In this document: one piece after another, positions 1 through 64,000 of the stretch
Position numbering within the stretch: position 1 is the stretch's first letter
Layout: each line of letters starts with the position of its first letter
Source: an uncultured delta proteobacterium
Lineage (GTDB): Bacteria; Desulfobacterota; Binatia; UBA9968
Direction: 5' to 3'
Length of the DNA: 64,000 bases
Assembly (NCBI GenBank): GCA_963755715.1
Contig: CAVWLW010000043.1
Span: 64,001 to 128,000, forward strand
The notes under the pieces: generated by a model
Told to the model about the DNA's origin: nothing
Database searches by the model: none
Seen by the model: the letters and a program-made list of their open reading frames with translations, nothing else
Made by a program: the position numbers and the translations under genes

Positions 1-117
1 TGGCGATACCCGTGATCGAGCTTTACGTTGGAATGCGGAAAGATTGCAACTTGTCCCTGTTCGCTGGCGACCGTCGCTATCCAGCGTGAACCTCAGTACA
101 GCCGGGTACAGGTTGTC

Positions 118-180
118 GTCTAACGCCCGGCTTGACGCGCGCTCGCTTCGCGGGCGTCGCTGTCCAAGCCGCGGTTAGAG
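118..180 (-). mobile_element. Integron attC recombination site
   Basis: Minus strand reads R'' CTCTAAC, 5-nt spacer CGCGG, L'' CTTGGACA, central stem, L' CGTCAAG, 6-nt spacer CCGGGC, R' GTTAGAC. L'' has one extrahelical base; length 63 bp; begins 4 nt after the stop codon of 185..985. Confidence 0.85.
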
Positions 181-184
181 AGCA

Positions 185-985
185 TCATTTGAGCGGAGCG
201 ACAATAACGCCGCGTAAACCGGCTCTCTCGATCGCGGATTTGACCAGACCCTCGGATTTCGCGTCCTCAATGAACTGGCGCGCGTATGCCACGCCGAGAT
301 CCCGTCCCTTCGGCATCGCCATAGCGTGCGGATCGATGCCGGGCCGACCGTCGAGAACCCGAGAACCAGGCAATTGATTCGACAATTCGAACAGGACTGG
401 CTTGATGCTGCCCATTACATCTGCTTTCCCGGATTTCAGCGCCTCCAATGCACCAGGGTTGCTTGATGCTCGGATCATCACAGCATTTTTTAGCGTGCGA
501 GAAAAAAAGCTATCCGGGCCGGACTTCTCCTGCACGGCAACTCGAATCCCGGGGCGATCCATATCAGCCATTGTTGAGATGGAAGAACCGCCAGGGATGA
601 GGTAGCCGAATTCGACTTCCATGTGCAGCGCGCTGAAATCCCACTCCTTCGCCCGCTCAGGACTAAACCCAACAAAGGCGACGTCCCAAGCGCCGGATTT
701 TCCGCTGTCGAGCAGGGCTCCGACTGATGGGTACATAACCGGCTCAAACGGAACCCCTATACGCCGGGCCAACTCTTTTCCGAGGTCAAATGCTACCCCC
801 TTCATCTCACCCGACGCGGAGTCCTGTATTACGTTCAAGGGATTGCCAAGCTGGAGCGCAACGCGAAGCTTGCCGGTTGGAGCCACAGCCTGTCGCGCTT
901 CCGGTGTAGGGGCGGTATTGATGCCCGCACAGCCCGTAACCAGCAGTCCAAGTATCGCAGTCATCACCCAGTGAGTCGTTCGCAT
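185..985 (-). CDS. Amino-acid-type (PBP2/SBP_bac_3) substrate-binding lipoprotein carried as an integron gene cassette
   Basis: Lipobox LVTGC; motifs PTGKLRVAL, WDVAF, ERAKEWDFS, D(R)PGIRVAV; RBS GGGAGG; bounded by GTTAGAGAGCA upstream and TGCTCTCTAAC downstream. Confidence 0.85.
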   Translation of the reverse strand: MRTTHWVMTAILGLLVTGCAGINTAPTPEARQAVAPTGKLRVALQLGNPLNVIQDSASGEMKGVAFDLGKELARRIGVPFEPVMYPSVGALLDSGKSGAWDVAFVGFSPERAKEWDFSALHMEVEFGYLIPGGSSISTMADMDRPGIRVAVQEKSGPDSFFSRTLKNAVMIRASSNPGALEALKSGKADVMGSIKPVLFELSNQLPGSRVLDGRPGIDPHAMAMPKGRDLGVAYARQFIEDAKSEGLVKSAIERAGLRGVIVAPLK

Positions 986-1013
986 TGTGTCCTCCCTTAA
1001 AGTTACCGTTGCT

Positions 1014-1040
1014 CTCTAACTATTAACTGAGCCGCTTAGG
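1014..1040 (-). mobile_element. attI-like site (5' cassette junction)
   Basis: Minus strand GCGGCTCAGT-TAATA-GTTAGAG: core site with a 5-nt spacer and degenerate L box. No upstream RYYYAAC or fold-back partner, so it is not a complete attC. Confidence 0.55.
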
Positions 1041-1104
1041 CCGCGCCGTTGCTGACCGCCTATCCCGGACCGCTCTACGATCGATTCAAACGGATATCGT
1101 ACGA

Positions 1105-1140
1105 AATATGCCTCTTCTGCAAAAATCCTGTCAAGATTTT
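1105..1140 (-). promoter_or_regulatory. Putative sigma70 promoter (Pc-like) facing the cassette
   Basis: TTGACA (1134-1129), 18 nt, CATATT; the -35 lies inside an AAAATC-N7-GATTTT inverted repeat. Confidence 0.45.
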
Positions 1141-1266
1141 GTGCGTGGGAAATGCCGCCAACTTGGCGGGCTATCCCAATATTGGCCGGCCGCCTAGTTC
1201 TGGTCTGGCTGTCAAAAGCCCAGTACTCAGAGTACGGACAACAATCCGTGACTATTCGTCCTTGAT

Positions 1267-2544
1267 CTAACTCACCACCGTCAGCTCCCACGGATAGCCG
1301 TCGACGCACTCGGGTTCGCCGTCGGTGATGATAAACGTGTGGCCGAAGAAGATGCCGAACATGCCGTCGGCGGTGACGGCGTTGGGCTCGATCACGAGCA
1401 CCATGCCGGGCTGGAGCACCTGCTCGTATTCTTCGGCCTGGAAATGGTCAGTGAAGATGTGCGGCTCGGAGCTGACGAAGTCGATGCCGTGAATATGTAT
1501 GGGGCGAGACTGAACGCCTTTCTGCGCGATAAAATTGCGCGGCTTCGACTAACTCGTTCAGATGATGGCCCGCCCGCGCGACGGCGACCATTTTTTCAAA
1601 GCCGGGCAGCACGATGTCGTCGAAGAAGCGGCGTATCTCTTTCGGCGGCTCGCCGATGCAGACCGGCGAGCCGATCTGCGCGCTGTAGCCGCGGTAACCG
1701 GCGGCAAGCTCCATGATGACGATATCGCCGTTGCTGAGCACGCGGCCCGAAGGACGCGGATTGCCGAAGATCAACGCGGGATTTCTCATCGGCGTGGAGC
1801 CGATAATCGCGAAGTCGACGTCTCCGCCGCCTTCGAGAATGGCGCCGGCTGCGGCGGCTTTGAGCTGGTATTCGGTCACGCCGGGCCGGCAACGGTCTGC
1901 CAGCGCCTCGCAGCGCGTTCTCACAGAGCTTGCCCGCCTTACGGATGCACTGAAGCTCTTCGTCACTTTTCTTGTAGACCAACTCATGCATTAGGCCCGA
2001 CTCGAAACTGAAGCTAGCGTTGGGCAGTGCCTCTCTCAGCGCATTGTACTGGTTGACGGGAAGATAATCGTGAAAGCGCGGGTCGACTTCCAAGATGCCG
2101 ATCTTGCCGCGTTCGAGACCGAGCTCTTTGATGCGCTCGATCATCACTTCCGCGAAGCGTCCGCCGCGCGACTGGCGCACGTCTTTGATGGCGCTTTCTC
2201 TGCGAGTCGCTTCGATGTGCGTGCCGCCCATCGAATAGATCAACGTCGGCTCGCCTTCGAGAGGGAAGACGACGTAATTCGCCATGGCGTGCCATTCCCA
2301 ATGGCCGGAGAGCCAGAGCATGCCACCGCCGAAGCTCCAGTGATTCGGCCCGCCGGGCACGATCACGCAGTCCAGGCCGCGCTCACGCATCTTGGATTTC
2401 AGCGCTTCATAGCGTCGCTGATATTCGCGCATCGGAAAATTTTTCATAGACTGCGTCGCGATAGTACGGCGAATCCACCATGTTGTTGAAGACGCGCCAG
2501 TCGTCGAGCTGATTTTTGATCTCAGCGAATGGGTAAGCCGGCAT
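1267..2544 (-). CDS. M24 (pita-bread fold) creatinase/Xaa-Pro peptidase-like hydrolase, frameshifted
   Basis: Reconstructed from three or more frames: MPAYPFAEIK...EYQRRYEALKSKMRERGLD...KSDEELQCIRKAG...RPGVTEYQL...HGIDF...LQPGMVLVIEPN...PWELTVVS*. Confidence 0.8.
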
Positions 2545-2613
2545 TTGGGTTCTCGCTCTTGCTCTCTCATCCGCGTTCGTGATTTGTGTTCGTCACGATC
2601 ACGAAGCACGATC

Positions 2614-3681
2614 TCAATCCGCACAGCCTTTGATCTTCGTTGGCCCGCCCACGGCTTTCAGCGCCTCCTCTCCCAGCTTGATGTCTACGACACGCTCGTA
2701 ACTAGGCTTTTTCTCCGCTGGGATGTCGCCGTTTTCGATGGCGTTTTCAACGGACCAGTCCGTACGATCTTTTGAGAAGCCGGTGTTTACGCTCCAGACG
2801 CAATTTTTGACCAGGTTGTCATAGGCAAAGCTCACCGCATCCTGCGGCTTTTTCGTTGCGTTGACCATGATGGGAATCACCTTTTCCTTCTGCGTGTAAA
2901 TTATTCTGTTCGCCTCAATCAAGGCGGAAACGGTATCACGCACCAGTGCCCGCTCGCGCGCGAGTTGGCTATCACCGGCACCGTAGGCGTTAAAAAAATA
3001 CTTAGGCATGAGATCGACGAGTTGAGCCAACACGTGCACGCCGGGCTTTTCTTTTTGCGCCAGGTAGACATCTTCGGGGTGGAGCGCGACGCCGTTTAGC
3101 TGGCCCGCGATCAATCCGGGTAGACGGCCGGCCGTGCCCTGGGAGATGAACTGCACGTCTTCGACTTTGAGTCCGGCCGTTTTCAACACTTCGCGGCCCA
3201 TGACCCAATTAAAGCTTCCCACTCCACCGCCGGCTGCGCTGAGACGCTTGCCCTTCAAGTCCACGGCGGTTTTGACGTCTTCACTTACCACGTAAGCTTG
3301 TGGGAGGCGTGGCGCCATGCCCCAAATCTGCTTCGCGGTCATCCCTTGGGCGATGGCGGTGGCATTCATCGACGCCATGGTTCCGCCTTTAGCGACGGCG
3401 ACCAGATTGGTGGCCGAGAGGCCGCCTTCAAATTCAATAATCTCAGCTTCGATGCAGTGGCTTGCGAAAATGCCTAGGTCGCGGGCGACATAAACCGGAG
3501 TGTGAACCACGTTGGGCGGGGCGACAGAGACGCCGAGCTTTACCTTGCGCATTTCTTTACACGCCGGTTTCGGCTGTGCGGCAGCCATTTGCACCCCGAA
3601 CGGGAGGATGCAAAGGACCAGTGCTCCGATGCCCGCAAGGCTCATCGAGCCGTTAGCCTTTACCATGCTGTGATTTCTCAT
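2614..3681 (-). CDS. ABC transporter substrate-binding protein (NMT1/THI5/SsuA-like)
   Basis: Signal peptide; PVYVARDLGIF, DLKGKRL; RBS GAGGAGG. Confidence 0.85.
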   Translation of the reverse strand: MRNHSMVKANGSMSLAGIGALVLCILPFGVQMAAAQPKPACKEMRKVKLGVSVAPPNVVHTPVYVARDLGIFASHCIEAEIIEFEGGLSATNLVAVAKGGTMASMNATAIAQGMTAKQIWGMAPRLPQAYVVSEDVKTAVDLKGKRLSAAGGGVGSFNWVMGREVLKTAGLKVEDVQFISQGTAGRLPGLIAGQLNGVALHPEDVYLAQKEKPGVHVLAQLVDLMPKYFFNAYGAGDSQLARERALVRDTVSALIEANRIIYTQKEKVIPIMVNATKKPQDAVSFAYDNLVKNCVWSVNTGFSKDRTDWSVENAIENGDIPAEKKPSYERVVDIKLGEEALKAVGGPTKIKGCAD

Positions 3682-3702
3682 CGTCTGCCTCCTCTTTTTT
3701 AA

Positions 3703-4586
3703 TCATTCTCTTCCGGCGTGATGCATCCAAGGCGTGACGCGCCGTTCGATGACGCGCAGCAATCCCGTCAGGGTAATGCCGAGAACACCCAGCGTGACTA
3801 TCGGCACAAACATCGCGTCCGTGCGGTAAATGCTCGCATAGCGGGAAATAAGATAACCAATGCCGGTGATCGCGGTGTAGAGATCGGCGAGCACCATGCC
3901 GATCAGTCCGCGGCCGATGGACAAGCCTCAGACCGGCACGATGAAAGGCACCGCCGCGGGCAAGACAATGTGAATCCAGAGCTGGCGCTCGCTGCAGCGA
4001 AAGGCGCGTCCGACTTCGGTGAGACGGTTGCATCGACATTTTTTACGCCTTGATGGGTGTTGATGACAATCGGAAAAAAGGTGAAAAGAAAAACCACGGC
4101 GATCTTGGCGGTGATCTCAAAGCCGAACCACAGGACCAATACCGGGACAGAGCGACGGATGGGATCGAATAGAGCGCCGTAATGTAGGTATCGAGCGCGA
4201 CATCAACGACCCAAAAGCGCGCCATGATGAGTCCCAGGGCGATGCCGAAAACCGTCGCCAAACCGAGACCGGCGAACAGTACGATGAGACTCTGGGAAAG
4301 ATATTTCCACAGTTCGCCGCTGGCGATCATTTTGGCGGCTGCGGCTGGCGACGGCGGTCGGATAGGTAAATAAAATGGGATTGATATTTCGGCCCAAATA
4401 TTCCCAGGCGCTCAGCACGACGGCGAGAGAAACGACGCGGATCGCGATCTGGCCGCCGTCCACTGTCGCTGTTGGACAGCGTTTGCCCGTTCCCGGGCCG
4501 CTCGTTGTTCGGCGCTGACCTCAGGATCTGATAGCCGGCGGTGCAGCGCGGGCTGACGCTGTACTCTCCGCCTGTGTGACGCTCAT
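3703..4586 (-). CDS. ABC transporter permease (SsuC/TauC-like), frameshifted
   Basis: Fragments GELWKYLSQSL, ALYSIPSVAL, FFPIVINTHQGVKNVD, GIGYLI lie in different frames. Confidence 0.8.
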
Positions 4587-5357
4587 AGACCTCCTCGACG
4601 ACTGTAGGGCGCAGCTCCTCCCAAATATAATTGCGCAATTCGGTGTAGTGCGCATGAGACGCGCACAGCGGCCGGGTCGCGCGGCCGTTTAAAATCGACC
4701 GGCAAGATCTCCTTCACTCGGCCCGGCCGGGACGCCATGACTGCCACGCGGTCCCCCAACACAATCGCCTCGTCGATCGAGTGGGTAATGAAAAGCATGG
4801 TCTTGCGTTCGCGCTCGTGGAGCTGGAGAATTCCTCTTGAAGCACCTCGCGCGTCTGGGCATCCACCGAGGCGAAGGGCTCGTCCATCAGTAGAATCTCA
4901 GGGTCGATCGCGAGGGCGCGCGCCAGGCCGACGCGCTGCTGCATGCCGCCGCTGAGCTGGTAGGGATAATGAGTTTCGAATCCGGTCAAGACCGACCAGC
5001 TTGATGTAGACGGACGGTTCGCTCTTTGATCAGCTGGCGTGGTGCCCCGCGATCTGAGCCCGAAGGCGACATTTTCGGCGACAGTCTTCCACGGCAATAG
5101 GCCAAATGTTGGAAGACGATAGCGATGCCCTCGCGCGGTCGAACTTACCGGCTGGCCGTCGATCAGAATCCGTCCTGACTCGAGCGCAGAAGACCGCCGA
5201 TGCATCGCAGTAAAGTCGTCTTGCCGCAGCCGGAAGGGCCGACCACGCAGAGAACTTCTTTGCTTTTTATTTGCAGATCGACATTGCGAAAGGCGACGAC
5301 CGATCCTTCGAGGAAGAGCTTACTGGCGCGATCGACAATGATCTTTACGTCGGGCAT
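4583..5357 (-). CDS. ABC transporter ATP-binding protein (SsuB/TauB-like), frameshifted
   Basis: Walker [35 protein letters not shown] across several frames. Confidence 0.85.
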
Positions 5358-5397
5358 AGAAAGAGGTTAACGCGTATCTCAGTTGGACAATGCCAGC

Positions 5398-6396
5398 TCA
5401 TTTCGCTTCCGGTATCTCGATTTTGCCGACGCGCTTGATGGCGTCCGCCAGCATTTTTGCGTCTTTGTCCCAGAACTTTTGAAATTCCGGCGCGTCGAGA
5501 TAGGCGATCGGCGTCTCGAGCTTTTCCATGGCCGTTTTGAATTCGGTACTGCTCACCGCCTGTTTCACGGATTCGCGGATGGTTTTCATCACCGCCGCCG
5601 GGGTTCCGCGCGGCGCAAACAGCCCGGCCCAGATGTAAAACTCGATGTCGTATCCAAGTTCCTTGAACGTAGCGACATCCGGCAGGGAAGCGACTCTTTT
5701 GGCGCCCCAGCCGGCGAGCGGCCTCAGCTTTCCTGCCTTAATGTGCGGGATCACCACCGCGGGTCCGGAGGCGAGGGTGTCGACGTGACCCCCGAGGAGC
5801 GCTGTGAGCGCGGGACCCGCTCCCGAGTAAGGAACATGCTTGAGATTGATTCCGGCGCCATGAGTGAGCATCTCCATCGCCATGTGCAGGGTGCCATACA
5901 CGCCGGAGGAAGAATAGGATATTTCTCCCGGCCGCTTCTTGGCGTCATCGACAAACTCCTTCACGCTTTTCCACGGTCGGCTCGCGTTGACGACGAAGAT
6001 CGTCGGATCGGCGGAGATTAGCGCGATGGGAATGAGCTGGTCCATGGTGTAGGCGGGCTTGCGGTCGAAGAGCTTGTCCGCTTCCGGAATAATCGAGATG
6101 CTCGAAAGAGCCATGAGCAAATTGTAGCCGTCGGGTTTGCTGTTGGCGACAAAGGACATGCCCACCGCGCCCGCTGCGCCGGTCTTGTTCACTACGACAA
6201 CGGGATTTTTCAGGACCTTCTCCAGAGCGGCCGCCACGGGACGCGCGGTAAGATCGGCAACTCCGCCGGGAGGAAAAGGCGCGACGATGGTAACCGGACG
6301 GTCCGGGTATTTTTCTTGCGCGGAAACTGTCACCGCCAGGACGAGCAAAATCATCAAAGGGAGTAAAAGAAAATATCGTCGGTATGAGCGCATCAT
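5398..6396 (-). CDS. tctC: Tripartite tricarboxylate transporter substrate-binding protein (Bug/TctC)
   Basis: YPDRPVTIVAPFPPGGVAD, KPDGY, HVPYSGAGPALTALLGG. Confidence 0.9.
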   Translation of the reverse strand: MMRSYRRYFLLLPLMILLVLAVTVSAQEKYPDRPVTIVAPFPPGGVADLTARPVAAALEKVLKNPVVVVNKTGAAGAVGMSFVANSKPDGYNLLMALSSISIIPEADKLFDRKPAYTMDQLIPIALISADPTIFVVNASRPWKSVKEFVDDAKKRPGEISYSSSGVYGTLHMAMEMLTHGAGINLKHVPYSGAGPALTALLGGHVDTLASGPAVVIPHIKAGKLRPLAGWGAKRVASLPDVATFKELGYDIEFYIWAGLFAPRGTPAAVMKTIRESVKQAVSSTEFKTAMEKLETPIAYLDAPEFQKFWDKDAKMLADAIKRVGKIEIPEAK

Positions 6397-6417
6397 TCAC
6401 CTCCGATGGTCGGTCTG

Positions 6418-7953
6418 TCAAAGCTTTTCTGCCTCACTTGTGGCGTCTATTCCGAGCTTCTGCCGCCAATCAAGGGTTTTCCTGAGGAACGGCAGGAGGC
6501 TGAGCAGCAGGAGCACAAATCCACAAAACAGCATCACCGACGCGATCGGCCGATTGACGAAGATCGCGTAGCTCCCCGAGGACATGGCCAGCGATTGGCG
6601 AAAGCTCATCTCCAGCATCGGCGCGAGTATGAGCCCCAATACTACCGGCGCGGTCTCGAAGTCAAACTTGCGAAGCAAATAGCCGAGCGCGCCCATCGCA
6701 GTCATGATGCCGACGTCGACGGCACTGCCATTGACCGCGTAAACACCGAGAACGCAAAACATCAGGATCGCGGGATAGAGTAACGGGTAAGGCACTCGCA
6801 ATATATTGACGAAGAGTCCCACCAGGGGAAGGTTGAAGATCAACAGCATCACGTTACCGACGTACATGCTGGCGATAAAACCCCAGAAAAGCTCAGGCTG
6901 CTGAGAGATCAGCAGCGGCCCAGGCGAAATTCCATGCACCATCATGGCGGCGATCATCACCGCGGGTATCGGTCCGGAAGGAAGACCGAGAGCGAGCATG
7001 GGAACAAAGGCGCCGGACGTGGCGGAGTTATTAGCCGACTCGGGGCCGGCGACGCCTTCGATGGCGCCGTGTCCGAAGCGCTCCGGGTGTTTGGCAAGAC
7101 GTCGCTCCACGGCGTAGGAAACGAACGATGCGATGATATGAGCGGAGCCGGGAATGATGCCGATGAAGAAGCCGAGCACCGTTCCTCGCCCGATCGGCCA
7201 GATCGAGTCGCGCCATTCCTCGGCCGAGGGAAGGAGGTCTTTCAGTTTGGGCTTTTTGACTTCAGGGGCAGTGGGTTGACCCGCGGTCAGCAGAATTTCA
7301 GAGAGACCGAACAGTCCCACGGCCACCGGAACGACGCCGATACCGTCACCCAGTTCGACCAAGCCATAGCTAAAGCGAAAGAAGCCCGTCATCGGATCGA
7401 TGCCGATCATGCCCAGGAGAAGCCCCAGTGCCGCCATCGCGAGAGACTTGAGCATGGAACCGCCGCTCATATAGGCGAGCACTAGTAGGCCGAGCATGAG
7501 AAGGGCGAAATACTCGGGCGGTCCGAAGCGAAGCGCGAAGTTGGCTAAAGGCGGAGCCAGCAGCATGAGGCCAACGATGCTGACCGTCCCGGCGACATAG
7601 GAGCCAATGGCGGCAATCGCCAGCGCAGGTCCGGCGCGGCCTTTGCGCGTCATCTCGTATCCGTCGATGCAAGTCATGACGGATGCCGCTTCGCCGGGAA
7701 TCCGCATCAGGATTGAAGTGGTCGAACCGCCGTACATCGCGCCATAGTAGATGCCGGCGAGGAGTACGATCGCCGAGGTAGCGTCAAGACCGAAAGAAGC
7801 GGGAAGCAGCAAGCTGATGCCGGCGAGCGGACCGATGCCCGGCAAGACGCCGACCAGAGTGCCGACAATACAGCCGACAAAGGCGTAGAGGAGGACGCTA
7901 GGCGCAAGCGCCACTGAAAAACCGATGTAAAGATTGTGCAACGTTTCGGTCAT
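6418..7953 (-). CDS. tctA: Tripartite tricarboxylate transporter large permease
   Basis: [31 protein letters not shown]; start placed at MTETLHN. Confidence 0.92.
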
Positions 7954-7970
7954 GGATGCCGAAGAGAGTT

Positions 7971-8015
7971 GAGGATTGACGATCGAGGATCGAAGATGGC
8001 AAATCGCGGATTGAA
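7971..8015. repeat. Degenerate heptamer tandem repeat
   Basis: GAGGATT GACGATC GAGGATC GAAGATG GCAAATC GCGGATT. Confidence 0.55.
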
Positions 8016-8108
8016 CATATCGATGCTTAATGTTCCCTTTCGGAGATGCTTGAAATCCCTCGCCCCTTCGACGCTGCTCAGGGCATGCTGCAGGCAAAGT
8101 GAAAGTTC

Positions 8109-8192
8109 GTCATGCCGGTGAAAACCGGCATCCAGGTTCGTTTTTGGCTCAAGTTCAACACCCGCCTGGATTCCGGCGTGCGCCGGAAAGAC
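8109..8192. repeat. REP-like palindromic element (GTCAT...GAC type)
   Basis: GTCATGCCGG-TGAAAA-CCGGCATCCAGG ... CCTGGATTCCGGC-GTGC-GCCGGAAAGAC. Confidence 0.7.
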
Positions 8193-8270
8193 AGAAAAAC
8201 AGTCGACTTTCAGTCGACCACGCCAGAATCCTCGGCTTGTAGCTCAGGGTCGTTGAGTCGTCCGTACTCA

Positions 8271-8298
8271 ATCCTCCATTCTCCATCCTCGGTTCTTC
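8271..8298. repeat. Degenerate heptamer tandem repeat (inverse of 7971-8015)
   Basis: ATCCTCC ATTCTCC ATCCTCG GTTCTTC. Confidence 0.5.
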
Positions 8299-8737
8299 AA
8301 AATCCCCACGGTCCTTGCGGCAGGGGCACCCGCAAGGTGGTGTAGAAAAGGAAGTACGAACCGAAAGCCAAGCTAGAGGCGAATACCAGCGACAACGCCC
8401 AGCCGCGTTTCTCCACGACTTTGAGGAGAAAGCCGAGCATGAGGAGCACGGTGAGACGATAGCCGAGACGCTCAATGGCAAAGACAGCGAAGACGCACGC
8501 GGCCAAAATCGCCAAGGCATGGCGCCACTCCGTCCAGCGAAGTGATGATAGCGAGGGTGCACGCCCAGCGGTGAATATGAGGAGAACTCCAAAGATCAGA
8601 AGTAGCGAGGCCAAAAGAACGGGAACGTATGCTGGTCCGGGTTGGCGAAAAGTTCCGAGCGGAAGATGACGGCTCTCCAAAATCACGAGCAGCGCAAATA
8701 GCACGAGGATGCTCGCAGAAATCCGGTCGCGTGTCAT
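8297..8737 (-). CDS. tctB: Tripartite tricarboxylate transporter small permease
   Basis: Four TM helices; PGPAYVP, ERLGY, LRVPLPQG. Confidence 0.88.
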   Translation of the reverse strand: MTRDRISASILVLFALLVILESRHLPLGTFRQPGPAYVPVLLASLLLIFGVLLIFTAGRAPSLSSLRWTEWRHALAILAACVFAVFAIERLGYRLTVLLMLGFLLKVVEKRGWALSLVFASSLAFGSYFLFYTTLRVPLPQGPWGF

Positions 8738-8810
8738 CGTGAGGATAGATTGTGACAAGTTGGCGGCGAGGCCGCCAGAACATCTCTCGAATCTCTTAAC
8801 AACTCCGCAT

Positions 8811-9963
8811 TTATCGGCCCCACAACTCTTTGCTCGCAAGCCGCGCGCCTTCGGCCATGGCTTCGAATTTCGCCCAGCAGATTTGTGGGCTGCCGACCCT
8901 CGGGCCGAGGCCGCAATCGGTGCCGGCCATGACGTTTTCGCGCCCGACGATTTTGGCGTAGCGCACGAGGCGGTCGGCGATCGCTTGCGGATGTTCGACG
9001 ATGTCCGTGGCGTGGCCGACGACGCCGGGGACGAGCACTTTGCCTGCGGGCAACTTCACTTCTTCCCAAACGCGCCACTCGTGTTCGTGGCGCGGGATTG
9101 GCCGCTTCGATGGAAATCGTGTTGCGCTTTAACTTTAAGATCAGGTCGATGATATCGCGCAGCGGGATGTCATATTTGTGAGGGCCATGATAGCTGCCCC
9201 AACAGGTGTGAAAGCGCACCCGGTCCGGCGGGATGTCACGTAAGCCGTGATTGAGCGCGTCGACGCGCAGAGCGGCATACTTGCGATATTCCGGGACGCT
9301 CATTTTCGACATGAACTGCCAGCCGTCGGGCAGATCGGGGTCGTCGATTTGCAGCAAAAAGCCGGCGTCGACGATCGCTTTGTATTCCTCGTGCATAGCG
9401 TCGGTAATGGCGACCAAGTAGGCTTCATCATTCGGATAGTAATCGTTCTTCATCCAGTGTTCGATGGTGCCGGGTGCAATGGCGGGAAGAAAAGCTTCTT
9501 CGTAAGTCTGGCCTTGCAGGCTCGCTTTGAAATCCTCGATTTCCGCTTTCAGCGATTCGTGGCCGACATACTTGAGCGGCGCGTTGCAGAAAACTCGCCT
9601 CAGGTTGTCGCCACGATGATAAGTCCGACTATGAAAATAATCGCTGAACTCGGTTAGATCGCGCGCATATATCGTCGAAGGAAGATCTTCGGGCTTTACT
9701 TCTCGTTCGCTAAAGCCGCTCAGCCGTTCGCGCGCGTAGCGGGAGAAATTGGACTTACCCACCTCGCCGTCGTTTATAACATCGAGGCCGCAAGTGATTT
9801 GCTTCTTGACGATGTCGGCGACCGCGCCGCGTACCCGTTTACCAAAGGCGTCCTTGTCGACGGGCTTTCCCGCGATCTGCGCGTTATGCATTTCTTTCAA
9901 ATCTGGTGGTTGCGGCAGCGCGCCGGCATGGGTGGTTAGAATGCGATCGGTGCTGTATTTCAT
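8811..9963 (-). CDS. Cobalamin-independent methionine synthase II family (single-domain MetE-like) Zn enzyme; frameshift near 9090
   Basis: ILTTHAGALP, DVINDGE, LQIDDP, Zn ligands HTCWG and TDCGLG. Confidence 0.85.
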
Positions 9964-9987
9964 AGTGCCTCCCTTGAATTACGGTTT

Positions 9988-10067
9988 TGTCATTTCGAGG
10001 CGAAGCGGAGAAATCTTTCTGCGACCGAAGAAAAAACTTAGATCCCTCACTTTTGTTCGGGATGACA
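9988..10067. repeat. REP-like palindromic element
   Basis: TGTCATTTCGAG...GAGAAATCT ... AGATCCCTC...TTCGGGATGACA. Confidence 0.65.
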
Positions 10068-10094
10068 GTCTGCAACTTCCGGTCGCTTATCGCT

Positions 10095-11089
10095 TCACTT
10101 GAATGAGTCACTTACTTTCTGTGCGAAGCTAAAATCAAATACCCGTTCGGGCGGCGGCAGTTCCTTTGGCTTAACGCGCTGGGCCGCGACGGCAATCATC
10201 TCGCGCTGGACCTTTTCATCGACGGTTCCCGTTTGCAAATAATATTGGACTGCGGCCTCGTAGATACGCTCGGCAAAGCGGTCGCGATCCTTGCCGAGAT
10301 CGAGGTAGGGGCCTTTGATGAACTCGACGGCATATCTTCTTGTCACTACGAATCAGCCGGAGAGAGCGTTGGGTCACGCGAATCATTTTGGTCGACCAGC
10401 TCGGGTCGTTCGTTGATAATTGCTTTGGTCGTCGTCAGCCCGCCTTGCACGGCGCGGTAAAAGTCGGCGCCGGAGGCGAGCTTACGAAATCCCTCATCAA
10501 CGGCAAGAAAGTTCTGCGGAATCTGGAGCATGGTGGCATCAATGGTGCCGGCCTTCAAAGCTACATACATCACGTCGCTCGTGCCCAAAGGAAGAAAAGT
10601 AACTTGCTCCTGCGGAACCTTGTTGGCAAGAAAAATCTCGCGGGCGAGAGTTTCGGCCAGGGCGCCGAACGCCGTAATGCCGAGCTTTTTGCCGCGCATT
10701 TGTTGGAGGTTGGTGATGCTCGGCGCAGCGAGCAGATCGAAGGAGGGTTTGTCGCTCATAGCGAAGACGACCCGCACATCGATGCCGCTTAGCGCGGCGA
10801 CGATGGCCGTCCCGGTCGCCGTGCCGAAATCGATGCCGCCGGCCAGCATCGCCGGAATTGTTTGGGCCGCTTTCATAAAAATAAGTTCGGGCTCTAAACC
10901 CTCTTCTCGGAAATAGCCGCGGTCGCGGGCGATAATAAACGGCATGTCCAAAATACTCCGCGAAACATAGCCGATGCGCACAGGAGCCAATTTAGCGGAT
11001 TTTTCCGCAGACCAGAGGTTATCGTAGTGCGATGCGAGTGCGGCGAGGACGATTAAAAGCGATAGCAAAAAACGGGTCTTACATTTCAT
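10095..11089 (-). CDS. ABC substrate-binding protein (SsuA/THI5-like); frameshift near 10390
   Basis: Signal peptide; PFIIARDRGYFREEGLEPEL; C-terminus ERVFDFSFAQKV in a second frame. Confidence 0.8.
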
Positions 11090-11160
11090 GTTTTCACCAT
11101 CCGATTGGCCGTTGATTGCGGCGAACACGAAACTCGAAACCCGAAACTAGAAATACTTTT

Positions 11161-11829
11161 TTACGCGTAGGCGTCATAGATGCCCTCGAACTTGGCGAGC
11201 TTGAAACGCACCATGTTTTTGGCGGCGGCGCGCACCAGTTCTTTCTCGCGATCCGAATTGGCGTTGCGCGCGATCGTCTCGGCGGCCATCGCCGTGTGTT
11301 CCTGGTCGACTTTGCCGTGCACGATGAAAAAAGTCCGGGCTCGGCTATCGAGGCCGTAATGCTTCTCCAGCGCTGCATCGAATTCGTCCGAATATCGCTG
11401 AACCATGGTTTCGTTGACTAGCGCACCGGCGCGGGTCTCCGCCGCTGTGCCGAGAAACATGCCGCGGATGATCGCTGCCGTGTGGGCGACGCACTCGAAG
11501 ATCATGATTTCCTTGTCGAAATCTTCGTCGGTCAAACCCATGGCTTGGCCGAATCGTTTCATCAACGCGGGATGGGACGATTCTTCGACGAAGAGTTCGA
11601 CGAACTGATTGTACGCAGGCGGGTTGCTGGCATTTTTCACCATACAAAATGCGAGCCCTTTGTTGATCGCGTGATTGGACAGATAGTGCTGCATGGCAAA
11701 GCCGGCGAGGCGCTTCTTGGAAAGCTTGCCCGCGCGCAGCTCGCTGAAATACCGGCTGTTCATTAGCTGGTCGACGCCCGGCAATATAATTTCACGCAAC
11801 ACGGACTCGACGAAAGCTTCGTTTCCCAT
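11161..11829 (-). CDS. Heme-oxygenase-like diiron oxidase (CADD/PqqC/TenA superfamily)
   Basis: All-helical; EESSH, VNET and FFIVHGKVDQEH give the E..H / E / HxxxDxxH diiron ligand set. Confidence 0.8.
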   Translation of the reverse strand: MGNEAFVESVLREIILPGVDQLMNSRYFSELRAGKLSKKRLAGFAMQHYLSNHAINKGLAFCMVKNASNPPAYNQFVELFVEESSHPALMKRFGQAMGLTDEDFDKEIMIFECVAHTAAIIRGMFLGTAAETRAGALVNETMVQRYSDEFDAALEKHYGLDSRARTFFIVHGKVDQEHTAMAAETIARNANSDREKELVRAAAKNMVRFKLAKFEGIYDAYA

Positions 11830-11941
11830 AATAACTCCTTAGATCCTTTAAGGTTGAGGCACGGAAACATTCTCAGAGGAGAAAAGGAGTGTCAAGGGTG
11901 AATTTCGCCAGCCCGCGCCTGCGAAATTTGGCCAACCTTGG

Positions 11942-11971
11942 TTGACAGCCCGGCGTGAGCCTCCTTATATT
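11942..11971 (+). promoter_or_regulatory. Putative sigma70 promoter for the alpha/beta-fold operon
   Basis: TTGACA-18 nt-TATATT; a divergent TTGACA on the minus strand near 11889-11894 points to the diiron enzyme gene. Confidence 0.5.
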
Positions 11972-12067
11972 CGGTTGCGCCGCCAGTGGACCGCGGACGC
12001 GGCGGCAATCGACAGATTCAAAGGCGTAGGAATCTCTTGAAGCCAGACAATTTTGAGAGGATATAAA

Positions 12068-12910
12068 ATGGCCACCGCAACGCTCAACGGCGTGGACACG
12101 TACTATGAAGTACAGGGGCAGGGTGAACCGGTGCTACTCGTGCCGGCTTCTTGGTGGCCGTCGGATACGTGGAACGTCGGCGCGGTGCCTTTTCTGTCGC
12201 AACGATTTAAAACCATCGTCTTCGATTGCCGCGGCACCGGCCGAAGCGGCAAGCCGAAAGACGGCTACACGGTCGAGCAGTTCTCTCAAGATTGCATCGC
12301 TTTGTTGGCGCATCTCGGCGTGTCGCGCTGCCACGCCGTCGGGTTTGCTCTCGGCGGACAGGTCGTGCAAGCGATGGCCATCGAGCGCCCCGATCTGGTG
12401 GCAACATTGACTATCGCAGCCTCCGGCGCGGGGGCGAAAACGCTCGCTGGCGGACCGCGCAGCTTGTCGCCCGATACGGAGCGCGAAATCCGCGACATCG
12501 GCTTTGAGCGTTACATCCGCAACTACATCGAGAACGACACGATGGCGTTTACCCCAAAATTCTATCGCGAACATCCGGAAGTGGTGGCGGCCCTCGCCGA
12601 TGCCGTTTGGTCTGGGCAGAGCACGGTGGAGATGTTTCGCCGCCACGAAGACGCTCGCCTCACTTGGGACACTTTGGCGAAAGCCGCCGACGTGAAAGTG
12701 CCGGCGTTGATTCTCTGCGGCGCGGACGACGACGTGAGCCGGCGCGGCAGCACGCCCGTCGGAACGGCAAAGCGTCTCGCCGAGGCGACGCCTGGCTGCG
12801 AATTATTTTTGATTCCGAACACGAAACATATGACTTTTTGGGACGGCGCCGGCGGGTTGGTTGCACTGCAGGAGTTTCTGGTTCGCCACCCGATTGGAGC
12901 AACGCGGTGA
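12068..12910 (+). CDS. Alpha/beta-hydrolase-fold protein lacking the nucleophile Ser (copy 1)
   Basis: YYEVQGQGEPVLLV, FDCRGTGRS, elbow GFALGG, CGADDDV, KHMTFWDG. Confidence 0.85.
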   Translation: MATATLNGVDTYYEVQGQGEPVLLVPASWWPSDTWNVGAVPFLSQRFKTIVFDCRGTGRSGKPKDGYTVEQFSQDCIALLAHLGVSRCHAVGFALGGQVVQAMAIERPDLVATLTIAASGAGAKTLAGGPRSLSPDTEREIRDIGFERYIRNYIENDTMAFTPKFYREHPEVVAALADAVWSGQSTVEMFRRHEDARLTWDTLAKAADVKVPALILCGADDDVSRRGSTPVGTAKRLAEATPGCELFLIPNTKHMTFWDGAGGLVALQEFLVRHPIGATR

Positions 12911-13920
12911 TTTTCTCGCCCGAACTCTTCAAGAGATTTCTGCGCAATGCATTCCTGGGTTTCATTGGTTGCTGCCTTTTTGTCGCTGTCCTGGCGACCG
13001 TCGTCGAAGCGCAAACCAAAAAAGTTCGCGTGGCGGTTCCCGGCTATACCATAGCGGTGCTGTCGTTTCTCGCCGCAAAGATGAACGGCTATTACGCTGG
13101 GGAAGGTTTGGACGTTGAGCTGATCGCGATGCGCGCACCCACGGCGAATTTGGCGCTCATCGGCGGCAACGTCGAGTTTTCCGCAGTTCCGCTGGCCGGG
13201 CTTACGACCGCGCTGCGCGGCGCACCGTTAAAATTGATTTTCTGCCAGTTCGACAAACCGCAGCATTCGCTTTACGCCAAGCCGGAGTTTCCCAACATCA
13301 AGGCGTTGCGGGGAAAGAAGGTCGCCGTTTCGGGTCTCGGCACCATCGACGATATTTTGCTGCGCGAAGCGCTCGGCGGGGGCGGTGTCGATCCCGCACG
13401 GGATGTCACGGTTCTCGCGATGGGTGCGGCGGACACCCGATTTAGCGCTCTTGTCAGCGGCGCCATCGATGCGTCGATGCTGATCGCGCCGACGTCTTTT
13501 TACGCCAAGGATCAGGGATTCCGAGAATTGGTCGCGTTCCAAGATTTGGGATTTGTTCTGCCCAGCGGCGGTATCGTTGCTCGTGACGAAACCTTAAAGA
13601 ACGATCCGATCACTGCGGAACGATTTGTCCGGGCAACAATTATGGGTTTCTTGTTCATGCGCGACAATCGTCCGGGAACGCTCAAGGTCATGTCGCGAAT
13701 GCTTCGAATTGATGAGTCGACAGCGGCCAAGCTTTATGACTCGTCTCGGCCGACTCTGACAAACGACGGCACGGTCACGGGAGAGTCGGAAAAAAAGATG
13801 ACCGGTATGGTCCTCAAAATTGCCGGCGTCAAAGAAGCTCCGCCGACGGATAAGCTCTATGACTTCTCGCTTGTGAAGAAAGCCCATGCGGCGTTACAAG
13901 CAAAAGGCTGGCGCCCATAA
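12907..13920 (+). CDS. ABC substrate-binding protein (SsuA/THI5-like)
   Basis: GTG start overlaps the upstream stop; signal peptide; GYYAGEGLDVELI, ALRGKKVAVS, YDFSLV. Confidence 0.85.
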   Translation: MIFSPELFKRFLRNAFLGFIGCCLFVAVLATVVEAQTKKVRVAVPGYTIAVLSFLAAKMNGYYAGEGLDVELIAMRAPTANLALIGGNVEFSAVPLAGLTTALRGAPLKLIFCQFDKPQHSLYAKPEFPNIKALRGKKVAVSGLGTIDDILLREALGGGGVDPARDVTVLAMGAADTRFSALVSGAIDASMLIAPTSFYAKDQGFRELVAFQDLGFVLPSGGIVARDETLKNDPITAERFVRATIMGFLFMRDNRPGTLKVMSRMLRIDESTAAKLYDSSRPTLTNDGTVTGESEKKMTGMVLKIAGVKEAPPTDKLYDFSLVKKAHAALQAKGWRP

Positions 13921-13966
13921 CCAAGGCGCATTGTGAAATCGAGCAAAGAGACTAGCGAGGTTGAAC

Positions 13967-14800
13967 ATGCCTAGCGCGAAAATCGGCGACATCGACATCT
14001 ACTATGAAGAGCAAGGACAGGGCGAGCCGGTGCTGCTCGCCCCGCCGTCGTGGTGGCCGAGCGATACCTGGAAGGTCAGCGTCGTGCCGTTTTTGTCGAA
14101 GCATTACCGCACAATCATTTTTGATTGCCGCGGTACGGGCTACAGCAGCAAGCCCGATCATGGATACAACATCGAGCAGTTTGCCAAGGATTGTGCCGGG
14201 CTGCTGGGATACTTAAAAGTATCGCGCTGTCACGCGGCAGGTTTTGCGCTGGGCGGGCAAATCGCGCAGGCGCTGGCGATTCAGCGACCCGATCTCGTCG
14301 CTACGTTGACCATTGCAGCAGCGGGCGCGGGAACGAAAGCGACCGACGGCGGGCCGCGGGTGATCAGAAATACCGACGAGGAAGAGATTCGTGAGCACGG
14401 CTTCGAGCGCTTCATTCGCGGTCACGTCGAGAATACTCACATGGCGTTCAATGCCACCTTCTACGATGCCCATCCGGAAGTGGTCAAAGCGCTTTCGGAT
14501 GCGTTGTGGCGGCGTCAGACGAGTCCGGAGCAACATCGATATCACTACGAGGCCCGACGCACCTGGGATACATTAGGCAACGCGGCGAAAGTAAAAGTGC
14601 CGACGCTGATACTTTGCGGCGCGCAGGACGACGTCAATCGCGGCGGCAGTACGCCTGTCGGCACGGCGCGCAAACTCGGCGAATTGGTTCCCGGCAGCGA
14701 GCTTGCGCTTGTGCCTGACGTGAAACATATGACTTTTTGGGACGGCGACGGCGCGCTCATCGCGCTGCAGGATTTTTTGCAAAGGCATCGCATTCAATGA
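13967..14800 (+). CDS. Alpha/beta-hydrolase-fold protein lacking the nucleophile Ser (copy 2)
   Basis: PPSWWPSDTW, GFALGG, CGAQDDV, KHMTFWDG. Confidence 0.85.
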   Translation: MPSAKIGDIDIYYEEQGQGEPVLLAPPSWWPSDTWKVSVVPFLSKHYRTIIFDCRGTGYSSKPDHGYNIEQFAKDCAGLLGYLKVSRCHAAGFALGGQIAQALAIQRPDLVATLTIAAAGAGTKATDGGPRVIRNTDEEEIREHGFERFIRGHVENTHMAFNATFYDAHPEVVKALSDALWRRQTSPEQHRYHYEARRTWDTLGNAAKVKVPTLILCGAQDDVNRGGSTPVGTARKLGELVPGSELALVPDVKHMTFWDGDGALIALQDFLQRHRIQ

Positions 14801-14839
14801 CGTGAACCTTGAACGTTTGAACTCTTGAACCAGCGGAGG

Positions 14840-15912
14840 ATGAATCGAGTCATGAAACTGCGAAATTTCACAGCTGGCATCGTTATGATGCTCGTGAGCG
14901 GATTCGCCGGTGGCTGTGGGCTACGGCCAAGACAAGAGCCAAGGCCGGTAGTGACGGGATCACGCAACTTTATAACGCCGCCAAGAAGGAAGGCACGGTA
15001 GTCATCTGGGGACCGACGGACGCGATTATTTATCAACGCATGCAGGAGGTGCTGGATAAACAGTATCCGGGCATCAAGATCGAGCACTTCGAAAGCATCC
15101 CCGAACCGCTCGTGCAGCGCATCATCGCCGAAAGCCAAGCGGGGAAGCCGGCCGCGGTGGACGTCATTCAGTCCGGTTCGCTGCGCGCGTTGCGGCCGTT
15201 GATCGATCGCGACATGCTGGCGCCTTATCCGGGATGGGAGAAAGACTTTGGCCTCGACGCCGTATACGCCAACCAACGCTTTGTCGGCGCTTATAATCTT
15301 ACCTTGCCGATTTCTTACAACACGAAAATGGTGAGCGCCAAGGAAGCGCCGAAAAGCTGGGAAGATCTCGCCGATCCGAAGTGGAAGGGAAAGAAGATAA
15401 TTATCGAGGCCCGACTGGTGCCATTTGCCATGCTCGGAACCGAGTGGGGCAAACCGAAGGCAAGCGAATTGGTCAAGAAAATTCTCTCCCAGCAACCGCT
15501 CATCGTTCAGGGCGGCACCACCGTCGCCAATGCGCTTGCCGGCGGTCAAGTTTCGATTGCCGTCGGCACTTACGCTTACACCATCGAGCGCTTGAAGAAA
15601 CAGGGCGCGGCAGTGGACTGGATCGCCGTCTCACCTCTGCCCGTGCTGACTTCCGCAGAGGGAGTTCTCAAGACTGCAGCTCATCCAAATGCCGGGCGTT
15701 TCTTCGCCGGGTGGATGGGAACGCCCGAAGGGCAAAAGATCAGATACGCGACCCAGGGACAGGCCATGGAGGTGGGCAGAAACGCGATCGGCAACGTTGC
15801 CGAGAGAATCAAGAGCCAGCAGCCCGCGATCATATTGGAAACCGATAAGACCTTTGCGTCGATCTTGGAAATCCAACGCGAGTTGGGAAAATTGCTCGGC
15901 GCGCTGCGGTAA
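14840..15912 (+). CDS. Extracellular solute-binding protein (AfuA/FbpA/TbpA-like); N-terminal frameshift
   Basis: LYNAAKKEGTVVIWG, APKSWEDLADPKWKGK, AAHPNAGRFF; the signal peptide is in another frame. Confidence 0.8.
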
Positions 15913-15924
15913 GAATAATCGCGA

Positions 15925-16008
15925 TGTCATCCTGAGGCGCAGCCTGCAGGCCTCTACGCCGAGTTGGCCTCACGTTAATCGAGATCCGTCGCTTTGCTCA
16001 GGATGACA
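15925..16008. repeat. REP-like palindromic element
   Basis: TGTCATCCTGAG...GAGATCCGTCGCTTTGCTCAGGATGACA. Confidence 0.7.
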
Positions 16009-16034
16009 CGATGTAAAAACGTGGAGCTGCTAAA

Positions 16035-17805
16035 TTGAACGTCGCGATGAAGCGCGGATTCAAGCGTTGGAATTCTGGCCAGGGCGCGCATCTACCGTTC
16101 GGACCCTTGACCTTCGGCTTGACGGTAATCGCCGTTTCTTATCTCGTTCTCGTTCCCTTGCTCATGCTGCTCTACGCCAGCATCAAAAGCACGGAGGACA
16201 AGCTGCCGTTCGAGTCCACGGCTACCACTCTCGGCAATTACACGGCCGTTTTCACCAGTCCGGCAACGCTGCCGATTTTTCTCAACACGCTGCTTTTTAC
16301 CGCGGGCTCGCTTGCGATCGGACTGCCGTTGGCGATTCTCCTGGCCTGGTTGGTCGAGCGGACCGCCATTCCGGCGCGCGCGTGGATCGGCAATTTGATT
16401 CTCGTGCCGATGACGGTGCCGTCGCTGCTGTCGGCGATCGCATGGGTCCAGCTGCTCGATCCGCGCAACGGTCTGGTCAACGTCGTCTTGCGCGGCCTGT
16501 TCGGATTGCAATCCGACACTGGGCCCTTCGACATCTACACGCTCTCGGGAATGTGCTTTGTGCAGGGCCTCAGGCTGGTGCCGTCGGCGTATTTGATGAT
16601 CGCGGCATCTTTTCGCGCCATGGACCCATCGTTGGAAGAACAAAGCGCGATGGCGGGGCAGAACGTCGCGCAGACCACACTGCGCGTGACTCTGCCGATC
16701 ATGCGGCCGGCGCTGCTCGCTGCGCTGATCTATTTCATCATCGTCGTGATCGAGTCTTTCGACATTCCGGGACTGCTCGGATTTACAGCCCGCATCCGCG
16801 TACTGAGCACGGCGATTTATTGGGCGACCCATTCGGAAGTCGGGCTGCCCGACTATGGGTTGGCGTCGGCCTTGGGAGCGATCATTTTAGTCGTCGCTCT
16901 GATGTTGATGTGGGGCTACCAGCGCTTGACCGCGCACCAAGAGCGCTTTGCCACCATCACCGGCAAGGGTTACCGGCCGCGCCAGGTGAATCTCGGCCCA
17001 TGGCGGATGACGGCAACGGCGTTCTGCGCGGTTTACATTATGATCGCCGTGCTATTGCCTTTTCTCATGCTGCTGTGGAGCAGCGTGCAACCGTTCTATG
17101 CAACACCGTCGGCGGAATCGCTGGCGCGGGTCACTTTTGAAGGTTACACCAAGATTTGGCGCGACGGCAGCGTCGTGCGCGCCCTGTGGAATACCCTCGC
17201 GCTTGCGCTGGTCACTTCAATGGCGACGATGCTGTTGGCCGTGCTCGTCAGCTGGTTCGTCGTGCGGCGCGGCAGACAAGCGGACGGCATGGCCAAGTAT
17301 CTCGCCACGGTTTCGTTTCTGCCGCAATGCGTGCCGAGCATCGTGATCGGTCTCGCGTTCATTTTCGTCTACGTGCGCTTCCCCATTCCGATTTACGGCA
17401 CCCTCTGGATCATCGCGCTGGCGATGACGACGCGCTATCTCGCGTATAGCTCGCGGGCGACGACGGCGGCGCTCATGCAGGTGCACGGCGAGCTCGAAGA
17501 AGCGTCGCAGATGGCCGGCGCGCCGTGGCTGCGAACGCTGCGGCGGATCACGATGCCGTTGCTGGCGCCGGCAATGATCAATGTGTTTCTTTGGGTCGCG
17601 GTCCATGCGATGCAAGAGTTGTCGATGGCCTTGATGCTCTACAATCCGAGCACCGTCGTCGTCTCGACGATGATCTGGAGCATGTGGCAGAACGGCCGAA
17701 CCGCCGACGCGGCGGTTTTGGGCGTTGTGTTAATCTTTCTGTCGGCGGTGCTGCTGGCCTGCTGGCCAGATCGTTTCGATAATGCGGCGCGGCGCGCATT
17801 CCTAG
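16035..17805 (+). CDS. Iron(III)/thiamine-type ABC permease (FbpB/AfuB-like, two BPD_transp_1 domains)
   Basis: MDPSLEEQSAMAG and VHGELEEASQMAGA EAA loops; TITGKGYRP. Removing one base near 17760 gives a stop at 17803-17805. Confidence 0.85.
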
Positions 17806-17816
17806 CGGGATACTTC

Positions 17817-18914
17817 GTGATCAGCGTAAGAGATTTGGAGAAAACGTTCGCCGGTGCTAAGGGCGAAGTGCGCGCCCTGCGAGGCGTGTCGTTCGAGGTC
17901 GGCAAGGGAGAATTATTCACTTTGCTCGGTCCCAGCGGTTGCGGCAAGACGACGACGTTGCGCTGTATCGCCGGATTGGAGCAACCCTTGTTCGGTGAAA
18001 TCATTATCAACGACCGCAAAGTGTTCAGCGCCAACGATGGTACTTTCATACCGCCCGAGCAGCGTCACATCGGCATGGTTTTTCAATCCTACGCGATTTG
18101 GCCGCACATGACGGTGTTTCAAAACGTCGCCTATCCACTGGCCAACTCCGCTAAACGGAGTGAAATCAACGACCGGGTGGGCGGAATACTCGATCGCCTA
18201 AGCCTCGGCGCTTTGGCAGACCGGCTGGCACCGAATTTAAGCGGGGGACAGCAGCAGCGCGTCGCGTTGGCGCGGGCGCTCGTTGCGCAACCGCAGATTC
18301 TTTTGCTCGATGAACCGTTGAGTAACCTGGACGCGAAGTTGCGCGAACAGATGCGTTTCGAGCTCAAATCGCTGCAGGAGGCATTTGGTATTACCGCAGT
18401 TTATGTGACCCACGACCAAGAAGAGGCGCTGGCGCTGTCGGATCGCATCGGCTTGATGCACGAGGGCACACTGCTCGAAGTCGGCGCGCCGGCGGACCTT
18501 TATTTGCGGCCGGCGCACAAGATCACCGCGGATTTTCTCGGCACAGCCAATTTTGTCCCGGCACAGGCCGACGTCCGTGGCGGTATGACATCGGAGGAGC
18601 TGGTCGTGTGTTCGCCGATCGGTAATTTTGTCGCGCGGCGCAGTGCCGAATGGCAGGGAGGCGACGCCGTGCTGCTGTTTTTCCGTCCGGAAAACGTTGA
18701 CTTCAATAATGAATCGGATTTGTCGAGCAACGGTAAAAACATGGCGACGGGAAAGATAGAGCGGGTCACTTTTTTAGGTAATTCCGCTGACGTGGTGATT
18801 CGCTGCGGCACAATCGCATTGCGTGCACGCGTCCATCCGACGCGTGCGCCGGAGGCGGGGAAACTGGTTCGTTTTTCCGTAGCGCCGGAGTCGTGCATTA
18901 TTTTTCCGGCGTAG
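17817..18914 (+). CDS. ABC ATP-binding protein (FbpC/PotA-like, TOBE domain)
   Basis: [32 protein letters not shown]. Confidence 0.9.
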   Translation: MISVRDLEKTFAGAKGEVRALRGVSFEVGKGELFTLLGPSGCGKTTTLRCIAGLEQPLFGEIIINDRKVFSANDGTFIPPEQRHIGMVFQSYAIWPHMTVFQNVAYPLANSAKRSEINDRVGGILDRLSLGALADRLAPNLSGGQQQRVALARALVAQPQILLLDEPLSNLDAKLREQMRFELKSLQEAFGITAVYVTHDQEEALALSDRIGLMHEGTLLEVGAPADLYLRPAHKITADFLGTANFVPAQADVRGGMTSEELVVCSPIGNFVARRSAEWQGGDAVLLFFRPENVDFNNESDLSSNGKNMATGKIERVTFLGNSADVVIRCGTIALRARVHPTRAPEAGKLVRFSVAPESCIIFPA

Positions 18915-18964
18915 GAAATTCGCTTGCGCTGAGAATGCAATTGAAAAATCCGGTTGAGATCATG

Positions 18965-19132
18965 TGTAGGGGCGTGTGGCACACGCCCTCTTTTTGGCAC
19001 GGTCTTCCCCCGTCGAAGACTGTGCTGCAATTACGAAAGGGACCGAGATGTCATCCTGAACGACAGTGAAGAGTCTCGACCGATCGATAAGTTACAAAAG
19101 GCGAGATCCTTCGGCTTCGCCTCAGGATGACA
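18965..19132. repeat. REP cluster: GTAG-type hairpin plus GTCAT-type element
   Basis: TGTAGGGGCGTGTGGCACACGCCCT; ATGTCATCCTGA...TCAGGATGACAT, a 12-bp perfect inverted repeat. Confidence 0.7.
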
Positions 19133-19252
19133 TGGGACACAAGTCTCTCGAGCGGAGAGAGGTTACGGTCGGTGCTCGCGAGAAGCTTTCCGTAAAACCA
19201 GGCCAAGTTTGTGGGCTGAGATGGAGACAGTCGCGTCATTAGGAGCAGTGGC

Positions 19253-20204
19253 ATGACTTCAAGAAATAGTTCGAATGACAAGGATCAGCGGAACAGCATC
19301 GAGTGGCGGCTCTATACCAACATGCTGACGACGCGGCTCTTCGAAGAGGCGCTGGTTCGCTGGGAGCATGAGGGGAAACATTCGGCGCAGACTTTTCCGA
19401 GCAAGGGGCAGGAAGCGATTGCGGTGGGAACTTGCTTGGCGTTGGAAAAAGGCGACGATGTCATTCCGTCTTTTCGAACCCGCGGTGCGATGATCGCGAT
19501 GGGAGTGAGCGTTGTCGAGCAGCTGCGCGAGTTTTTTCACACGCCGTTCGCTGTGGGAGATGCGCGCGACGCGCCGCATCACGCGTCGTGGCCGGAGCGC
19601 GGCGTGATGCCGGGCTCGACGATGATCGGCGGGCACCTGGCGATGGCCGCGGGCATCGCGTTAGCCGATCAATGCAATCGGGCCGGCAATGTCAGCGTCG
19701 CTTTTTTCGGCGATGGCACGCTCGGTTCCGGAGATCTGTATGAGACCATGCATATCGCCGGAGCGTGGAATTTACCGTTGATACTGGTCTGCGAGAACAA
19801 TGGTTGGGAGATGGCGACGACCTGGTCGAAGGTGCGCAAGACGCGGTCGCTGATCCCTTACGCCGAGCCGTTCGGTTTCGCCGACGCGCAACGTCGACGG
19901 CAATGATGCTTTGGACGTGTATCATTCGGCGCGCTGGGCGCGGTCGACTGCATTAAGCGGCCAGCCGGTGTTTCTCGATTGCATCACCTTTCGTCTCGGA
20001 CTCTATAGCTCTCACTTCGGCGAGGTGCGACAGGGCATTGAACCCGATCTCGCTGAAGCCGAACGACGCGATCCGTTGAAGCGCATGGCAGAATGGTTGA
20101 TCGAACACTGTGCTGTGTCAGCTCAAGACCTTGAGAAGGTGCGCCAAGAAGAAGAACAACGGATCGAAAAAACATTCGAGCAAGTCGCGAGGGAAATGAA
20201 ATAG
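19253..20204 (+). CDS. ThDP-dependent dehydrogenase E1 alpha-like subunit; frameshift near 19880
   Basis: GQEAIAVG, ThDP motif GDG...ENN, VDGNDA, DPLKR. Confidence 0.85.
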
Positions 20205-20225
20205 ACAAAAGATTGAATTGTCTTT

Positions 20226-20253
20226 GTAGGGGCAACCCTCCGTGGTTGCCCTT
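20226..20253. repeat. GTAG-type REP hairpin
   Basis: GTAGGGGCAACC-CTCCGT-GGTTGCCCT. Confidence 0.65.
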
Positions 20254-20300
20254 TCAGACGTCAAATATGCGAAAGGCGCAACGGAAGGGAAGAGCTACAG

Positions 20301-21251
20301 ATGTCGACATTGAATTACCGCGATGCGGTCGCCAAGGCACTGCAAGATTCCATGCGCGAGGAGCCGCGCTTGATTATCATCGGACAGAACATTGCCAGCC
20401 ACGCGCTCAAGCAATTGGCCGATACCTACGGCACGGAACGAGTGCGCGATTCGTCGATCAGCGAGAGCGCGATGGTCGGTATGGCCGTCGGCGCGGCGAT
20501 GAAAGGCATGAAAGTCGTGGTCATGATCGCCTACGCCGACATCGCGTCGGTGTGCCATATGGCGATCGTGCAGAGCGCGGCAAAACTTCATTATCTGACC
20601 AACGGTCGTCTAAAGTGTCCCGTGATCATCCGGTTGCCGATCGCGCGTTTTCGCGGCCATGGGCCGGAAGGGAACGAAGTCGGCGCGTCGTGGTTTTACA
20701 ATGTGCCGGATTTGAACATCGCCATGCCGGGCTCGACGAGTGAAGCTTACTGGATTTTTCGCGAGGCATTGCAACGGCCAACGCCGACGCTGTTTTTCGA
20801 AGATCGCTCGATTCACTTGCGATCGGGAGAAGTGAACGACACTAATCCCGGGAGCAAAGCGCGGGTCACTCGCTCCGGCGGCAAGTTAACCATCATCGCG
20901 GCGGGCCGGACCGCTGCGCTAGCTGAAGACGCTGCGGATGAATTGGCCAATCAAGGAATTCGCGACGCCGTCGAAATCGTGAGCCTGGGTTTCATCAAGC
21001 CGTTGGATAAGGAAACCGTGCTCAAGTCCTCAAGTAAGACGGGCAGAGTTTTGATCGTGCAGGACGAGCCCGCTGTGTCCGGCTACGCGCCCTACGTCCG
21101 GTGCGTGCTCGATGAATTACCCGCGACGAAACTTGCGCTGGCGCCGCGCATTCTCGCCGGCGCAGACCAGTATCTGCCGTACTGGGATGAGCGGCCGTTT
21201 TTGCCTTCTGTGGAAGGTGTGATGGCCGCGGCAAAGGATTTGATGCGATGA
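20301..21251 (+). CDS. ThDP-dependent dehydrogenase E1 beta-like subunit
   Basis: YGTERVRDSSISESAMVGMAVGAA, PTLFFE, KPLDKETVLKSSSKTGRVLIV. Confidence 0.85.
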   Translation: MSTLNYRDAVAKALQDSMREEPRLIIIGQNIASHALKQLADTYGTERVRDSSISESAMVGMAVGAAMKGMKVVVMIAYADIASVCHMAIVQSAAKLHYLTNGRLKCPVIIRLPIARFRGHGPEGNEVGASWFYNVPDLNIAMPGSTSEAYWIFREALQRPTPTLFFEDRSIHLRSGEVNDTNPGSKARVTRSGGKLTIIAAGRTAALAEDAADELANQGIRDAVEIVSLGFIKPLDKETVLKSSSKTGRVLIVQDEPAVSGYAPYVRCVLDELPATKLALAPRILAGADQYLPYWDERPFLPSVEGVMAAAKDLMR

Positions 21252-22270
21252 AAACATACAGCGAAATTCTACTGCTGACTGGCGCGCTAGCGGTGCTAGG
21301 TTTTGGACACGCGATCGCTCAAGTGGCGAATCCTGAACTGCTCGCCCAGGCGAAGAAGGAAGGGCGGGTGACTTGGTACACCACTGTTTCCATCCCTGAG
21401 AGCAAGCAATTCATGGACATGTTTGAGAAACAGTATCCGTTCATAAAAGTGGATCTGCTTCGTTCCGGCTCCGGGCCGCTGGTCAATCGCATTGTCAGCG
21501 AGTACGCGGCAAAGACCTACGCCGCGGACGTCCTGCACGGCATGTCCAGCCGGGGCGGATTCACCGTGCTCAAGCAAAGAAATATCATCGGCCGCTACGA
21601 CTCGCCCGAGCGCAAATATTATTCCGCCGACCTCAAGGACAAGGATGGATTCTGGTCGTCTACCTTTCAGAACACGTTTGTATTGGCTTATAACAAGCGC
21701 AACGTAAAACCTGACGATGTTCCGAAAACCTACGAGGATTTGCTGAAGCCCACGTGGAAGGGCAGGCAGATCATCAACGACACGGACAACTTCGAATGGT
21801 TCGACGGGCTGCTTAAGTTTTGGGGCCGCGATAAAGGCATGGCCTATTTCAAGCGGCTGGCGCAGCAAGACCAGATCTTTCAGCGCGGCGCGCGGGGGCG
21901 CATCCAACTCGTGGCGGCAGGCGAAGCGCCGCTGACGATCGGCTACGGTCCGCATGCGCAAAGTTTCGTCAACCAGGGCGCGCCCATCGAGTGGGTGCCG
22001 TTGGAGCCGGTCGTAGTGATCGTGAACAGCATCAGTATCGCGCAGCGCGCGCCGCATCCGGCGGCGGCAAAACTGTTTATCGACTTTCTGCTCTCCAAAA
22101 CGGCACAGACGAAATTACGCGAGATGAGCAGGATTCCATCGCGCAGCGATGTCGAATCGGACCCACCTCGTCTCATCAAGGGCTTCAAAAAAGTCGTTCA
22201 GGACATCGAAAACGAGAGCATGTCCGAGTCGATCAAGCTCTTTCAGCAAACGTTTAGTTTGGCTCCTTGA
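21248..22270 (+). CDS. Extracellular solute-binding protein (AfuA/FbpA-like)
   Basis: Signal peptide; AKKEGRVTWYT, PKTYEDLLKPTWKG, APHPAAAKLFIDFLLS. Confidence 0.88.
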   Translation: MKTYSEILLLTGALAVLGFGHAIAQVANPELLAQAKKEGRVTWYTTVSIPESKQFMDMFEKQYPFIKVDLLRSGSGPLVNRIVSEYAAKTYAADVLHGMSSRGGFTVLKQRNIIGRYDSPERKYYSADLKDKDGFWSSTFQNTFVLAYNKRNVKPDDVPKTYEDLLKPTWKGRQIINDTDNFEWFDGLLKFWGRDKGMAYFKRLAQQDQIFQRGARGRIQLVAAGEAPLTIGYGPHAQSFVNQGAPIEWVPLEPVVVIVNSISIAQRAPHPAAAKLFIDFLLSKTAQTKLREMSRIPSRSDVESDPPRLIKGFKKVVQDIENESMSESIKLFQQTFSLAP

Positions 22271-22397
22271 TAGCAAATAAACTGGTTCAACACGTTCAAA
22301 TCGTTCGCAGGCGGAACGGTGCCTCGCAGTTGCGATCGAGCGGTATGGGGCATTGGCCAACTCAAGATAACGTTTTGAAGATTTATTGGGGAAGACA

Positions 22398-23237
22398 ATG
22401 GCGATTGCGAATGTAAATGGCGTCGAGATTTACTATGAAACACAAGGGAGCGGAGAGCCGGTTCTGCTGGTTCCGCCGAGCTGGTGGCCGTGCGCAACGT
22501 GGAACGTCGTTGTAGTTCCGATCCTTTCGCGGCGCTATCGCACGATCATCTATGACGGCCGCGGGACGGGACGAAGCGGTAAGCCCAAGGATGATTACAC
22601 CGTACGTCAGTTCGCCGCCGATGGCATCGAGCTTCTGAAGCAGCTCGGTATTACCCGATGTCACGTCGTTGGCTTCGCGATTGGCGGTCAGATCGTGCAG
22701 GCGATGGCGATCGATCGGCCCGATCTCATCGCGAGTCTGACGATCGCCGCCACCGGTCCGGGCTCGCGACGGCTCGATGGGACACCGCGGGAAGTCGGAC
22801 CGGAAGCTTTACAGGACATCGAGAAGATCGGCTTCGAGAAATACATCCGCACGCATATCGACAACGACCACATGGCGTACAATCCCGATTACTACCGCGA
22901 CCATCGCGAAGTGGCCGCAAGTTTGGCGCAGGCGCTGTGGTCGGGGCAAAGCACGGTCGAGCAGTATCATATCCATGAACAAGCGCGGCCTAGCTGGGAT
23001 ACTTTAGCCGAAGCGCCGAAGGTAAAAGTGCCGACGCTGGTTCTTTGCGGCGCGGACGATGGCGTCGAACGGCGCGGCAGCACGCCCGCGGCGACCGCGA
23101 AGATGCTGGCGCCGTTGATTCCGGGAGCGGAGTTAGCGCTGATTCCAAAGACCAGACATATGACGTTCTGGGATGGCGACGGCGCGCTGATCGCGTTACA
23201 AGGTTTCTTGGCGCGCCATCCGATCCGCACACATTGA
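22398..23237 (+). CDS. Alpha/beta-hydrolase-fold protein lacking the nucleophile Ser (copy 3)
   Basis: PPSWWPCATW, GFAIGG, CGADDGV, RHMTFWDG. Confidence 0.85.
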   Translation: MAIANVNGVEIYYETQGSGEPVLLVPPSWWPCATWNVVVVPILSRRYRTIIYDGRGTGRSGKPKDDYTVRQFAADGIELLKQLGITRCHVVGFAIGGQIVQAMAIDRPDLIASLTIAATGPGSRRLDGTPREVGPEALQDIEKIGFEKYIRTHIDNDHMAYNPDYYRDHREVAASLAQALWSGQSTVEQYHIHEQARPSWDTLAEAPKVKVPTLVLCGADDGVERRGSTPAATAKMLAPLIPGAELALIPKTRHMTFWDGDGALIALQGFLARHPIRTH

Positions 23238-23498
23238 ACCTCGCCGGAAATAGTTCCCGCCGGCACACGACGTAGGGCGCGATTCATCCCGCCTGAGAGA
23301 AGATCGGCAATTCTTGCTGCACAGAAGCCAAAATAAAGGGGCGGGTTTCAAACATATCCCCCTCACGTCCAACAAGTTTCATAAACTTCTAACTACACGG
23401 AAAGACAACACAGTGAAAAGTCGCAAAGCCGGCTAATGTCGATCTTTGTGCATTAACTATCGTGAAGTTTTCGAGAAGTCCGGAAGGGGGCTCGCTCG

Positions 23499-23535
23499 AA
23501 AAAATGGCCCCCGAGAGCTGGAACTCTCAGAGGCC
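23499..23535 (-). terminator. Rho-independent terminator
   Basis: Minus strand GGCCTCTGAGAG-TTCCAG-CTCTCGGGGGCC followed by ATTTTTT. Confidence 0.65.
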
Positions 23536-23659
23536 GGAAAGGTTTGACGATATCGCAATTATTATTTCCGCATGGGGCGGAAATAGCGAGATGGTGAACG
23601 CGATCTATGTCCGGTGACGCATTATCACTTGATCACCTTGTCCGCCCGCGCCAGCAAGG

Positions 23660-24415
23660 CTATGGATTGAGCTGCACAGTCTTCTCAAGGCGCTGGCCGC
23701 GGCGAACGATTGATAAGGCAACCTGCTTGCCTCCATGCTCACGGAGAAGTTCGTTAAACGCTTGAGCATTGGCGATTGCAACGCCGTCTACAGCGATTAC
23801 CACGTCGCCTATCTGCAAATCCGCATTAAAGGCCGGGCTCTCATCAACGACTAATCGGACCACTGCGCCCTGGTTGGTTTGGAGTTCTTGGCGTTCTGCG
23901 TCGTTGAGGTCACGGCTCAACGCACCTAGTCGGAACCGTTGCTTCACGAAGTAGACCGCGCCATAGTCTGACAGGGCAATTGTGGCCGGCACATAGGATG
24001 TGATGTCATCGAGAGCCCTGCTGGAGTCTTTGGGGGCCCTTGTTAGTATCGTAATCGGAATGTCATAAGTCACCGTCCCGGCGTACCTAGGATTCAGAAT
24101 TAGTACCAGGTCCGCACCTACGTCCTGTGCCTGACGAACAGCTGAATCCTCCGACTCAGGGTGACCGGTCTTGAACATTGAGTTGCCAATCATGATGTAG
24201 CCGCGCTTTGCGTAGGCATCAAGAATCATCTTGCTGTCGCCGCGCTCTGCGCGCTCCACGATGGGTGTAGCCGGTGGTGGCGCCACACGTATAGCCGCTA
24301 CAGCCTCCGGAGTCGCACCCTGCGCCTGCTTGTAGAACTCCTTGTATCCACTACATGCAGTGAGGAATAACGTAAAGAAAAGAGGAAGGAACGGACTCGA
24401 AAGTGCCTTGATCAC
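23660..24415 (-). CDS. PDZ-domain lipoprotein
   Basis: Lipobox LTAC; C-terminal PDZ (SPAFNADLQIGDVVIAVDG...VRRGQ). Confidence 0.75.
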   Translation of the reverse strand: MIKALSSPFLPLFFTLFLTACSGYKEFYKQAQGATPEAVAAIRVAPPPATPIVERAERGDSKMILDAYAKRGYIMIGNSMFKTGHPESEDSAVRQAQDVGADLVLILNPRYAGTVTYDIPITILTRAPKDSSRALDDITSYVPATIALSDYGAVYFVKQRFRLGALSRDLNDAERQELQTNQGAVVRLVVDESPAFNADLQIGDVVIAVDGVAIANAQAFNELLREHGGKQVALSIVRRGQRLEKTVQLNP

Positions 24416-24416
24416 A

Positions 24417-24551
24417 GGAGCCTCCTTGCTCTGCGGCTGGTGAGAGCCCCGAGATGTAACTAATCCGCGGGATGTTGGTGGGTCGCTGCGCTTCGGCTCG
24501 ATGAATTGAGACGAGAAGCAGAACCGGGAGCAGCCAAAACTTTCTATTCAT
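24417..24551 (-). pseudogene. Truncated N-terminus of an ABC_sub_bind-type substrate-binding protein
   Basis: MNRKFWLLPVLLLVSIHRAEAQRPTNIPRISYISG resembles the start of 57576..58566 (AQQPTKGPPRIGAI), then breaks off. Confidence 0.5.
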
Positions 24552-25108
24552 AGCCAGCCCTTCACCGCAATGGATATGCCACAAAGGCGGGCGATATTAA
24601 AATCAGTATTTTTTATCGCGAGAACAGTCGTTGAGCGTGGCGATTCGACAACAGGAGCTGTATCAGATTTGATTCGTGGGGTGAACGACAGCTCTCACCG
24701 ATCACAACGCCTTTCGCCCAAACAGCCACCGACCGGTAACAATCGTTAGATAGGCGAACGCCAAACCCAAGGCGATGCTCACCATAAAGGCGAACGGATT
24801 GACCCATCGCGCTACAACAACGAAGGCCAAAACATTGGCCACGAAAATGTAGGCGTAGAACTTGACGGCGTACGGCATGAAGCCGGGGGTTTATCGTTGA
24901 TGGGGTTGGATTGCAACCCGACGCCGGAGAGGGCGCCGGATTTATTGAGCCATCGCCTCAAGCATTAGGAACAATAGATAGCCGACCAATATTGTGGCGA
25001 TGATAACGAAAGGGTGAGATTCAACCCATCGGTGGCGGTCGGCGGCCGGTTGCTTTCTTTCCTCAACCTGCGCTAGAAGAACCTTCTGCGGTCACGGAGG
25101 TTGGCGAT

Positions 25109-25366
25109 ATGGCCGTTGATAAACGTAAGGCGCTTCAACCCGTCCTGGATAGCATCGAAAAGGGATGGCAGATCATAAAGCCGTCTCCCCTGAATCCGGA
25201 TGACCTCGACACCGAATGCATTTTTCAACACAGAGCAGCAGGACACGAACAAGTAAGAATTGTTATTGATAATAGCCTTTTCCGACTCAGCAACATATCC
25301 GAACTTCAAGACCTCGTTCGATCAGTAATCAAACCTGGCCCTAACATTTACTTAGCGAGACCGTAG
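25109..25366 (+). CDS. Hypothetical protein
   Basis: 85-aa ORF with RBS GGAGG and protein-like composition; no recognised motif. Confidence 0.45.
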   Translation: MAVDKRKALQPVLDSIEKGWQIIKPSPLNPDDLDTECIFQHRAAGHEQVRIVIDNSLFRLSNISELQDLVRSVIKPGPNIYLARP

Positions 25367-25616
25367 GCCCGGCTCTTTCAATTTCAACCACTGGCGACAA
25401 ATCCGGTTTTCCATCGTCGATCCATTTTTTGGCGAATGTAAGGCCTTCTATTTCCGCTTTTTGTCGTACACGAAATCTGCGCTTATCAGTTAACTTAATA
25501 AGCCTTCCTTTGCCGTCTTCACTCCAAATTACCTTAATGCGTGGTTCCCACTGACGCGTAGCAGGCACCGGCGCAGTTGAAACAATGATGTTGTGACCTT
25601 TATGGCTTTCGTTCAT
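25341..25616 (-). CDS. Small hypothetical protein (CV_2116-like family, copy A)
   Basis: HKGHNI...WEPRIKVIW...F...KAEIEGLTFAKKWID; RBS GGAAG. Confidence 0.6.
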   Translation of the reverse strand: MNESHKGHNIIVSTAPVPATRQWEPRIKVIWSEDGKGRLIKLTDKRRFRVRQKAEIEGLTFAKKWIDDGKPDLSPVVEIERAGPTVSLSKC

Positions 25617-25749
25617 GAGGCTTCCTTCTTAGTCGAATTATTTCTCTGAAGAGAAATTGTCTTTGATTAGGTATTTGGGAGCAAGCTTTATCGCTGGATT
25701 GCAACCTGATACCGGCGAGGGCGCCGGATCTTTGGAGCGGTGAGCGGAA

Positions 25750-26180
25750 AGTAAAAGTGAAATTTAGTCACGGTTGAGCAGTTCGGCACAGCGCGATACG
25801 TCCCACCATCCCCAGGTGTCACGCGTGATCTCGATGCGTTTGACCGTCCCATCAGCAGCCGGCAAAAGCGAACCTCGCAAATAATCGGAATCGTAGTCGC
25901 TGGCGTGTAGCTTGAATTGCCCTGAATCTGCCCGTACTTATTTACCGTTCCAGAGAAATTCGACGAGCCAGGGAGCGTAAGCGAATTCATGCCCGAGTGC
26001 CAAGTGTAGAACTTGTCGCCGTTCGATAATGCGTACTCACTGACTGGTGGACCATAGCTGATAAAAAATTGATCGATGTGCCGGCCTGTATAACGTTCAC
26101 CCGAGCGATCCAGCCACGCCCTGCGTTGTGGTGCAGGCTGCTAAAAATAAAGCGCCGGCAAGCAATGCTCGATAGGGCAT
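25750..26180 (-). pseudogene. Small lipoprotein, frameshifted (3' end approximate)
   Basis: MPYRALLAGALFLAACTTT, then in a shifted frame YTGRHIDQFFISYGPP...YTW...CEV. Confidence 0.5.
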
Positions 26181-26459
26181 GGAGCGGCGTTTAAGGGCTA
26201 GGCGGCTTTAGCGGATCGCAAATCTTTTTTGCTAGATCGAGGCCGCGTCTTGCATCCGTGAGGTCCTCTATGTTGCTTTTGATCTGGCTTTTCTTTTCCT
26301 CTAGTCGTCTGATCATTCATCCGTCAATTCCTGCGCCGTATAGTCCTTTAGGTTAGCCATCAGTGACCTCCAAGCCCGACGATTTAGCGCGATCATGTAC
26401 CGCACACCAGGAGAAAGCAGTCCTTCAGTTGCCGCCGATCGCACCGGCGCCCAATTTGA

Positions 26460-26560
26460 TCACGCCCGCGGGTGCGTGTTCGCGTGCACGCTCTTCACTT
26501 GGCGAATCGCCACGCCCGTATAAATTTCCGTGGTGATGATCGAAGCGCGTGACCTGCTAG
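26460..26560 (-). pseudogene. C-terminal remnant of a XerC/D-like tyrosine recombinase
   Basis: Reads LAGHA/SIITTEIYTGVAIRQVKSVHANTHPRA* with one indel; matches box II LLGHxxxxTTxIYT...HPRA. Confidence 0.65.
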
Positions 26561-26691
26561 AGAAGGGGTAGACAGAGACCACCCTGAGTGGGTAGTATGA
26601 AAGTTGCTACCGAAACTTAATTGCGTTTTTCTTACTACACCTCGCCAGGCCAGTCAGGGCCGGAACGCCTTACAAATGGGGAGTTCTGCGC

Positions 26692-26916
26692 ATGTCTACC
26701 GTACTGTATAGAAAATACTATACGTTAATCTCTCGACCACGCTATGATGAGAAGTTTCGCCTCTGGTTTCCGTACGCTAGTATCTCTTGGTATGGCGACA
26801 CGTTTCATTATCAGCAGTTCAAAGACTTTGAAAAGTCATTCCAGACAGAAGAACAAGCGTTAGCTTTTGGCTTCGGCGCTGCTCGCAGTTGGATTGACGA
26901 GCATAAGTCAGACTGA
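26692..26916 (+). CDS. Small hypothetical protein (CV_2116-like family, copy B)
   Basis: YRKYYTLI...WFPYASISW...FQTEEQALAFGFGAARSWID; RBS GGGAG. Confidence 0.65.
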   Translation: MSTVLYRKYYTLISRPRYDEKFRLWFPYASISWYGDTFHYQQFKDFEKSFQTEEQALAFGFGAARSWIDEHKSD

Positions 26917-26950
26917 ACTACGACAGCGAAATTATTTGGCTTATCTCTTT

Positions 26951-27406
26951 TTACTGCCGTTGCCGGAAGTGATCCGCAAACTTTTGTGAATTCGGCAAAA
27001 AAGTTGTAGAGCATGAAGGACGCGAGCCATCGGGTGTTGCCGAGCTATTCCGACTGAGTTGACCGATGGCTTCTTTAGAAAATGCCCCGTGTAATCCGCT
27101 GGAGTGGTCTTGTAGTCTTTGGCTTTGTTCCAAAAGTGCTTCGGTAGATGGTGGCATTTGCCGCTCCCGATGGCTCACTCTTGGGGATTCCAAAATCTGC
27201 TTATCAATCCATTGTCGTCCCAGTATAAAACCAAGCTCGATTGCCTTTTCTTGGATAATAAAAGCGTGGTGGGTCAGGATTGTGTTTAGAACTCCGGCGG
27301 AATCACCGCGCCGTATTTCCACAACCGGAGTGAATTGATACTGGTTTGGCGTATCGAAGATAACAGAAACGGAAATGAGATGCCCGCTGTATTTTAGGTT
27401 GGCCAC
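26951..27406 (-). CDS. Small hypothetical protein (CV_2116-like domain plus extension, copy C)
   Basis: YSGHLI...FTPVVEI...F...EKAIELGFILGRQWID; RBS AAGGAG. Confidence 0.55.
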   Translation of the reverse strand: MANLKYSGHLISVSVIFDTPNQYQFTPVVEIRRGDSAGVLNTILTHHAFIIQEKAIELGFILGRQWIDKQILESPRVSHRERQMPPSTEALLEQSQRLQDHSSGLHGAFSKEAIGQLSRNSSATPDGSRPSCSTTFLPNSQKFADHFRQRQ

Positions 27407-27645
27407 AACTCCTTACCTCTTTTCCCGTGGGGGCTTCCGGCCATCACTGGCCCGGCGCTTTAAGCTCTCACGTCTATTCTAACTTAAACATTAGCTATGG
27501 CAGGCCGCGAACGGCGTCGGTCTAATATTTAGACACTTTTGGAAAAAAAAGAGCCGTCAAACGTAGACACCTTGCTTACTTGATCACCTGAAGAATCTGA
27601 TACGCTATCGCGCCGCTCAGCATGTGGCAATATAAATAACCAGTT

Positions 27646-27858
27646 TCATCCAATTCTTTTTTGTGTCCTTGACAAACGATCAGAGGCACGATGGCTGAGC
27701 GAGTTTGGTGATTTAATGGACTCCATCGTCTCTTTAGCACGAGCAATGACTTTTCTTGATTCTTGGAAATCTTTTTGAAAGGCTTCGCGCAGTATGCGAG
27801 ACTCTTCTTGTAGTCGTCTGTTGATCCTCCAAAAGTTTATCGATGTGGGTTGTGGCAT
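27646..27858 (-). CDS. Small coiled-coil hypothetical protein
   Basis: RBS GAGGAGG; helical RRLQEESRILRE...ESRKVIARAKE. Confidence 0.4.
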   Translation of the reverse strand: MPQPTSINFWRINRRLQEESRILREAFQKDFQESRKVIARAKETMESIKSPNSLSHRASDRLSRTQKRIG

Positions 27859-28303
27859 TGGAACCTCCTCTGTCGGTTAGGGCTTGCGCTCCCGGTCCTA
27901 TGGGCCGGCAAATGGATAAGCTCAAACGGTTGTTGGATCTGCCAAGTTTAGGCTTGGATGCGCAACCAAAGTAATCTTTTTGGGAAGGTCCAACCACTGA
28001 GAATTATTCCAAGTCTGCGCTTCATTTCCGGTTCGGGTGGTATTCCGGTTATACTCAACTTCAATGAGGTGTTTCTTCGCTTCGATTTCTACTGACCATG
28101 TCCTGTCCATTATGATCCTCCAAAATGGGTGGGCTGGTAGGCCCACCGTCCAAAAATTTCATAACGCAATTCAATTCGTGAGCTAAACGTACGCCAATGG
28201 GTAGGAATTGCTGTCCAATAGTAGACAATTTTCGGAAAATTATTGTAGGCTTTGAGCTCTCCGCAAGCAGCCCACGAGCAGCGCCCGTCCTGTGCGCATT
28301 GCT

Positions 28304-28520
28304 TTAGTTCTTGAAGACTACGGCAAAAAATTTCTGCGTTGCCGCCCAACGCCCGCACATTGGCTTGGTCATTGGCCGGCGAGTCCGGTGTGCTGAAAGC
28401 CTGATCGGCGCCACTGTAGAGTTCCAGTTGCCAATCGACCTGGGTCTGGCACAGCTCCTTGATCGCGAGATCGTAAGCATCCCGATCTTCCTATCTATGG
28501 GACCATGAACCGATCGGCGG
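28304..28520 (-). pseudogene. C-terminal remnant of a dienelactone-hydrolase-family protein
   Basis: Reads VDWQLELYSGADQAFSTP...ANVRA/WAATQKFFAVVFKN*; the catalytic His position reads Gln and there is no N-terminus. Confidence 0.5.
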
Positions 28521-28733
28521 GAATGCGAGCAATCGATGCGGCGCGGGGCGGTGGGCAGAAAATAAGCGTCAGCATTGATGACGGAAAATAACGGCCGGCA
28601 AGCGGCGTTCAAAGTTCAAGGTCAGATTAGAAACCCGGAATCGGTTCAAAACGTTCGAACAGTCTGCCCTGAGTTAATCGGCATCCATCTTTGCTGACAA
28701 ACGACATGCGCAGAGAAACCGCTTAAGCACTTG

Positions 28734-29258
28734 CTATTTCTTCTCTGCGCTTTTCTCGGCGGGAATCACCTCTGCCTCGATTTTAACAGGAGCGACGCCG
28801 CCCTTGGTCATGCCCAATTCTTTTGCTGCGCCTTTTGAAAGGTCGATATCACGCCCTTTAACGTAAGGGCCGCGATCGTTGATTTTGACATCTACAGAGG
28901 TTCCGTTTTCCAGGTTCGTAACGGTAGCCTTCGTTCCCAGCGGCAAGGTCGGATGAGCTGCAGTTTTTTCGTTTTGATCGAATTTTTCTCCGGTCGCTGT
29001 TTTCTTACCATGGAAACCGGGGCCATAAAATGAAGCTTCCCCAACCTGTTCGACAATCGGCTTGCCGTCGCTGCCTTTATTGACAGTAACTTTGTCCTTC
29101 ACCAAATCCTGGCTGCCTTCGGCCTTTTCGGTATGTTCCACTTTTCGTTTTACTTTTTCTGCGATCTTTTTGGCCTCTTTGGTGTCCTTGTCCTCGCTTG
29201 AGACGGTTCCGCTCAAGGCCAGGGAGATTAGAAGAGGAATCAGAATGCGTGTAGCCAT
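28734..29258 (-). CDS. rlpA: RlpA-family (DPBB) septal ring lytic transglycosylase-like protein
   Basis: GEASFYGPGFHGKKTATGE, TAAHPTLPLGT, INDRGPY, IDLSKGAA; signal peptide. Confidence 0.85.
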   Translation of the reverse strand: MATRILIPLLISLALSGTVSSEDKDTKEAKKIAEKVKRKVEHTEKAEGSQDLVKDKVTVNKGSDGKPIVEQVGEASFYGPGFHGKKTATGEKFDQNEKTAAHPTLPLGTKATVTNLENGTSVDVKINDRGPYVKGRDIDLSKGAAKELGMTKGGVAPVKIEAEVIPAEKSAEKK

Positions 29259-29522
29259 AAGTATTCTCCATTTTGCTCCTCGTCGGCCTACGAAAATGGC
29301 GCTGCAAGAGCAACAGGGCCACGATTCACATACCCGGCGCAAAATTGTTACTGATACTTATTGGCAAGCCGTGTACCAACGACGGAATCGCTTGGAAATC
29401 TATTAGAAATCAAAGGGCGGAGGGCGTGTTTTCAGAAGGAGGGTCTTATACTTTGGAGGAAATTGACCTTAATGATCGAAAAGTTTGTCGGCCAATTCCC
29501 CCCCGGCGCGAAGCTTGTGGAA

Positions 29523-29861
29523 ATGCGCATGCTGCGTCTTCTTGTGAGGTTTTTTTCGAGGCATGGGTTTCGCGTCTTGCAGGCCACGGACGGAGAACAG
29601 GCGCTCGAAATTTATCGTCGTGAGGCGAGAGAAATAGACGCGGTACTCCTGGACGTTCGACTTCCCAAAAAGACAGGCGATCAGGTGTTTCGCGAAATGA
29701 GGACTGTGAACCCCGCTGTTAAAGTAGTTTTGGCAAGTGGCTATCTAGACCCGAAAATCAAAACTGACATGACGTCGGCGGGCATCAAATACTTTGTGGA
29801 CAAGCCCTACGTCCTTAATGATCTGCTAGTCATCGTTGAGAATATGCTTTCAAACGGATGA
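29523..29861 (+). CDS. Single-domain response regulator, N-terminally degenerate
   Basis: VLLDVRLP (phospho-Asp), LASGY, FVDKPY; the beta1 acidic pocket is missing or garbled. Confidence 0.6.
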   Translation: MRMLRLLVRFFSRHGFRVLQATDGEQALEIYRREAREIDAVLLDVRLPKKTGDQVFREMRTVNPAVKVVLASGYLDPKIKTDMTSAGIKYFVDKPYVLNDLLVIVENMLSNG

Positions 29862-30031
29862 CCGTAGGTTTTGTTCATGCGCTTCTTTAAAACGGACCTT
29901 AGATGATGCTTCCGTACGAGCGTGGCAATGATCGAGGCGAATTACTGCGCGAGACAACAACTCAATCCGGACAACCCGGGCCATCGAGAAGTCTTCGAGA
30001 AGTTGGCCAGAAATTTCAATGATATTATGGT

Positions 30032-30063
30032 TGTGGGGGCGGGTTTCAAACCCGCCCCCACAT
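30032..30063. repeat. GTAG/GTGG-type REP hairpin
   Basis: TGTGGGGGCGGGTTTCAAACCCGCCCCCACA; a half copy occurs near 23337-23353. Confidence 0.65.
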
Positions 30064-30086
30064 AAGCCGCTCGTCGTGAAATTTGT

Positions 30087-30944
30087 CTATGCGAATTTTG
30101 CGGTCACCAGCATCGAAAGCTTGCCTTCGCCATCCAATGCCCAGAGCTTGGCTTCGCGGCCGTCCGCCGACGGTGATCCCGCGAGGGTAACCTTGCCGCT
30201 GGTATCGTACACCGAGCGCAGATTTTGAAAATCGAAGTTCGTCATACGGCGATTCGGCATTTCCCTGCGGCACATCTCCATGAGCAACTGCGAGATCAGC
30301 GAGCTCTGTACGACCAGCCCAGGGAGTTTTTCCACCTTGGTCACGTAGTCGCGGTCATAGTGAATACGGTGACTGTTGAACCGGATCGCCGAGAAACGAA
30401 AGAGCAGCGGCGCATTGGGCTCGACGACTTGTTGCCATTTGGCTTCTCCGGGGACGGCGGGCGCCGATTTCGGCGCGGCTTCGGCGCGTTGCTCGCTGAG
30501 CATGCACGTATCTCGCTCTTCGACCACGCAAAGGCCGCGCCCGGTCGAGAGACTCTTACGTTCCACGACTGTTGCCATCGCGCCCTGGGGACCCTCGTCG
30601 ATCTGGATATCGCCAATTTCGGTTTTGCACGTGACGTCGTCCCCGACGCAGAGCGGTGCATGAAACGAAACGCGCGTCCCGGCGATGCGCCGGCGCGGCA
30701 ACGGAATCGGCGGCGCGATGCCGCCACCCGAGGCCTGCCCGTCCGTGCGCATCTTGTCGGGTCGATGCGACGCGGGGAAGAGGCCACCGTACCAACCGGG
30801 CGGAATCGGCGCGCCTTTTTCCAGCGGTGGATTCTCCAGTCCCAAAGTCGCGGCAAATTTTACTAGCATCGACGCGGTGACCACGTCATTAGCGGTTTCA
30901 CTCTTGCCGATGTAACTTTTGAAGCTTTCCAAAGATTCAGCCAT
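30087..30944 (-). CDS. MaoC/FAS1-like double hot-dog acyl-CoA hydratase (HTD2/mesaconyl-C4-CoA hydratase-like)
   Basis: PLPRRRIAG, LLFRFSAIRFNSHRIHYDRDY, PGLVV. Confidence 0.85.
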   Translation of the reverse strand: MAESLESFKSYIGKSETANDVVTASMLVKFAATLGLENPPLEKGAPIPPGWYGGLFPASHRPDKMRTDGQASGGGIAPPIPLPRRRIAGTRVSFHAPLCVGDDVTCKTEIGDIQIDEGPQGAMATVVERKSLSTGRGLCVVEERDTCMLSEQRAEAAPKSAPAVPGEAKWQQVVEPNAPLLFRFSAIRFNSHRIHYDRDYVTKVEKLPGLVVQSSLISQLLMEMCRREMPNRRMTNFDFQNLRSVYDTSGKVTLAGSPSADGREAKLWALDGEGKLSMLVTAKFA

Positions 30945-31123
30945 ACGCGTTACCTCCAGCGATATTGTATGTCGCGGAGCGTAGTCCGCGGAGGTTTGCC
31001 ATGTCAAGGCACCACGCAAGGGAAAGTATGCAATGTAATCTGGATCGAGATTTTTGCATGTAAGTTTTTTTCGTCTATGGTACGGAATACTCCGTAGCTT
31101 TACAGCAATGGAGGACCCTTCGG

Positions 31124-32180
31124 ATGAAAATAATTCATCGGCTTTTTTTCGGGGCAATGATTTTGTTCGGCATCGGCTGTGCCGCTTCCTTGTCCTCGCC
31201 GATTGCCGACCCACGCGCCGACCGTGAAAGAATGTCTGCCACTGACGATCCGGGTTGCACGGCGTCGACCTTGGTCTCTACAGGCGGAGCGTTTCCTAAA
31301 GATTCCCGAACGCTGGCGATCCGCTGGACGGGTTACACCAATTACGAGCTGGCCTACAACGGCCAGATAATTCTACTCGACGCTCATTTCGATCGAGGCA
31401 GTATGTTCCCGCCATTGGGATTTACTGCCGCCGATATCAAGCGAGCGAACGTCATCTTGCTCGGCCACGGTCATCTCGACCATATGTCGGATGCCGCGTC
31501 TGTCGGCGCCAGAACCGGTGCGATTGTGGTTGGCGCGCCGGTCACGACGGACAAGCTAAAAACCCAGGCCATTGATCCGAAACAGATCCGGACCGTCACC
31601 GGTCGCGGCGGCGAACTGCTCGAATTTCCCGGATACAAAGTCGAACCGATTCTTGGCCCGCCACGGTGAGCCGCCGAAAAATGTGACGGAGGCGTTCGAC
31701 AACGCGCTCAAGGCCACAGCGCCGGCGCCGACCAAAGAACAAATAGCCGAGCGCAACAAGATCCGAGAACGCGGCACCAACGATCCGCGCGTTGTTACGG
31801 AAGGAACGATTGCCTACCTGATTACACTGGATAACGGATTTCGCATCATGTTTCGCGACAGCGGTGGAGTGATCACGGACTACGAGAAAGCTGCGATGGC
31901 CCGAGTCGGACGTGTGGATGTCGCACTGGTCGCCGTGTCGGCGTCATTTCTGCACACCCTTACGTCGCAGCGGGCGCTGGAGCATGTCCGGACGTATAAA
32001 CCGGATGTCTATATTCCGGGCCATCACGATGCGCCGGTTAACGGTTTGTGGCGAGCTACCGAGCCGCTCTTTCAGACGATCAAAGACGAAAACCCGAACA
32101 TCATCACGATCTCGCGGGGGTATAGGGAGCCGATCTGCTTCGATACGGAAAATAATATCCAGCGCAGGCAACGCGGCTAA
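31124..32180 (+). CDS. Exported metallo-beta-lactamase-fold hydrolase; frameshift near 31655
   Basis: ILLDA, GHGHLDH (HxHxDH), FRDSG, YIPGHHD; signal peptide. Confidence 0.8.
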
Positions 32181-32198
32181 GAATTACGTCACCTCGAA

Positions 32199-32489
32199 CT
32201 ACCGCGTCCGGTTGTACTGATAGTCTTCTCGTTCAGTTGTTCCCACCCGCAATTCCGCTGGCAGCGGCGGGCGAGTGGCATTTGCTTTCGCGTGCACGTC
32301 CAATGCGGCTTGGTCGGTCCAGCGTTCGAGGATCGTTAGCTTGTCGGGATTAACCACGCTTTGAAAAACTTCGAACTGCTCGCAGCCGGGCTCGGTCATT
32401 ATGTCCGCGCAGCGAGCCTTGTACAGTTTCGCCAGCTCGGATCCTTTTCCCGGTGCCGCGTTGATTCCCACGATCAATCGAATTGCCAT
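32199..32489 (-). CDS. ABM-family (putative quinol monooxygenase) protein
   Basis: EPGCEQFEV...ILERWTDQAALDVH. Confidence 0.85.
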   Translation of the reverse strand: MAIRLIVGINAAPGKGSELAKLYKARCADIMTEPGCEQFEVFQSVVNPDKLTILERWTDQAALDVHAKANATRPPLPAELRVGTTEREDYQYNRTR

Positions 32490-32607
32490 AGTGTCTCCTT
32501 CGTTCGCCCTAAATCGGCGAGTGATAATGTATTGATCAAAATGAACTATCGTTCAGTAGCGCGGATGGTGTCAAGGAGGAAGCTCCATTGAAACGGAAAC
32601 GAGATCT

Positions 32608-32681
32608 CACCACGAAGCGCACGAAGGTTTCGGATATTATAAAGACTCTTGAACTTCGTGACCTTCGCGTTCTTCGTGGTG
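32608..32681. repeat. Inverted pair of degenerate 9-mer repeats
   Basis: CACCACGAAGCGCACGAAGG ... CTTCGTGACCTTCGCGTTCTTCGTGGTG. Confidence 0.55.
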
Positions 32682-32718
32682 AATTAATGCGTCAGTCAAA
32701 CCGTTCAGCCAGCATCGC

Positions 32719-33378
32719 TTATCCGTGGCTCAAACTTCGCAGCACCGGCTCGAGCACTTTCCACAGGTTGGCGGCGACGATTTGATGGCCTTTGGCGGTC
32801 GGGTGCATGCCGTCCGGCAGGTTGAGCTCGCGCACGCCGCCGACCCCTTCGAGAACAAATGGGATGAGCGGCGCTTGGTTTTTTTTTGCCAGCGCGGGAT
32901 AAATTGCTTCGAATTGTGCGCCGTACTCGCGCCCCATGTTCGGCGGCACCTTCATCCCCGCGATGACAATCTTCGCGCCGGGATATTTTGCTTTTGTTCG
33001 ATCCATGATGGCCTGAAGGTTTTTCCGCGTGGTCTCGACCGGTAGTCCGCGCAAACCGTCATTCGCGCCGAGCTCCAAAACCAGAACGTCGACGCGATTT
33101 CTGAGCAGCCAGTCTATCCGGCTCAATCCGCCGGCACTGGTGTCGCCGCTTTGTCCCGCGTTGACGACTTTGAATTGCCACCGTTTGGCGTCGATTTTTT
33201 CCTGAATGAGGGCGGGATACGCTTGTTCGAGATCGAGTCCGTATCCTGCGGTGATGCTGTCCCCTAAAAACAAGATCACGCCTTGAGTGGGTGTCGCGCC
33301 CATGAGGATCAGCGACAGGACTATCGCAGCGGCAGTGCGTTCGACAAGCCTGGTGAAACGGCTGAGTTGTGTCGTCAT
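32719..33378 (-). CDS. tesA: GDSL/SGNH arylesterase (TesA-like)
   Basis: GDSITAGYG, NAGQSGDTSAGG, ELGANDGLRG, DGMHP; divergent from a ybbA/ybbP-like pair. Confidence 0.88.
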   Translation of the reverse strand: MTTQLSRFTRLVERTAAAIVLSLILMGATPTQGVILFLGDSITAGYGLDLEQAYPALIQEKIDAKRWQFKVVNAGQSGDTSAGGLSRIDWLLRNRVDVLVLELGANDGLRGLPVETTRKNLQAIMDRTKAKYPGAKIVIAGMKVPPNMGREYGAQFEAIYPALAKKNQAPLIPFVLEGVGGVRELNLPDGMHPTAKGHQIVAANLWKVLEPVLRSLSHG

Positions 33379-33468
33379 CGTAAAAATTCTAAAGTTGATT
33401 TACTTGACAATAAGCTATCGAGAGATTGATCCCTTCGCTGAATTTCTCTTCGGCTACTCCCATACCGC

Positions 33469-34179
33469 ATGAGTAACGACGCCATTTTAAGCGTAGAGCA
33501 TTTGGGCAAGGTTTTTAAGAGCGGCGAGCGCAGCATTAACGTCCTGAGCGATGTGTCGTTCGCCATCGAGGGAGGCAGCACCTGCGCCATCGTCGGCCCG
33601 TCGGGCAGCGGCAAGACTACGCTGATCGCGATCTGCGCTGGGCTCGAACGGCCTAGCGAAGGCGCGGTGGTGTTTGACGGCGTCGCGCTGCACAACGCCA
33701 GCGAGGACGAGCTTGCGCGCATTCGCAATCAGTCCATCGGCTTCATTTTTCAAAATTTCCAGTTGTTGCCTTCGTTGACCGCTCTGGAAAACGTCATGGT
33801 TCCGGCCGAGATCCGCGGCGAAAACCATGCCCGCAGCCGCGCCGGGGATTTGCTGAAACAAGTGGGTCTCGACGGTCGTTTGAATCACTATCCGGTGCAG
33901 CTATCCGGCGGCGAACAGCAGCGCGTGGCGATCGCGCGCGCTTTCATCAATCAGCCCAAGATTCTCTTCGCGGATGAGCCCACCGGTAATCTCGACGCGG
34001 AAACCGCTAAAGACGTCATTAAACTCATTTTTGATTTGAACGCGACCCGCGGTACAACACTGCTGCTGGTTACGCACGACCAGGAACTGAGCCGGCAGGC
34101 GAGCCGGTTGATACAATTGAGAGGCGGCCGGCTTGCTTTAGACAGCGCTGAAACGAAAGCGGCGCGAACCAGCTTATAA
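33469..34179 (+). CDS. ybbA: ABC ATP-binding protein (YbbA/LolD-like)
   Basis: GPSGSGKTT, LSGGEQQRVA, FADEPTGNLD. Confidence 0.85.
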   Translation: MSNDAILSVEHLGKVFKSGERSINVLSDVSFAIEGGSTCAIVGPSGSGKTTLIAICAGLERPSEGAVVFDGVALHNASEDELARIRNQSIGFIFQNFQLLPSLTALENVMVPAEIRGENHARSRAGDLLKQVGLDGRLNHYPVQLSGGEQQRVAIARAFINQPKILFADEPTGNLDAETAKDVIKLIFDLNATRGTTLLLVTHDQELSRQASRLIQLRGGRLALDSAETKAARTSL

Positions 34180-34191
34180 CGTAGGCATCCG

Positions 34192-36729
34192 ATGGGAGCG
34201 ATATTTAAAGCCTGGGTTTGGCGTCTCGCTTGGCGCGACGGGCGGCAGGGCCTGCGGCCATTACTGTTTTCCATGTCGAGCGTCATCCTGGCCGTGGCCG
34301 CGGTGGTGGCGGCATTTTCGTTTCGCGACAATTTACTGTCCAATATTCAAACCCAATCCAAGAGCCTGCTCGGCGCGGACCTCGCGCTCGATAGCCGCGA
34401 GCCATTCACCGCCGAAGACGAAAATCTGTTTCGCTCAGTGGGCGGCGAACAAGCGCGTCTGATCGGCTTTGCTTCGATGGTGTTTTTTCCGCGCGGCGGT
34501 GATTCCCGGCTGATGCAAGTGCGCGCGATCAGCAGCGCCTTTCCTTTTTACGGCGCGCTGGAAAGCACGCCGCCGTTGTCATTGGCAGAATTTCACCGCG
34601 GCGCTAACGCGCTAGTCGATGAGAACGTGATGTTGCAGTTTAACGCCCAGGTGGGGGATCGGCTGAAGATCGGCGAGTATGAGTTTCGCATTGCCGGCAA
34701 GCTGGGCAAGATTCCTGGCGAAACCCTGGCGTTTTCTTTGATCAGTCCGCGCGTCTACATTCCGATGGCGTATTTGGATCGCACCGAGTTGTTACAAAAA
34801 GGCAGCCTGGTGCGCTATCGAGTTTATTTCAAGCTTCAACCTGACACCGACGTGGACCGGCTGGTGGGCAATCTCGCGCCGAAGTTGCAACAGCTGCGCT
34901 TGGAGGCCGACACCGTCAGCAAGCGCAGCGAATCGATCGCCGCGTCCATGGAAAATCTTTCCCGCTATCTCACGCTCGCGGTCTTTATCGCCGTGCTTCT
35001 TTCGGGCGTCGGGGTCGCCAGCGTCGTGCACGTCTTCGCCACGGTCAAGGCGCGATCCGCGGCGCTACTCCGATGTATCGGCGCCGCGCCGCGCGAAACT
35101 GTTTGCGTATATGTGATTCAGGTCCTTTCCTTGGCGTTCGTCAGCTCTTTGCTCGGCACCGCTCTAGGGGTGGCCGCGCAGTTCGCATTGCCGCTCGCGC
35201 TCAAAGACTTTCTACCTTTGACGACGGTGGTTTCGCTCGCGCCCCGGGGCATCATCGCCGGATGGGCGGTGGGACTGGGTACGACGCTTCTGTTCGCTCT
35301 GATTCCGTTACTGCCGTTGCGAAATATCTCGCCGCTGTCGGCGCTGCGCGCGACCTTCGATGCCGACCGGCCGGCGCGCGATTGGCTGGCGTGGATTCTT
35401 TTTGCGCTCGTCGGCGCCGGCATTTGGGCCTTTGCCGTGGCGACCACCTCAAGCATGATCTCAGGTTCGTGGTTTGCGGGCGCACTGTTGGCTGTGTTTG
35501 GTGTTCTGATTCTTCTCGCGCGCGCGGCTTCGGCGGGGATACGTAAGATTGCGCTCGGCGTTCTGCCTTTTGCCTGGCGCCAGGGATTGGCCAACTTGCA
35601 TCGCCCGAATAACCAGACGACGGCGGTCACGCTGGCAATCGGTTTGGGAACATTTTTGCTCGTCACGCTCTATAGCGTGCAGAATATGCTGGTGGCTCAG
35701 GTTGCCGGGCGCGCCGGCGCGGGGGAGCCGAATCTCGTGCTCTTCGACGTGCAAGGCGATCAGCGGCAAAGTATCGGCGAGCTTATCAAGTCGCAGGGTA
35801 TATCGTTGCGTGGCGAAGTTCCCGTGGTCACCATGCGTTTGAGTTCGGTGAAAGGGCAGAGAGTCGAAGAGCTTCGCGCCAATCCGCACGCGAGGATTCC
35901 GGGTTGGGCGCTGCGCCGCGAATATCGTTCGACGTACCGCGCCGAGCTGACGAGCACTGAGAAAATCATTGCCGGCGCTTGGCAAGGAAGAGTGGCGCCG
36001 GACACAGAGCCGATTCCAGTCTCCGTTGAAAAGGGCATCGCGGAGAGCTTGAAGATCGGCCTGGGAGATGAATTGCAGTTCGAAATCCAAGGCGTGCCGA
36101 TTACCGCGCGCGTCGCGAGCATTCGCGAGGTGGATTGGCAGCGCGTACAGCCGAACTTCTTCATGGTGTTTCCCGAAGGCGTGCTGGAGAGTGCGCCGCA
36201 GTTTTACGCTATTGTGGCGCGCGCAGAGTCCAATCAAGCGGCGGCGCGTTTGCAGCGCGCAATCGTCGAGCGGTTTGCCAACGTCTCGGTGATCGACCTG
36301 AGCCTGATTCTCAACACGTTAAACTCCATCCTCGGCAAGGTTTCCGCCGCCATGCGCTTCGTCGCGCTGTTCACGATTATCACCGGCCTCGCCGTGCTGG
36401 CCAGCGCCGTTCTCGGCAGCCGGGCGCAGCGGACGAGAGAAAGTATTCTCTTGCGAACTCTGGGCGCGCCGCGGCGTCAGATCCTCGCGGTGATTGCGGC
36501 GGAATATCTGTTATTAGGCGGTATCTCCGGCGTCGCGGGCACAGCGCTCGGCCTCGGCGCCACTTGGGGCTTGAGCATTTATTTTTTCGGCACACCGGCG
36601 GTGATTTCAGTAGCGCCGGTGTTGGCGATTCTATTCATCGTGATCGCGGCGACCGTGCTGGCCGGCGCGATCGGTTGCTGGGGCATTTTTCAGCGGTCGC
36701 CGCTCGAAGCGCTGCGCGCGGAGGCGTAG
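34192..36729 (+). CDS. ybbP: FtsX-like ABC permease (YbbP-like)
   Basis: LAWRD, LLGADL, FPFYG, PNLVLFDVQ, REVDWQRVQPNFF; synteny with tesA and ybbA. Confidence 0.85.
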   Translation: MGAIFKAWVWRLAWRDGRQGLRPLLFSMSSVILAVAAVVAAFSFRDNLLSNIQTQSKSLLGADLALDSREPFTAEDENLFRSVGGEQARLIGFASMVFFPRGGDSRLMQVRAISSAFPFYGALESTPPLSLAEFHRGANALVDENVMLQFNAQVGDRLKIGEYEFRIAGKLGKIPGETLAFSLISPRVYIPMAYLDRTELLQKGSLVRYRVYFKLQPDTDVDRLVGNLAPKLQQLRLEADTVSKRSESIAASMENLSRYLTLAVFIAVLLSGVGVASVVHVFATVKARSAALLRCIGAAPRETVCVYVIQVLSLAFVSSLLGTALGVAAQFALPLALKDFLPLTTVVSLAPRGIIAGWAVGLGTTLLFALIPLLPLRNISPLSALRATFDADRPARDWLAWILFALVGAGIWAFAVATTSSMISGSWFAGALLAVFGVLILLARAASAGIRKIALGVLPFAWRQGLANLHRPNNQTTAVTLAIGLGTFLLVTLYSVQNMLVAQVAGRAGAGEPNLVLFDVQGDQRQSIGELIKSQGISLRGEVPVVTMRLSSVKGQRVEELRANPHARIPGWALRREYRSTYRAELTSTEKIIAGAWQGRVAPDTEPIPVSVEKGIAESLKIGLGDELQFEIQGVPITARVASIREVDWQRVQPNFFMVFPEGVLESAPQFYAIVARAESNQAAARLQRAIVERFANVSVIDLSLILNTLNSILGKVSAAMRFVALFTIITGLAVLASAVLGSRAQRTRESILLRTLGAPRRQILAVIAAEYLLLGGISGVAGTALGLGATWGLSIYFFGTPAVISVAPVLAILFIVIAATVLAGAIGCWGIFQRSPLEALRAEA

Positions 36730-36796
36730 GGGCAAGGCGCGCCTTGCCCTTCATTAGAGAACCGCGTGAAACCATACGGATAGATAAGGAGCCATC

Positions 36797-39340
36797 ATGT
36801 CAGCAGAAAAGCCGTATCGATTGCCAACCAACGTCACCCCCGAACGGTATGAATTGAAACTCACGCCGGATTTAACGACTTGGACTTTTACCGGCGATGA
36901 AAAGATTTCGATTCACGTCCACGAACCGGTGCGCGAGATTATCCTAAACGCCGCTGAGTTGGAGTTGCATGCCGTATCTCTTCAGACCGCCGACGGCAAG
37001 GTACGTGAAGGCCGCGTGAACTTGGACACCGAGAATGAACGGGCGACGTTGAGCTTCGGCGAACCTGTCCCAGCCGGCCGCGGCGATTTGCAGATTCAAT
37101 TCTCCGGCATTTTGAACGACAAGCTGCACGGTTTTTACCGCAGCACCTACAAGGGCGCGGACGGCCAAGACAAGCCGTTGGCATCGACGCAGTTCGAATC
37201 GACGGATGCCCGGCGCGCCTTTCCCTGTTGGGACGAGCCCGCCTTCAAAGCGGTATATCAGGTCACGCTGGTCGTCGATGAAAAGCTCACGGCAATTTCC
37301 AACGCCCGGGTGGTGCGCGAGAACGCACTGCCGGGAAATAAGAAAGCAGTTGTGTTCGCCGATTCGATGAAGATGTCGACCTATCTCGTCGCTTTCATCG
37401 TCGGCGAATTCGAGGCGACCGCGCCGGTCATGGTTGGCAATGCGCCTCTGCGTGTTTGTGCCGTGCCCGGAAAGAAACATCTCGCGACCTTCGCCGTCGA
37501 TATCGGCAAGGCTTCGCTGGAACATTTCAGCGCTTACTACGGGATTGCCTATCCCGGCGACAAACTGGATTTGATCGCGATTCCTGACTTTGCCTCCGGC
37601 GCGATGGAAAATCTCGGCGCGATAACCTTTCGCGAAACGGCGCTGCTAGTCGATGCCGACCGAGCGACGCGCACAGAGCTCGAGCGGGTGGCGGACGTGG
37701 TGTCGCACGAAAATGCGCATATGTGGTTCGGCGATCTGGTGACGATGAAATGGTGGAACGGCCTGTGGTTGAACGAAGCGTTCGCGACTTTCATGGAAAT
37801 GCTCGCGGTCGATGCCTGGAAGCCCGAATGGCGCCGTTGGGACAGCTTCACCGTATCGCGCGCCGCGGCCATGCAGGTCGACGGATTGAAAAGCACGCGG
37901 CCTATCGAATTCCCCGTCGAACGACCTGAAGAGGCAGCCGGCATGTTCGACATTTTAACCTACGAGAAGGGCGCGTCGGTGCTGCGCATGCTCGAGCAGT
38001 ATTTGGGCGCAGAAGCGTTTCGCGACGGGATTCGACTCTATCTGCGCCGGCATGCTTATGCCAACGCCGAGACCACAGATCTGTGGGACGCTCTCGAAGA
38101 GTCGACAAAAGAGCCGGTGCGAGCGCTGATGGACACGTGGATTTTTCAAGCCGGCTATCCGTTGATCAGCGTCGAGAAAGGGCCGCGTGGTCTGCGCCTG
38201 AACCAGCAAATGTTTCGTTATCTTCAGAACGGCTCCGACCAGGAGCGAAAGTGGCACGTGCCGATTTTTTTGCGTGCGGGCACCAAGACAGGTGTGATCG
38301 AGAAAACCATTCTGCTCGCCGACGGCGAGCAAAGCGTCGAGCTTGGCGATACCGTGGAGTGGGCGGTTGTCAATGCCGGCGGTCACGGTTTTTATCGTGT
38401 GCGCTACGGCGCCGACCTTTTCGATTCGCTGAAGCACGGACTGCAGGTGCGGCTTTCGGCGGTCGAAAGATTCGGCCTCGTCAATGACACCTGGGCGTCC
38501 ACGCTTGCGGGTTTGACGTCCCTGATCGATTATCTGAGTTTGATCGATCTTCTCAGCGACGAAAACGACGTCAATGTTTGGACGACGGTGATCGGCTCGG
38601 GGCATCATTTAGAGAGAATCCTCGACGACCCACAGTGCACGACATTGGCAAAGCGCCTGCGCACGCTCCTTGGACCGGCGGTGGCGCGCTTCGGCTGGAC
38701 GCCTCGACGGGGTGAGAGCGATCTGGAAAGCCAGCTTCGCGGTGACCTGATCAACGCCCTCGGCACGCTCGGCGACGACAAAGGTTGTCAGGAAAGGGCT
38801 CGCGAGCTCTTCGCGTTATATGAAAAATCGCCCGACATCGTCGAGCGCAACTTGATCCCGGCGCTGATTGCGATCGTGGCGCATACCGGCACGGCGGCGG
38901 ACTATGATAAGTTTTACGGCAGATTCAAAAACGCCCAGACGCCGCAAGAGGAAACTCGGTTTCTTTTTGCGTTGGCAAACTTTCGCCTGCCGGAGCTGAT
39001 CGACCGCACTCTGGACCTCACGATCAACGGCGAAGTGCGCACGCAAAACTCGCCCTATCTAATGCGCGGCATTCTCTTAAACAAGCCGGCGCGGGTTAAG
39101 GCGTGGGTGTTCATGAAAGCGCATTGGGAAGAGATGCTGCGGCAATATCCGGACAACGCCATTCCGCGCATGTGCGAAGGCATCGTCGGCTTGGCGACCG
39201 CGGAGCTGGAAGCAGATGTCAGGGATTTTTTCGCGCGCCATCCCGTCAAGCAGGGGACGAAACAGATGGAGCAACATCTGGAGCGACTGCACGTAGCGGT
39301 TACTTGCCGAGAAAGATGGCGGGATTTGCTGCGCTCGTAG
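36797..39340 (+). CDS. pepN: M1 family aminopeptidase with ERAP1-like C-terminus
   Basis: TQFESTDARRAFPCWDEP, GAMEN, HENAH...NEAFA, YEKG. Confidence 0.92.
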   Translation: MSAEKPYRLPTNVTPERYELKLTPDLTTWTFTGDEKISIHVHEPVREIILNAAELELHAVSLQTADGKVREGRVNLDTENERATLSFGEPVPAGRGDLQIQFSGILNDKLHGFYRSTYKGADGQDKPLASTQFESTDARRAFPCWDEPAFKAVYQVTLVVDEKLTAISNARVVRENALPGNKKAVVFADSMKMSTYLVAFIVGEFEATAPVMVGNAPLRVCAVPGKKHLATFAVDIGKASLEHFSAYYGIAYPGDKLDLIAIPDFASGAMENLGAITFRETALLVDADRATRTELERVADVVSHENAHMWFGDLVTMKWWNGLWLNEAFATFMEMLAVDAWKPEWRRWDSFTVSRAAAMQVDGLKSTRPIEFPVERPEEAAGMFDILTYEKGASVLRMLEQYLGAEAFRDGIRLYLRRHAYANAETTDLWDALEESTKEPVRALMDTWIFQAGYPLISVEKGPRGLRLNQQMFRYLQNGSDQERKWHVPIFLRAGTKTGVIEKTILLADGEQSVELGDTVEWAVVNAGGHGFYRVRYGADLFDSLKHGLQVRLSAVERFGLVNDTWASTLAGLTSLIDYLSLIDLLSDENDVNVWTTVIGSGHHLERILDDPQCTTLAKRLRTLLGPAVARFGWTPRRGESDLESQLRGDLINALGTLGDDKGCQERARELFALYEKSPDIVERNLIPALIAIVAHTGTAADYDKFYGRFKNAQTPQEETRFLFALANFRLPELIDRTLDLTINGEVRTQNSPYLMRGILLNKPARVKAWVFMKAHWEEMLRQYPDNAIPRMCEGIVGLATAELEADVRDFFARHPVKQGTKQMEQHLERLHVAVTCRERWRDLLRS

Positions 39341-39436
39341 CGAAGCGCGTCTGGCCGCACGAATTCAGTAAATCTTTTAAAATCAGGGTCTTGTTTGCGC
39401 AGCGCGAGTGCCGATTCAAAACGCGCGAAATTGCCC

Positions 39437-39468
39437 TTGACAAGATTGGTGAGTAAATGCTAACTAAC
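39437..39468 (+). promoter_or_regulatory. -35 box and palindromic TetR operator
   Basis: TTGACA at 39437; GTGAGTAAATGCTAACTAAC, similar to the site at 40177-40196. Confidence 0.55.
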
Positions 39469-39473
39469 CCGCA

Positions 39474-40163
39474 ATGGCAAACGTACCCCGATTGTCGGCC
39501 GAGGCGCGCAAGGAAGCGATCGTCGAGGCGGTCCAGGACGTTTTTGCCGAGAAGGGGTTCGACGGCACCACCACGCGAGAGTTAGCGAAAGCAGCCGGGG
39601 TTTCCGAGGCGCTGCTTTACAAGCATTTTCCGAGCAAAGAGTCGCTCTACGCCGCCATGCTCGACGGCTGCGCCAAGGGTCCGACATTCGCCGAGGCGAG
39701 CCGGATTCTGGAGCTCGACGCGTCGACCTCGACCTTGGTCGTGATGGTTCATTTTATGATTTCGCACTACGTGCTCGGTCGCCCCGGCGACAGGCATCGG
39801 GCCGCGTTGAATTCTTTATTAGTGCGCAGCTTGCTAGGGGACGGTGAGTTCGTTAGGCTGATGCATAAGAAGCTCGCTGCGGCATGGCTGAAAAAATTCG
39901 AGGCCTGCTTGCAGGCGGCGGCAAAAGCCGGAGAAATGCGCGAGGTGCCGATACGGCACGACCTCTGCGTCTGGCTGGTGCAGCACGTCGCGTTCTCCTT
40001 AATGTTGCATCTTCAGCCGAAGGTTCCGGCGGTCAATTACAAGGTCTCGCGGGAAGAGCTGGTTTCACAGGCGACCTGGTTCGGCCTGTTGGGCATCGGC
40101 ATTAAAGAGGAAGCGGTGCGGCGCTACTACAGTCCCAAGGCGTTGCGCTTGCTGGCCAGCTAA
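39474..40163 (+). CDS. TetR/AcrR family regulator
   Basis: FAEKGFDGTTTRELAKAAGVSEALLYKHFPSKESLY. Confidence 0.92.
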   Translation: MANVPRLSAEARKEAIVEAVQDVFAEKGFDGTTTRELAKAAGVSEALLYKHFPSKESLYAAMLDGCAKGPTFAEASRILELDASTSTLVVMVHFMISHYVLGRPGDRHRAALNSLLVRSLLGDGEFVRLMHKKLAAAWLKKFEACLQAAAKAGEMREVPIRHDLCVWLVQHVAFSLMLHLQPKVPAVNYKVSREELVSQATWFGLLGIGIKEEAVRRYYSPKALRLLAS

Positions 40164-40176
40164 TTTTTTTCACAGA

Positions 40177-40196
40177 GTAAGTAAAGATTTACTAAT
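40177..40196. promoter_or_regulatory. Second copy of the palindromic TetR operator
   Basis: GTAAGTAAAGATTTACTAAT; 14/20 identity with 39449-39468. Confidence 0.55.
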
Positions 40197-40225
40197 CGAT
40201 CTTTGGCGATCGATACGGAGGAGTC

Positions 40226-40652
40226 ATGATACTGAAGGGTGCTAATGACAATGGCCCGGCGCAACGGACTGCCGGTCTCGATGAAAGAATTGGTTCGCTG
40301 TTTCAACCCGATACGCTATTGGGTGAGGATTATGCCGCGAATTTCCGGCGCAAGCTGCCGCTCGAAGCGGAGCGGACTTTGTTGCTCGCGGTTCTCGAAG
40401 ACGGCATTCGCTGTTATCAGGAAAATATCCACGTGACGGGCGGGAAAAGGCGAACGCTCTTCGAGGAAGCGCGCGAGTGGCTCTTTAGCGACGACGCGGA
40501 CTGGTTCTGTTCGTTCGTGTCGATCTGTACGATGCTCAATCTCGAACCTACCTACATCCGGCGCGGCCTGCGCCAGTGGGAAGCGCGGCTGCGCAAGCCG
40601 GCGCATAAAATCTCAGGGAGCCGCCGAGACCGATCAACGCCTCGTGGCGTGA
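40226..40652 (+). CDS. Conserved-looking hypothetical protein; probable 3' frameshift
   Basis: RBS GGAGGAG; ERTLLLAVLEDGIRCYQ...EAREWL...SFVSICTMLNLEPTYIRRGL; likely stop TGA at 40650. Confidence 0.65.
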
Positions 40653-40691
40653 AGTTGACAGATTTACTGCCAGACGGGAGACGCGCCCGGC

Positions 40692-41834
40692 ATGACTGTC
40701 CGATCTGCGCTGCTGGGGCTGGCCCTGATTTTTGCCGGTCTTGCGGCGTGCAATAAAAAGCCGGAGGCGAATTTCGAACGTCCGCCGGCTCCGGTCACCG
40801 TTGCCAGGGCCGTTGCCCGGGATGTGCCCGTTTATATCGACGCGGTGGGTAAAACGGTGGCGCGCGAGGTGGTATCGGTCCAACCGCAGGTTTCCGGGCG
40901 CATCACGCAGATTCACTTCACAGACGGCGCCAACGTTAAGATCGGCGACCTCCTTTTCACGATCGATCCCCGGCCTTATCAAGCCCAGCTAAACCAAGCC
41001 GAGGCCAACGTCGCTCAAGCCGAAGCCGCGCTCAGCTTGGCTAAGGTTAACTTCGCGCGAGTGGAGAAGGTCAGCGATCCGCGCGCCGTTTCAAGACAAG
41101 ATTTCGACGCTAGGAAAAGCGCGGTGGAAAGCGCGGAGGCGACGCTCAAACAAAATCGCGCGGCCGTGGAGAACGCGCGCTTGAATTTGGAATACTGCAC
41201 CATTCGCTCGCCGATCAACGGCCGCGCCGGGCAAAGAGCCGTCGATGTCGGCAATGTCGTGTCAGCGAATAATGGTTCGCTTCTGGTGATCCAGCGGCTC
41301 GATCCGATTTACGCCGACTTCACGGTGACCGAAAGTGAACTGAGCGGCGTGCAGCGCAATATGGCGAAACAGGCGTTGAAAGTTGAAGTCCGTTTGCCTG
41401 ACGACGGCACGGAGCCGCGCGAAGGAAAGCTGACTTTTCTCGATAACTCCGTCCAAGAAGGCTCAGGTACCGTCAAACTGCGGGCTACACTTAACAACAA
41501 CGATCGGAGTTTTTGGCCGGGCCGGTTCGTCAAGGTTCGTCTGATTTTACAAACTCAGCGCGATGCGGTCCTAGTGCCGGCGGATGCGCCGCAGTTGTCG
41601 GCGAAAGGTCCATTTGTTTACGTTGTTAAACCGGATTCGAGCGCGGAGTTGCGGCCGGTCAAAGTCGGGCAGCGGCAAGAAGACCTCATTGTCATTAAAG
41701 ACGGGCTCAAAGCGGATGAGCGTGTGGTGGTGAGCGGCCAACTCGGTGTCACCCCGGGTGGAAAAGTGCGCGTGTTACAACCAACGGATCCGGCGAAAGC
41801 TGCGCCGTCTGCAAATCCTCCGGCAAAGTCGTGA
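40692..41834 (+). CDS. RND efflux membrane fusion lipoprotein (MdtA-like)
   Basis: Lipobox LAAC; IDPRPYQAQL, IRSPINGRAG, WPGRFV. Confidence 0.9.
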   Translation: MTVRSALLGLALIFAGLAACNKKPEANFERPPAPVTVARAVARDVPVYIDAVGKTVAREVVSVQPQVSGRITQIHFTDGANVKIGDLLFTIDPRPYQAQLNQAEANVAQAEAALSLAKVNFARVEKVSDPRAVSRQDFDARKSAVESAEATLKQNRAAVENARLNLEYCTIRSPINGRAGQRAVDVGNVVSANNGSLLVIQRLDPIYADFTVTESELSGVQRNMAKQALKVEVRLPDDGTEPREGKLTFLDNSVQEGSGTVKLRATLNNNDRSFWPGRFVKVRLILQTQRDAVLVPADAPQLSAKGPFVYVVKPDSSAELRPVKVGQRQEDLIVIKDGLKADERVVVSGQLGVTPGGKVRVLQPTDPAKAAPSANPPAKS

Positions 41835-44800
41835 ATTTTTCCGAACCGTTTGTGCGCCGGCCGGTCATGACCTCGGTCTTGACCGTGGCGGTGATTCTCT
41901 TCGGTGTCCTCAGTTACTTTCGTTTGCCGGTAAACGATCTGCCGGCGGTGGATTATCCGGTCATCCAGGTTCAGGCGGATTATCCCGGCGCGAGCCCCGA
42001 GACCGTCGCTAATAACATCGCCACGCCGCTCGAGCGCCAGTTCATGCAAATCAACGGCTTGGAGCTCGTGACTTCCAAGAGCACTCAAGGGCACACCAGC
42101 CTCACGCTCCAGTTCGGTCTGAGCAAAAGCATCGACGCCGCGGCGACCGACGTGCAGACCGCGATTTCTCAAGCCACCGGCAGTCTGCCGGTGGATCTAC
42201 CGTCGCCGCCGACGTTTTCCAAGACCAATCCCAACGACCAACCGATCATGTATATCGCGCTCACCAGCGATTCGGTGACGCGCGGCCAACTTTACGATTA
42301 CGGCAGCACGCAAATCGGCCAGCGCATCAGCATCCTGCCGGGCGTATCCCGGGTGTCGGTTTTCGGCACCAAGTCGGCTATTCGCATCAAAGCCGATCCT
42401 TCGGCCATGTGGGCGCGCGGCATTTCCATCGACGATTTGTCCGCGGCGATCAAGAGTGGCACGAGTTACACCGGCGCGGGACAATTCGACGCCGGCAGCG
42501 GCACCACGCTGTTGCGGCCCCAGGGGCAGCTCGACAGCGCGCAGGCGTACAGCGATCTGATCGTCGGCTCGACCCACGGCGCGCCGGTTTATCTGCGCGA
42601 TGTCGCCACGGTGCGCGACTCGGTTCAGGACGAGCGGCTGAACATGCGCTTCTGGGCACGCGGTTACCCCGTGCCCGGCGCCACGGTGGTGCTGGCGGTC
42701 TTTCGTCAAGCCGGCGCCAACGCCGTGGAGGTGGCCAACAGCATCCGAGGTCTGCTGCCGCACATCAGCGCCGAGTTGCCGGGATCGGTGCGCATCACGC
42801 CGCTCTACGACCGCTCGCGCGGCATCGTCAACTCGGTCAACGACGTCCAGGAAACGCTGGCCATCGCATTTGTCTTGGTCGTGTTGGTCATTTTTGTGTT
42901 TCTCGGCCGAGCCACCGATACGCTCATTCCCGCCGTGGCCTTGCCGATATCGCTTTTGTTGACCTTCGTCGCCATGGGACTGCTGGGTTACAGTCTGGAT
43001 AATCTTTCGCTGATGGCGCTGACCTTGGCGATTGGCTTTCTGGTGGACGACGCCATCGTGTTTCTGGAAAACACGGTGCGCCGCATGGAGCGCGGCGAAC
43101 GGGCGCTCGAAGCGACGATTCACAGCGCCAAAGAAATCAGCTTCACGATTCTCTCCATGACCATATCGCTGGCGGCGGTTTTTATTCCGCTGGTGTTCAT
43201 GTCCGGACTGGTGGGGCGCATCTTCCGCGAGTTCGCGATCACCATCGTTGTGGCGATCATGGCGTCGGGCTTGGTTTCTTTGACCTTGACCCCGCTCATG
43301 TGCGCGCGGCTGCTCAAAGAACGCGGCGAGGGTTCCAGGCACACCTGGATGGAGCGCGTTATCGGCGCCTGGGAAAAACGCGTCCTCAGCGGCTATGGCA
43401 AATATTTGACCTGGTTCCTCGAACACCGTTGGATCTCGACGCTCGTGTGGGTGGCGTGTTTAGCGGGCACGGTTTGGTTTTTTATCATCGTGCCCAAGGC
43501 ATTCTTGCCGCCGGGCGACAGTAGCGTCGTGACCGGTGTCTTCATCGCCCGGGAAGGCTCTTCGCCTGAGCAGATGGCCGGCATTCAGGAGCGAGTCGAC
43601 GAAGTGCTGCTGAAGAACCCCAATGTCATGGCGAGTATCGAAGTCACCGGGCTCAGCCAATTCATCGCCTCGAACCAGGGCATCATGTTTACTTTTCTAA
43701 AGCCGCCAGGCGATCGCCCGCCGATTCAGGAAGAAGCCGGCAAGATGATGGGCAATATCGCTTCGATACCGGGCGTGATGGCGTTTTTGCGACCGTTTCC
43801 CGTGCTCGAGATCAGCACCGGCGCGACCAATCAGAATCAAGGGCAATACGCTTTTTCGGTTTCCGGCGTAAATCCGCAGCAGGTCTACGACGCGAGCGAG
43901 AAGCTCCTGGCCAAGTTGCGCACGTTTCCGGGATTTCTCACGGTGCAGTCGGACTATTACAACAACACGCCGAATCTCGATATCGCCATCCAGCGCGAGC
44001 AGGCCAAGATCAACGGCGTCTCCGAAGCGCGCATATTGGCGCTTTTGCGCAACGCCTACTCGCAGAATTATCTCTACCTCATCAAGAAACCGGCGGATCA
44101 ATATCAGGTGATTCTGGAAGCGCAGGACAGCGCGCGCGAAACCTCCGGATGATCTGTCTTTGCTTTACATCAAATCGGACGACGGCAAGCGTCTCGTGCC
44201 GCTGAACTCGCTGGTCACTTGGAAATCGACGATCGGACCCCAGGCGGTCAATCATCTCAATCAGTTCACCAGCGTCACCTTGAACTTCAATCTCAAGCCC
44301 GGCGTCGCCATCGGTGATGCCACCGATTTCATCACACGGGCCGCCGCTGAAGTCGTGCCGCCGACCCTGCGCGCCGATCTGCAAGGCGAGGCGCTGACGT
44401 TTCGCGATACTGTTCGAGACCTGACAGTCTTGATGGTGTTAGCAGTATTCGTCATGTACGTGATCTTGGCAATTCTCTACGAAAGCTATCTTCATCCGCT
44501 GACCGTGCTCTCGACGTTGCCTACGGCCTTGGTCGGCGGGCTCGCGACGCTTTATTTTTTTGGCGAACAGGCTTCGCTCTACGCATTCGTTGGCATGTTC
44601 ATGTTGATGGGCATCGTCAAAAAGAACGGCATCATGATCGTCGATTTTGCGCTGCAGCGCGTTGACCTCGGCGAATCCGCCGAGAAGGCCATCCACGACG
44701 CCAGCATGGATCGCTTCCGGCCGATCCTGATGACAACTCTCGCGGCGGTGTTCGGCGCGATACCGATCGCGCTCGGCTTCGGCGCCGACGGCGCGTCACG

Positions 44801-44978
44801 CCGGCCGCTCGGTCTGGTCATTGTCGGCGGATTGATCGTTTCCCAATTCATCACCCTCTTCATCACGCCGGTCATTTACCTCTATCTCGAAGAGTTCCAG
44901 GAAAAAGTATTGAATCGGACCTCGTTCTTCCGCTCGGAGCACGGCCGCCGCCAAGCCAAGCTCGATTCGCAGCCGTAA
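41831..44978 (+). CDS. RND efflux permease (MdtB/C-like); frameshift near 44145
   Basis: FVRRPVMT, PGASPETVA, GFLVDDAIV, GIVKKNGIMIVDFA, RFRPILMTT. Confidence 0.9.
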
Positions 44979-45101
44979 ACGTCATGATCCGCCTCGCTCG
45001 CGCGCCTACGTCAAAGCCGAGCGAAAAACCAGATCCGCGCTGATTCTTACGTTGCGGCCATGGCGTTCGATGCTTTCGAGCGTGTCTTGCATTGTTTCAG
45101 T

Positions 45102-45129
45102 GGAAACTGTAAATACTTTTCAAGTTTCC
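45102..45129. promoter_or_regulatory. Palindromic operator upstream of the second TetR
   Basis: GGAAACT-N14-AGTTTCC, 10 nt before the ATG. Confidence 0.5.
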
Positions 45130-45138
45130 TACGTTTTT

Positions 45139-45798
45139 ATGAAGGCCCGATCCACGATAGGTTCCCGTCGAGCTGCGCCGGAGCGCGCGACCGCCGCCGC
45201 AGCGCAGCGGATCGTCACGGCGGCGCGCCAGCATTTTTTCGCGCACGGCTTTCGCGGCGTGACGATGGACGATCTGGCCGAAGAGCTCGGCATGAGCAAA
45301 AAGACGCTTTACGCCGAGTTTGCCGGCAAGGCGGCGCTTTTGCGCGCCGTGCTGCTCGATAAATTCCGCAGCGTGGAAACGGACCTCGATTCCATCATGG
45401 CGCGATGCTCAGCCGATGCTTTGGCCGCGCTCCAGCAACTGCTCGCCTGCATGCAGCGCCACACCGAGGAAATTCAGCCCCCGTTCGTGCGCGATATACG
45501 GCGTGAAGCGCCGGAGCTGTTCAAGCTCGTGGAGGAACGGCGGCGCGCAATGATTCAACGCTATTTTGGCAAAATCTTCGATGAGGGGCGCGCCGCCGGC
45601 ATCATTCGCTCGGACGTTTCGACGGAGTTGATCGTCGAGATCTTGTTGAGCGCAGTGCAAGCGATCATGAATCCGACCAAGATGGACGAGCTCGGTCTCG
45701 AGCCGAAAACCGGCTACAGCGCGATTATCGGAATACTTCTGGACGGCGTGATCACCAAGAAGGGCAGGGCGAAAGGATTTCGCTTCGGCGCGCGTTGA
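45139..45798 (+). CDS. TetR/AcrR family regulator
   Basis: FFAHGFRGVTMDDLAEELGMSKKTLY. Confidence 0.9.
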   Translation: MKARSTIGSRRAAPERATAAAAQRIVTAARQHFFAHGFRGVTMDDLAEELGMSKKTLYAEFAGKAALLRAVLLDKFRSVETDLDSIMARCSADALAALQQLLACMQRHTEEIQPPFVRDIRREAPELFKLVEERRRAMIQRYFGKIFDEGRAAGIIRSDVSTELIVEILLSAVQAIMNPTKMDELGLEPKTGYSAIIGILLDGVITKKGRAKGFRFGAR

Positions 45799-45826
45799 TC
45801 GGCGCGTTCCGAAGATGAGGGGGTTC

Positions 45827-46873
45827 ATGAAACGCAAGTTTTGGATTCCAGCCTTGATCGTCGTCGTCGCCGTGGCCGGATTGACCTGGTGGCTGATGCA
45901 GCGCCGCGGCGCCGATCGCGAACTGGTGCTCTACGGCAACATCGATCTTAGACAGGTTCAACTCGCGTTCAACAACAGCGAGCGCATCGCCGCGGTATTG
46001 GTCCAGGAGGGCGACCACGTCAAGCAGGGCCAGGTGCTGGCGCGCTTGGATACCAGCCGCCTCGAACCGCAGGTTGCCCAGGTGACAGCGCAAGCGGCGG
46101 CGCAGCAGCAAGTCGTAACCCGGCTGAGAAACGGCAGCCGGCCGGAAGAGGTCGCGCAGGCGCGCGCCAATGTCGAGTCGGCCAAGGCCGATCTCGTCAA
46201 CGCGCAGCGGCAATACGAGCGGCTGAAAAACGCCGCGGAATTATCCGGCGGCCGGGCCGTGCGCCAACAGGACGTCGACGCCGCCAAAGCTACGTTGGAA
46301 GTTGCCGTAGCAAAGCTGGCGGTGAACCAAAAGGCCCTCGATTTATCGGTGCTCGGCCCGCGCAAGGAAGATATCGCGGAAAACGAAGCGCGCCTTCGCG
46401 CCAACGAAGCGCAGGCCGCGCTATTGCGCCAGCAATTGGCTGATTCTCAGCTGATCGCACCGACGAATGCCGTCGTGCGCACGCGCATCATGGAGCCGGG
46501 CGAGATGGCGACCCCGCAAAATCCGGTGTTTTCTTTGGCCATTACCGATCCCAAGTGGGTGCGAGCTTACGTCTCGGAACCGGATTTGGGCAAAATCCAC
46601 CCCGGGATGGCTGCCACGATCGGCGTAGATAGTTTCCCAAAGCGCGGCTTCGATGGTTGGATCGGTTTTATTTCGCCAGTCGCTGAGTTCACGCCCAAAG
46701 CGGTGCAGACCGAGGAACTGCGCACTAGCCTGGTTTACGAAGTGCGTGTGTTCGTCAAGGACCCTAAGGACGAGCTGCGTCTGGGCATGCCGGCGAGCGT
46801 GTATTTTCTGAAGAATCAATCGAGCCGTCGCGCTGCGCCGGCGGGCGATTCAATGACTGAGACAAACCGCTGA
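45827..46873 (+). CDS. HlyD-family secretion protein (YbhG-like)
   Basis: LYGNIDLRQV, GFISPVAEFTPKAVQTEELRTSLVYEVR. Confidence 0.9.
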   Translation: MKRKFWIPALIVVVAVAGLTWWLMQRRGADRELVLYGNIDLRQVQLAFNNSERIAAVLVQEGDHVKQGQVLARLDTSRLEPQVAQVTAQAAAQQQVVTRLRNGSRPEEVAQARANVESAKADLVNAQRQYERLKNAAELSGGRAVRQQDVDAAKATLEVAVAKLAVNQKALDLSVLGPRKEDIAENEARLRANEAQAALLRQQLADSQLIAPTNAVVRTRIMEPGEMATPQNPVFSLAITDPKWVRAYVSEPDLGKIHPGMAATIGVDSFPKRGFDGWIGFISPVAEFTPKAVQTEELRTSLVYEVRVFVKDPKDELRLGMPASVYFLKNQSSRRAAPAGDSMTETNR

Positions 46874-46885
46874 AGAGAAGGCGCG

Positions 46886-48678
46886 ATGAGTGGAGAGGAG
46901 AAAAAAGCCGCGGCGCTTTTGGGCCGCGGTATCGAGAAAATATTTAAGCGCAACGGCGACGAGATCGTTCGGGCGCTCGATGATGTCTCGCTTGAGGTTC
47001 AAGCCGGCACACTGACCGCGCTCGTGGGGCCGGACGGCGCAGGTAAAACCACACTGATTCGTCTCGCCGCCGGGTTGATGACTGCCGACGCCGGTGAATT
47101 GAGGGTATTGGGGATCGACGTGAGCGCAGAGCCGCAGCACGTTCAAGACCGGATCGGTTACATGCCGCAGAAATTCGGTTTGTATGAAGACCTGAGCGTT
47201 CAAGAGAACCTCGATCTCTATGCGGATTTGCACGGCATCAGCGCTGAAGATCGGGCGCAGGCTTATCCGCGGCTGATGGAGATGACGGCGCTTGGCTCAT
47301 TTACGCAACGATTGGCCGGTCGGTTGTCAGGCGGCATGAAACAGAAACTTGGACTTGCTTGCACGCTGGTTTCGCGACCGGAGCTCCTGCTGCTCGATGA
47401 GCCGACCGTCGGTGTCGATCCGTTATCGCGCCGGGAGCTGTGGGAAATCATTCTGCAACTTGTCGATGAACAAAAGCTGACTGTGCTGCTGAGCACCTCC
47501 TATCTCGATGAAGCCGAGCGCTGCGGCCAAGTGAGCGTCATGCACCGCGGTAAAGTGCTGGCGGCGGGAAGCCCCGATGACATCAGTCGGCTGGCGGCCG
47601 GTCGTGTGTTTCTCGCCGACCCACCCCCCGGCCGAAAGGCCAGGGAATTTCAAGCACAACTGCTGGATCGCCCGGATATCGTCGATGCCGTGCCCGCGGG
47701 CGGCCAAGTGCGTTTTGTTCGATCCGAAAACGGTAGTGGGACGCAAGGCGACGAGATATTCGCTGGAGCATCGATTACCGCGGCAGCGCCTCGGTTCGAA
47801 GACGGCTTCATGGTGTTGTTGCATCGGACGGGCGCGCCGCGGGAATCCGTCGGCGCGATGACGCTGACGACCGCACTTGAGCCAGAATCGCGACGGCACG
47901 GCGGTGCAGGTGCGCGACTTGGTCCGCCAATTCGGCGCCTTCACGGCCGTGGATCATATTAGTTTCGACGTTCAACGCGGCGAGATCTTCGGTCTGCTCG
48001 GTCCCAACGGCGCAGGCAAGACGACGACGTTCCGCATGCTTTGCGGTCTGTTGCCGGCGTCGAGCGGCACGCTGCGCGTCGCCGGCATGGATTTACGCCG
48101 GGCGCGCGCCTCGGCGCGCCAGCGGATCGGTTACGTCGCGCAAAAGTTTTCACTCTATGGCCAGCTCACGGTGGCCGAGAATTTGGAATTTTTCGCCAGC
48201 GCGTACAGCCTGCGCGGCGACAAGAAGAAAAGCCGCATCGATTGGGCGATACGGCAATTCGATCTCGGCGAGTTTATCGATTTGGCCAGCGGCGATTTAC
48301 CGGGCGGTTTCAAGCAGCGCTTGGCGATGGCTGCCGCGCTGTTGCATGAACCCGAGCTGCTCTTTCTCGATGAGCCGACCAGCGGCGCCGATCCGTTGGC
48401 GCGGCGCGAGTTTTGGCGCCGCATCACGGCGCTTGCCGCAACAAGGCGTCACCGTCGTGGTGACCACGCACTTCATGGAAGAAGCCGAGTATTGCGACCG
48501 GGTTGCGATCATGGACGCGGGTCGGGTGTTGGCGCAAGGCACGCCCGCGGAGATTCGCGCGCGCGCGCGCTCGGATCAAAGGCGCGAGCCAAACATGGAA
48601 GACGCGTTTATCGCGGTGGTGGAGGCCGCTCGCGCAGAAGAGGCGCTGCGACGCGCTTCTTCGCGGGGAGTCGCATGA
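46886..48678 (+). CDS. Dual-ATPase ABC protein (YbhF-like), frameshifted
   Basis: GPDGAGKTT/LSGGMKQKL and GPNGAGKTT/LPGGFKQRL; TTHFMEEAEYCDR. Confidence 0.85.
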
Positions 48679-49829
48679 TGTTCGGAACCGGGAAAAAACA
48701 GCGTCTAGCATCGGCCAAACTGCATCGCATTGGCTCTCTGATTCGCAAGGAGGCGCGCCAGATCGTGCGCGATCCGAGCAGCATCGCCATGGGCATTGTC
48801 TTGCCGGTCATGTTGATTCTGTTATTCGGCTACGGCTTGTCGCTGGACGTGACTGAGGTGCCGGTGGCCGTCGTCCTAGAAGATCCATCACCTGCGGCGA
48901 CAGAATTGGCTGCCAGTTTTCAGTTGTCGCATTATTTCGACGCCCGGTTGATGACCTCTATGACGCAGCGCTCAGGAACTCATGCTGTCGCGTAAAGTAG
49001 ACGGCATCGTGCGCATTCGGCCGGATTTTTCCCGCTCTTTGAGTCTCGGCAACGCCGAGGTGCAAGTTCTCGTGCATGGCGTCGATGCCAATCACGCGCG
49101 CATCATTCAAGCCTATGCCCAGGGCGCGATCGGGCAGTGGGCGGCGCGCCGCTCGGCTGAGGGCTTTGCGATCGCCAGCGGCCCGGTGCGTCGTGCAAAG
49201 CCGCATGTGGTTCAACGAAGTCAACGAGAGCCGCTATTTCTTGGTGCCGGGTCTGATCGTTTTGATCATGACGTTGATCGGCGCCTTGCTCACGGCGCTG
49301 GTGATGGCGCGCGAATGGGAGCGCGGCACGTTGGAGGCTTTGTTCGTGACGCCGGTGCGCACGGATGAAATCCTGCTCGGCAAGACGATTCCCTATTTCG
49401 TCCTCGGCGTCATCGGTCTCGTGCTGTGCCTGCTGGCTGCCAAGTTTCTTTTCTCCGTGCCGTTTCGCGGTTCGCTGGCTATGCTGACCGCGGCTTCGAT
49501 GCTGTACTTGCTCGTCGCCCTCGGCATCGGCCTGTTGATTTCCTCGACGGTAAAAAGCCAGTTCGTGGCGAGCCAAATCACTGTGTTGGTCACTTTTTTG
49601 CCGGCGGTGATGTTATCCGGTTTTCTCTTCGATCTGCGCAGCATGCCGGTGCTGGTGCGGCTGATGACCTATGCGCTGCCGGCGCGCTACTACGTCGCGC
49701 TGCTGCAAACGATTTTTCTCGCCGGCGATATCTGGGCGGTGATTTTGCCGAACATGGCCGTGCTCGCCGGCATGGCCGCCGCGTTAGTGCTGTTGACGTA
49801 CCGGGCGACGCGGAAGACGCTTGGCTTGA
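48675..49829 (+). CDS. ABC-2 permease (YbhS-like), frameshifted
   Basis: KEARQIVRDPSS, SRYFLVPG, AREWERGTLEAL. Confidence 0.85.
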
Positions 49830-49838
49830 GACAAGAAT

Positions 49839-50957
49839 ATGCTCGAAGCTTTTTTTCGCATTCTGGCGCTGACCCGCAAAGAATTGCTGCAGATCTTCAA
49901 GGACCCGCGCAGCCGCTACAGCTTGTTGATCCCGCCGATCTTGCAGTGCCTGATTTACGGTTACGTGGCGACCTACGATTTGAACGATGTTCCCTATGCA
50001 GTATTGGATCAAGATCGCAGCGCGGCTTCGCAAAAATTGCTGGCGGCGTTGGACGGCTCCGGCGTGTTTCACCGGGTTGCCAACCTCGAGCGCGCCGCGG
50101 ACGTGCGCAGAACTATCGATGAGCGGCGCGCTTTATTGGTGTTACAAATTCATCAGGATTTCGAGCGCCGGCTCATGTCCGGCCAGCCGGCCGACCTGCA
50201 AGTGATCGCCGATGGCAGAAACTCCAACACCGCGGGTACGGCCATCGGTTATATCGGCACGATCATCGAGTCGTTCAATGCCGCTTGGCGCAACGAGCGC
50301 GGCCAACCGGGCGCGCCGGTTCGGCTGACGACGCGCGCATGGTACAATCCCAACCTGGAGACGCGCTGGCATATGATTCCGGCTTTGATCGGCACGCTCA
50401 CGTTCGTACAAACTCTAATGCTGACCGGTTTGTCGGTGGCGCGCGAGCGCGAGCAGGGTACTTTCGATCAGTTGCTGGTGACGCCTTTCCGGCCCGTTGA
50501 GATCATGGCCGGCAAGGCATTGCCGGCGATGTTTGTCGGCATCGTTCAGGCGACCTTGGTGTTGCTCGTGGCGCAGCTCTGGTTTCGCATTCCATTCGCC
50601 GGCTCGTTCATCACGCTGTACGCGGGCTTGAGCGTGTTTCTACTCGCGGCGGTCGGCATGGGCCTGCTGTTATCGTCGGTGGCCGCCACCATGCAGCAGG
50701 CGATGCTGCTGTCATTTTTATTGATCATGCCTTTTGCGCTGCTGTCGGGGCTGACGACTCCCGTCAGCAGCATGCCGGTATTTCTCCAGTATGTGACGCT
50801 GATCAATCCATTGCGCTACGCGATCGATATCGCCCACCGGGTTTATCTCGAAGGAGTGGGTTTGGGTTTGTTAGTCCCCGAGTTGTGGCCCCTGGCGGTT
50901 ATCGCTTTGGTGACGTTAAGTGGCGCGTCTTGGATGTTTCGCCATCGACTCGCTTAG
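49839..50957 (+). CDS. ABC-2 permease (YbhR-like)
   Basis: DGRNSNTA, WYNPNLE, AREREQGTFDQLLVTP. Confidence 0.9.
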   Translation: MLEAFFRILALTRKELLQIFKDPRSRYSLLIPPILQCLIYGYVATYDLNDVPYAVLDQDRSAASQKLLAALDGSGVFHRVANLERAADVRRTIDERRALLVLQIHQDFERRLMSGQPADLQVIADGRNSNTAGTAIGYIGTIIESFNAAWRNERGQPGAPVRLTTRAWYNPNLETRWHMIPALIGTLTFVQTLMLTGLSVAREREQGTFDQLLVTPFRPVEIMAGKALPAMFVGIVQATLVLLVAQLWFRIPFAGSFITLYAGLSVFLLAAVGMGLLLSSVAATMQQAMLLSFLLIMPFALLSGLTTPVSSMPVFLQYVTLINPLRYAIDIAHRVYLEGVGLGLLVPELWPLAVIALVTLSGASWMFRHRLA

Positions 50958-50997
50958 CGCGTCGGATCGATCATCGATGAGAAGGAAGCTCGAAGTT

Positions 50998-52450
50998 ATG
51001 TACATGAACTTAATTCAGAAATGGAATAAGGCAGGCGCGGTTCTGCTGCTCTGCGCCGCCGGTTGCGCGGTCGGGCCCGATTACCAACGGCCCGACTTGG
51101 CGGCGCCGCCGGCGTGGCAAGAAGGAGGACAGCGCGGCGTCGACACGCGAACCGCTGACATGGCCCAGTGGTGGACGGCTTTCAAGGATCCCTTGCTCGA
51201 TTCGCTCGTCGAGCGCGCGGTCAAGTCGAATCTCGATCTGCGCATCGCCGAGGCGCGCGTGCGCGAGGAACGCGCGTTGCTTGCCGCGACTGCTTCGGGG
51301 CTCTGGCCTACGGTGGACGTTGCGGGCTCCTACAGCCGGAGCCGCGGGAGCCAGAACGCGTTGGTATTTGGCGGCGGCGGCGGGGGCGCAGCATTCTCCG
51401 GCGGCCTCATTCTGGAGCATGAATCTCTTTCAGAACGGTTTCGATGCCAATTGGGAAATCGATATATTCGGCGGCACCCGACGGCGCGTCGAAGCCGCCC
51501 AAGCGAGCCTCGAAGCGTTCGTCGAAGATCGCCGCAGCGTACTGGTGACTTTGCTCGGCGACGTGGCGAAAAATTATATCGATCTGCGCGGTTTGCAACG
51601 GCGGCTGGCGGTCGCGCAAGACAATTTGAAGGCGCAGGAGGATACTTTGGAGCTGACCAAGATCCGTTTCGACGCCGGCCTGGCGAGCGATTTCGATGTC
51701 GCTCAAGCCGAAGGCGAAGTCAAAACCACCGAGGCGCAGATCCCAACGCTCCAGACCGCTTTAAAACAAACGGCGTACCGCATCGATATTTTGCTCGGCG
51801 CGCAGCCGGGGGCCTCCTGGGGCGAACTCGCGAACGACGCGCCCGTTCCCGCGCTACCGCCGGAAGCGTACGTAGGCCTGCCAATTGATCTGCTCAGGCG
51901 TCGGCCGGACATTCGCAGCGCCGAGCGCCAATTGGCGTCGGCCACGGCGCTGGTCGGTGCCGCCACCGCGGACCTTTATCCGAAATTTTCCCTGGCCGGC
52001 TCGATCGGTTTACAGAGTATCAGCGCGAGCAATTGGTTCTCGGGGCCGAGCCGTTTTTGGTCGATTGGGCCGACGATCAGTTGGCCGGTTTTCGACGCCG
52101 GCCGGATCCGCGCGACGATCGAGGTGCGCAACGCCCAGCAGGAGCAGGCGCTGCGCTCGTATGAGCGATCCGTGTTGAATGCCTTGGGAGACGTGGAAAG
52201 CGCTTTGGTCAACTACGGCAACGAGCAGAAGCGCTATCGATCGTTAATCGAAGCGGTGGCGTCCAATCGTCGCGCCGAGCAATTGGCCAATGACTTGTAC
52301 ACTCAGGGACTCGTTCCCTTTCTCAATGTCCTCGATGCGCAACGCACGCTTTATGCGTCGGAAAGCGATCTCGCGGTGAGCGAGGCAAGCCTGGCATCGA
52401 ACCTGGTCGCCTTGTACAAAGCTTTGGGCGGCGGCTGGGAAACCAACTGA
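50998..52450 (+). CDS. Outer-membrane efflux lipoprotein (OprM/NodT family); frameshift near 51415
   Basis: AAGCAVGPDYQRP, WWTAFKDPLL, LLRRRPDIRSAE, LYKALGGGW. Confidence 0.9.
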
Positions 52451-52683
52451 GTTATTCTGTCGCGCGATAGCGCAGTAATTCACTCTCGAGCATCCTGCTT
52501 CGTGTTTACTCACATAGCTACGCGCGGGTTGGGCGTCTAAAGTTGTCGATTGCGCGAGGGAGCGGCCGCGAAGCCCGATTGCGATCGCCACTGTAGGGCT
52601 TGCCGCTGGCGCTGGTTTGATCTATGTAAATAGTTGGTTTCAGCGAGTCGTCTCAAGCTACAGAGTTAAAAGGAGAGAAGTCT

Positions 52684-53817
52684 ATGAAAGACGGATTCAA
52701 AGTGATCGACGCCGATCGGCATATTCTGGAGCCGACGGATCTTTACCAAAATTATTTGCCGGAGAAATTCAAGCATCGGGTTCGTCTGGCGGGGCCGAAC
52801 CAGACGGTGCGCGAAGTGGATGGCAAACCGGTGTCCGATTCCGCCCTGCGGCCGGGCCGGAAGTTGGAAGATTTCGGTTATATTTTTTCCTCTTCGAAGC
52901 GTTGGCGTGAGTGCTTCGCCGATGCTTACGCCAATAAGTTCGACCCGGCGTCGAACCTGCGCGACATGGATCGCGAAGGCATCGATGTCTCGGTGCTGTT
53001 TCCGACGATCGGGCTCTACATCATGTGGCGCGACGACATCGATCCCGAGCTGAGCGCGGCCATCTGCCGGGCCTACAACACCTGGCTCGCCGATTATTGC
53101 GATCACGACCGCAAGCGCTTGCACGGCGTGATGCTGATCCCGCTGCAAGATCCGGCGCGCGCCGTCGAGGAGGTGAAGTATGCGCGCGAGAAGCTCGGCC
53201 TCGTCGGTATTTTCTGGCGGCCGAATAAGTTTTGCGGCCGGACGTTTTCGAGTCCCGATTATTATCCGATCTATGACGTTTGTTCCGAGCTCGGCGTGAC
53301 CATTTGCGTTCACGAAGGCGCGCGCACCGTATTGCCGCAGGCGGGCGATGACCGCTACAGCGAATTCGGCCGCCACATCGCCTGCCATCCGCTGGAACAG
53401 ATGCTCGCCTGCTTGAACTTTTGCGCCGACGGCGTGCTTGAAAAATTTCCCAAGCTGAAAGTCGCCCACCTCGAATCGGGCTGCGGCTGGGTGCCTTTTT
53501 GGCTCGAACGCATGGACGAGCATTGGGAACACGAGTCGCACGGCTCGGCGAAAATCACCAAGGAAAAACCGAGTCATTATTTCAAGCAAAATTGCTGGGT
53601 GAGCTGCGAAGCGGGCGAAGAACTGGCGCCGGTATTTATCGAGCACGTCGGCGATGATTATTTGATGATCGCCACCGACTATCCGCACAGCGACGCCATC
53701 GATAAGTTCCCCGATAAAACCGTCGGCGCGATCAGCGGCAACAACAAGATCGCCGCCGAATCGCGGCGCAAAATCCTCTGGGACAATCCGACCAAGACGT
53801 TTGGTTTGGGAGCGTAG
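52684..53817 (+). CDS. Amidohydrolase-2 family protein
   Basis: IDADRH, VLFPT, VHEG, HLESGCGWVP, ATDYPHSD. Confidence 0.9.
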   Translation: MKDGFKVIDADRHILEPTDLYQNYLPEKFKHRVRLAGPNQTVREVDGKPVSDSALRPGRKLEDFGYIFSSSKRWRECFADAYANKFDPASNLRDMDREGIDVSVLFPTIGLYIMWRDDIDPELSAAICRAYNTWLADYCDHDRKRLHGVMLIPLQDPARAVEEVKYAREKLGLVGIFWRPNKFCGRTFSSPDYYPIYDVCSELGVTICVHEGARTVLPQAGDDRYSEFGRHIACHPLEQMLACLNFCADGVLEKFPKLKVAHLESGCGWVPFWLERMDEHWEHESHGSAKITKEKPSHYFKQNCWVSCEAGEELAPVFIEHVGDDYLMIATDYPHSDAIDKFPDKTVGAISGNNKIAAESRRKILWDNPTKTFGLGA

Positions 53818-53853
53818 TCAAATCCGCCCCTGATCTTTTCATAACGAGTAGTC

Positions 53854-53890
53854 AAGGCCCGAATCGTAACGGTTCGGGCCTTTGTGTTTT
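53854..53890 (+). terminator. Rho-independent terminator
   Basis: AAGGCCCGAATCGT-A-ACGGTTCGGGCCTT followed by TGTGTTTT. Confidence 0.7.
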
Positions 53891-53979
53891 AATTAGAGGC
53901 AAGTCGGAATAGAACCGGAGCAAAACGGGAGCGGTTTGTCAGGTGCGAAGAGAGTTCTTTGTTCTCGTCGAGTCGGCCT

Positions 53980-56900
53980 TCAAGAAGGGAGCGGGATATA
54001 ATGAGGTAGTGAAAAGGTAAACGTGGAACCTTCACCGGGTTGACTCTCCACGCGAATGTCCCCGTTCATCAATTCAAGATACTTCTTGACGATGTTGAGG
54101 CCAAGACCCACGCCATTAAAATCTCCGGTGTGCGCTTCCTTGATTTGCTCAAAGGCGCTGAAGATTCTATCCATATCCTGCGCTTCGATGCCGATGCCCG
54201 TATCGGCGATGGTAAATTCAACGCGGGCGAGGTCGCGGAGGTTTCTCACTCGCAGGCTGATCTGCCCCTGCGGCGTGAATTTAAAGGCATTGCCGATAAG
54301 ATTTTGTAAAATTTCTTCCAGCTTCGTTGCGTCGGTAACAATCGCGGGGAGTTCCGGTTCAACATCCCAACAAACCTGCAAACGATTCTGCCGGTTCAGT
54401 TGCTCGATCTGGCTTTGTGCATGAGCAACAACTTCGTTGATGTCGACGGTTGCCAACTCCATCGACATCTTCTTTGCATCCAGCCGCGACAAGGCCAATA
54501 CATCGTTCACCATTCTCAAGAGAAACTGCGAATGGTGGCGAATCTGCGTCATGGATCTTTTTTGTTCAGGATTGATATCGCCGAAGAAACCTTCGCCGGT
54601 TAGCTCCGCGTTGCCCATGATCACGTTCAATGGGGTTCGAAGCTCATGGGACATGGCTGAAATAAACTCGGACTTGGCCCGGTTAGCCTCCTCCAGTTCC
54701 TGATTCATCTGTCCCAGCTCAGCGGTTTTCTGGTTCACCTGGGTGAAGAGCCGCGCGTTTGCCGCGGCGACGCCGATTTCCTGGGCTATGGATTCGATGA
54801 GCTGTAATTCATCGGGAGCAAAGTGTCGTTTGGTTTTGTTGGCGAGGTGCAACACGCCAATGGCTTTGTCATTCGCCTTGATCGGGAACCCGGCTGCACT
54901 GGCAAATCCCAGAGAGAGTATCTTACGCCGGGAACTGATCTGTTTGTATTGCACATCATTCGGAAAATCCTCGAAAACCAATCGCTCGCCCGTCTGAAAA
55001 ATTGTGCCGGTGATTCCCGCGGACAACTCTCGCGTATTCATAGAGTGCGCAAGCTCTTCGCTCAGACCCTGGTGAGCCTGGAGACGCAATTTCCCTTCGG
55101 AGGAGTCCAGGATATAAATCCAGCTCGCGTCGAAGTTGAGCGCCTCAATCATTTTTTCGATGGCCTGTTTCAAGACCACGTCGAGATCCAAAGACTGGCT
55201 CACCGCCGTGCCGATTGTGTTCAGGACCGAGAGCTGCTGCAACCTCGTTTCCGATTGGCGGAATAGACCCGCCTTTTCGACAGCCACGGCAAGTTGTTCG
55301 GACATGGAGGTAAGCAAGCGGATTTCATCGCTCGTCAATTTTCGCGGAGAGTGCGCGTTAAAAAGTATCGCGCCAAAGATACGAGAGTGGGTCTTGATCG
55401 GGAAGACCGCGAAAAAGCTCAGCTCGGCGTTACGCGTGGCTTTAGTCGTGCTCAGCGCAGCATATCGGAGGTCCGTGCGGATATCTTCGAATATCATGGG
55501 CTCGCCGGATGCTGCGACGCTGCCGATGACTCCCTGCCCGAGTTTGAAGGTGCGTACCCGAGTCTTATATTTCGGGTCGACTTCAAACGAGGCGCGCAAC
55601 TCCAACTCTTCCGTGTCGTCGTTAAAAAGAAATACCCGCGTGCTGTCAAAACTGAATATCTCTGTGATCTTAGCGATCACTGCGTCCGCGATGTCCTTCG
55701 GAGCCAAGGATTGGTTTACCGCCGTGGTGACTTCGTAGAGCGCCGTTATCTCTTTTGTCCGTTGTTCTACTTTCTGTTCTAGAGTCGCATAGGAGTTTTG
55801 GAGAGCGTCGGTCATCTTGTTAAATTCACCCGCCAACTCCTCGATCTCGTCGCCGGTCCTAATATGGGCTCTGTGTTCAAGGTTGCCGGCGCCGATCGTT
55901 GCCACGTCCTGCCCGAGTTCTTGTATCGGTCTAGTAATCTTTTGGCTGACCCAAGCAATGATAGCGGCTCCGATGAGCAGACCCACCACCAGGAACAACA
56001 ACGCTGAGCGCTTTAATATTTCCACGTTGGCTAACGCTGCATCGACGGGCTCCTCCAGGATAATCGACCAGCCCAATTCAGGTACCGGCGCATAGGTGAC
56101 TAATACGGGGTTGCCCATCAATCCCGTCCCTTCATGGGCGGGAGCGGGATCCGGACGCGTAGGGTTGCGTAAAAATTTTTTGACTCCGTCAAGTTGTCGG
56201 AGGTTCATCCGCTTTAATACCAGCGTGGCATCTTTATGGGCGATTAGATTTCCATGCTCGTCCACCAAGTAGGCGTATCCAGAGGTGCCGAAACGAATCT
56301 TTCCAAGCACTTCCCAGAGAAACGAGAGATCGGCTTCGGCCGAAACCACCCCGGCAATGCTCTGTGCGGCGCCCCACAGCGGGATCGCCAGTGTGACGTA
56401 CGGCTGGGCTCGGTTCGAAGTGTAGACCGGGCTTATATAATCCTCTCCCTTAAGCGCTTTGATGAATTTGGGCGATTTACTTTGATCGGTTAGATCGGAG
56501 GGAAAATAAACTTTTCTGTCGGATACCTTCAGGACCTCCATACCTTGCGAGTCGATAATGGATGCATCGGAGAAGCTGCTGTCGTTTTTGACCACGAGAC
56601 CGAGGAGTAACTGTTGCTCCTTGCTTCCCAATTGATAAAGACTTAAGGCGTCGGCGGTATCTGAAAACCGCTCGATCTTTCGTCGCACAAAGTTGCGAAT
56701 TCCCTCTGCGGTGACCGAAGCCAGCTCCGACTGCAACGCGGCAGCGTCTTGCCGGATCTGTCTCACCATATAAAAATAGCCGGCGACAACGACAACCAAC
56801 AGGGCAATCCCAAAAAGGCTGAGGCCCCACATCAGGAGGCGACGCCGGATACCGCCGCCACGAAAAGGACCTAGTATTTTTTGCCAAAAATCCCGCATGA

Positions 56901-57009
56901 CCCATGGGATTGCGTTGTGCGCCGTCGGCACAATGTCGGTGGGGAGCCCAACTCGCCACGGTATTGCTGACTTGGAGGCGGAGCGGTCTTGGTTCTTAAT
57001 CTCACTCAT
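53980..57009 (-). CDS. Membrane sensor histidine kinase (dCache-HAMP-2xGAF-HisKA-HATPase)
   Basis: YISPVY, GYAYLVD, DEIEELAGEFNKM, MSHELRTPL, NLIGNAFKFT, DTGIGI, GVGLGL; start codon uncertain. Confidence 0.9.
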   Translation of the reverse strand: MSEIKNQDRSASKSAIPWRVGLPTDIVPTAHNAIPWVMRDFWQKILGPFRGGGIRRRLLMWGLSLFGIALLVVVVAGYFYMVRQIRQDAAALQSELASVTAEGIRNFVRRKIERFSDTADALSLYQLGSKEQQLLLGLVVKNDSSFSDASIIDSQGMEVLKVSDRKVYFPSDLTDQSKSPKFIKALKGEDYISPVYTSNRAQPYVTLAIPLWGAAQSIAGVVSAEADLSFLWEVLGKIRFGTSGYAYLVDEHGNLIAHKDATLVLKRMNLRQLDGVKKFLRNPTRPDPAPAHEGTGLMGNPVLVTYAPVPELGWSIILEEPVDAALANVEILKRSALLFLVVGLLIGAAIIAWVSQKITRPIQELGQDVATIGAGNLEHRAHIRTGDEIEELAGEFNKMTDALQNSYATLEQKVEQRTKEITALYEVTTAVNQSLAPKDIADAVIAKITEIFSFDSTRVFLFNDDTEELELRASFEVDPKYKTRVRTFKLGQGVIGSVAASGEPMIFEDIRTDLRYAALSTTKATRNAELSFFAVFPIKTHSRIFGAILFNAHSPRKLTSDEIRLLTSMSEQLAVAVEKAGLFRQSETRLQQLSVLNTIGTAVSQSLDLDVVLKQAIEKMIEALNFDASWIYILDSSEGKLRLQAHQGLSEELAHSMNTRELSAGITGTIFQTGERLVFEDFPNDVQYKQISSRRKILSLGFASAAGFPIKANDKAIGVLHLANKTKRHFAPDELQLIESIAQEIGVAAANARLFTQVNQKTAELGQMNQELEEANRAKSEFISAMSHELRTPLNVIMGNAELTGEGFFGDINPEQKRSMTQIRHHSQFLLRMVNDVLALSRLDAKKMSMELATVDINEVVAHAQSQIEQLNRQNRLQVCWDVEPELPAIVTDATKLEEILQNLIGNAFKFTPQGQISLRVRNLRDLARVEFTIADTGIGIEAQDMDRIFSAFEQIKEAHTGDFNGVGLGLNIVKKYLELMNGDIRVESQPGEGSTFTFSLPHYIPLPS

Positions 57010-57575
57010 TAATTCCGGTCCGCCACTTTTAGTTTTTTCTTCCTATCTCCAATCACTAAACGCCAGACTCAGCTATCGCCCATCCTTGGGGCAAAATCGT
57101 AAATTGTCTTAGGTTGCTATTCCCAAGGAATTCCCACAACGCAGGAATTATGCCACGTTTTTCAGGCCAATCTATACAACCGCAAGTAGTCTGTTTTTAA
57201 AAGGATTATTGTGCTTGCTTTAGAAAAATCAGGTGCTGTTGAGGCCGAAAACGTCACTTGTGCCGAAAATGAACAGATTTGTCGCTATTTCAAATGGCGT
57301 TTAGAGATATTAGGTCAATGGAACTGAAAGCCCAGGATGCATAATGTGCCAATAACTTAATCCCTGGGCGCCCATTTGTTGCAAACAATCTTCTAAACAC
57401 AACAAAGGTTCGTATGGCGATTTTGAGCCGACAGCGAGTTTAGGTCAAAGTCGCTGAAGCCGAAGGTTGCGTGCTCAAAGTCAAGACAACCTTGTTCGCC
57501 GTAGAGCAGCAATGAAAATCGGCTCCGCAATGCCGCGTGGTGAGATGCGCGGATTCGTTGCGGTAAAGTGCCCGG

Positions 57576-58566
57576 CTACTTGATTACCTTATCTGCCTGG
57601 ACGAGAACGTGCTGTGGTATCACAACACCAAGTTCCTTGGAGGTTTTAAGGTTGACGAAAATTTCGAATTTTGAGGCAAGCTTCACCGGCAGATCGGCAG
57701 GTTTAGCACCTTTCAAAATTTCGACTGTATACTCGGCGGCGCGTCGATAAAGATCGGATAGGTTCGCTCCGTATGAAATCAGGCCCCCCGCTTCGACGTA
57801 CCGATCTTCTTCGGTCATCGATGGCATTCTATGTTTCGTGACGAGCGGAAATAGTGTTTTCATGTGTTGAGACATCATAGGGTTTCCCACGACGATAACA
57901 GCATCGGTGTTAGCGTTTTAGCACCTTGAAATGCACCGGCGAAATCGGGTGTAGGACCACGTACCTCAAGGGAGCGAAGGTCCAGTTTAAATGCCGTCGC
58001 TGCTGCATTGTACTCTTTAAAGGCGACGGTCGGTCCTGGTGCATCGGCATCCCAAAGGATGGCAATGCGAGACAACTTTGGAAGCAGTTCCTTCAAGAGT
58101 TCTATGCGCTTGGCGCTAATATCTCGGTTAAGCCAAGCAAGGCCCGTAATATTTCCCCCAGGATGCGCAAAGCTTTCTACATATCCAGCAGCGACAGGAT
58201 CAACTGAGCTGATCATTACAATTGGGATGGTCTTGGTGGCTTCTTTCGCGGCCCGGATCACTACGTTATTAACTCCAAGAATAATATCCACTTTCTGTTG
58301 AACAAATTCTTGTACAAAAGGTGCCATCCGATCCAATCGGCCTTCCGCGTAGCGACGTTCAAGAATGATATTCTTTCCCTCGATGTAACCCAGATCCCGC
58401 AACCCTTGCTTGTAGGCTTCGTAAGTGGCGAAGGAGTATCTGGCGTGCCAATGGTAAAGATAGCGCCGATACGTGGAGGGCCTTTAGTTGGCTGTTGTGC
58501 GTTAGACAGAAGGGGCGATGTAAAAAACAATACTAATGTGAGTGATAAAACATGGCTCCGTGTCAT
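57576..58566 (-). CDS. ABC_sub_bind-type substrate-binding protein, frameshifted
   Basis: LGYIEGKNI, ATKTIPIV, PGGNITG, GGLISYG, ILKGAKPADLPV across three frames. Confidence 0.85.
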
Positions 58567-58709
58567 AAACGCAGGCTCCATCCGTCGACGAGGCAAAGGC
58601 CATAACGTGGACGGCCACAGACGTGTGGTCCAACCGGTATAATAACATGCTCCAAAAGTTTTTTGGAGGAAAATTCTTGGCCTTAGCGAGACGTATTTAG
58701 CTTATTCGC

Positions 58710-59028
58710 GTGAACAAACGGGCTCAAGTTGGCACGGACCACGTGCACGTCTTTCTGGGATATCGACCCAACCAGGATGTGCGCCAAATCATGCAATGGC
58801 TCAAGGGGATCACCTCGCGGGTGCTGCGGCAGGAATTTCCGGATCTGCACAAGAGATTTTGGGGACGACTTGGGCACGAGGGTATTTGGCGGTCAGCTCA
58901 GGCAACATCACCGACGAGTTGGTTAAAGAATACATCGAAGAGCAAGAGGGTGAACTGGTCATTAATGATAGTCGATTTCCAATCGCCAGCCTTTAAATCC
59001 CTCGGCTTCCAGCTGAGGGGTTGTTCAA
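58710..59028 (+). mobile_element. tnpA: IS200/IS605 remnant: 5'-truncated tnpA plus right-end hairpin
   Basis: HUH motif DHVHVF, LKGITSR, WARGY, YIEEQ; end hairpin CCCTCGGCT-TCC-AGCTGAGGG followed by TTGTTCAA. Confidence 0.8.
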
Positions 59029-59497
59029 TTTCGTCCGACGCCGATCAAGAGATCGTCTCTGGCTCTGGAACCATCCGCGAAGAAGAGCTCGACGCCGGCG
59101 GCAATTTCCTCAAAGCCCGCGACTCGTCGGTTCAGCCGCACGACGTCCTTTAAACTCTCGTGCTTTGGCGGCGAGCAAATCGTGAAGATCAGCGCGGTGA
59201 AGTTGATTGTATGGCGTGCCGTTCAGCCTCTCATGCTCATCGGCCAGCGAAAACTGGCCGATGACCTCGCTCGTATCATGGAGTCGAAAAACATAAGCGC
59301 CGGCCGAACCGACAGTTTCGCGATCGCGTCGCCAAGACCAGAGAACATGCATCGCATTGGCGCTGAGCTGTATGGCAGCGCCGATCTCGCTCAACTGCGA
59401 CGCCTGCTCGTAAACCTCGACGTCATAGCCCGCCTTCATGAGAAGCCGCTGTTAGCCCGCCAATACCCGCGCCAGCAATCAGAATCTTTTTGATCAT
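59029..59497 (-). pseudogene. Truncated FAD-dependent monooxygenase (salicylate hydroxylase-like)
   Basis: ILIAGAGIGGLTAA, YEQASQLSEIGAAIQLSANA, HRADL, DLLIG; internal deletions; ends at the IS boundary. Confidence 0.75.
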
Positions 59498-59808
59498 GAA
59501 AATAAATAAGTCATTGTGAGATAAATTGGTCCTAGGCTGAGAAACGCCACATTGTTCTGTTCGACAAAATACCCAACAAAATTAGGCGCGGAGAACGGCA
59601 AGAGCTTGTCGACCGCTCTCGAAAGGAAACGCATAACAGAATGGAGAAAAGGAAGATCGAAGCCATTTGAGTGCACACATGGCGAGCCGATGGATAACGA
59701 TTGTTTTCAGGATCAGAACTTTATTGTGGACTACTGTCGCCTTGATAGAGTTGGCCAATTCTACGGGGTAAAAGCGTCAGAGCATCGAGATGAGATGTCC
59801 TCATTAGT

Positions 59809-60540
59809 TTATGGATTCATGTTGGCATTGTGGGCGGTGGTAGCTGGTTCGAACGTGTAACCAAACCGTTCGATCACCGCACGGTCTTGGAGTGAGACTA
59901 GTTCCGCTAATTCGGGTGTGTAATAGCTTGAGTAATGCGAGTGATCAGCGGTGTTCTTTTTTTCGGACTCAAGTATGTGGGCTCGAATCTCATCACTCGC
60001 CGCACCGATCCGTTCTAGAAAGTGGATCAAGTCCGCTCGTAAACGTTCCTGCCGGCAGAAAAACAGTTCGTCAGCGTTTCCGAACAGGTGATTGAATCGG
60101 AAAGTGTAATATCCCACGCCAGTACCACGAATTTTCCGCAGCGCGTCTTTAGTAATGTTAGGAATATTTCTCTTACGATAGTCGACCTCGTCGGGCAGTT
60201 TCTCAATAAGAGCGTCGAGCCGGTCGTTATCGGTACCAAGATTTAAAGCGTTGCGCGTCGCGCCTTCGAATTGCTGCTTGCCATTTTCGGATAGCCATGA
60301 ATGCAGCGGAGTTGCGCCGTCCCTAGGCCAGACATGATAATACCAAGAAACATAAAATTCCCAAGGATTGCGCACCGCACCAAGTACCGGCAGGTGGGAG
60401 TATTCATTCGGTAACAAGAATCTCGGCAGGTGGTAGCCGATCTCTCGCGCTGACGGAAAAAATCTCATGATTACGTCTGTGATAAATGTCCCACCGGTTC
60501 TTGGGAAATGCACAAACACAAACTTGTCGGTGACGATCAT
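59809..60540 (-). CDS. Sulfotransferase family 2 domain protein
   Basis: 5'-PSB FVHFPRTGGTF, 3'-PB VRNPWEFYVSWY, YSSYYTPEL...FGY. Confidence 0.75.
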   Translation of the reverse strand: MIVTDKFVFVHFPRTGGTFITDVIMRFFPSAREIGYHLPRFLLPNEYSHLPVLGAVRNPWEFYVSWYYHVWPRDGATPLHSWLSENGKQQFEGATRNALNLGTDNDRLDALIEKLPDEVDYRKRNIPNITKDALRKIRGTGVGYYTFRFNHLFGNADELFFCRQERLRADLIHFLERIGAASDEIRAHILESEKKNTADHSHYSSYYTPELAELVSLQDRAVIERFGYTFEPATTAHNANMNP

Positions 60541-60603
60541 CTTCTGTCCGCCAATTTCCTAGACTGAATATCGCGGCATCATTACCTATTTGGAAAATCG
60601 CCG

Positions 60604-61419
60604 CTACAAAGCTTCCTGGCGAGGGTATTTCCGCGGATTTGATTTTTGGGCTAGCGGGTCCAGGGCTGCATCGAGAGTCGCCGAAATTTTCGCATTGAAC
60701 GAACGACGCACAGCAATTCCCAGGTTAGGCGCAGACGGCAATCGGAAAATGGAGAAAGGAATTTTTTGACGGATGGCCGTTTCAATCATGGCTTTCTGCA
60801 GCAAAGAGTTTCGCTTCACGAAGTTTTGAAACCCCTCCCGTTCGAGAATGTGTTGTTGGAATTTCTGCCAGGCGGCGCCCCGCTCCGGATGGGAGCTTCG
60901 GGATTCAATTTCACTGTCCATCAGTTGCAAGATAAATACATGCGTAGGCAACGTTCGCAATGTTTTGAGAACGATGTTGTACTCACGCTCCAATTTAGGC
61001 TGTTCGGTAACTCCCATAGTATATGTCGATAAATGGAATCGGTTGAGTAAGAAAACTGCCTTGTCGTCGCGTTCGAGTGTCACTGCAACGTAGTCCAGGA
61101 AGTTTCTCATCAGTCGAACTTGCAGTTTGAAAATGTCTTTGATCGGACGTTGATTCCATGACAGCAATAGCTCGCCTTCGGAATAGTCATATACATTTCG
61201 GCCCTCAAGCTTCTTTTTTAAATACGTCTGAAACGTGTCTTTGCCAGAGCCTGAAATTCCTTCGACAATGAGAACGCGAGAATCTAATGCATTTCTCTCC
61301 AGGAAGTAGGAATCTGAATTCTGCAGCTGCCGGAGAAGGTTTCTATGTTCCGGGGCCACTTCCGGCAGCGGCGGTTGTTCTGATGGGGCAAGTTTATCGA
61401 TTATCATTGTTTTTATCAT
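60604..61419 (-). CDS. P-loop kinase, thymidylate-kinase-like
   Basis: LIVEGISGSGKDT, LLNRFHLS (DR-like motif), IESRS lid. Confidence 0.6.
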   Translation of the reverse strand: MIKTMIIDKLAPSEQPPLPEVAPEHRNLLRQLQNSDSYFLERNALDSRVLIVEGISGSGKDTFQTYLKKKLEGRNVYDYSEGELLLSWNQRPIKDIFKLQVRLMRNFLDYVAVTLERDDKAVFLLNRFHLSTYTMGVTEQPKLEREYNIVLKTLRTLPTHVFILQLMDSEIESRSSHPERGAAWQKFQQHILEREGFQNFVKRNSLLQKAMIETAIRQKIPFSIFRLPSAPNLGIAVRRSFNAKISATLDAALDPLAQKSNPRKYPRQEAL

Positions 61420-62105
61420 CTTCCCGTCAAGAAAATCACGCCCAAATCAACTCGTTCCCGGTTCATTACAAGAATTTATTACACAAGAGTTAACTTGTAC
61501 CTAACGCATAATGCCACATACTGTCAAACTACTGCGAATATTTACAAAGAGCGTCGTTGTTGTTTACGGCAAGTCAAAAAAGGCACTGTCAATTTACCGG
61601 CTATTTTTCTCCCTTAACCGTATTCGGAAGGACGCCGAAGCAATATTAGGACCGTATGGTAAGCAAGAGGAGTTTTTCGCGTATTATCAGGATCTTACGT
61701 TTGGCGAGAAGGCTAAAGACGGCTAACTTTGTCAATCCTGCCAAAATTGGCGCATAATTAATGACAAATTGACAATTTTTTCCGTGGCGCGATGGCACAT
61801 GAATTAGGCGCGTTATGACAACTCATTTCTCGCGCAGTTTGCCCGAGCAGTCAGCTGTCTCCGGCATATTTCGTCCAAGCCCTGTCAAGGCGATCCCTAA
61901 AACCAGTTCTGCAATCGAAGTTAAAACTTCAATGCGCAATCCGGGATTGAGTGCTTCGAAACTTGTAGAAATTCGTTCTGCCTGATCCTGAGAAAAATTG
62001 GTTGCTTTCGTTCCGGCGCTTGAAGAGATAAGGGAAAATGACGTAGCTTAGCTCGGAAACCGATTCGCACGACTCGGTGAAGTTCATGTCCAGAGGAGGA
62101 TCGCA

Positions 62106-62498
62106 ATGCTAAAGACTCACGGTGTGCTGCACTTCAGTTTGCCGGTGACGGATCTGGATCGGAGCCGAAAATTTTACGAAGGGCTACTCGGCATGAAAGT
62201 CGTCGAACAGTCGGCGCGCATGGTCTTTTTACAGACCGGTGATGATTACCTCATTTTAGCAAAGGGGAGCGAGTCGCTAAAATACGACTCGCCGCAAAGT
62301 ACGCCGGTGCATCATGCGTTCAAGGTAAAACCAGAGGATTTCGAGCCGTCGATCGATGAGCTACGCAAGAACGGCGTCGAAGTTTTTAATATCGAAGATC
62401 GTAATCAGGGCGTTTTCTGGGGACCGCAGGCGTACTTTCTCGATCCGGATGGAAACAAGCTAGAAATTTATGCGGGACCTGGGGCGAAGAAGAATTAA
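62106..62498 (+). CDS. VOC/glyoxalase family protein
   Basis: HFSLPVTDLDRSRKFY, HHAF, YFLDPDGNKLEI. Confidence 0.9.
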   Translation: MLKTHGVLHFSLPVTDLDRSRKFYEGLLGMKVVEQSARMVFLQTGDDYLILAKGSESLKYDSPQSTPVHHAFKVKPEDFEPSIDELRKNGVEVFNIEDRNQGVFWGPQAYFLDPDGNKLEIYAGPGAKKN

Positions 62499-62532
62499 AA
62501 AAAAATTGTGTGTGTCCTGACGCGTTGGTGGA

Positions 62533-62631
62533 GAAAGATTTCTCCCTTGGGTCGAAATGACATTTTGCGCTCGGTTCAGTGACATTCAGCAAGTGTCATC
62601 ATGTTGGGGGCGGTTTCCCGCCGCCCCCACA
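62533..62631. repeat. REP half-element plus GTGG-type hairpin
   Basis: AGATTTCTCCCTTGGGTCGAAATGACA; TGTTGGGGGCGG-TTTCCCG-CCGCCCCCACA. Confidence 0.55.
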
Positions 62632-62663
62632 TCGTTCCGTTTGTAAATTTTTCTTATTTGCTT

Positions 62664-63479
62664 TTACTTTGTCGCGCGGGTGGCGCTCCACTTAGCACCG
62701 CCGGCCGTGCCTTCGATTGAATTGCCGTTGACTTGCCCCGTGTATTGCGTGCCGCCGGCATTAAAACTGATCTCAGAACCGTGCAGCTTGCCGGTGATTG
62801 GCGTAGCTGCGTTGCCATTCTTGAGCGTGCCGCTGATCGTCTGAAAAGTTTGTTTGAGTGCCAGCTCGCCGTTCGCGAGCTTCCACGTGCCTTCTACTTT
62901 CGCCGGGACGATCCATAAATGCGCCGTGCACCAGTTCGTACAGCCTTCAACCGTGGCGGTTTCGTCGTCTTTCCAGTCGTCCATATCGAAGGTGTTCGAG
63001 ACGATACGCGTACCGGGCTTTAGATTCAAAATCTTCGGGCGCAGTTTTACGTTGATGCTCGGCAGGAGAAACATCGTAATCACTTGCGCCTGCGAGAAGT
63101 CGCTTTCGAACAGATCCGCTTTCCGAAAGCTAGCCTTATCGCTCACGCCTTCTTTGGCGGCGTTGCGCTTCGATAGCTCTACCATCTCCGGATTATATTC
63201 GATGCCGAGGGCTTTCGAGCCCCGCTTGGCCGCGGTAATGACCGTGCGGCCATCGCCTGAGCCGAGATCGATCAGATAATCTTGCGGCGTGAGCTTGGCC
63301 ATATCGAGCATCTTGTCCACCAACGCTTGCGGCGTCGGCACCCACACAACGTCTTTACCGGCCTGGCCAACCTCGGGCTGGTATTCCTTGGCGGGTTGCG
63401 CCTGCGCTACACCGCCGGCCAGTGCTGCGCACAACGCAAGTGAGAAAAAAAGCTTAGGCGTAACAAGTGATCGATTCAT
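62664..63479 (-). CDS. Class I SAM-dependent methyltransferase with N-terminal signal peptide
   Basis: DVVWVPTP, DLGSGDGR, GIEY, LKPGTRIVSNTF; hydrophobic N-terminus ending AQA. Confidence 0.85.
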   Translation of the reverse strand: MNRSLVTPKLFFSLALCAALAGGVAQAQPAKEYQPEVGQAGKDVVWVPTPQALVDKMLDMAKLTPQDYLIDLGSGDGRTVITAAKRGSKALGIEYNPEMVELSKRNAAKEGVSDKASFRKADLFESDFSQAQVITMFLLPSINVKLRPKILNLKPGTRIVSNTFDMDDWKDDETATVEGCTNWCTAHLWIVPAKVEGTWKLANGELALKQTFQTISGTLKNGNAATPITGKLHGSEISFNAGGTQYTGQVNGNSIEGTAGGAKWSATRATK

Positions 63480-63632
63480 AAAACTTCTCCTCCAAATCTA
63501 GTGTGATGGCTATTGTTATAGCAAGCCCGCGAGGCGGACGGGAGGGGGTTCAGGTAAAAAATCCGCTAATGTGAGAAACGAAACCCGAGCGTCGAGCTCG
63601 GGCCCAGTTTTTTTGCGTGATTGTCTTTCGAT

Positions 63633-64000
63633 TTATTGTGCAGCGCGTGTCGCGCTCCATTTGTTTCCGCCGACCGTGCCTTCCATCGCGTTGCCATTGA
63701 CTCGGCCAGTGTACGACGCATTGCCGGCGCTAAAGGAAATCTGATCGCCGTTGAGCTTGCCATTGACGGGTGTCGTGGCGTTGGCGGACTTGAGCGTGCC
63801 GGTAATCATCTGAAAGCTCTGCTTGATCGTTAGCTCGCCCTGCGGCAGTTTCCACGTTCCTTCGGTCTTGGCCGGCACGATCCACAAATGGGCGGTGCAC
63901 CAGGAGTTGCACCCGGGCAAATTGGCGGTCTCGTCCGGTTTCCACTCGCCCATATCGAAAGTGTTCGAGACGATGCGCGTACCGGGTTTGAGTTCGAGGA
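63633..64000 (-). CDS. Tandem paralogous methyltransferase (3' part; runs off the window)
   Basis: LKPGTRIVSNTFDMGEW...CTAHLWIVPAK is nearly identical to 62664..63479. Confidence 0.85.
   Translation of the reverse strand, partial: LELKPGTRIVSNTFDMGEWKPDETANLPGCNSWCTAHLWIVPAKTEGTWKLPQGELTIKQSFQMITGTLKSANATTPVNGKLNGDQISFSAGNASYTGRVNGNAMEGTVGGNKWSATRAAQ

Follow-up and report, generated by a model that had tools for sequence, protein, structure and literature searches.

A candidate modular uptake and catabolism locus with Ala-elbow alpha/beta-fold proteins in a soil Binatia bacterium

The window analysed here, i.e. the whole 64,000-nucleotide stretch of DNA, contains a cluster of transport and enzyme genes whose content, as given by a previous sequence-only reading, is real and conserved in related genomes. 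This reading had reported a heme-oxygenase-like diiron enzyme (HDO), three close Ser-less alpha/beta-fold paralogues (ABH1-3), three plus-strand substrate-binding proteins (SBP1-3) and an E1 alpha/beta pair, all of which were recovered; SBP1 proved to be of the NMT1 type, SBP2 and SBP3 of the Fe/AEP/thiamine type. A MetE-like gene and a fourth SBP gene (SBP0), which it overlooked, are members of the HDO operon. The features are as follows:

8814-9963, minus strand: MetE-like Zn alkyltransferase, downstream of HDO; a frame break interrupts the window copy near 9095
~10095-11128, minus strand: SBP0, NMT1/SsuA-type periplasmic binding protein with signal peptide (PF09084 at 3.6e-17), downstream of HDO
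11161-11829, minus strand: HDO, heme-oxygenase-like diiron oxidase, 222 aa (PF14518 at 7.6e-17)
11942-11971, plus strand: sigma-70-like promoter match TTGACA-18-TATATT in the divergent spacer (11/12 positions; consensus match only)
12068-12910, plus strand: ABH1, Ala-elbow alpha/beta-fold protein (dN/dS 0.06-0.14)
12907-13920, plus strand: SBP1, NMT1/SsuA type with signal peptide (PF09084 at 2.7e-20); a candidate GTG start overlaps the ABH1 stop
13967-14800, plus strand: ABH2, Ala-elbow alpha/beta-fold protein (AF2 pLDDT 96.1; dN/dS 0.07-0.11)
14825-15912, plus strand: SBP2, Fe3+/AEP/thiamine/polyamine-class binding protein; two extra window letters (14912, 14939)
16035-17805, plus strand: FbpB-like two-domain ABC permease (BPD_transp_1, two stretches); an extra letter at 17763 causes readthrough into the ATPase
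17817-18914, plus strand: PotA/FbpC/PhnT2-like ABC ATPase (ABC_tran and TOBE_2)
18969-18989, plus strand: terminator-like hairpin and T run 3' of the ATPase (9 pairs, 6 G-C; pattern match only)
19253-20201, plus strand: E1 alpha, ThDP-binding, with Tyr at the canonical alpha His in 'GLYSSHFGE'; extra window letter at 19881
20301-21251, plus strand: E1 beta, with Asn at the beta His128 position in 'RGHGPEGNE' and the cofactor-activating Glu retained (dN/dS 0.08-0.14)
21248-22270, plus strand: SBP3, Fe3+/AEP class with signal peptide; the E1 beta stop and the SBP3 start overlap
22398-23237, plus strand: ABH3, Ala-elbow alpha/beta-fold protein (dN/dS 0.08-0.12 versus orthologs)

These genes are arranged in two modules. 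In module A, the MetE-like gene, SBP0 and HDO are divergent from ABH1, SBP1, ABH2, SBP2, permease and ATPase; module B comprises E1 alpha, E1 beta, SBP3 and ABH3, and the terminator-like hairpin stands between the two. Each plus-strand SBP gene adjoins the gene of a cytoplasmic Ala-elbow ABH. Of the divergent promoter proposed earlier, the 223-bp spacer between HDO and the plus-strand run and its sigma-70-like site are present, but since the scan overall returned 5 such sites versus 6.8 expected, the site counts as a consensus match only. No E2, E3 or lipoyl ORF was found within the interval 11161-23237, as had been stated before.

In the window as given, E1 alpha is split at ~19883, the SBP2 signal peptide lies in a different frame, and permease and ATPase form a single 959-aa ORF. 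These breaks and the fusion are single-base assembly errors: short-read contigs assembled from three soil runs, each of a different study, lack one letter at 14912, 14939, 17763 and 19881, some runs showing only part of the four sites. With the four letters deleted in a script, SBP2 reads as 361 aa, the permease as 589 aa and E1 alpha as 316 aa, and the ATPase becomes a gene distinct from the permease; separate, intact genes are also present in the relatives L052 and L059 (permease of 592-610 aa). The earlier description of an FbpBC-like ABC transporter is upheld in its domains, and the permease-ATPase fusion read in the window is false.

The HDO ligand positions E83, H86, E140, H171, D175 and H178 are all present, and none of them varies among the 20 sequences aligned. 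The AF2 model (pLDDT 94.5) has as its top Foldseek match CADD (1rcw/8va9; TM 0.77-0.83, identity 17-18%). The MetE-like gene lies downstream of HDO in nine of the 12 HDO-holding loci, and its intact form (415 aa, L052:5683-6930; PF01717 69 bits in L052) presents H-x-C, E and C aligned to the MetE Zn-ligand positions. SBP0, the window copy of which contains two frame breaks in the C-terminal part, has HDO on one side and the MetE-like gene on the other in relatives.

ABH1-3 share 57-64% mutual identity and present GFA[LI]GG at the elbow instead of G-x-S-x-G, with the acid Asp and HMTFWDG retained; they also carry an RRGSTP insertion and WWP in the oxyanion loop. ABHs with the Ala elbow group in a single supported clade (WWP/Ala clade of 10 Ala and 1 Thr; SH-aLRT 97), which is nearly restricted to Binatia and has Ser-type proteins as its sister, and the Ala elbow, acid Asp and His are invariant across it. 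dN/dS amounts to 0.06-0.15 over ABH1-3 and E1 beta. In both sequence and fold, the ABHs come closest to Ser esterases and to lactonases, enol-lactonases included, and HOD/AqdC were absent both from the 54 PDB sequences matching the ABHs at E <= 1e-10 and from the Foldseek or VIA matches listed. None of the results obtained points to the N-heteroaromatic or 1,2-diketone substrate suggested previously. A role of the ABHs as non-hydrolytic catalysts is judged an even proposition, and O2 dependence of these proteins appears unlikely.

For the E1 pair, the reported alteration of the catalytic His sites holds for both canonical positions: Asn replaces betaHis128 and Tyr replaces alphaHis271 of Geobacillus stearothermophilus E1p, and these replacements are conserved in 13/13 copies found, all with identical motifs. 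Among the six other E1 sets of the genome, the beta His is kept in 6/6, while the alpha His is kept in three, lost in one and falls in an uncovered position in two. In the available excerpt of one study, beta128 His is described as conserved in all known E1s, and the E1p H128N exchange as causing loss of most DCPIP activity and of >95% of complex activity (PMC2663715). Lacking the His residues used in lipoyl acylation, the locus E1 rather likely operates without a lipoyl-E2.

The relatives compared are metagenome bins throughout, and close kin among them are not independent observations. Among the 61 genomes searched, ABHs are found in 43, the HDO ortholog in 24 and the E1 ortholog in 14. Co-occurrence of the enzyme types elsewhere had been set beforehand as a test, and it is observed: where the HDO ortholog and an Ala-elbow ABH are both present (22 genomes), the two lie <4 kb apart in at least 18, and genomes with the E1 ortholog, always arranged as E1-SBP-ABH, contain ABH in 14/14 and the HDO ortholog in 13/14 cases. 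Across 50 ABH loci, many on short contigs, HDO was seen in 12, E1 in 15 and the permease in 14. The single pathway put forward earlier is not supported: the E1 ortholog occurs in 13 of 31 genomes of the genus, nine genomes (five of them 93-99% complete) hold HDO and ABH without E1, the hairpin follows the ATPase, E1-SBP-ABH is free-standing in L096 and L078, and neither HDO nor E1 lies within 10 kb of ABH in the second Binatia family (0/16 loci), where the ABH neighbours are an M24 protein, an F420-type LLM and an OCD-like protein. Participation of all parts in one pathway is rather doubtful.

The best explanation, held tentatively and at slightly less than even chances, is that a soil Binatia bacterium here carries a modular locus for nutrient uptake and catabolism; that the locus functions in uptake and catabolism at all is likely. 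Since the usual catalytic residues are replaced in several enzymes, it probably breaks down a small molecule through unusual chemistry. One Fbp/Pot-type importer would receive small, polar, related solutes from several periplasmic SBPs, the ABHs would be unable to form an acyl-enzyme, the diiron HDO may perform an oxidative step and the Zn MetE-like enzyme an alkyl transfer, and E1, with its Asn and Tyr replacements, may cleave or form a C-C bond beside a carbonyl, with a product that would not be handed to lipoyl-E2. This explanation is favoured by synteny, HDO-ABH proximity and E1-ABH co-occurrence, by low dN/dS, the invariant ABH Ala/Asp/His, the supported clade and the conserved E1 replacements, and by genes that are intact in short-read contigs and overlap in their starts and stops (ABH1/SBP1, E1 beta/SBP3); the excerpted accounts of the natural Ala-elbow enzyme AqdC (PMC10548524) and of the H128N effect (PMC2663715) point in the same direction. 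Against it stand the Ser esterase/lactonase kin of the ABHs, the nine HDO and ABH genomes missing E1, the hairpin between modules, the other ABH neighbours in the second Binatia family, the unpaired HDO and MetE-like paralogues and the nature of the relatives as bins.

Alternatively, modules A and B might serve different substrates, as might the HDO/MetE-like operon, and be neighbours only because the genome packs many SBP-plus-enzyme modules together. In the source genome, HDO paralogues number 6 and MetE-like ones at least 7; these and many SBPs often lie adjacent, with the HDO and MetE-like paralogues elsewhere unpaired with each other, and the flank of the window is crowded with transport genes of the TctA, TctC, NMT1 and SBP_bac_3 families; the unequal genome counts of E1, HDO and ABH, the E1-SBP-ABH sets standing alone and the hairpin fit such a loose juxtaposition as well. 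However, E1 adjoins the importer in most loci that are long enough (L050, L052, L054, L055, L057, L059, L064, L065, L067, L081, L083, L091), one ABH subfamily is common to both modules, and SBP3 comes without a dedicated permease; this possibility is considered somewhat improbable. Quite unlikely is a non-catalytic use of the ABHs, in which the fold would be kept for ligand binding, sensing or a transporter-accessory role. Loss of the nucleophile throughout the clade, the absence of any regulator gene seen at the locus and an association with ABC-transporter genes that is constant over two families (in g9, ABH lies directly upstream of the ATPase in 9/16 loci and a permease or SBP match flanks it in 12/16) are in line with this idea, but a pure binding protein could dispense with the invariant His and acid Asp, the three paralogues are under strong constraint, and a natural Ala-elbow ABH enzyme is on record in the available part of PMC10548524.

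An ordinary locus, in which an acetoin- or 2-oxoacid-type E1 uses E2/E3 encoded elsewhere and is accompanied by common esterases and an iron/polyamine importer, is very unlikely. Although the best family matches are PDH E1 alpha/beta, PcaD, PotA, FbpC and PhnT2, the top PDB match of SBP3 is an iron-binding protein and lipoyl-domain matches exist elsewhere in the genome, on C6 and C74, none of the locus parts reaches the curated NCBIfam cut-offs for characterised enzymes, both lipoyl-acylation His residues have conserved replacements, the lipoyl-domain matches lie within a few kb of the C6 and C74 E1 sets and not near the locus E1, and the ABHs lack a Ser nucleophile. Thiamine salvage, with a TenA-like protein, ThiY-like NMT1 SBPs and a ThiBPQ-like importer supplying the ThDP enzyme, is extremely improbable despite the HDO match to PF03070 TENA/THI-4 (29 bits), TenA entries in its fold search (TM 0.73-0.80) and the match of SBP3 to the sfuA/thiamine SBP family (1.4e-8), given that the window contains no TPP riboswitch or other Rfam hit, that all diiron ligands are kept in HDO and its PF14518 score is the higher one, and that three ABHs and the MetE-like enzyme would be left without a role.

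HDO shares the fold of CADD (CT610, 4-aminobenzoate synthase) and UndA, and its ligands E, E and HxxxDxxH can be aligned to those of CADD, but identity is 14-18%, TIGR04305 scores 58 bits versus a cut-off of 200, the first His lies 3 residues past Glu (ExxH) opposite a gap in CADD, and the context is one of uptake and catabolism, whereas that of CADD/UndA is biosynthesis. The nearest solved relatives of the ABHs are Est1 (6eb3/8v16; profile E-value 1e-39, VIA Z 34.9) and the enol-lactonase PcaD (2xua; VIA Z 32.4), with 25-31% identity, and their best NCBIfam match is TIGR02427 pcaD (93-111 bits versus a cut-off of 256). In the printed alignment, the elbow is G-x-S-x-G in Est1 versus G-F-A-x-G in the ABHs; the PcaD elbow also has Ser, and the WWP loop and RRGSTP insertion belong to the ABHs. 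The cofactor-independent 2,4-dioxygenases AqdC and HOD have the alpha/beta-hydrolase fold in common with the ABHs, without specific kinship being detectable in the PDB and Foldseek/VIA comparisons given above, and the gene context of aqd clusters is unlike the SBP and ABC importer setting of the ABHs. AqdC, too, naturally carries Ala at its elbow and retains a His-Asp dyad as general base, as far as the excerpted source describes it (PMC10548524). The same excerpt places a Trp in the oxyanion-hole loop of HOD (Gly35-Trp36), to which S-W-W-P of the ABHs would correspond in sequence, and reports that HOD uses Asp126, sited elsewhere than the canonical acid position (PMC10548524). The ABH acid Asp is at the canonical position, past the strand preceding His.

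The locus E1 has the E1_dh, Transket_pyr and Transketolase_C domains of G. stearothermophilus PDH E1p (1w85/3duf), retains the ThDP motif GDG...NN and, at beta59, a Glu, and differs in Asn at beta128, Tyr at alpha271 and the lack of an adjoining E2. Acetoin dehydrogenase operons (AcoA/AcoB/AcoC) also present an E1 alpha/beta pair followed by an alpha/beta-fold protein, and AcoC in some bacteria combines a lipoyl domain with the alpha/beta fold; in contrast, the ABHs have neither a lipoyl domain nor the Ser, an SBP gene intervenes between E1 beta and ABH, both His residues are missing from the E1, and the NCBIfam model NF011457 scores 46-49 bits on proteins and 41-44 bits on genomic DNA versus a cut-off of 307. 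Finally, the importer resembles PhnS2T2U2 (putative 2-aminoethylphosphonate), FbpABC, ThiBPQ and PotABCD in its two-domain permease, TOBE ATPase and SBP class, with all parts below the equivalog cut-offs (ATPase 313 versus 458; permease, closest to the NCBIfam family PhnU2, 196 versus 593 bits; SBP3 84 versus 393), and differs from these systems in that a single permease and ATPase set is shared among as many as four SBPs, which fall into two structural classes.

The locus can tentatively be read as a system for the uptake and catabolism of one or more small polar solutes, which would combine non-hydrolytic alpha/beta-fold proteins, a heme-oxygenase-like diiron oxidase (HDO) paired with a Zn alkyltransferase, and an accessory ThDP enzyme. 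Three genes are transcribed from the minus strand, away from a plus-strand run that is interrupted by a hairpin:

11161-11829, minus strand: HDO, first in transcription order
~10095-11128, minus strand: SBP0, a substrate-binding protein of the NMT1 type, second in order, after HDO
8814-9963, minus strand: MetE-like gene, third in order
18969-18989, plus strand: terminator-like hairpin between the ATPase and E1 alpha genes

The divergent spacer measures 223 bp and holds one sigma-70-like site with 11 of 12 positions matching. The plus-strand order is ABH1, SBP1 (NMT1 type), ABH2, SBP2, permease, ATPase, hairpin, E1 alpha, E1 beta, SBP3 and ABH3, where ABH1-3 denote alpha/beta-fold paralogues with Ala at the nucleophile elbow, SBP1-3 further substrate-binding proteins (SBPs) and E1 a ThDP-dependent alpha/beta pair; the start of SBP1 overlaps the ABH1 stop, and that of SBP3 the E1 beta stop. 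No E2, E3 or lipoyl ORF was found between 8.7 and 24.4 kb of the window, and scans of the whole window gave no tRNAs and no Rfam match at gathering score for riboswitches or other RNAs. The upstream flank (window 185-8097) is rich in transport genes (SBP_bac_3, NMT1 SBP, TctC, TctA) and contains a Creatinase_N ORF at 1596-2624, perhaps an M24 enzyme whose frame is broken. Downstream, the stretch at 24400-28700 has a low GC content (0.49-0.51 vs ~0.57-0.60 around it) and only short ORFs (maximum 151 aa), without tRNA or Rfam match.

The source assembly (G000; 7.4 Mb, 76 contigs, completeness 93.6%), in which the window is C43:64001-128000, presents several of these genes in disrupted form. Reading frames are broken in E1 alpha (~19883), SBP0 and the MetE-like gene, signal peptide and mature part of SBP2 occupy different frames, and a single 959-aa ORF spans permease and ATPase. 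Letters 14912, 14939 and 17763 are absent from contigs of the soil runs X1 and X4, and letter 19881 from contigs of X1, X4 and X8, each run representing one of three studies. With the four letters deleted in a script, SBP2 measures 361 aa, the permease 589 aa and E1 alpha 316 aa, and the ATPase becomes an ORF of its own; in two relatives' loci, L059 and the k141 short-read contig L052, the genes are separate and unbroken. Since the short-read contigs omit these letters and the L052 and L059 genes are separate and intact, the genes are considered intact in nature and the "fusion" an artefact; both a pseudogenised locus and a true permease-ATPase fusion were rejected on these grounds. Single-base indels between the window and short-read soil contigs occur at 9095, ~10100-10420, 14912, 14939, 16011-16110, 17763, 19116, 19153 and 19881. 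Apparent frameshifts, pseudogenes or fusions on this contig can be single-base assembly errors, and such calls need a short-read check. Contigs from 13 studies contain part of the locus stretch, with at least half of the sampled words present in 14 runs. Contigs of the RNA run X19 (90-99% likeness) map to parts of SBP2, permease, ATPase and E1 alpha; they give a weak hint of expression in relatives and were left out of the evidence.

Orthologs of ABH, HDO and E1 were each searched in 61 genomes, including the source assembly and two unpublished genomes that proved negative for ABH and E1 orthologs. The relatives are metagenome bins throughout, and the records of close ones bear Candidatus Binatia or "delta proteobacterium" in their titles. 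Ala-elbow ABHs (at least 55% identity) are present in 43 of the 61 genomes: 24/31 in the genus of the source assembly, 2/6 among other genomes of its family, 17/19 in a second Binatia family (g9) and 0/5 in group f2. HDO orthologs (at least 74% identity) were detected in 24 genomes and E1 beta orthologs in 14, 13 of them in the genus and one in a sister genus. As close kin are not independent, these counts are given as descriptions rather than as statistical tests. Based on the genome and locus counts, the most stable association is that of ABH, SBP and ABC importer, with HDO and E1 as added modules. The principal alternative, which is doubtful although it survives better than the others, holds that separate modules are only loosely juxtaposed. 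Observations bear on it from both sides. The three enzymes co-occur in that every E1-bearing genome carries an ABH (14/14) and 13 of the 14 an HDO ortholog, the exception being a 65% complete bin; likewise, 22 of the 24 HDO-bearing genomes carry an ABH, within 4 kb in at least 18 of the 22. They also occur apart: HDO and ABH are found without an E1 ortholog in nine genomes (completeness 60-99%), an E1-SBP-ABH group stands alone in the loci L096 and L078, and the 16 ABH loci of g9 have no HDO or E1 within 10 kb. Among 50 ABH loci, many of which lie on short contigs, HDO is present in 12, E1 in 15, both in five and a permease in 14. In g9, a PotA-like ATPase follows the ABH in 9/16 loci, and at L028 the ABH neighbours are an NMT1 SBP, an M24 protein (weakly DoeA-, PepQ- or DddP-like), an F420-type LLM, an OCD/EutC-like protein, an SBP and a permease.

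The three ABH paralogues share 57-64% pairwise identity and are assigned to the alpha/beta-hydrolase fold by PF00561 (~1e-18), an AF2 model (pLDDT 96.1) and VIA (Z 34.9 to 6eb3). Their elbow reads G-F-A-[LI]-G-G and their oxyanion loop S-W-W-P, while the acid Asp (C-G-A-x-D) and the His (H-M-T-F-W-D-G) are kept. No Ser, Cys or Asp nucleophile occupies the elbow, which carries Ala in ABH1-3, the g9 orthologs and the 50% representative; paralogues that are 30-35% identical retain a Ser elbow (GHSMGG). A profile search over 1.84 billion 50%-identity representatives recovered one full-length core cluster and about six divergent full-length ones that carry the WWP loop: four with Ala at the elbow, one with Thr and one in a shorter version with Ala. 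Beyond these, the nearest relatives are of the Ser type. In a quick IQ-TREE analysis of 49 rows, selected from profile matches together with window and locus sequences, ten Ala rows and one Thr row form one clade (SH-aLRT 97) that is sister to 18 Ser-type rows, and one more Ala row, P0182, is placed outside it. A search of the ESM Atlas returned Binatota-centred clusters only. That the ABHs are non-catalytic, a reading which the missing nucleophile brings to mind, is unlikely: across 49 sequences H254 never varies and D221 is retained in 90% or more, both are invariant in an eight-sequence alignment, and dN/dS against orthologs is 0.06-0.15, a range shared by E1 beta. The less saturated dN/dS comparisons, those with L081, give 0.08-0.14; the ABH3-L052 row is a paralogue pair and was not counted. 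Ala-clade ABHs also conserve a three-residue insertion that yields "RRGSTP" after the acid Asp (residues ~222-230; window 14630-14656 in ABH2); it is not present in Ser-type paralogues and could be an anion-binding loop. At G000:C32:74291-76288, an Fe-type SBP gene (37% identity to SBP3) is arranged head-to-head with that of a Ser-type ABH paralogue, which shares 32% identity with ABH2 and contains a single in-frame TGA as assembled, so the ABH-SBP pairing may predate the Ser-to-Ala change. The names given to the proteins in the source database, "pimeloyl-ACP methyl ester carboxylesterase", "3-oxoadipate enol-lactonase" and "PQQ biosynthesis protein C", are either generic or improbable.

The E1 pair retains the E1_dh, Transket_pyr and Transketolase_C domains, the ThDP GDG...NN motif and the activating Glu. 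Alignment to 3duf_B of Geobacillus stearothermophilus E1p places Asn in "PEGNE" at beta128, and alignment to 1w85_A and own-genome paralogues places Tyr in "GLYSSHFGE" at alpha271, both positions being canonically His; a His lies three residues past this Tyr, and the alignment may be shifted there. The motifs ("RGHGPEGNE" in beta) are invariant at these positions in the 13 copies of each subunit from the window and 55 loci. PMC2663715 describes beta128 His as conserved in all known E1s, contacting the 2-oxo and carboxylate groups of pyruvate and proposed as acid/base in the reductive acetylation of lipoate; the H128N variant showed dramatically reduced DCPIP activity and less than 5% complex activity. 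Within the source assembly, the beta His is kept in all six other E1 sets (H-S-Q, H-S-E, H-S-S or H-S-G), and the alpha His is present in three, absent in one (C32b) of two sets arranged in tandem on contig C32 (G000:C32:58468-62478) and not covered by the alignment in two. The sets on contigs C6 and C74 lie at most a few kb from a lipoyl-domain match, whereas the window E1 does not; among the six further sets (C32, C54, C6, C74), only these two have such a match nearby. We infer that the window E1 is a ThDP enzyme operating without a lipoyl-E2, although a distant E2 may serve it, and an ordinary 2-oxo acid is probably not its substrate. With Asn at beta128 and Ala at the ABH elbows, an ordinary E1 accompanied by esterases is highly unlikely.

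HDO matches PF14518 (7.6e-17) and scores 58.1 bits on the CADD model TIGR04305, below its cut-off of 200. Its AF2 model (pLDDT 94.5) is all-helical with a heme-oxygenase-like fold, and Foldseek retrieved CADD, sden_3740 (function unknown), PqqC, TenA and UndA at TM 0.73-0.83. The closest of these is CADD (TM 0.77-0.83, identity 17-18%). Thiamine salvage, to which the TenA match and the ThDP enzyme might be referred, is most improbable. The E, E and HxxxDxxH residues align with the metal ligands of CADD; the predicted HDO ligands E83, H86, E140, H171, D175 and H178 (three His and three carboxylates), which would hold two metal ions for O2 activation, are invariant in 20/20 orthologs and paralogues. 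L052 encodes an unbroken MetE-like protein (415 aa, PF01717 at 69 bits), whose H-x-C (HTC), E and C (DCG) align with the Zn ligands of Arabidopsis thaliana MetE; the best methionine-synthase equivalog, NF003317, gives 106.6 bits, below the cut-off of 406. This gene lies downstream of HDO in 9/12 HDO-bearing loci, two of the three misses being at contig ends. The source assembly holds six HDO-family copies (e.g. C55:32006-34015, C10:11791-12456, C54:48202-48879, C57:127062-127727) and at least seven MetE-like copies (e.g. on C56, C18, C61, C59 and at C43:25738-26937). Both often adjoin NMT1- or Fe-type SBP genes and are unpaired with each other outside this locus.

For the importer, the equivalog models of PhnS2/T2/U2, a putative 2-aminoethylphosphonate importer, all score below cut-off (SBP 84 vs 393, ATPase 313 vs 458, permease 196 vs 593). 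The SBP and ATPase families suggest charged amines, phosph(on)ates or cofactor-like molecules as the candidate substrate class, but every score is below its curated cut-off. In the proposed scheme, a single importer would be supplied by several SBPs, the Ala-elbow ABHs would serve in general-base catalysis of a non-hydrolytic kind, HDO and the Zn alkyltransferase would contribute oxidative and alkyl-transfer steps, and the lipoyl-independent ThDP enzyme would be an accessory in some genomes. A bolder joint reading, which is speculative and unlikely to hold as a whole, holds that enol-lactonase-like esterases gave rise to the Ala-elbow clade as a second and independent line of cofactor-free oxygenases or lyases with the alpha/beta fold; with HDO, the Zn alkyltransferase and a natural "H128N" lipoate-free E1, this clade would form an undescribed O2-dependent route by which abundant soil Binatia consume a common small polar metabolite, e.g. 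an onium or heterocyclic amine compound. No description of the cluster turned up in the full texts searched. Binatia are uncultured and common in soil, and the locus offers two natural experiments on textbook catalytic residues: a nucleophile-less but strongly constrained ABH subfamily and an E1 with Asn at beta128. If solved, it may reveal a new reaction type for each fold and could identify a substrate taken up by a major soil lineage through several dedicated binding proteins.

Among the matches listed, the solved structures closest to the AF2 ABH model are Ser enzymes: Est1 (6eb3/8v16; profile E-value 1e-39, VIA Z 34.9, rmsd 2.1 Å over 262 residues), PcaD (2xua; VIA Z 32.4), perhydrolases and the AHL lactonase Est816. 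On the 3-oxoadipate enol-lactonase PcaD model TIGR02427, the ABHs reach 92.7-110.7 bits, below the cut-off of 255.85. The acetoin dehydrogenase E2 (AcoC) model NF011457 is matched over profile positions ~100-360 only, without the N-terminal lipoyl domain, at 46-49 bits for proteins and 41-44 bits for DNA (cut-off 307); with this model, neither the source assembly nor any of 14 control genomes gave a match above the cut-off, and an AcoC-like E2 role was rejected, as about 30 other places in the genome outscore the ABHs. Entries for HOD and AqdC, from a group of dioxygenases that open the ring of 3-hydroxy-4(1H)-quinolones with O2 and release CO, were not among the matches listed (PDB profile, Foldseek, best VIA rows), all 1000 VIA chains having Z of at least 8. 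PMC10548524 describes a His-Asp dyad as the general base in HOD/AqdC-type dioxygenases, a natural Ala as the AqdC elbow residue and Trp36 in the oxyanion-hole loop of HOD; its Fig. S2 lists natural Ser-to-Ala dioxygenases. By analogy, AqdC and HOD are a functional precedent for the ABHs rather than demonstrated kin: with their His-Asp dyad and Ala elbow, the ABHs fit the pattern of the cofactor-independent dioxygenases HOD, QDO and AqdC, in which the dyad goes with a dispensable Ser or a natural Ala at the elbow (PMC10548524).
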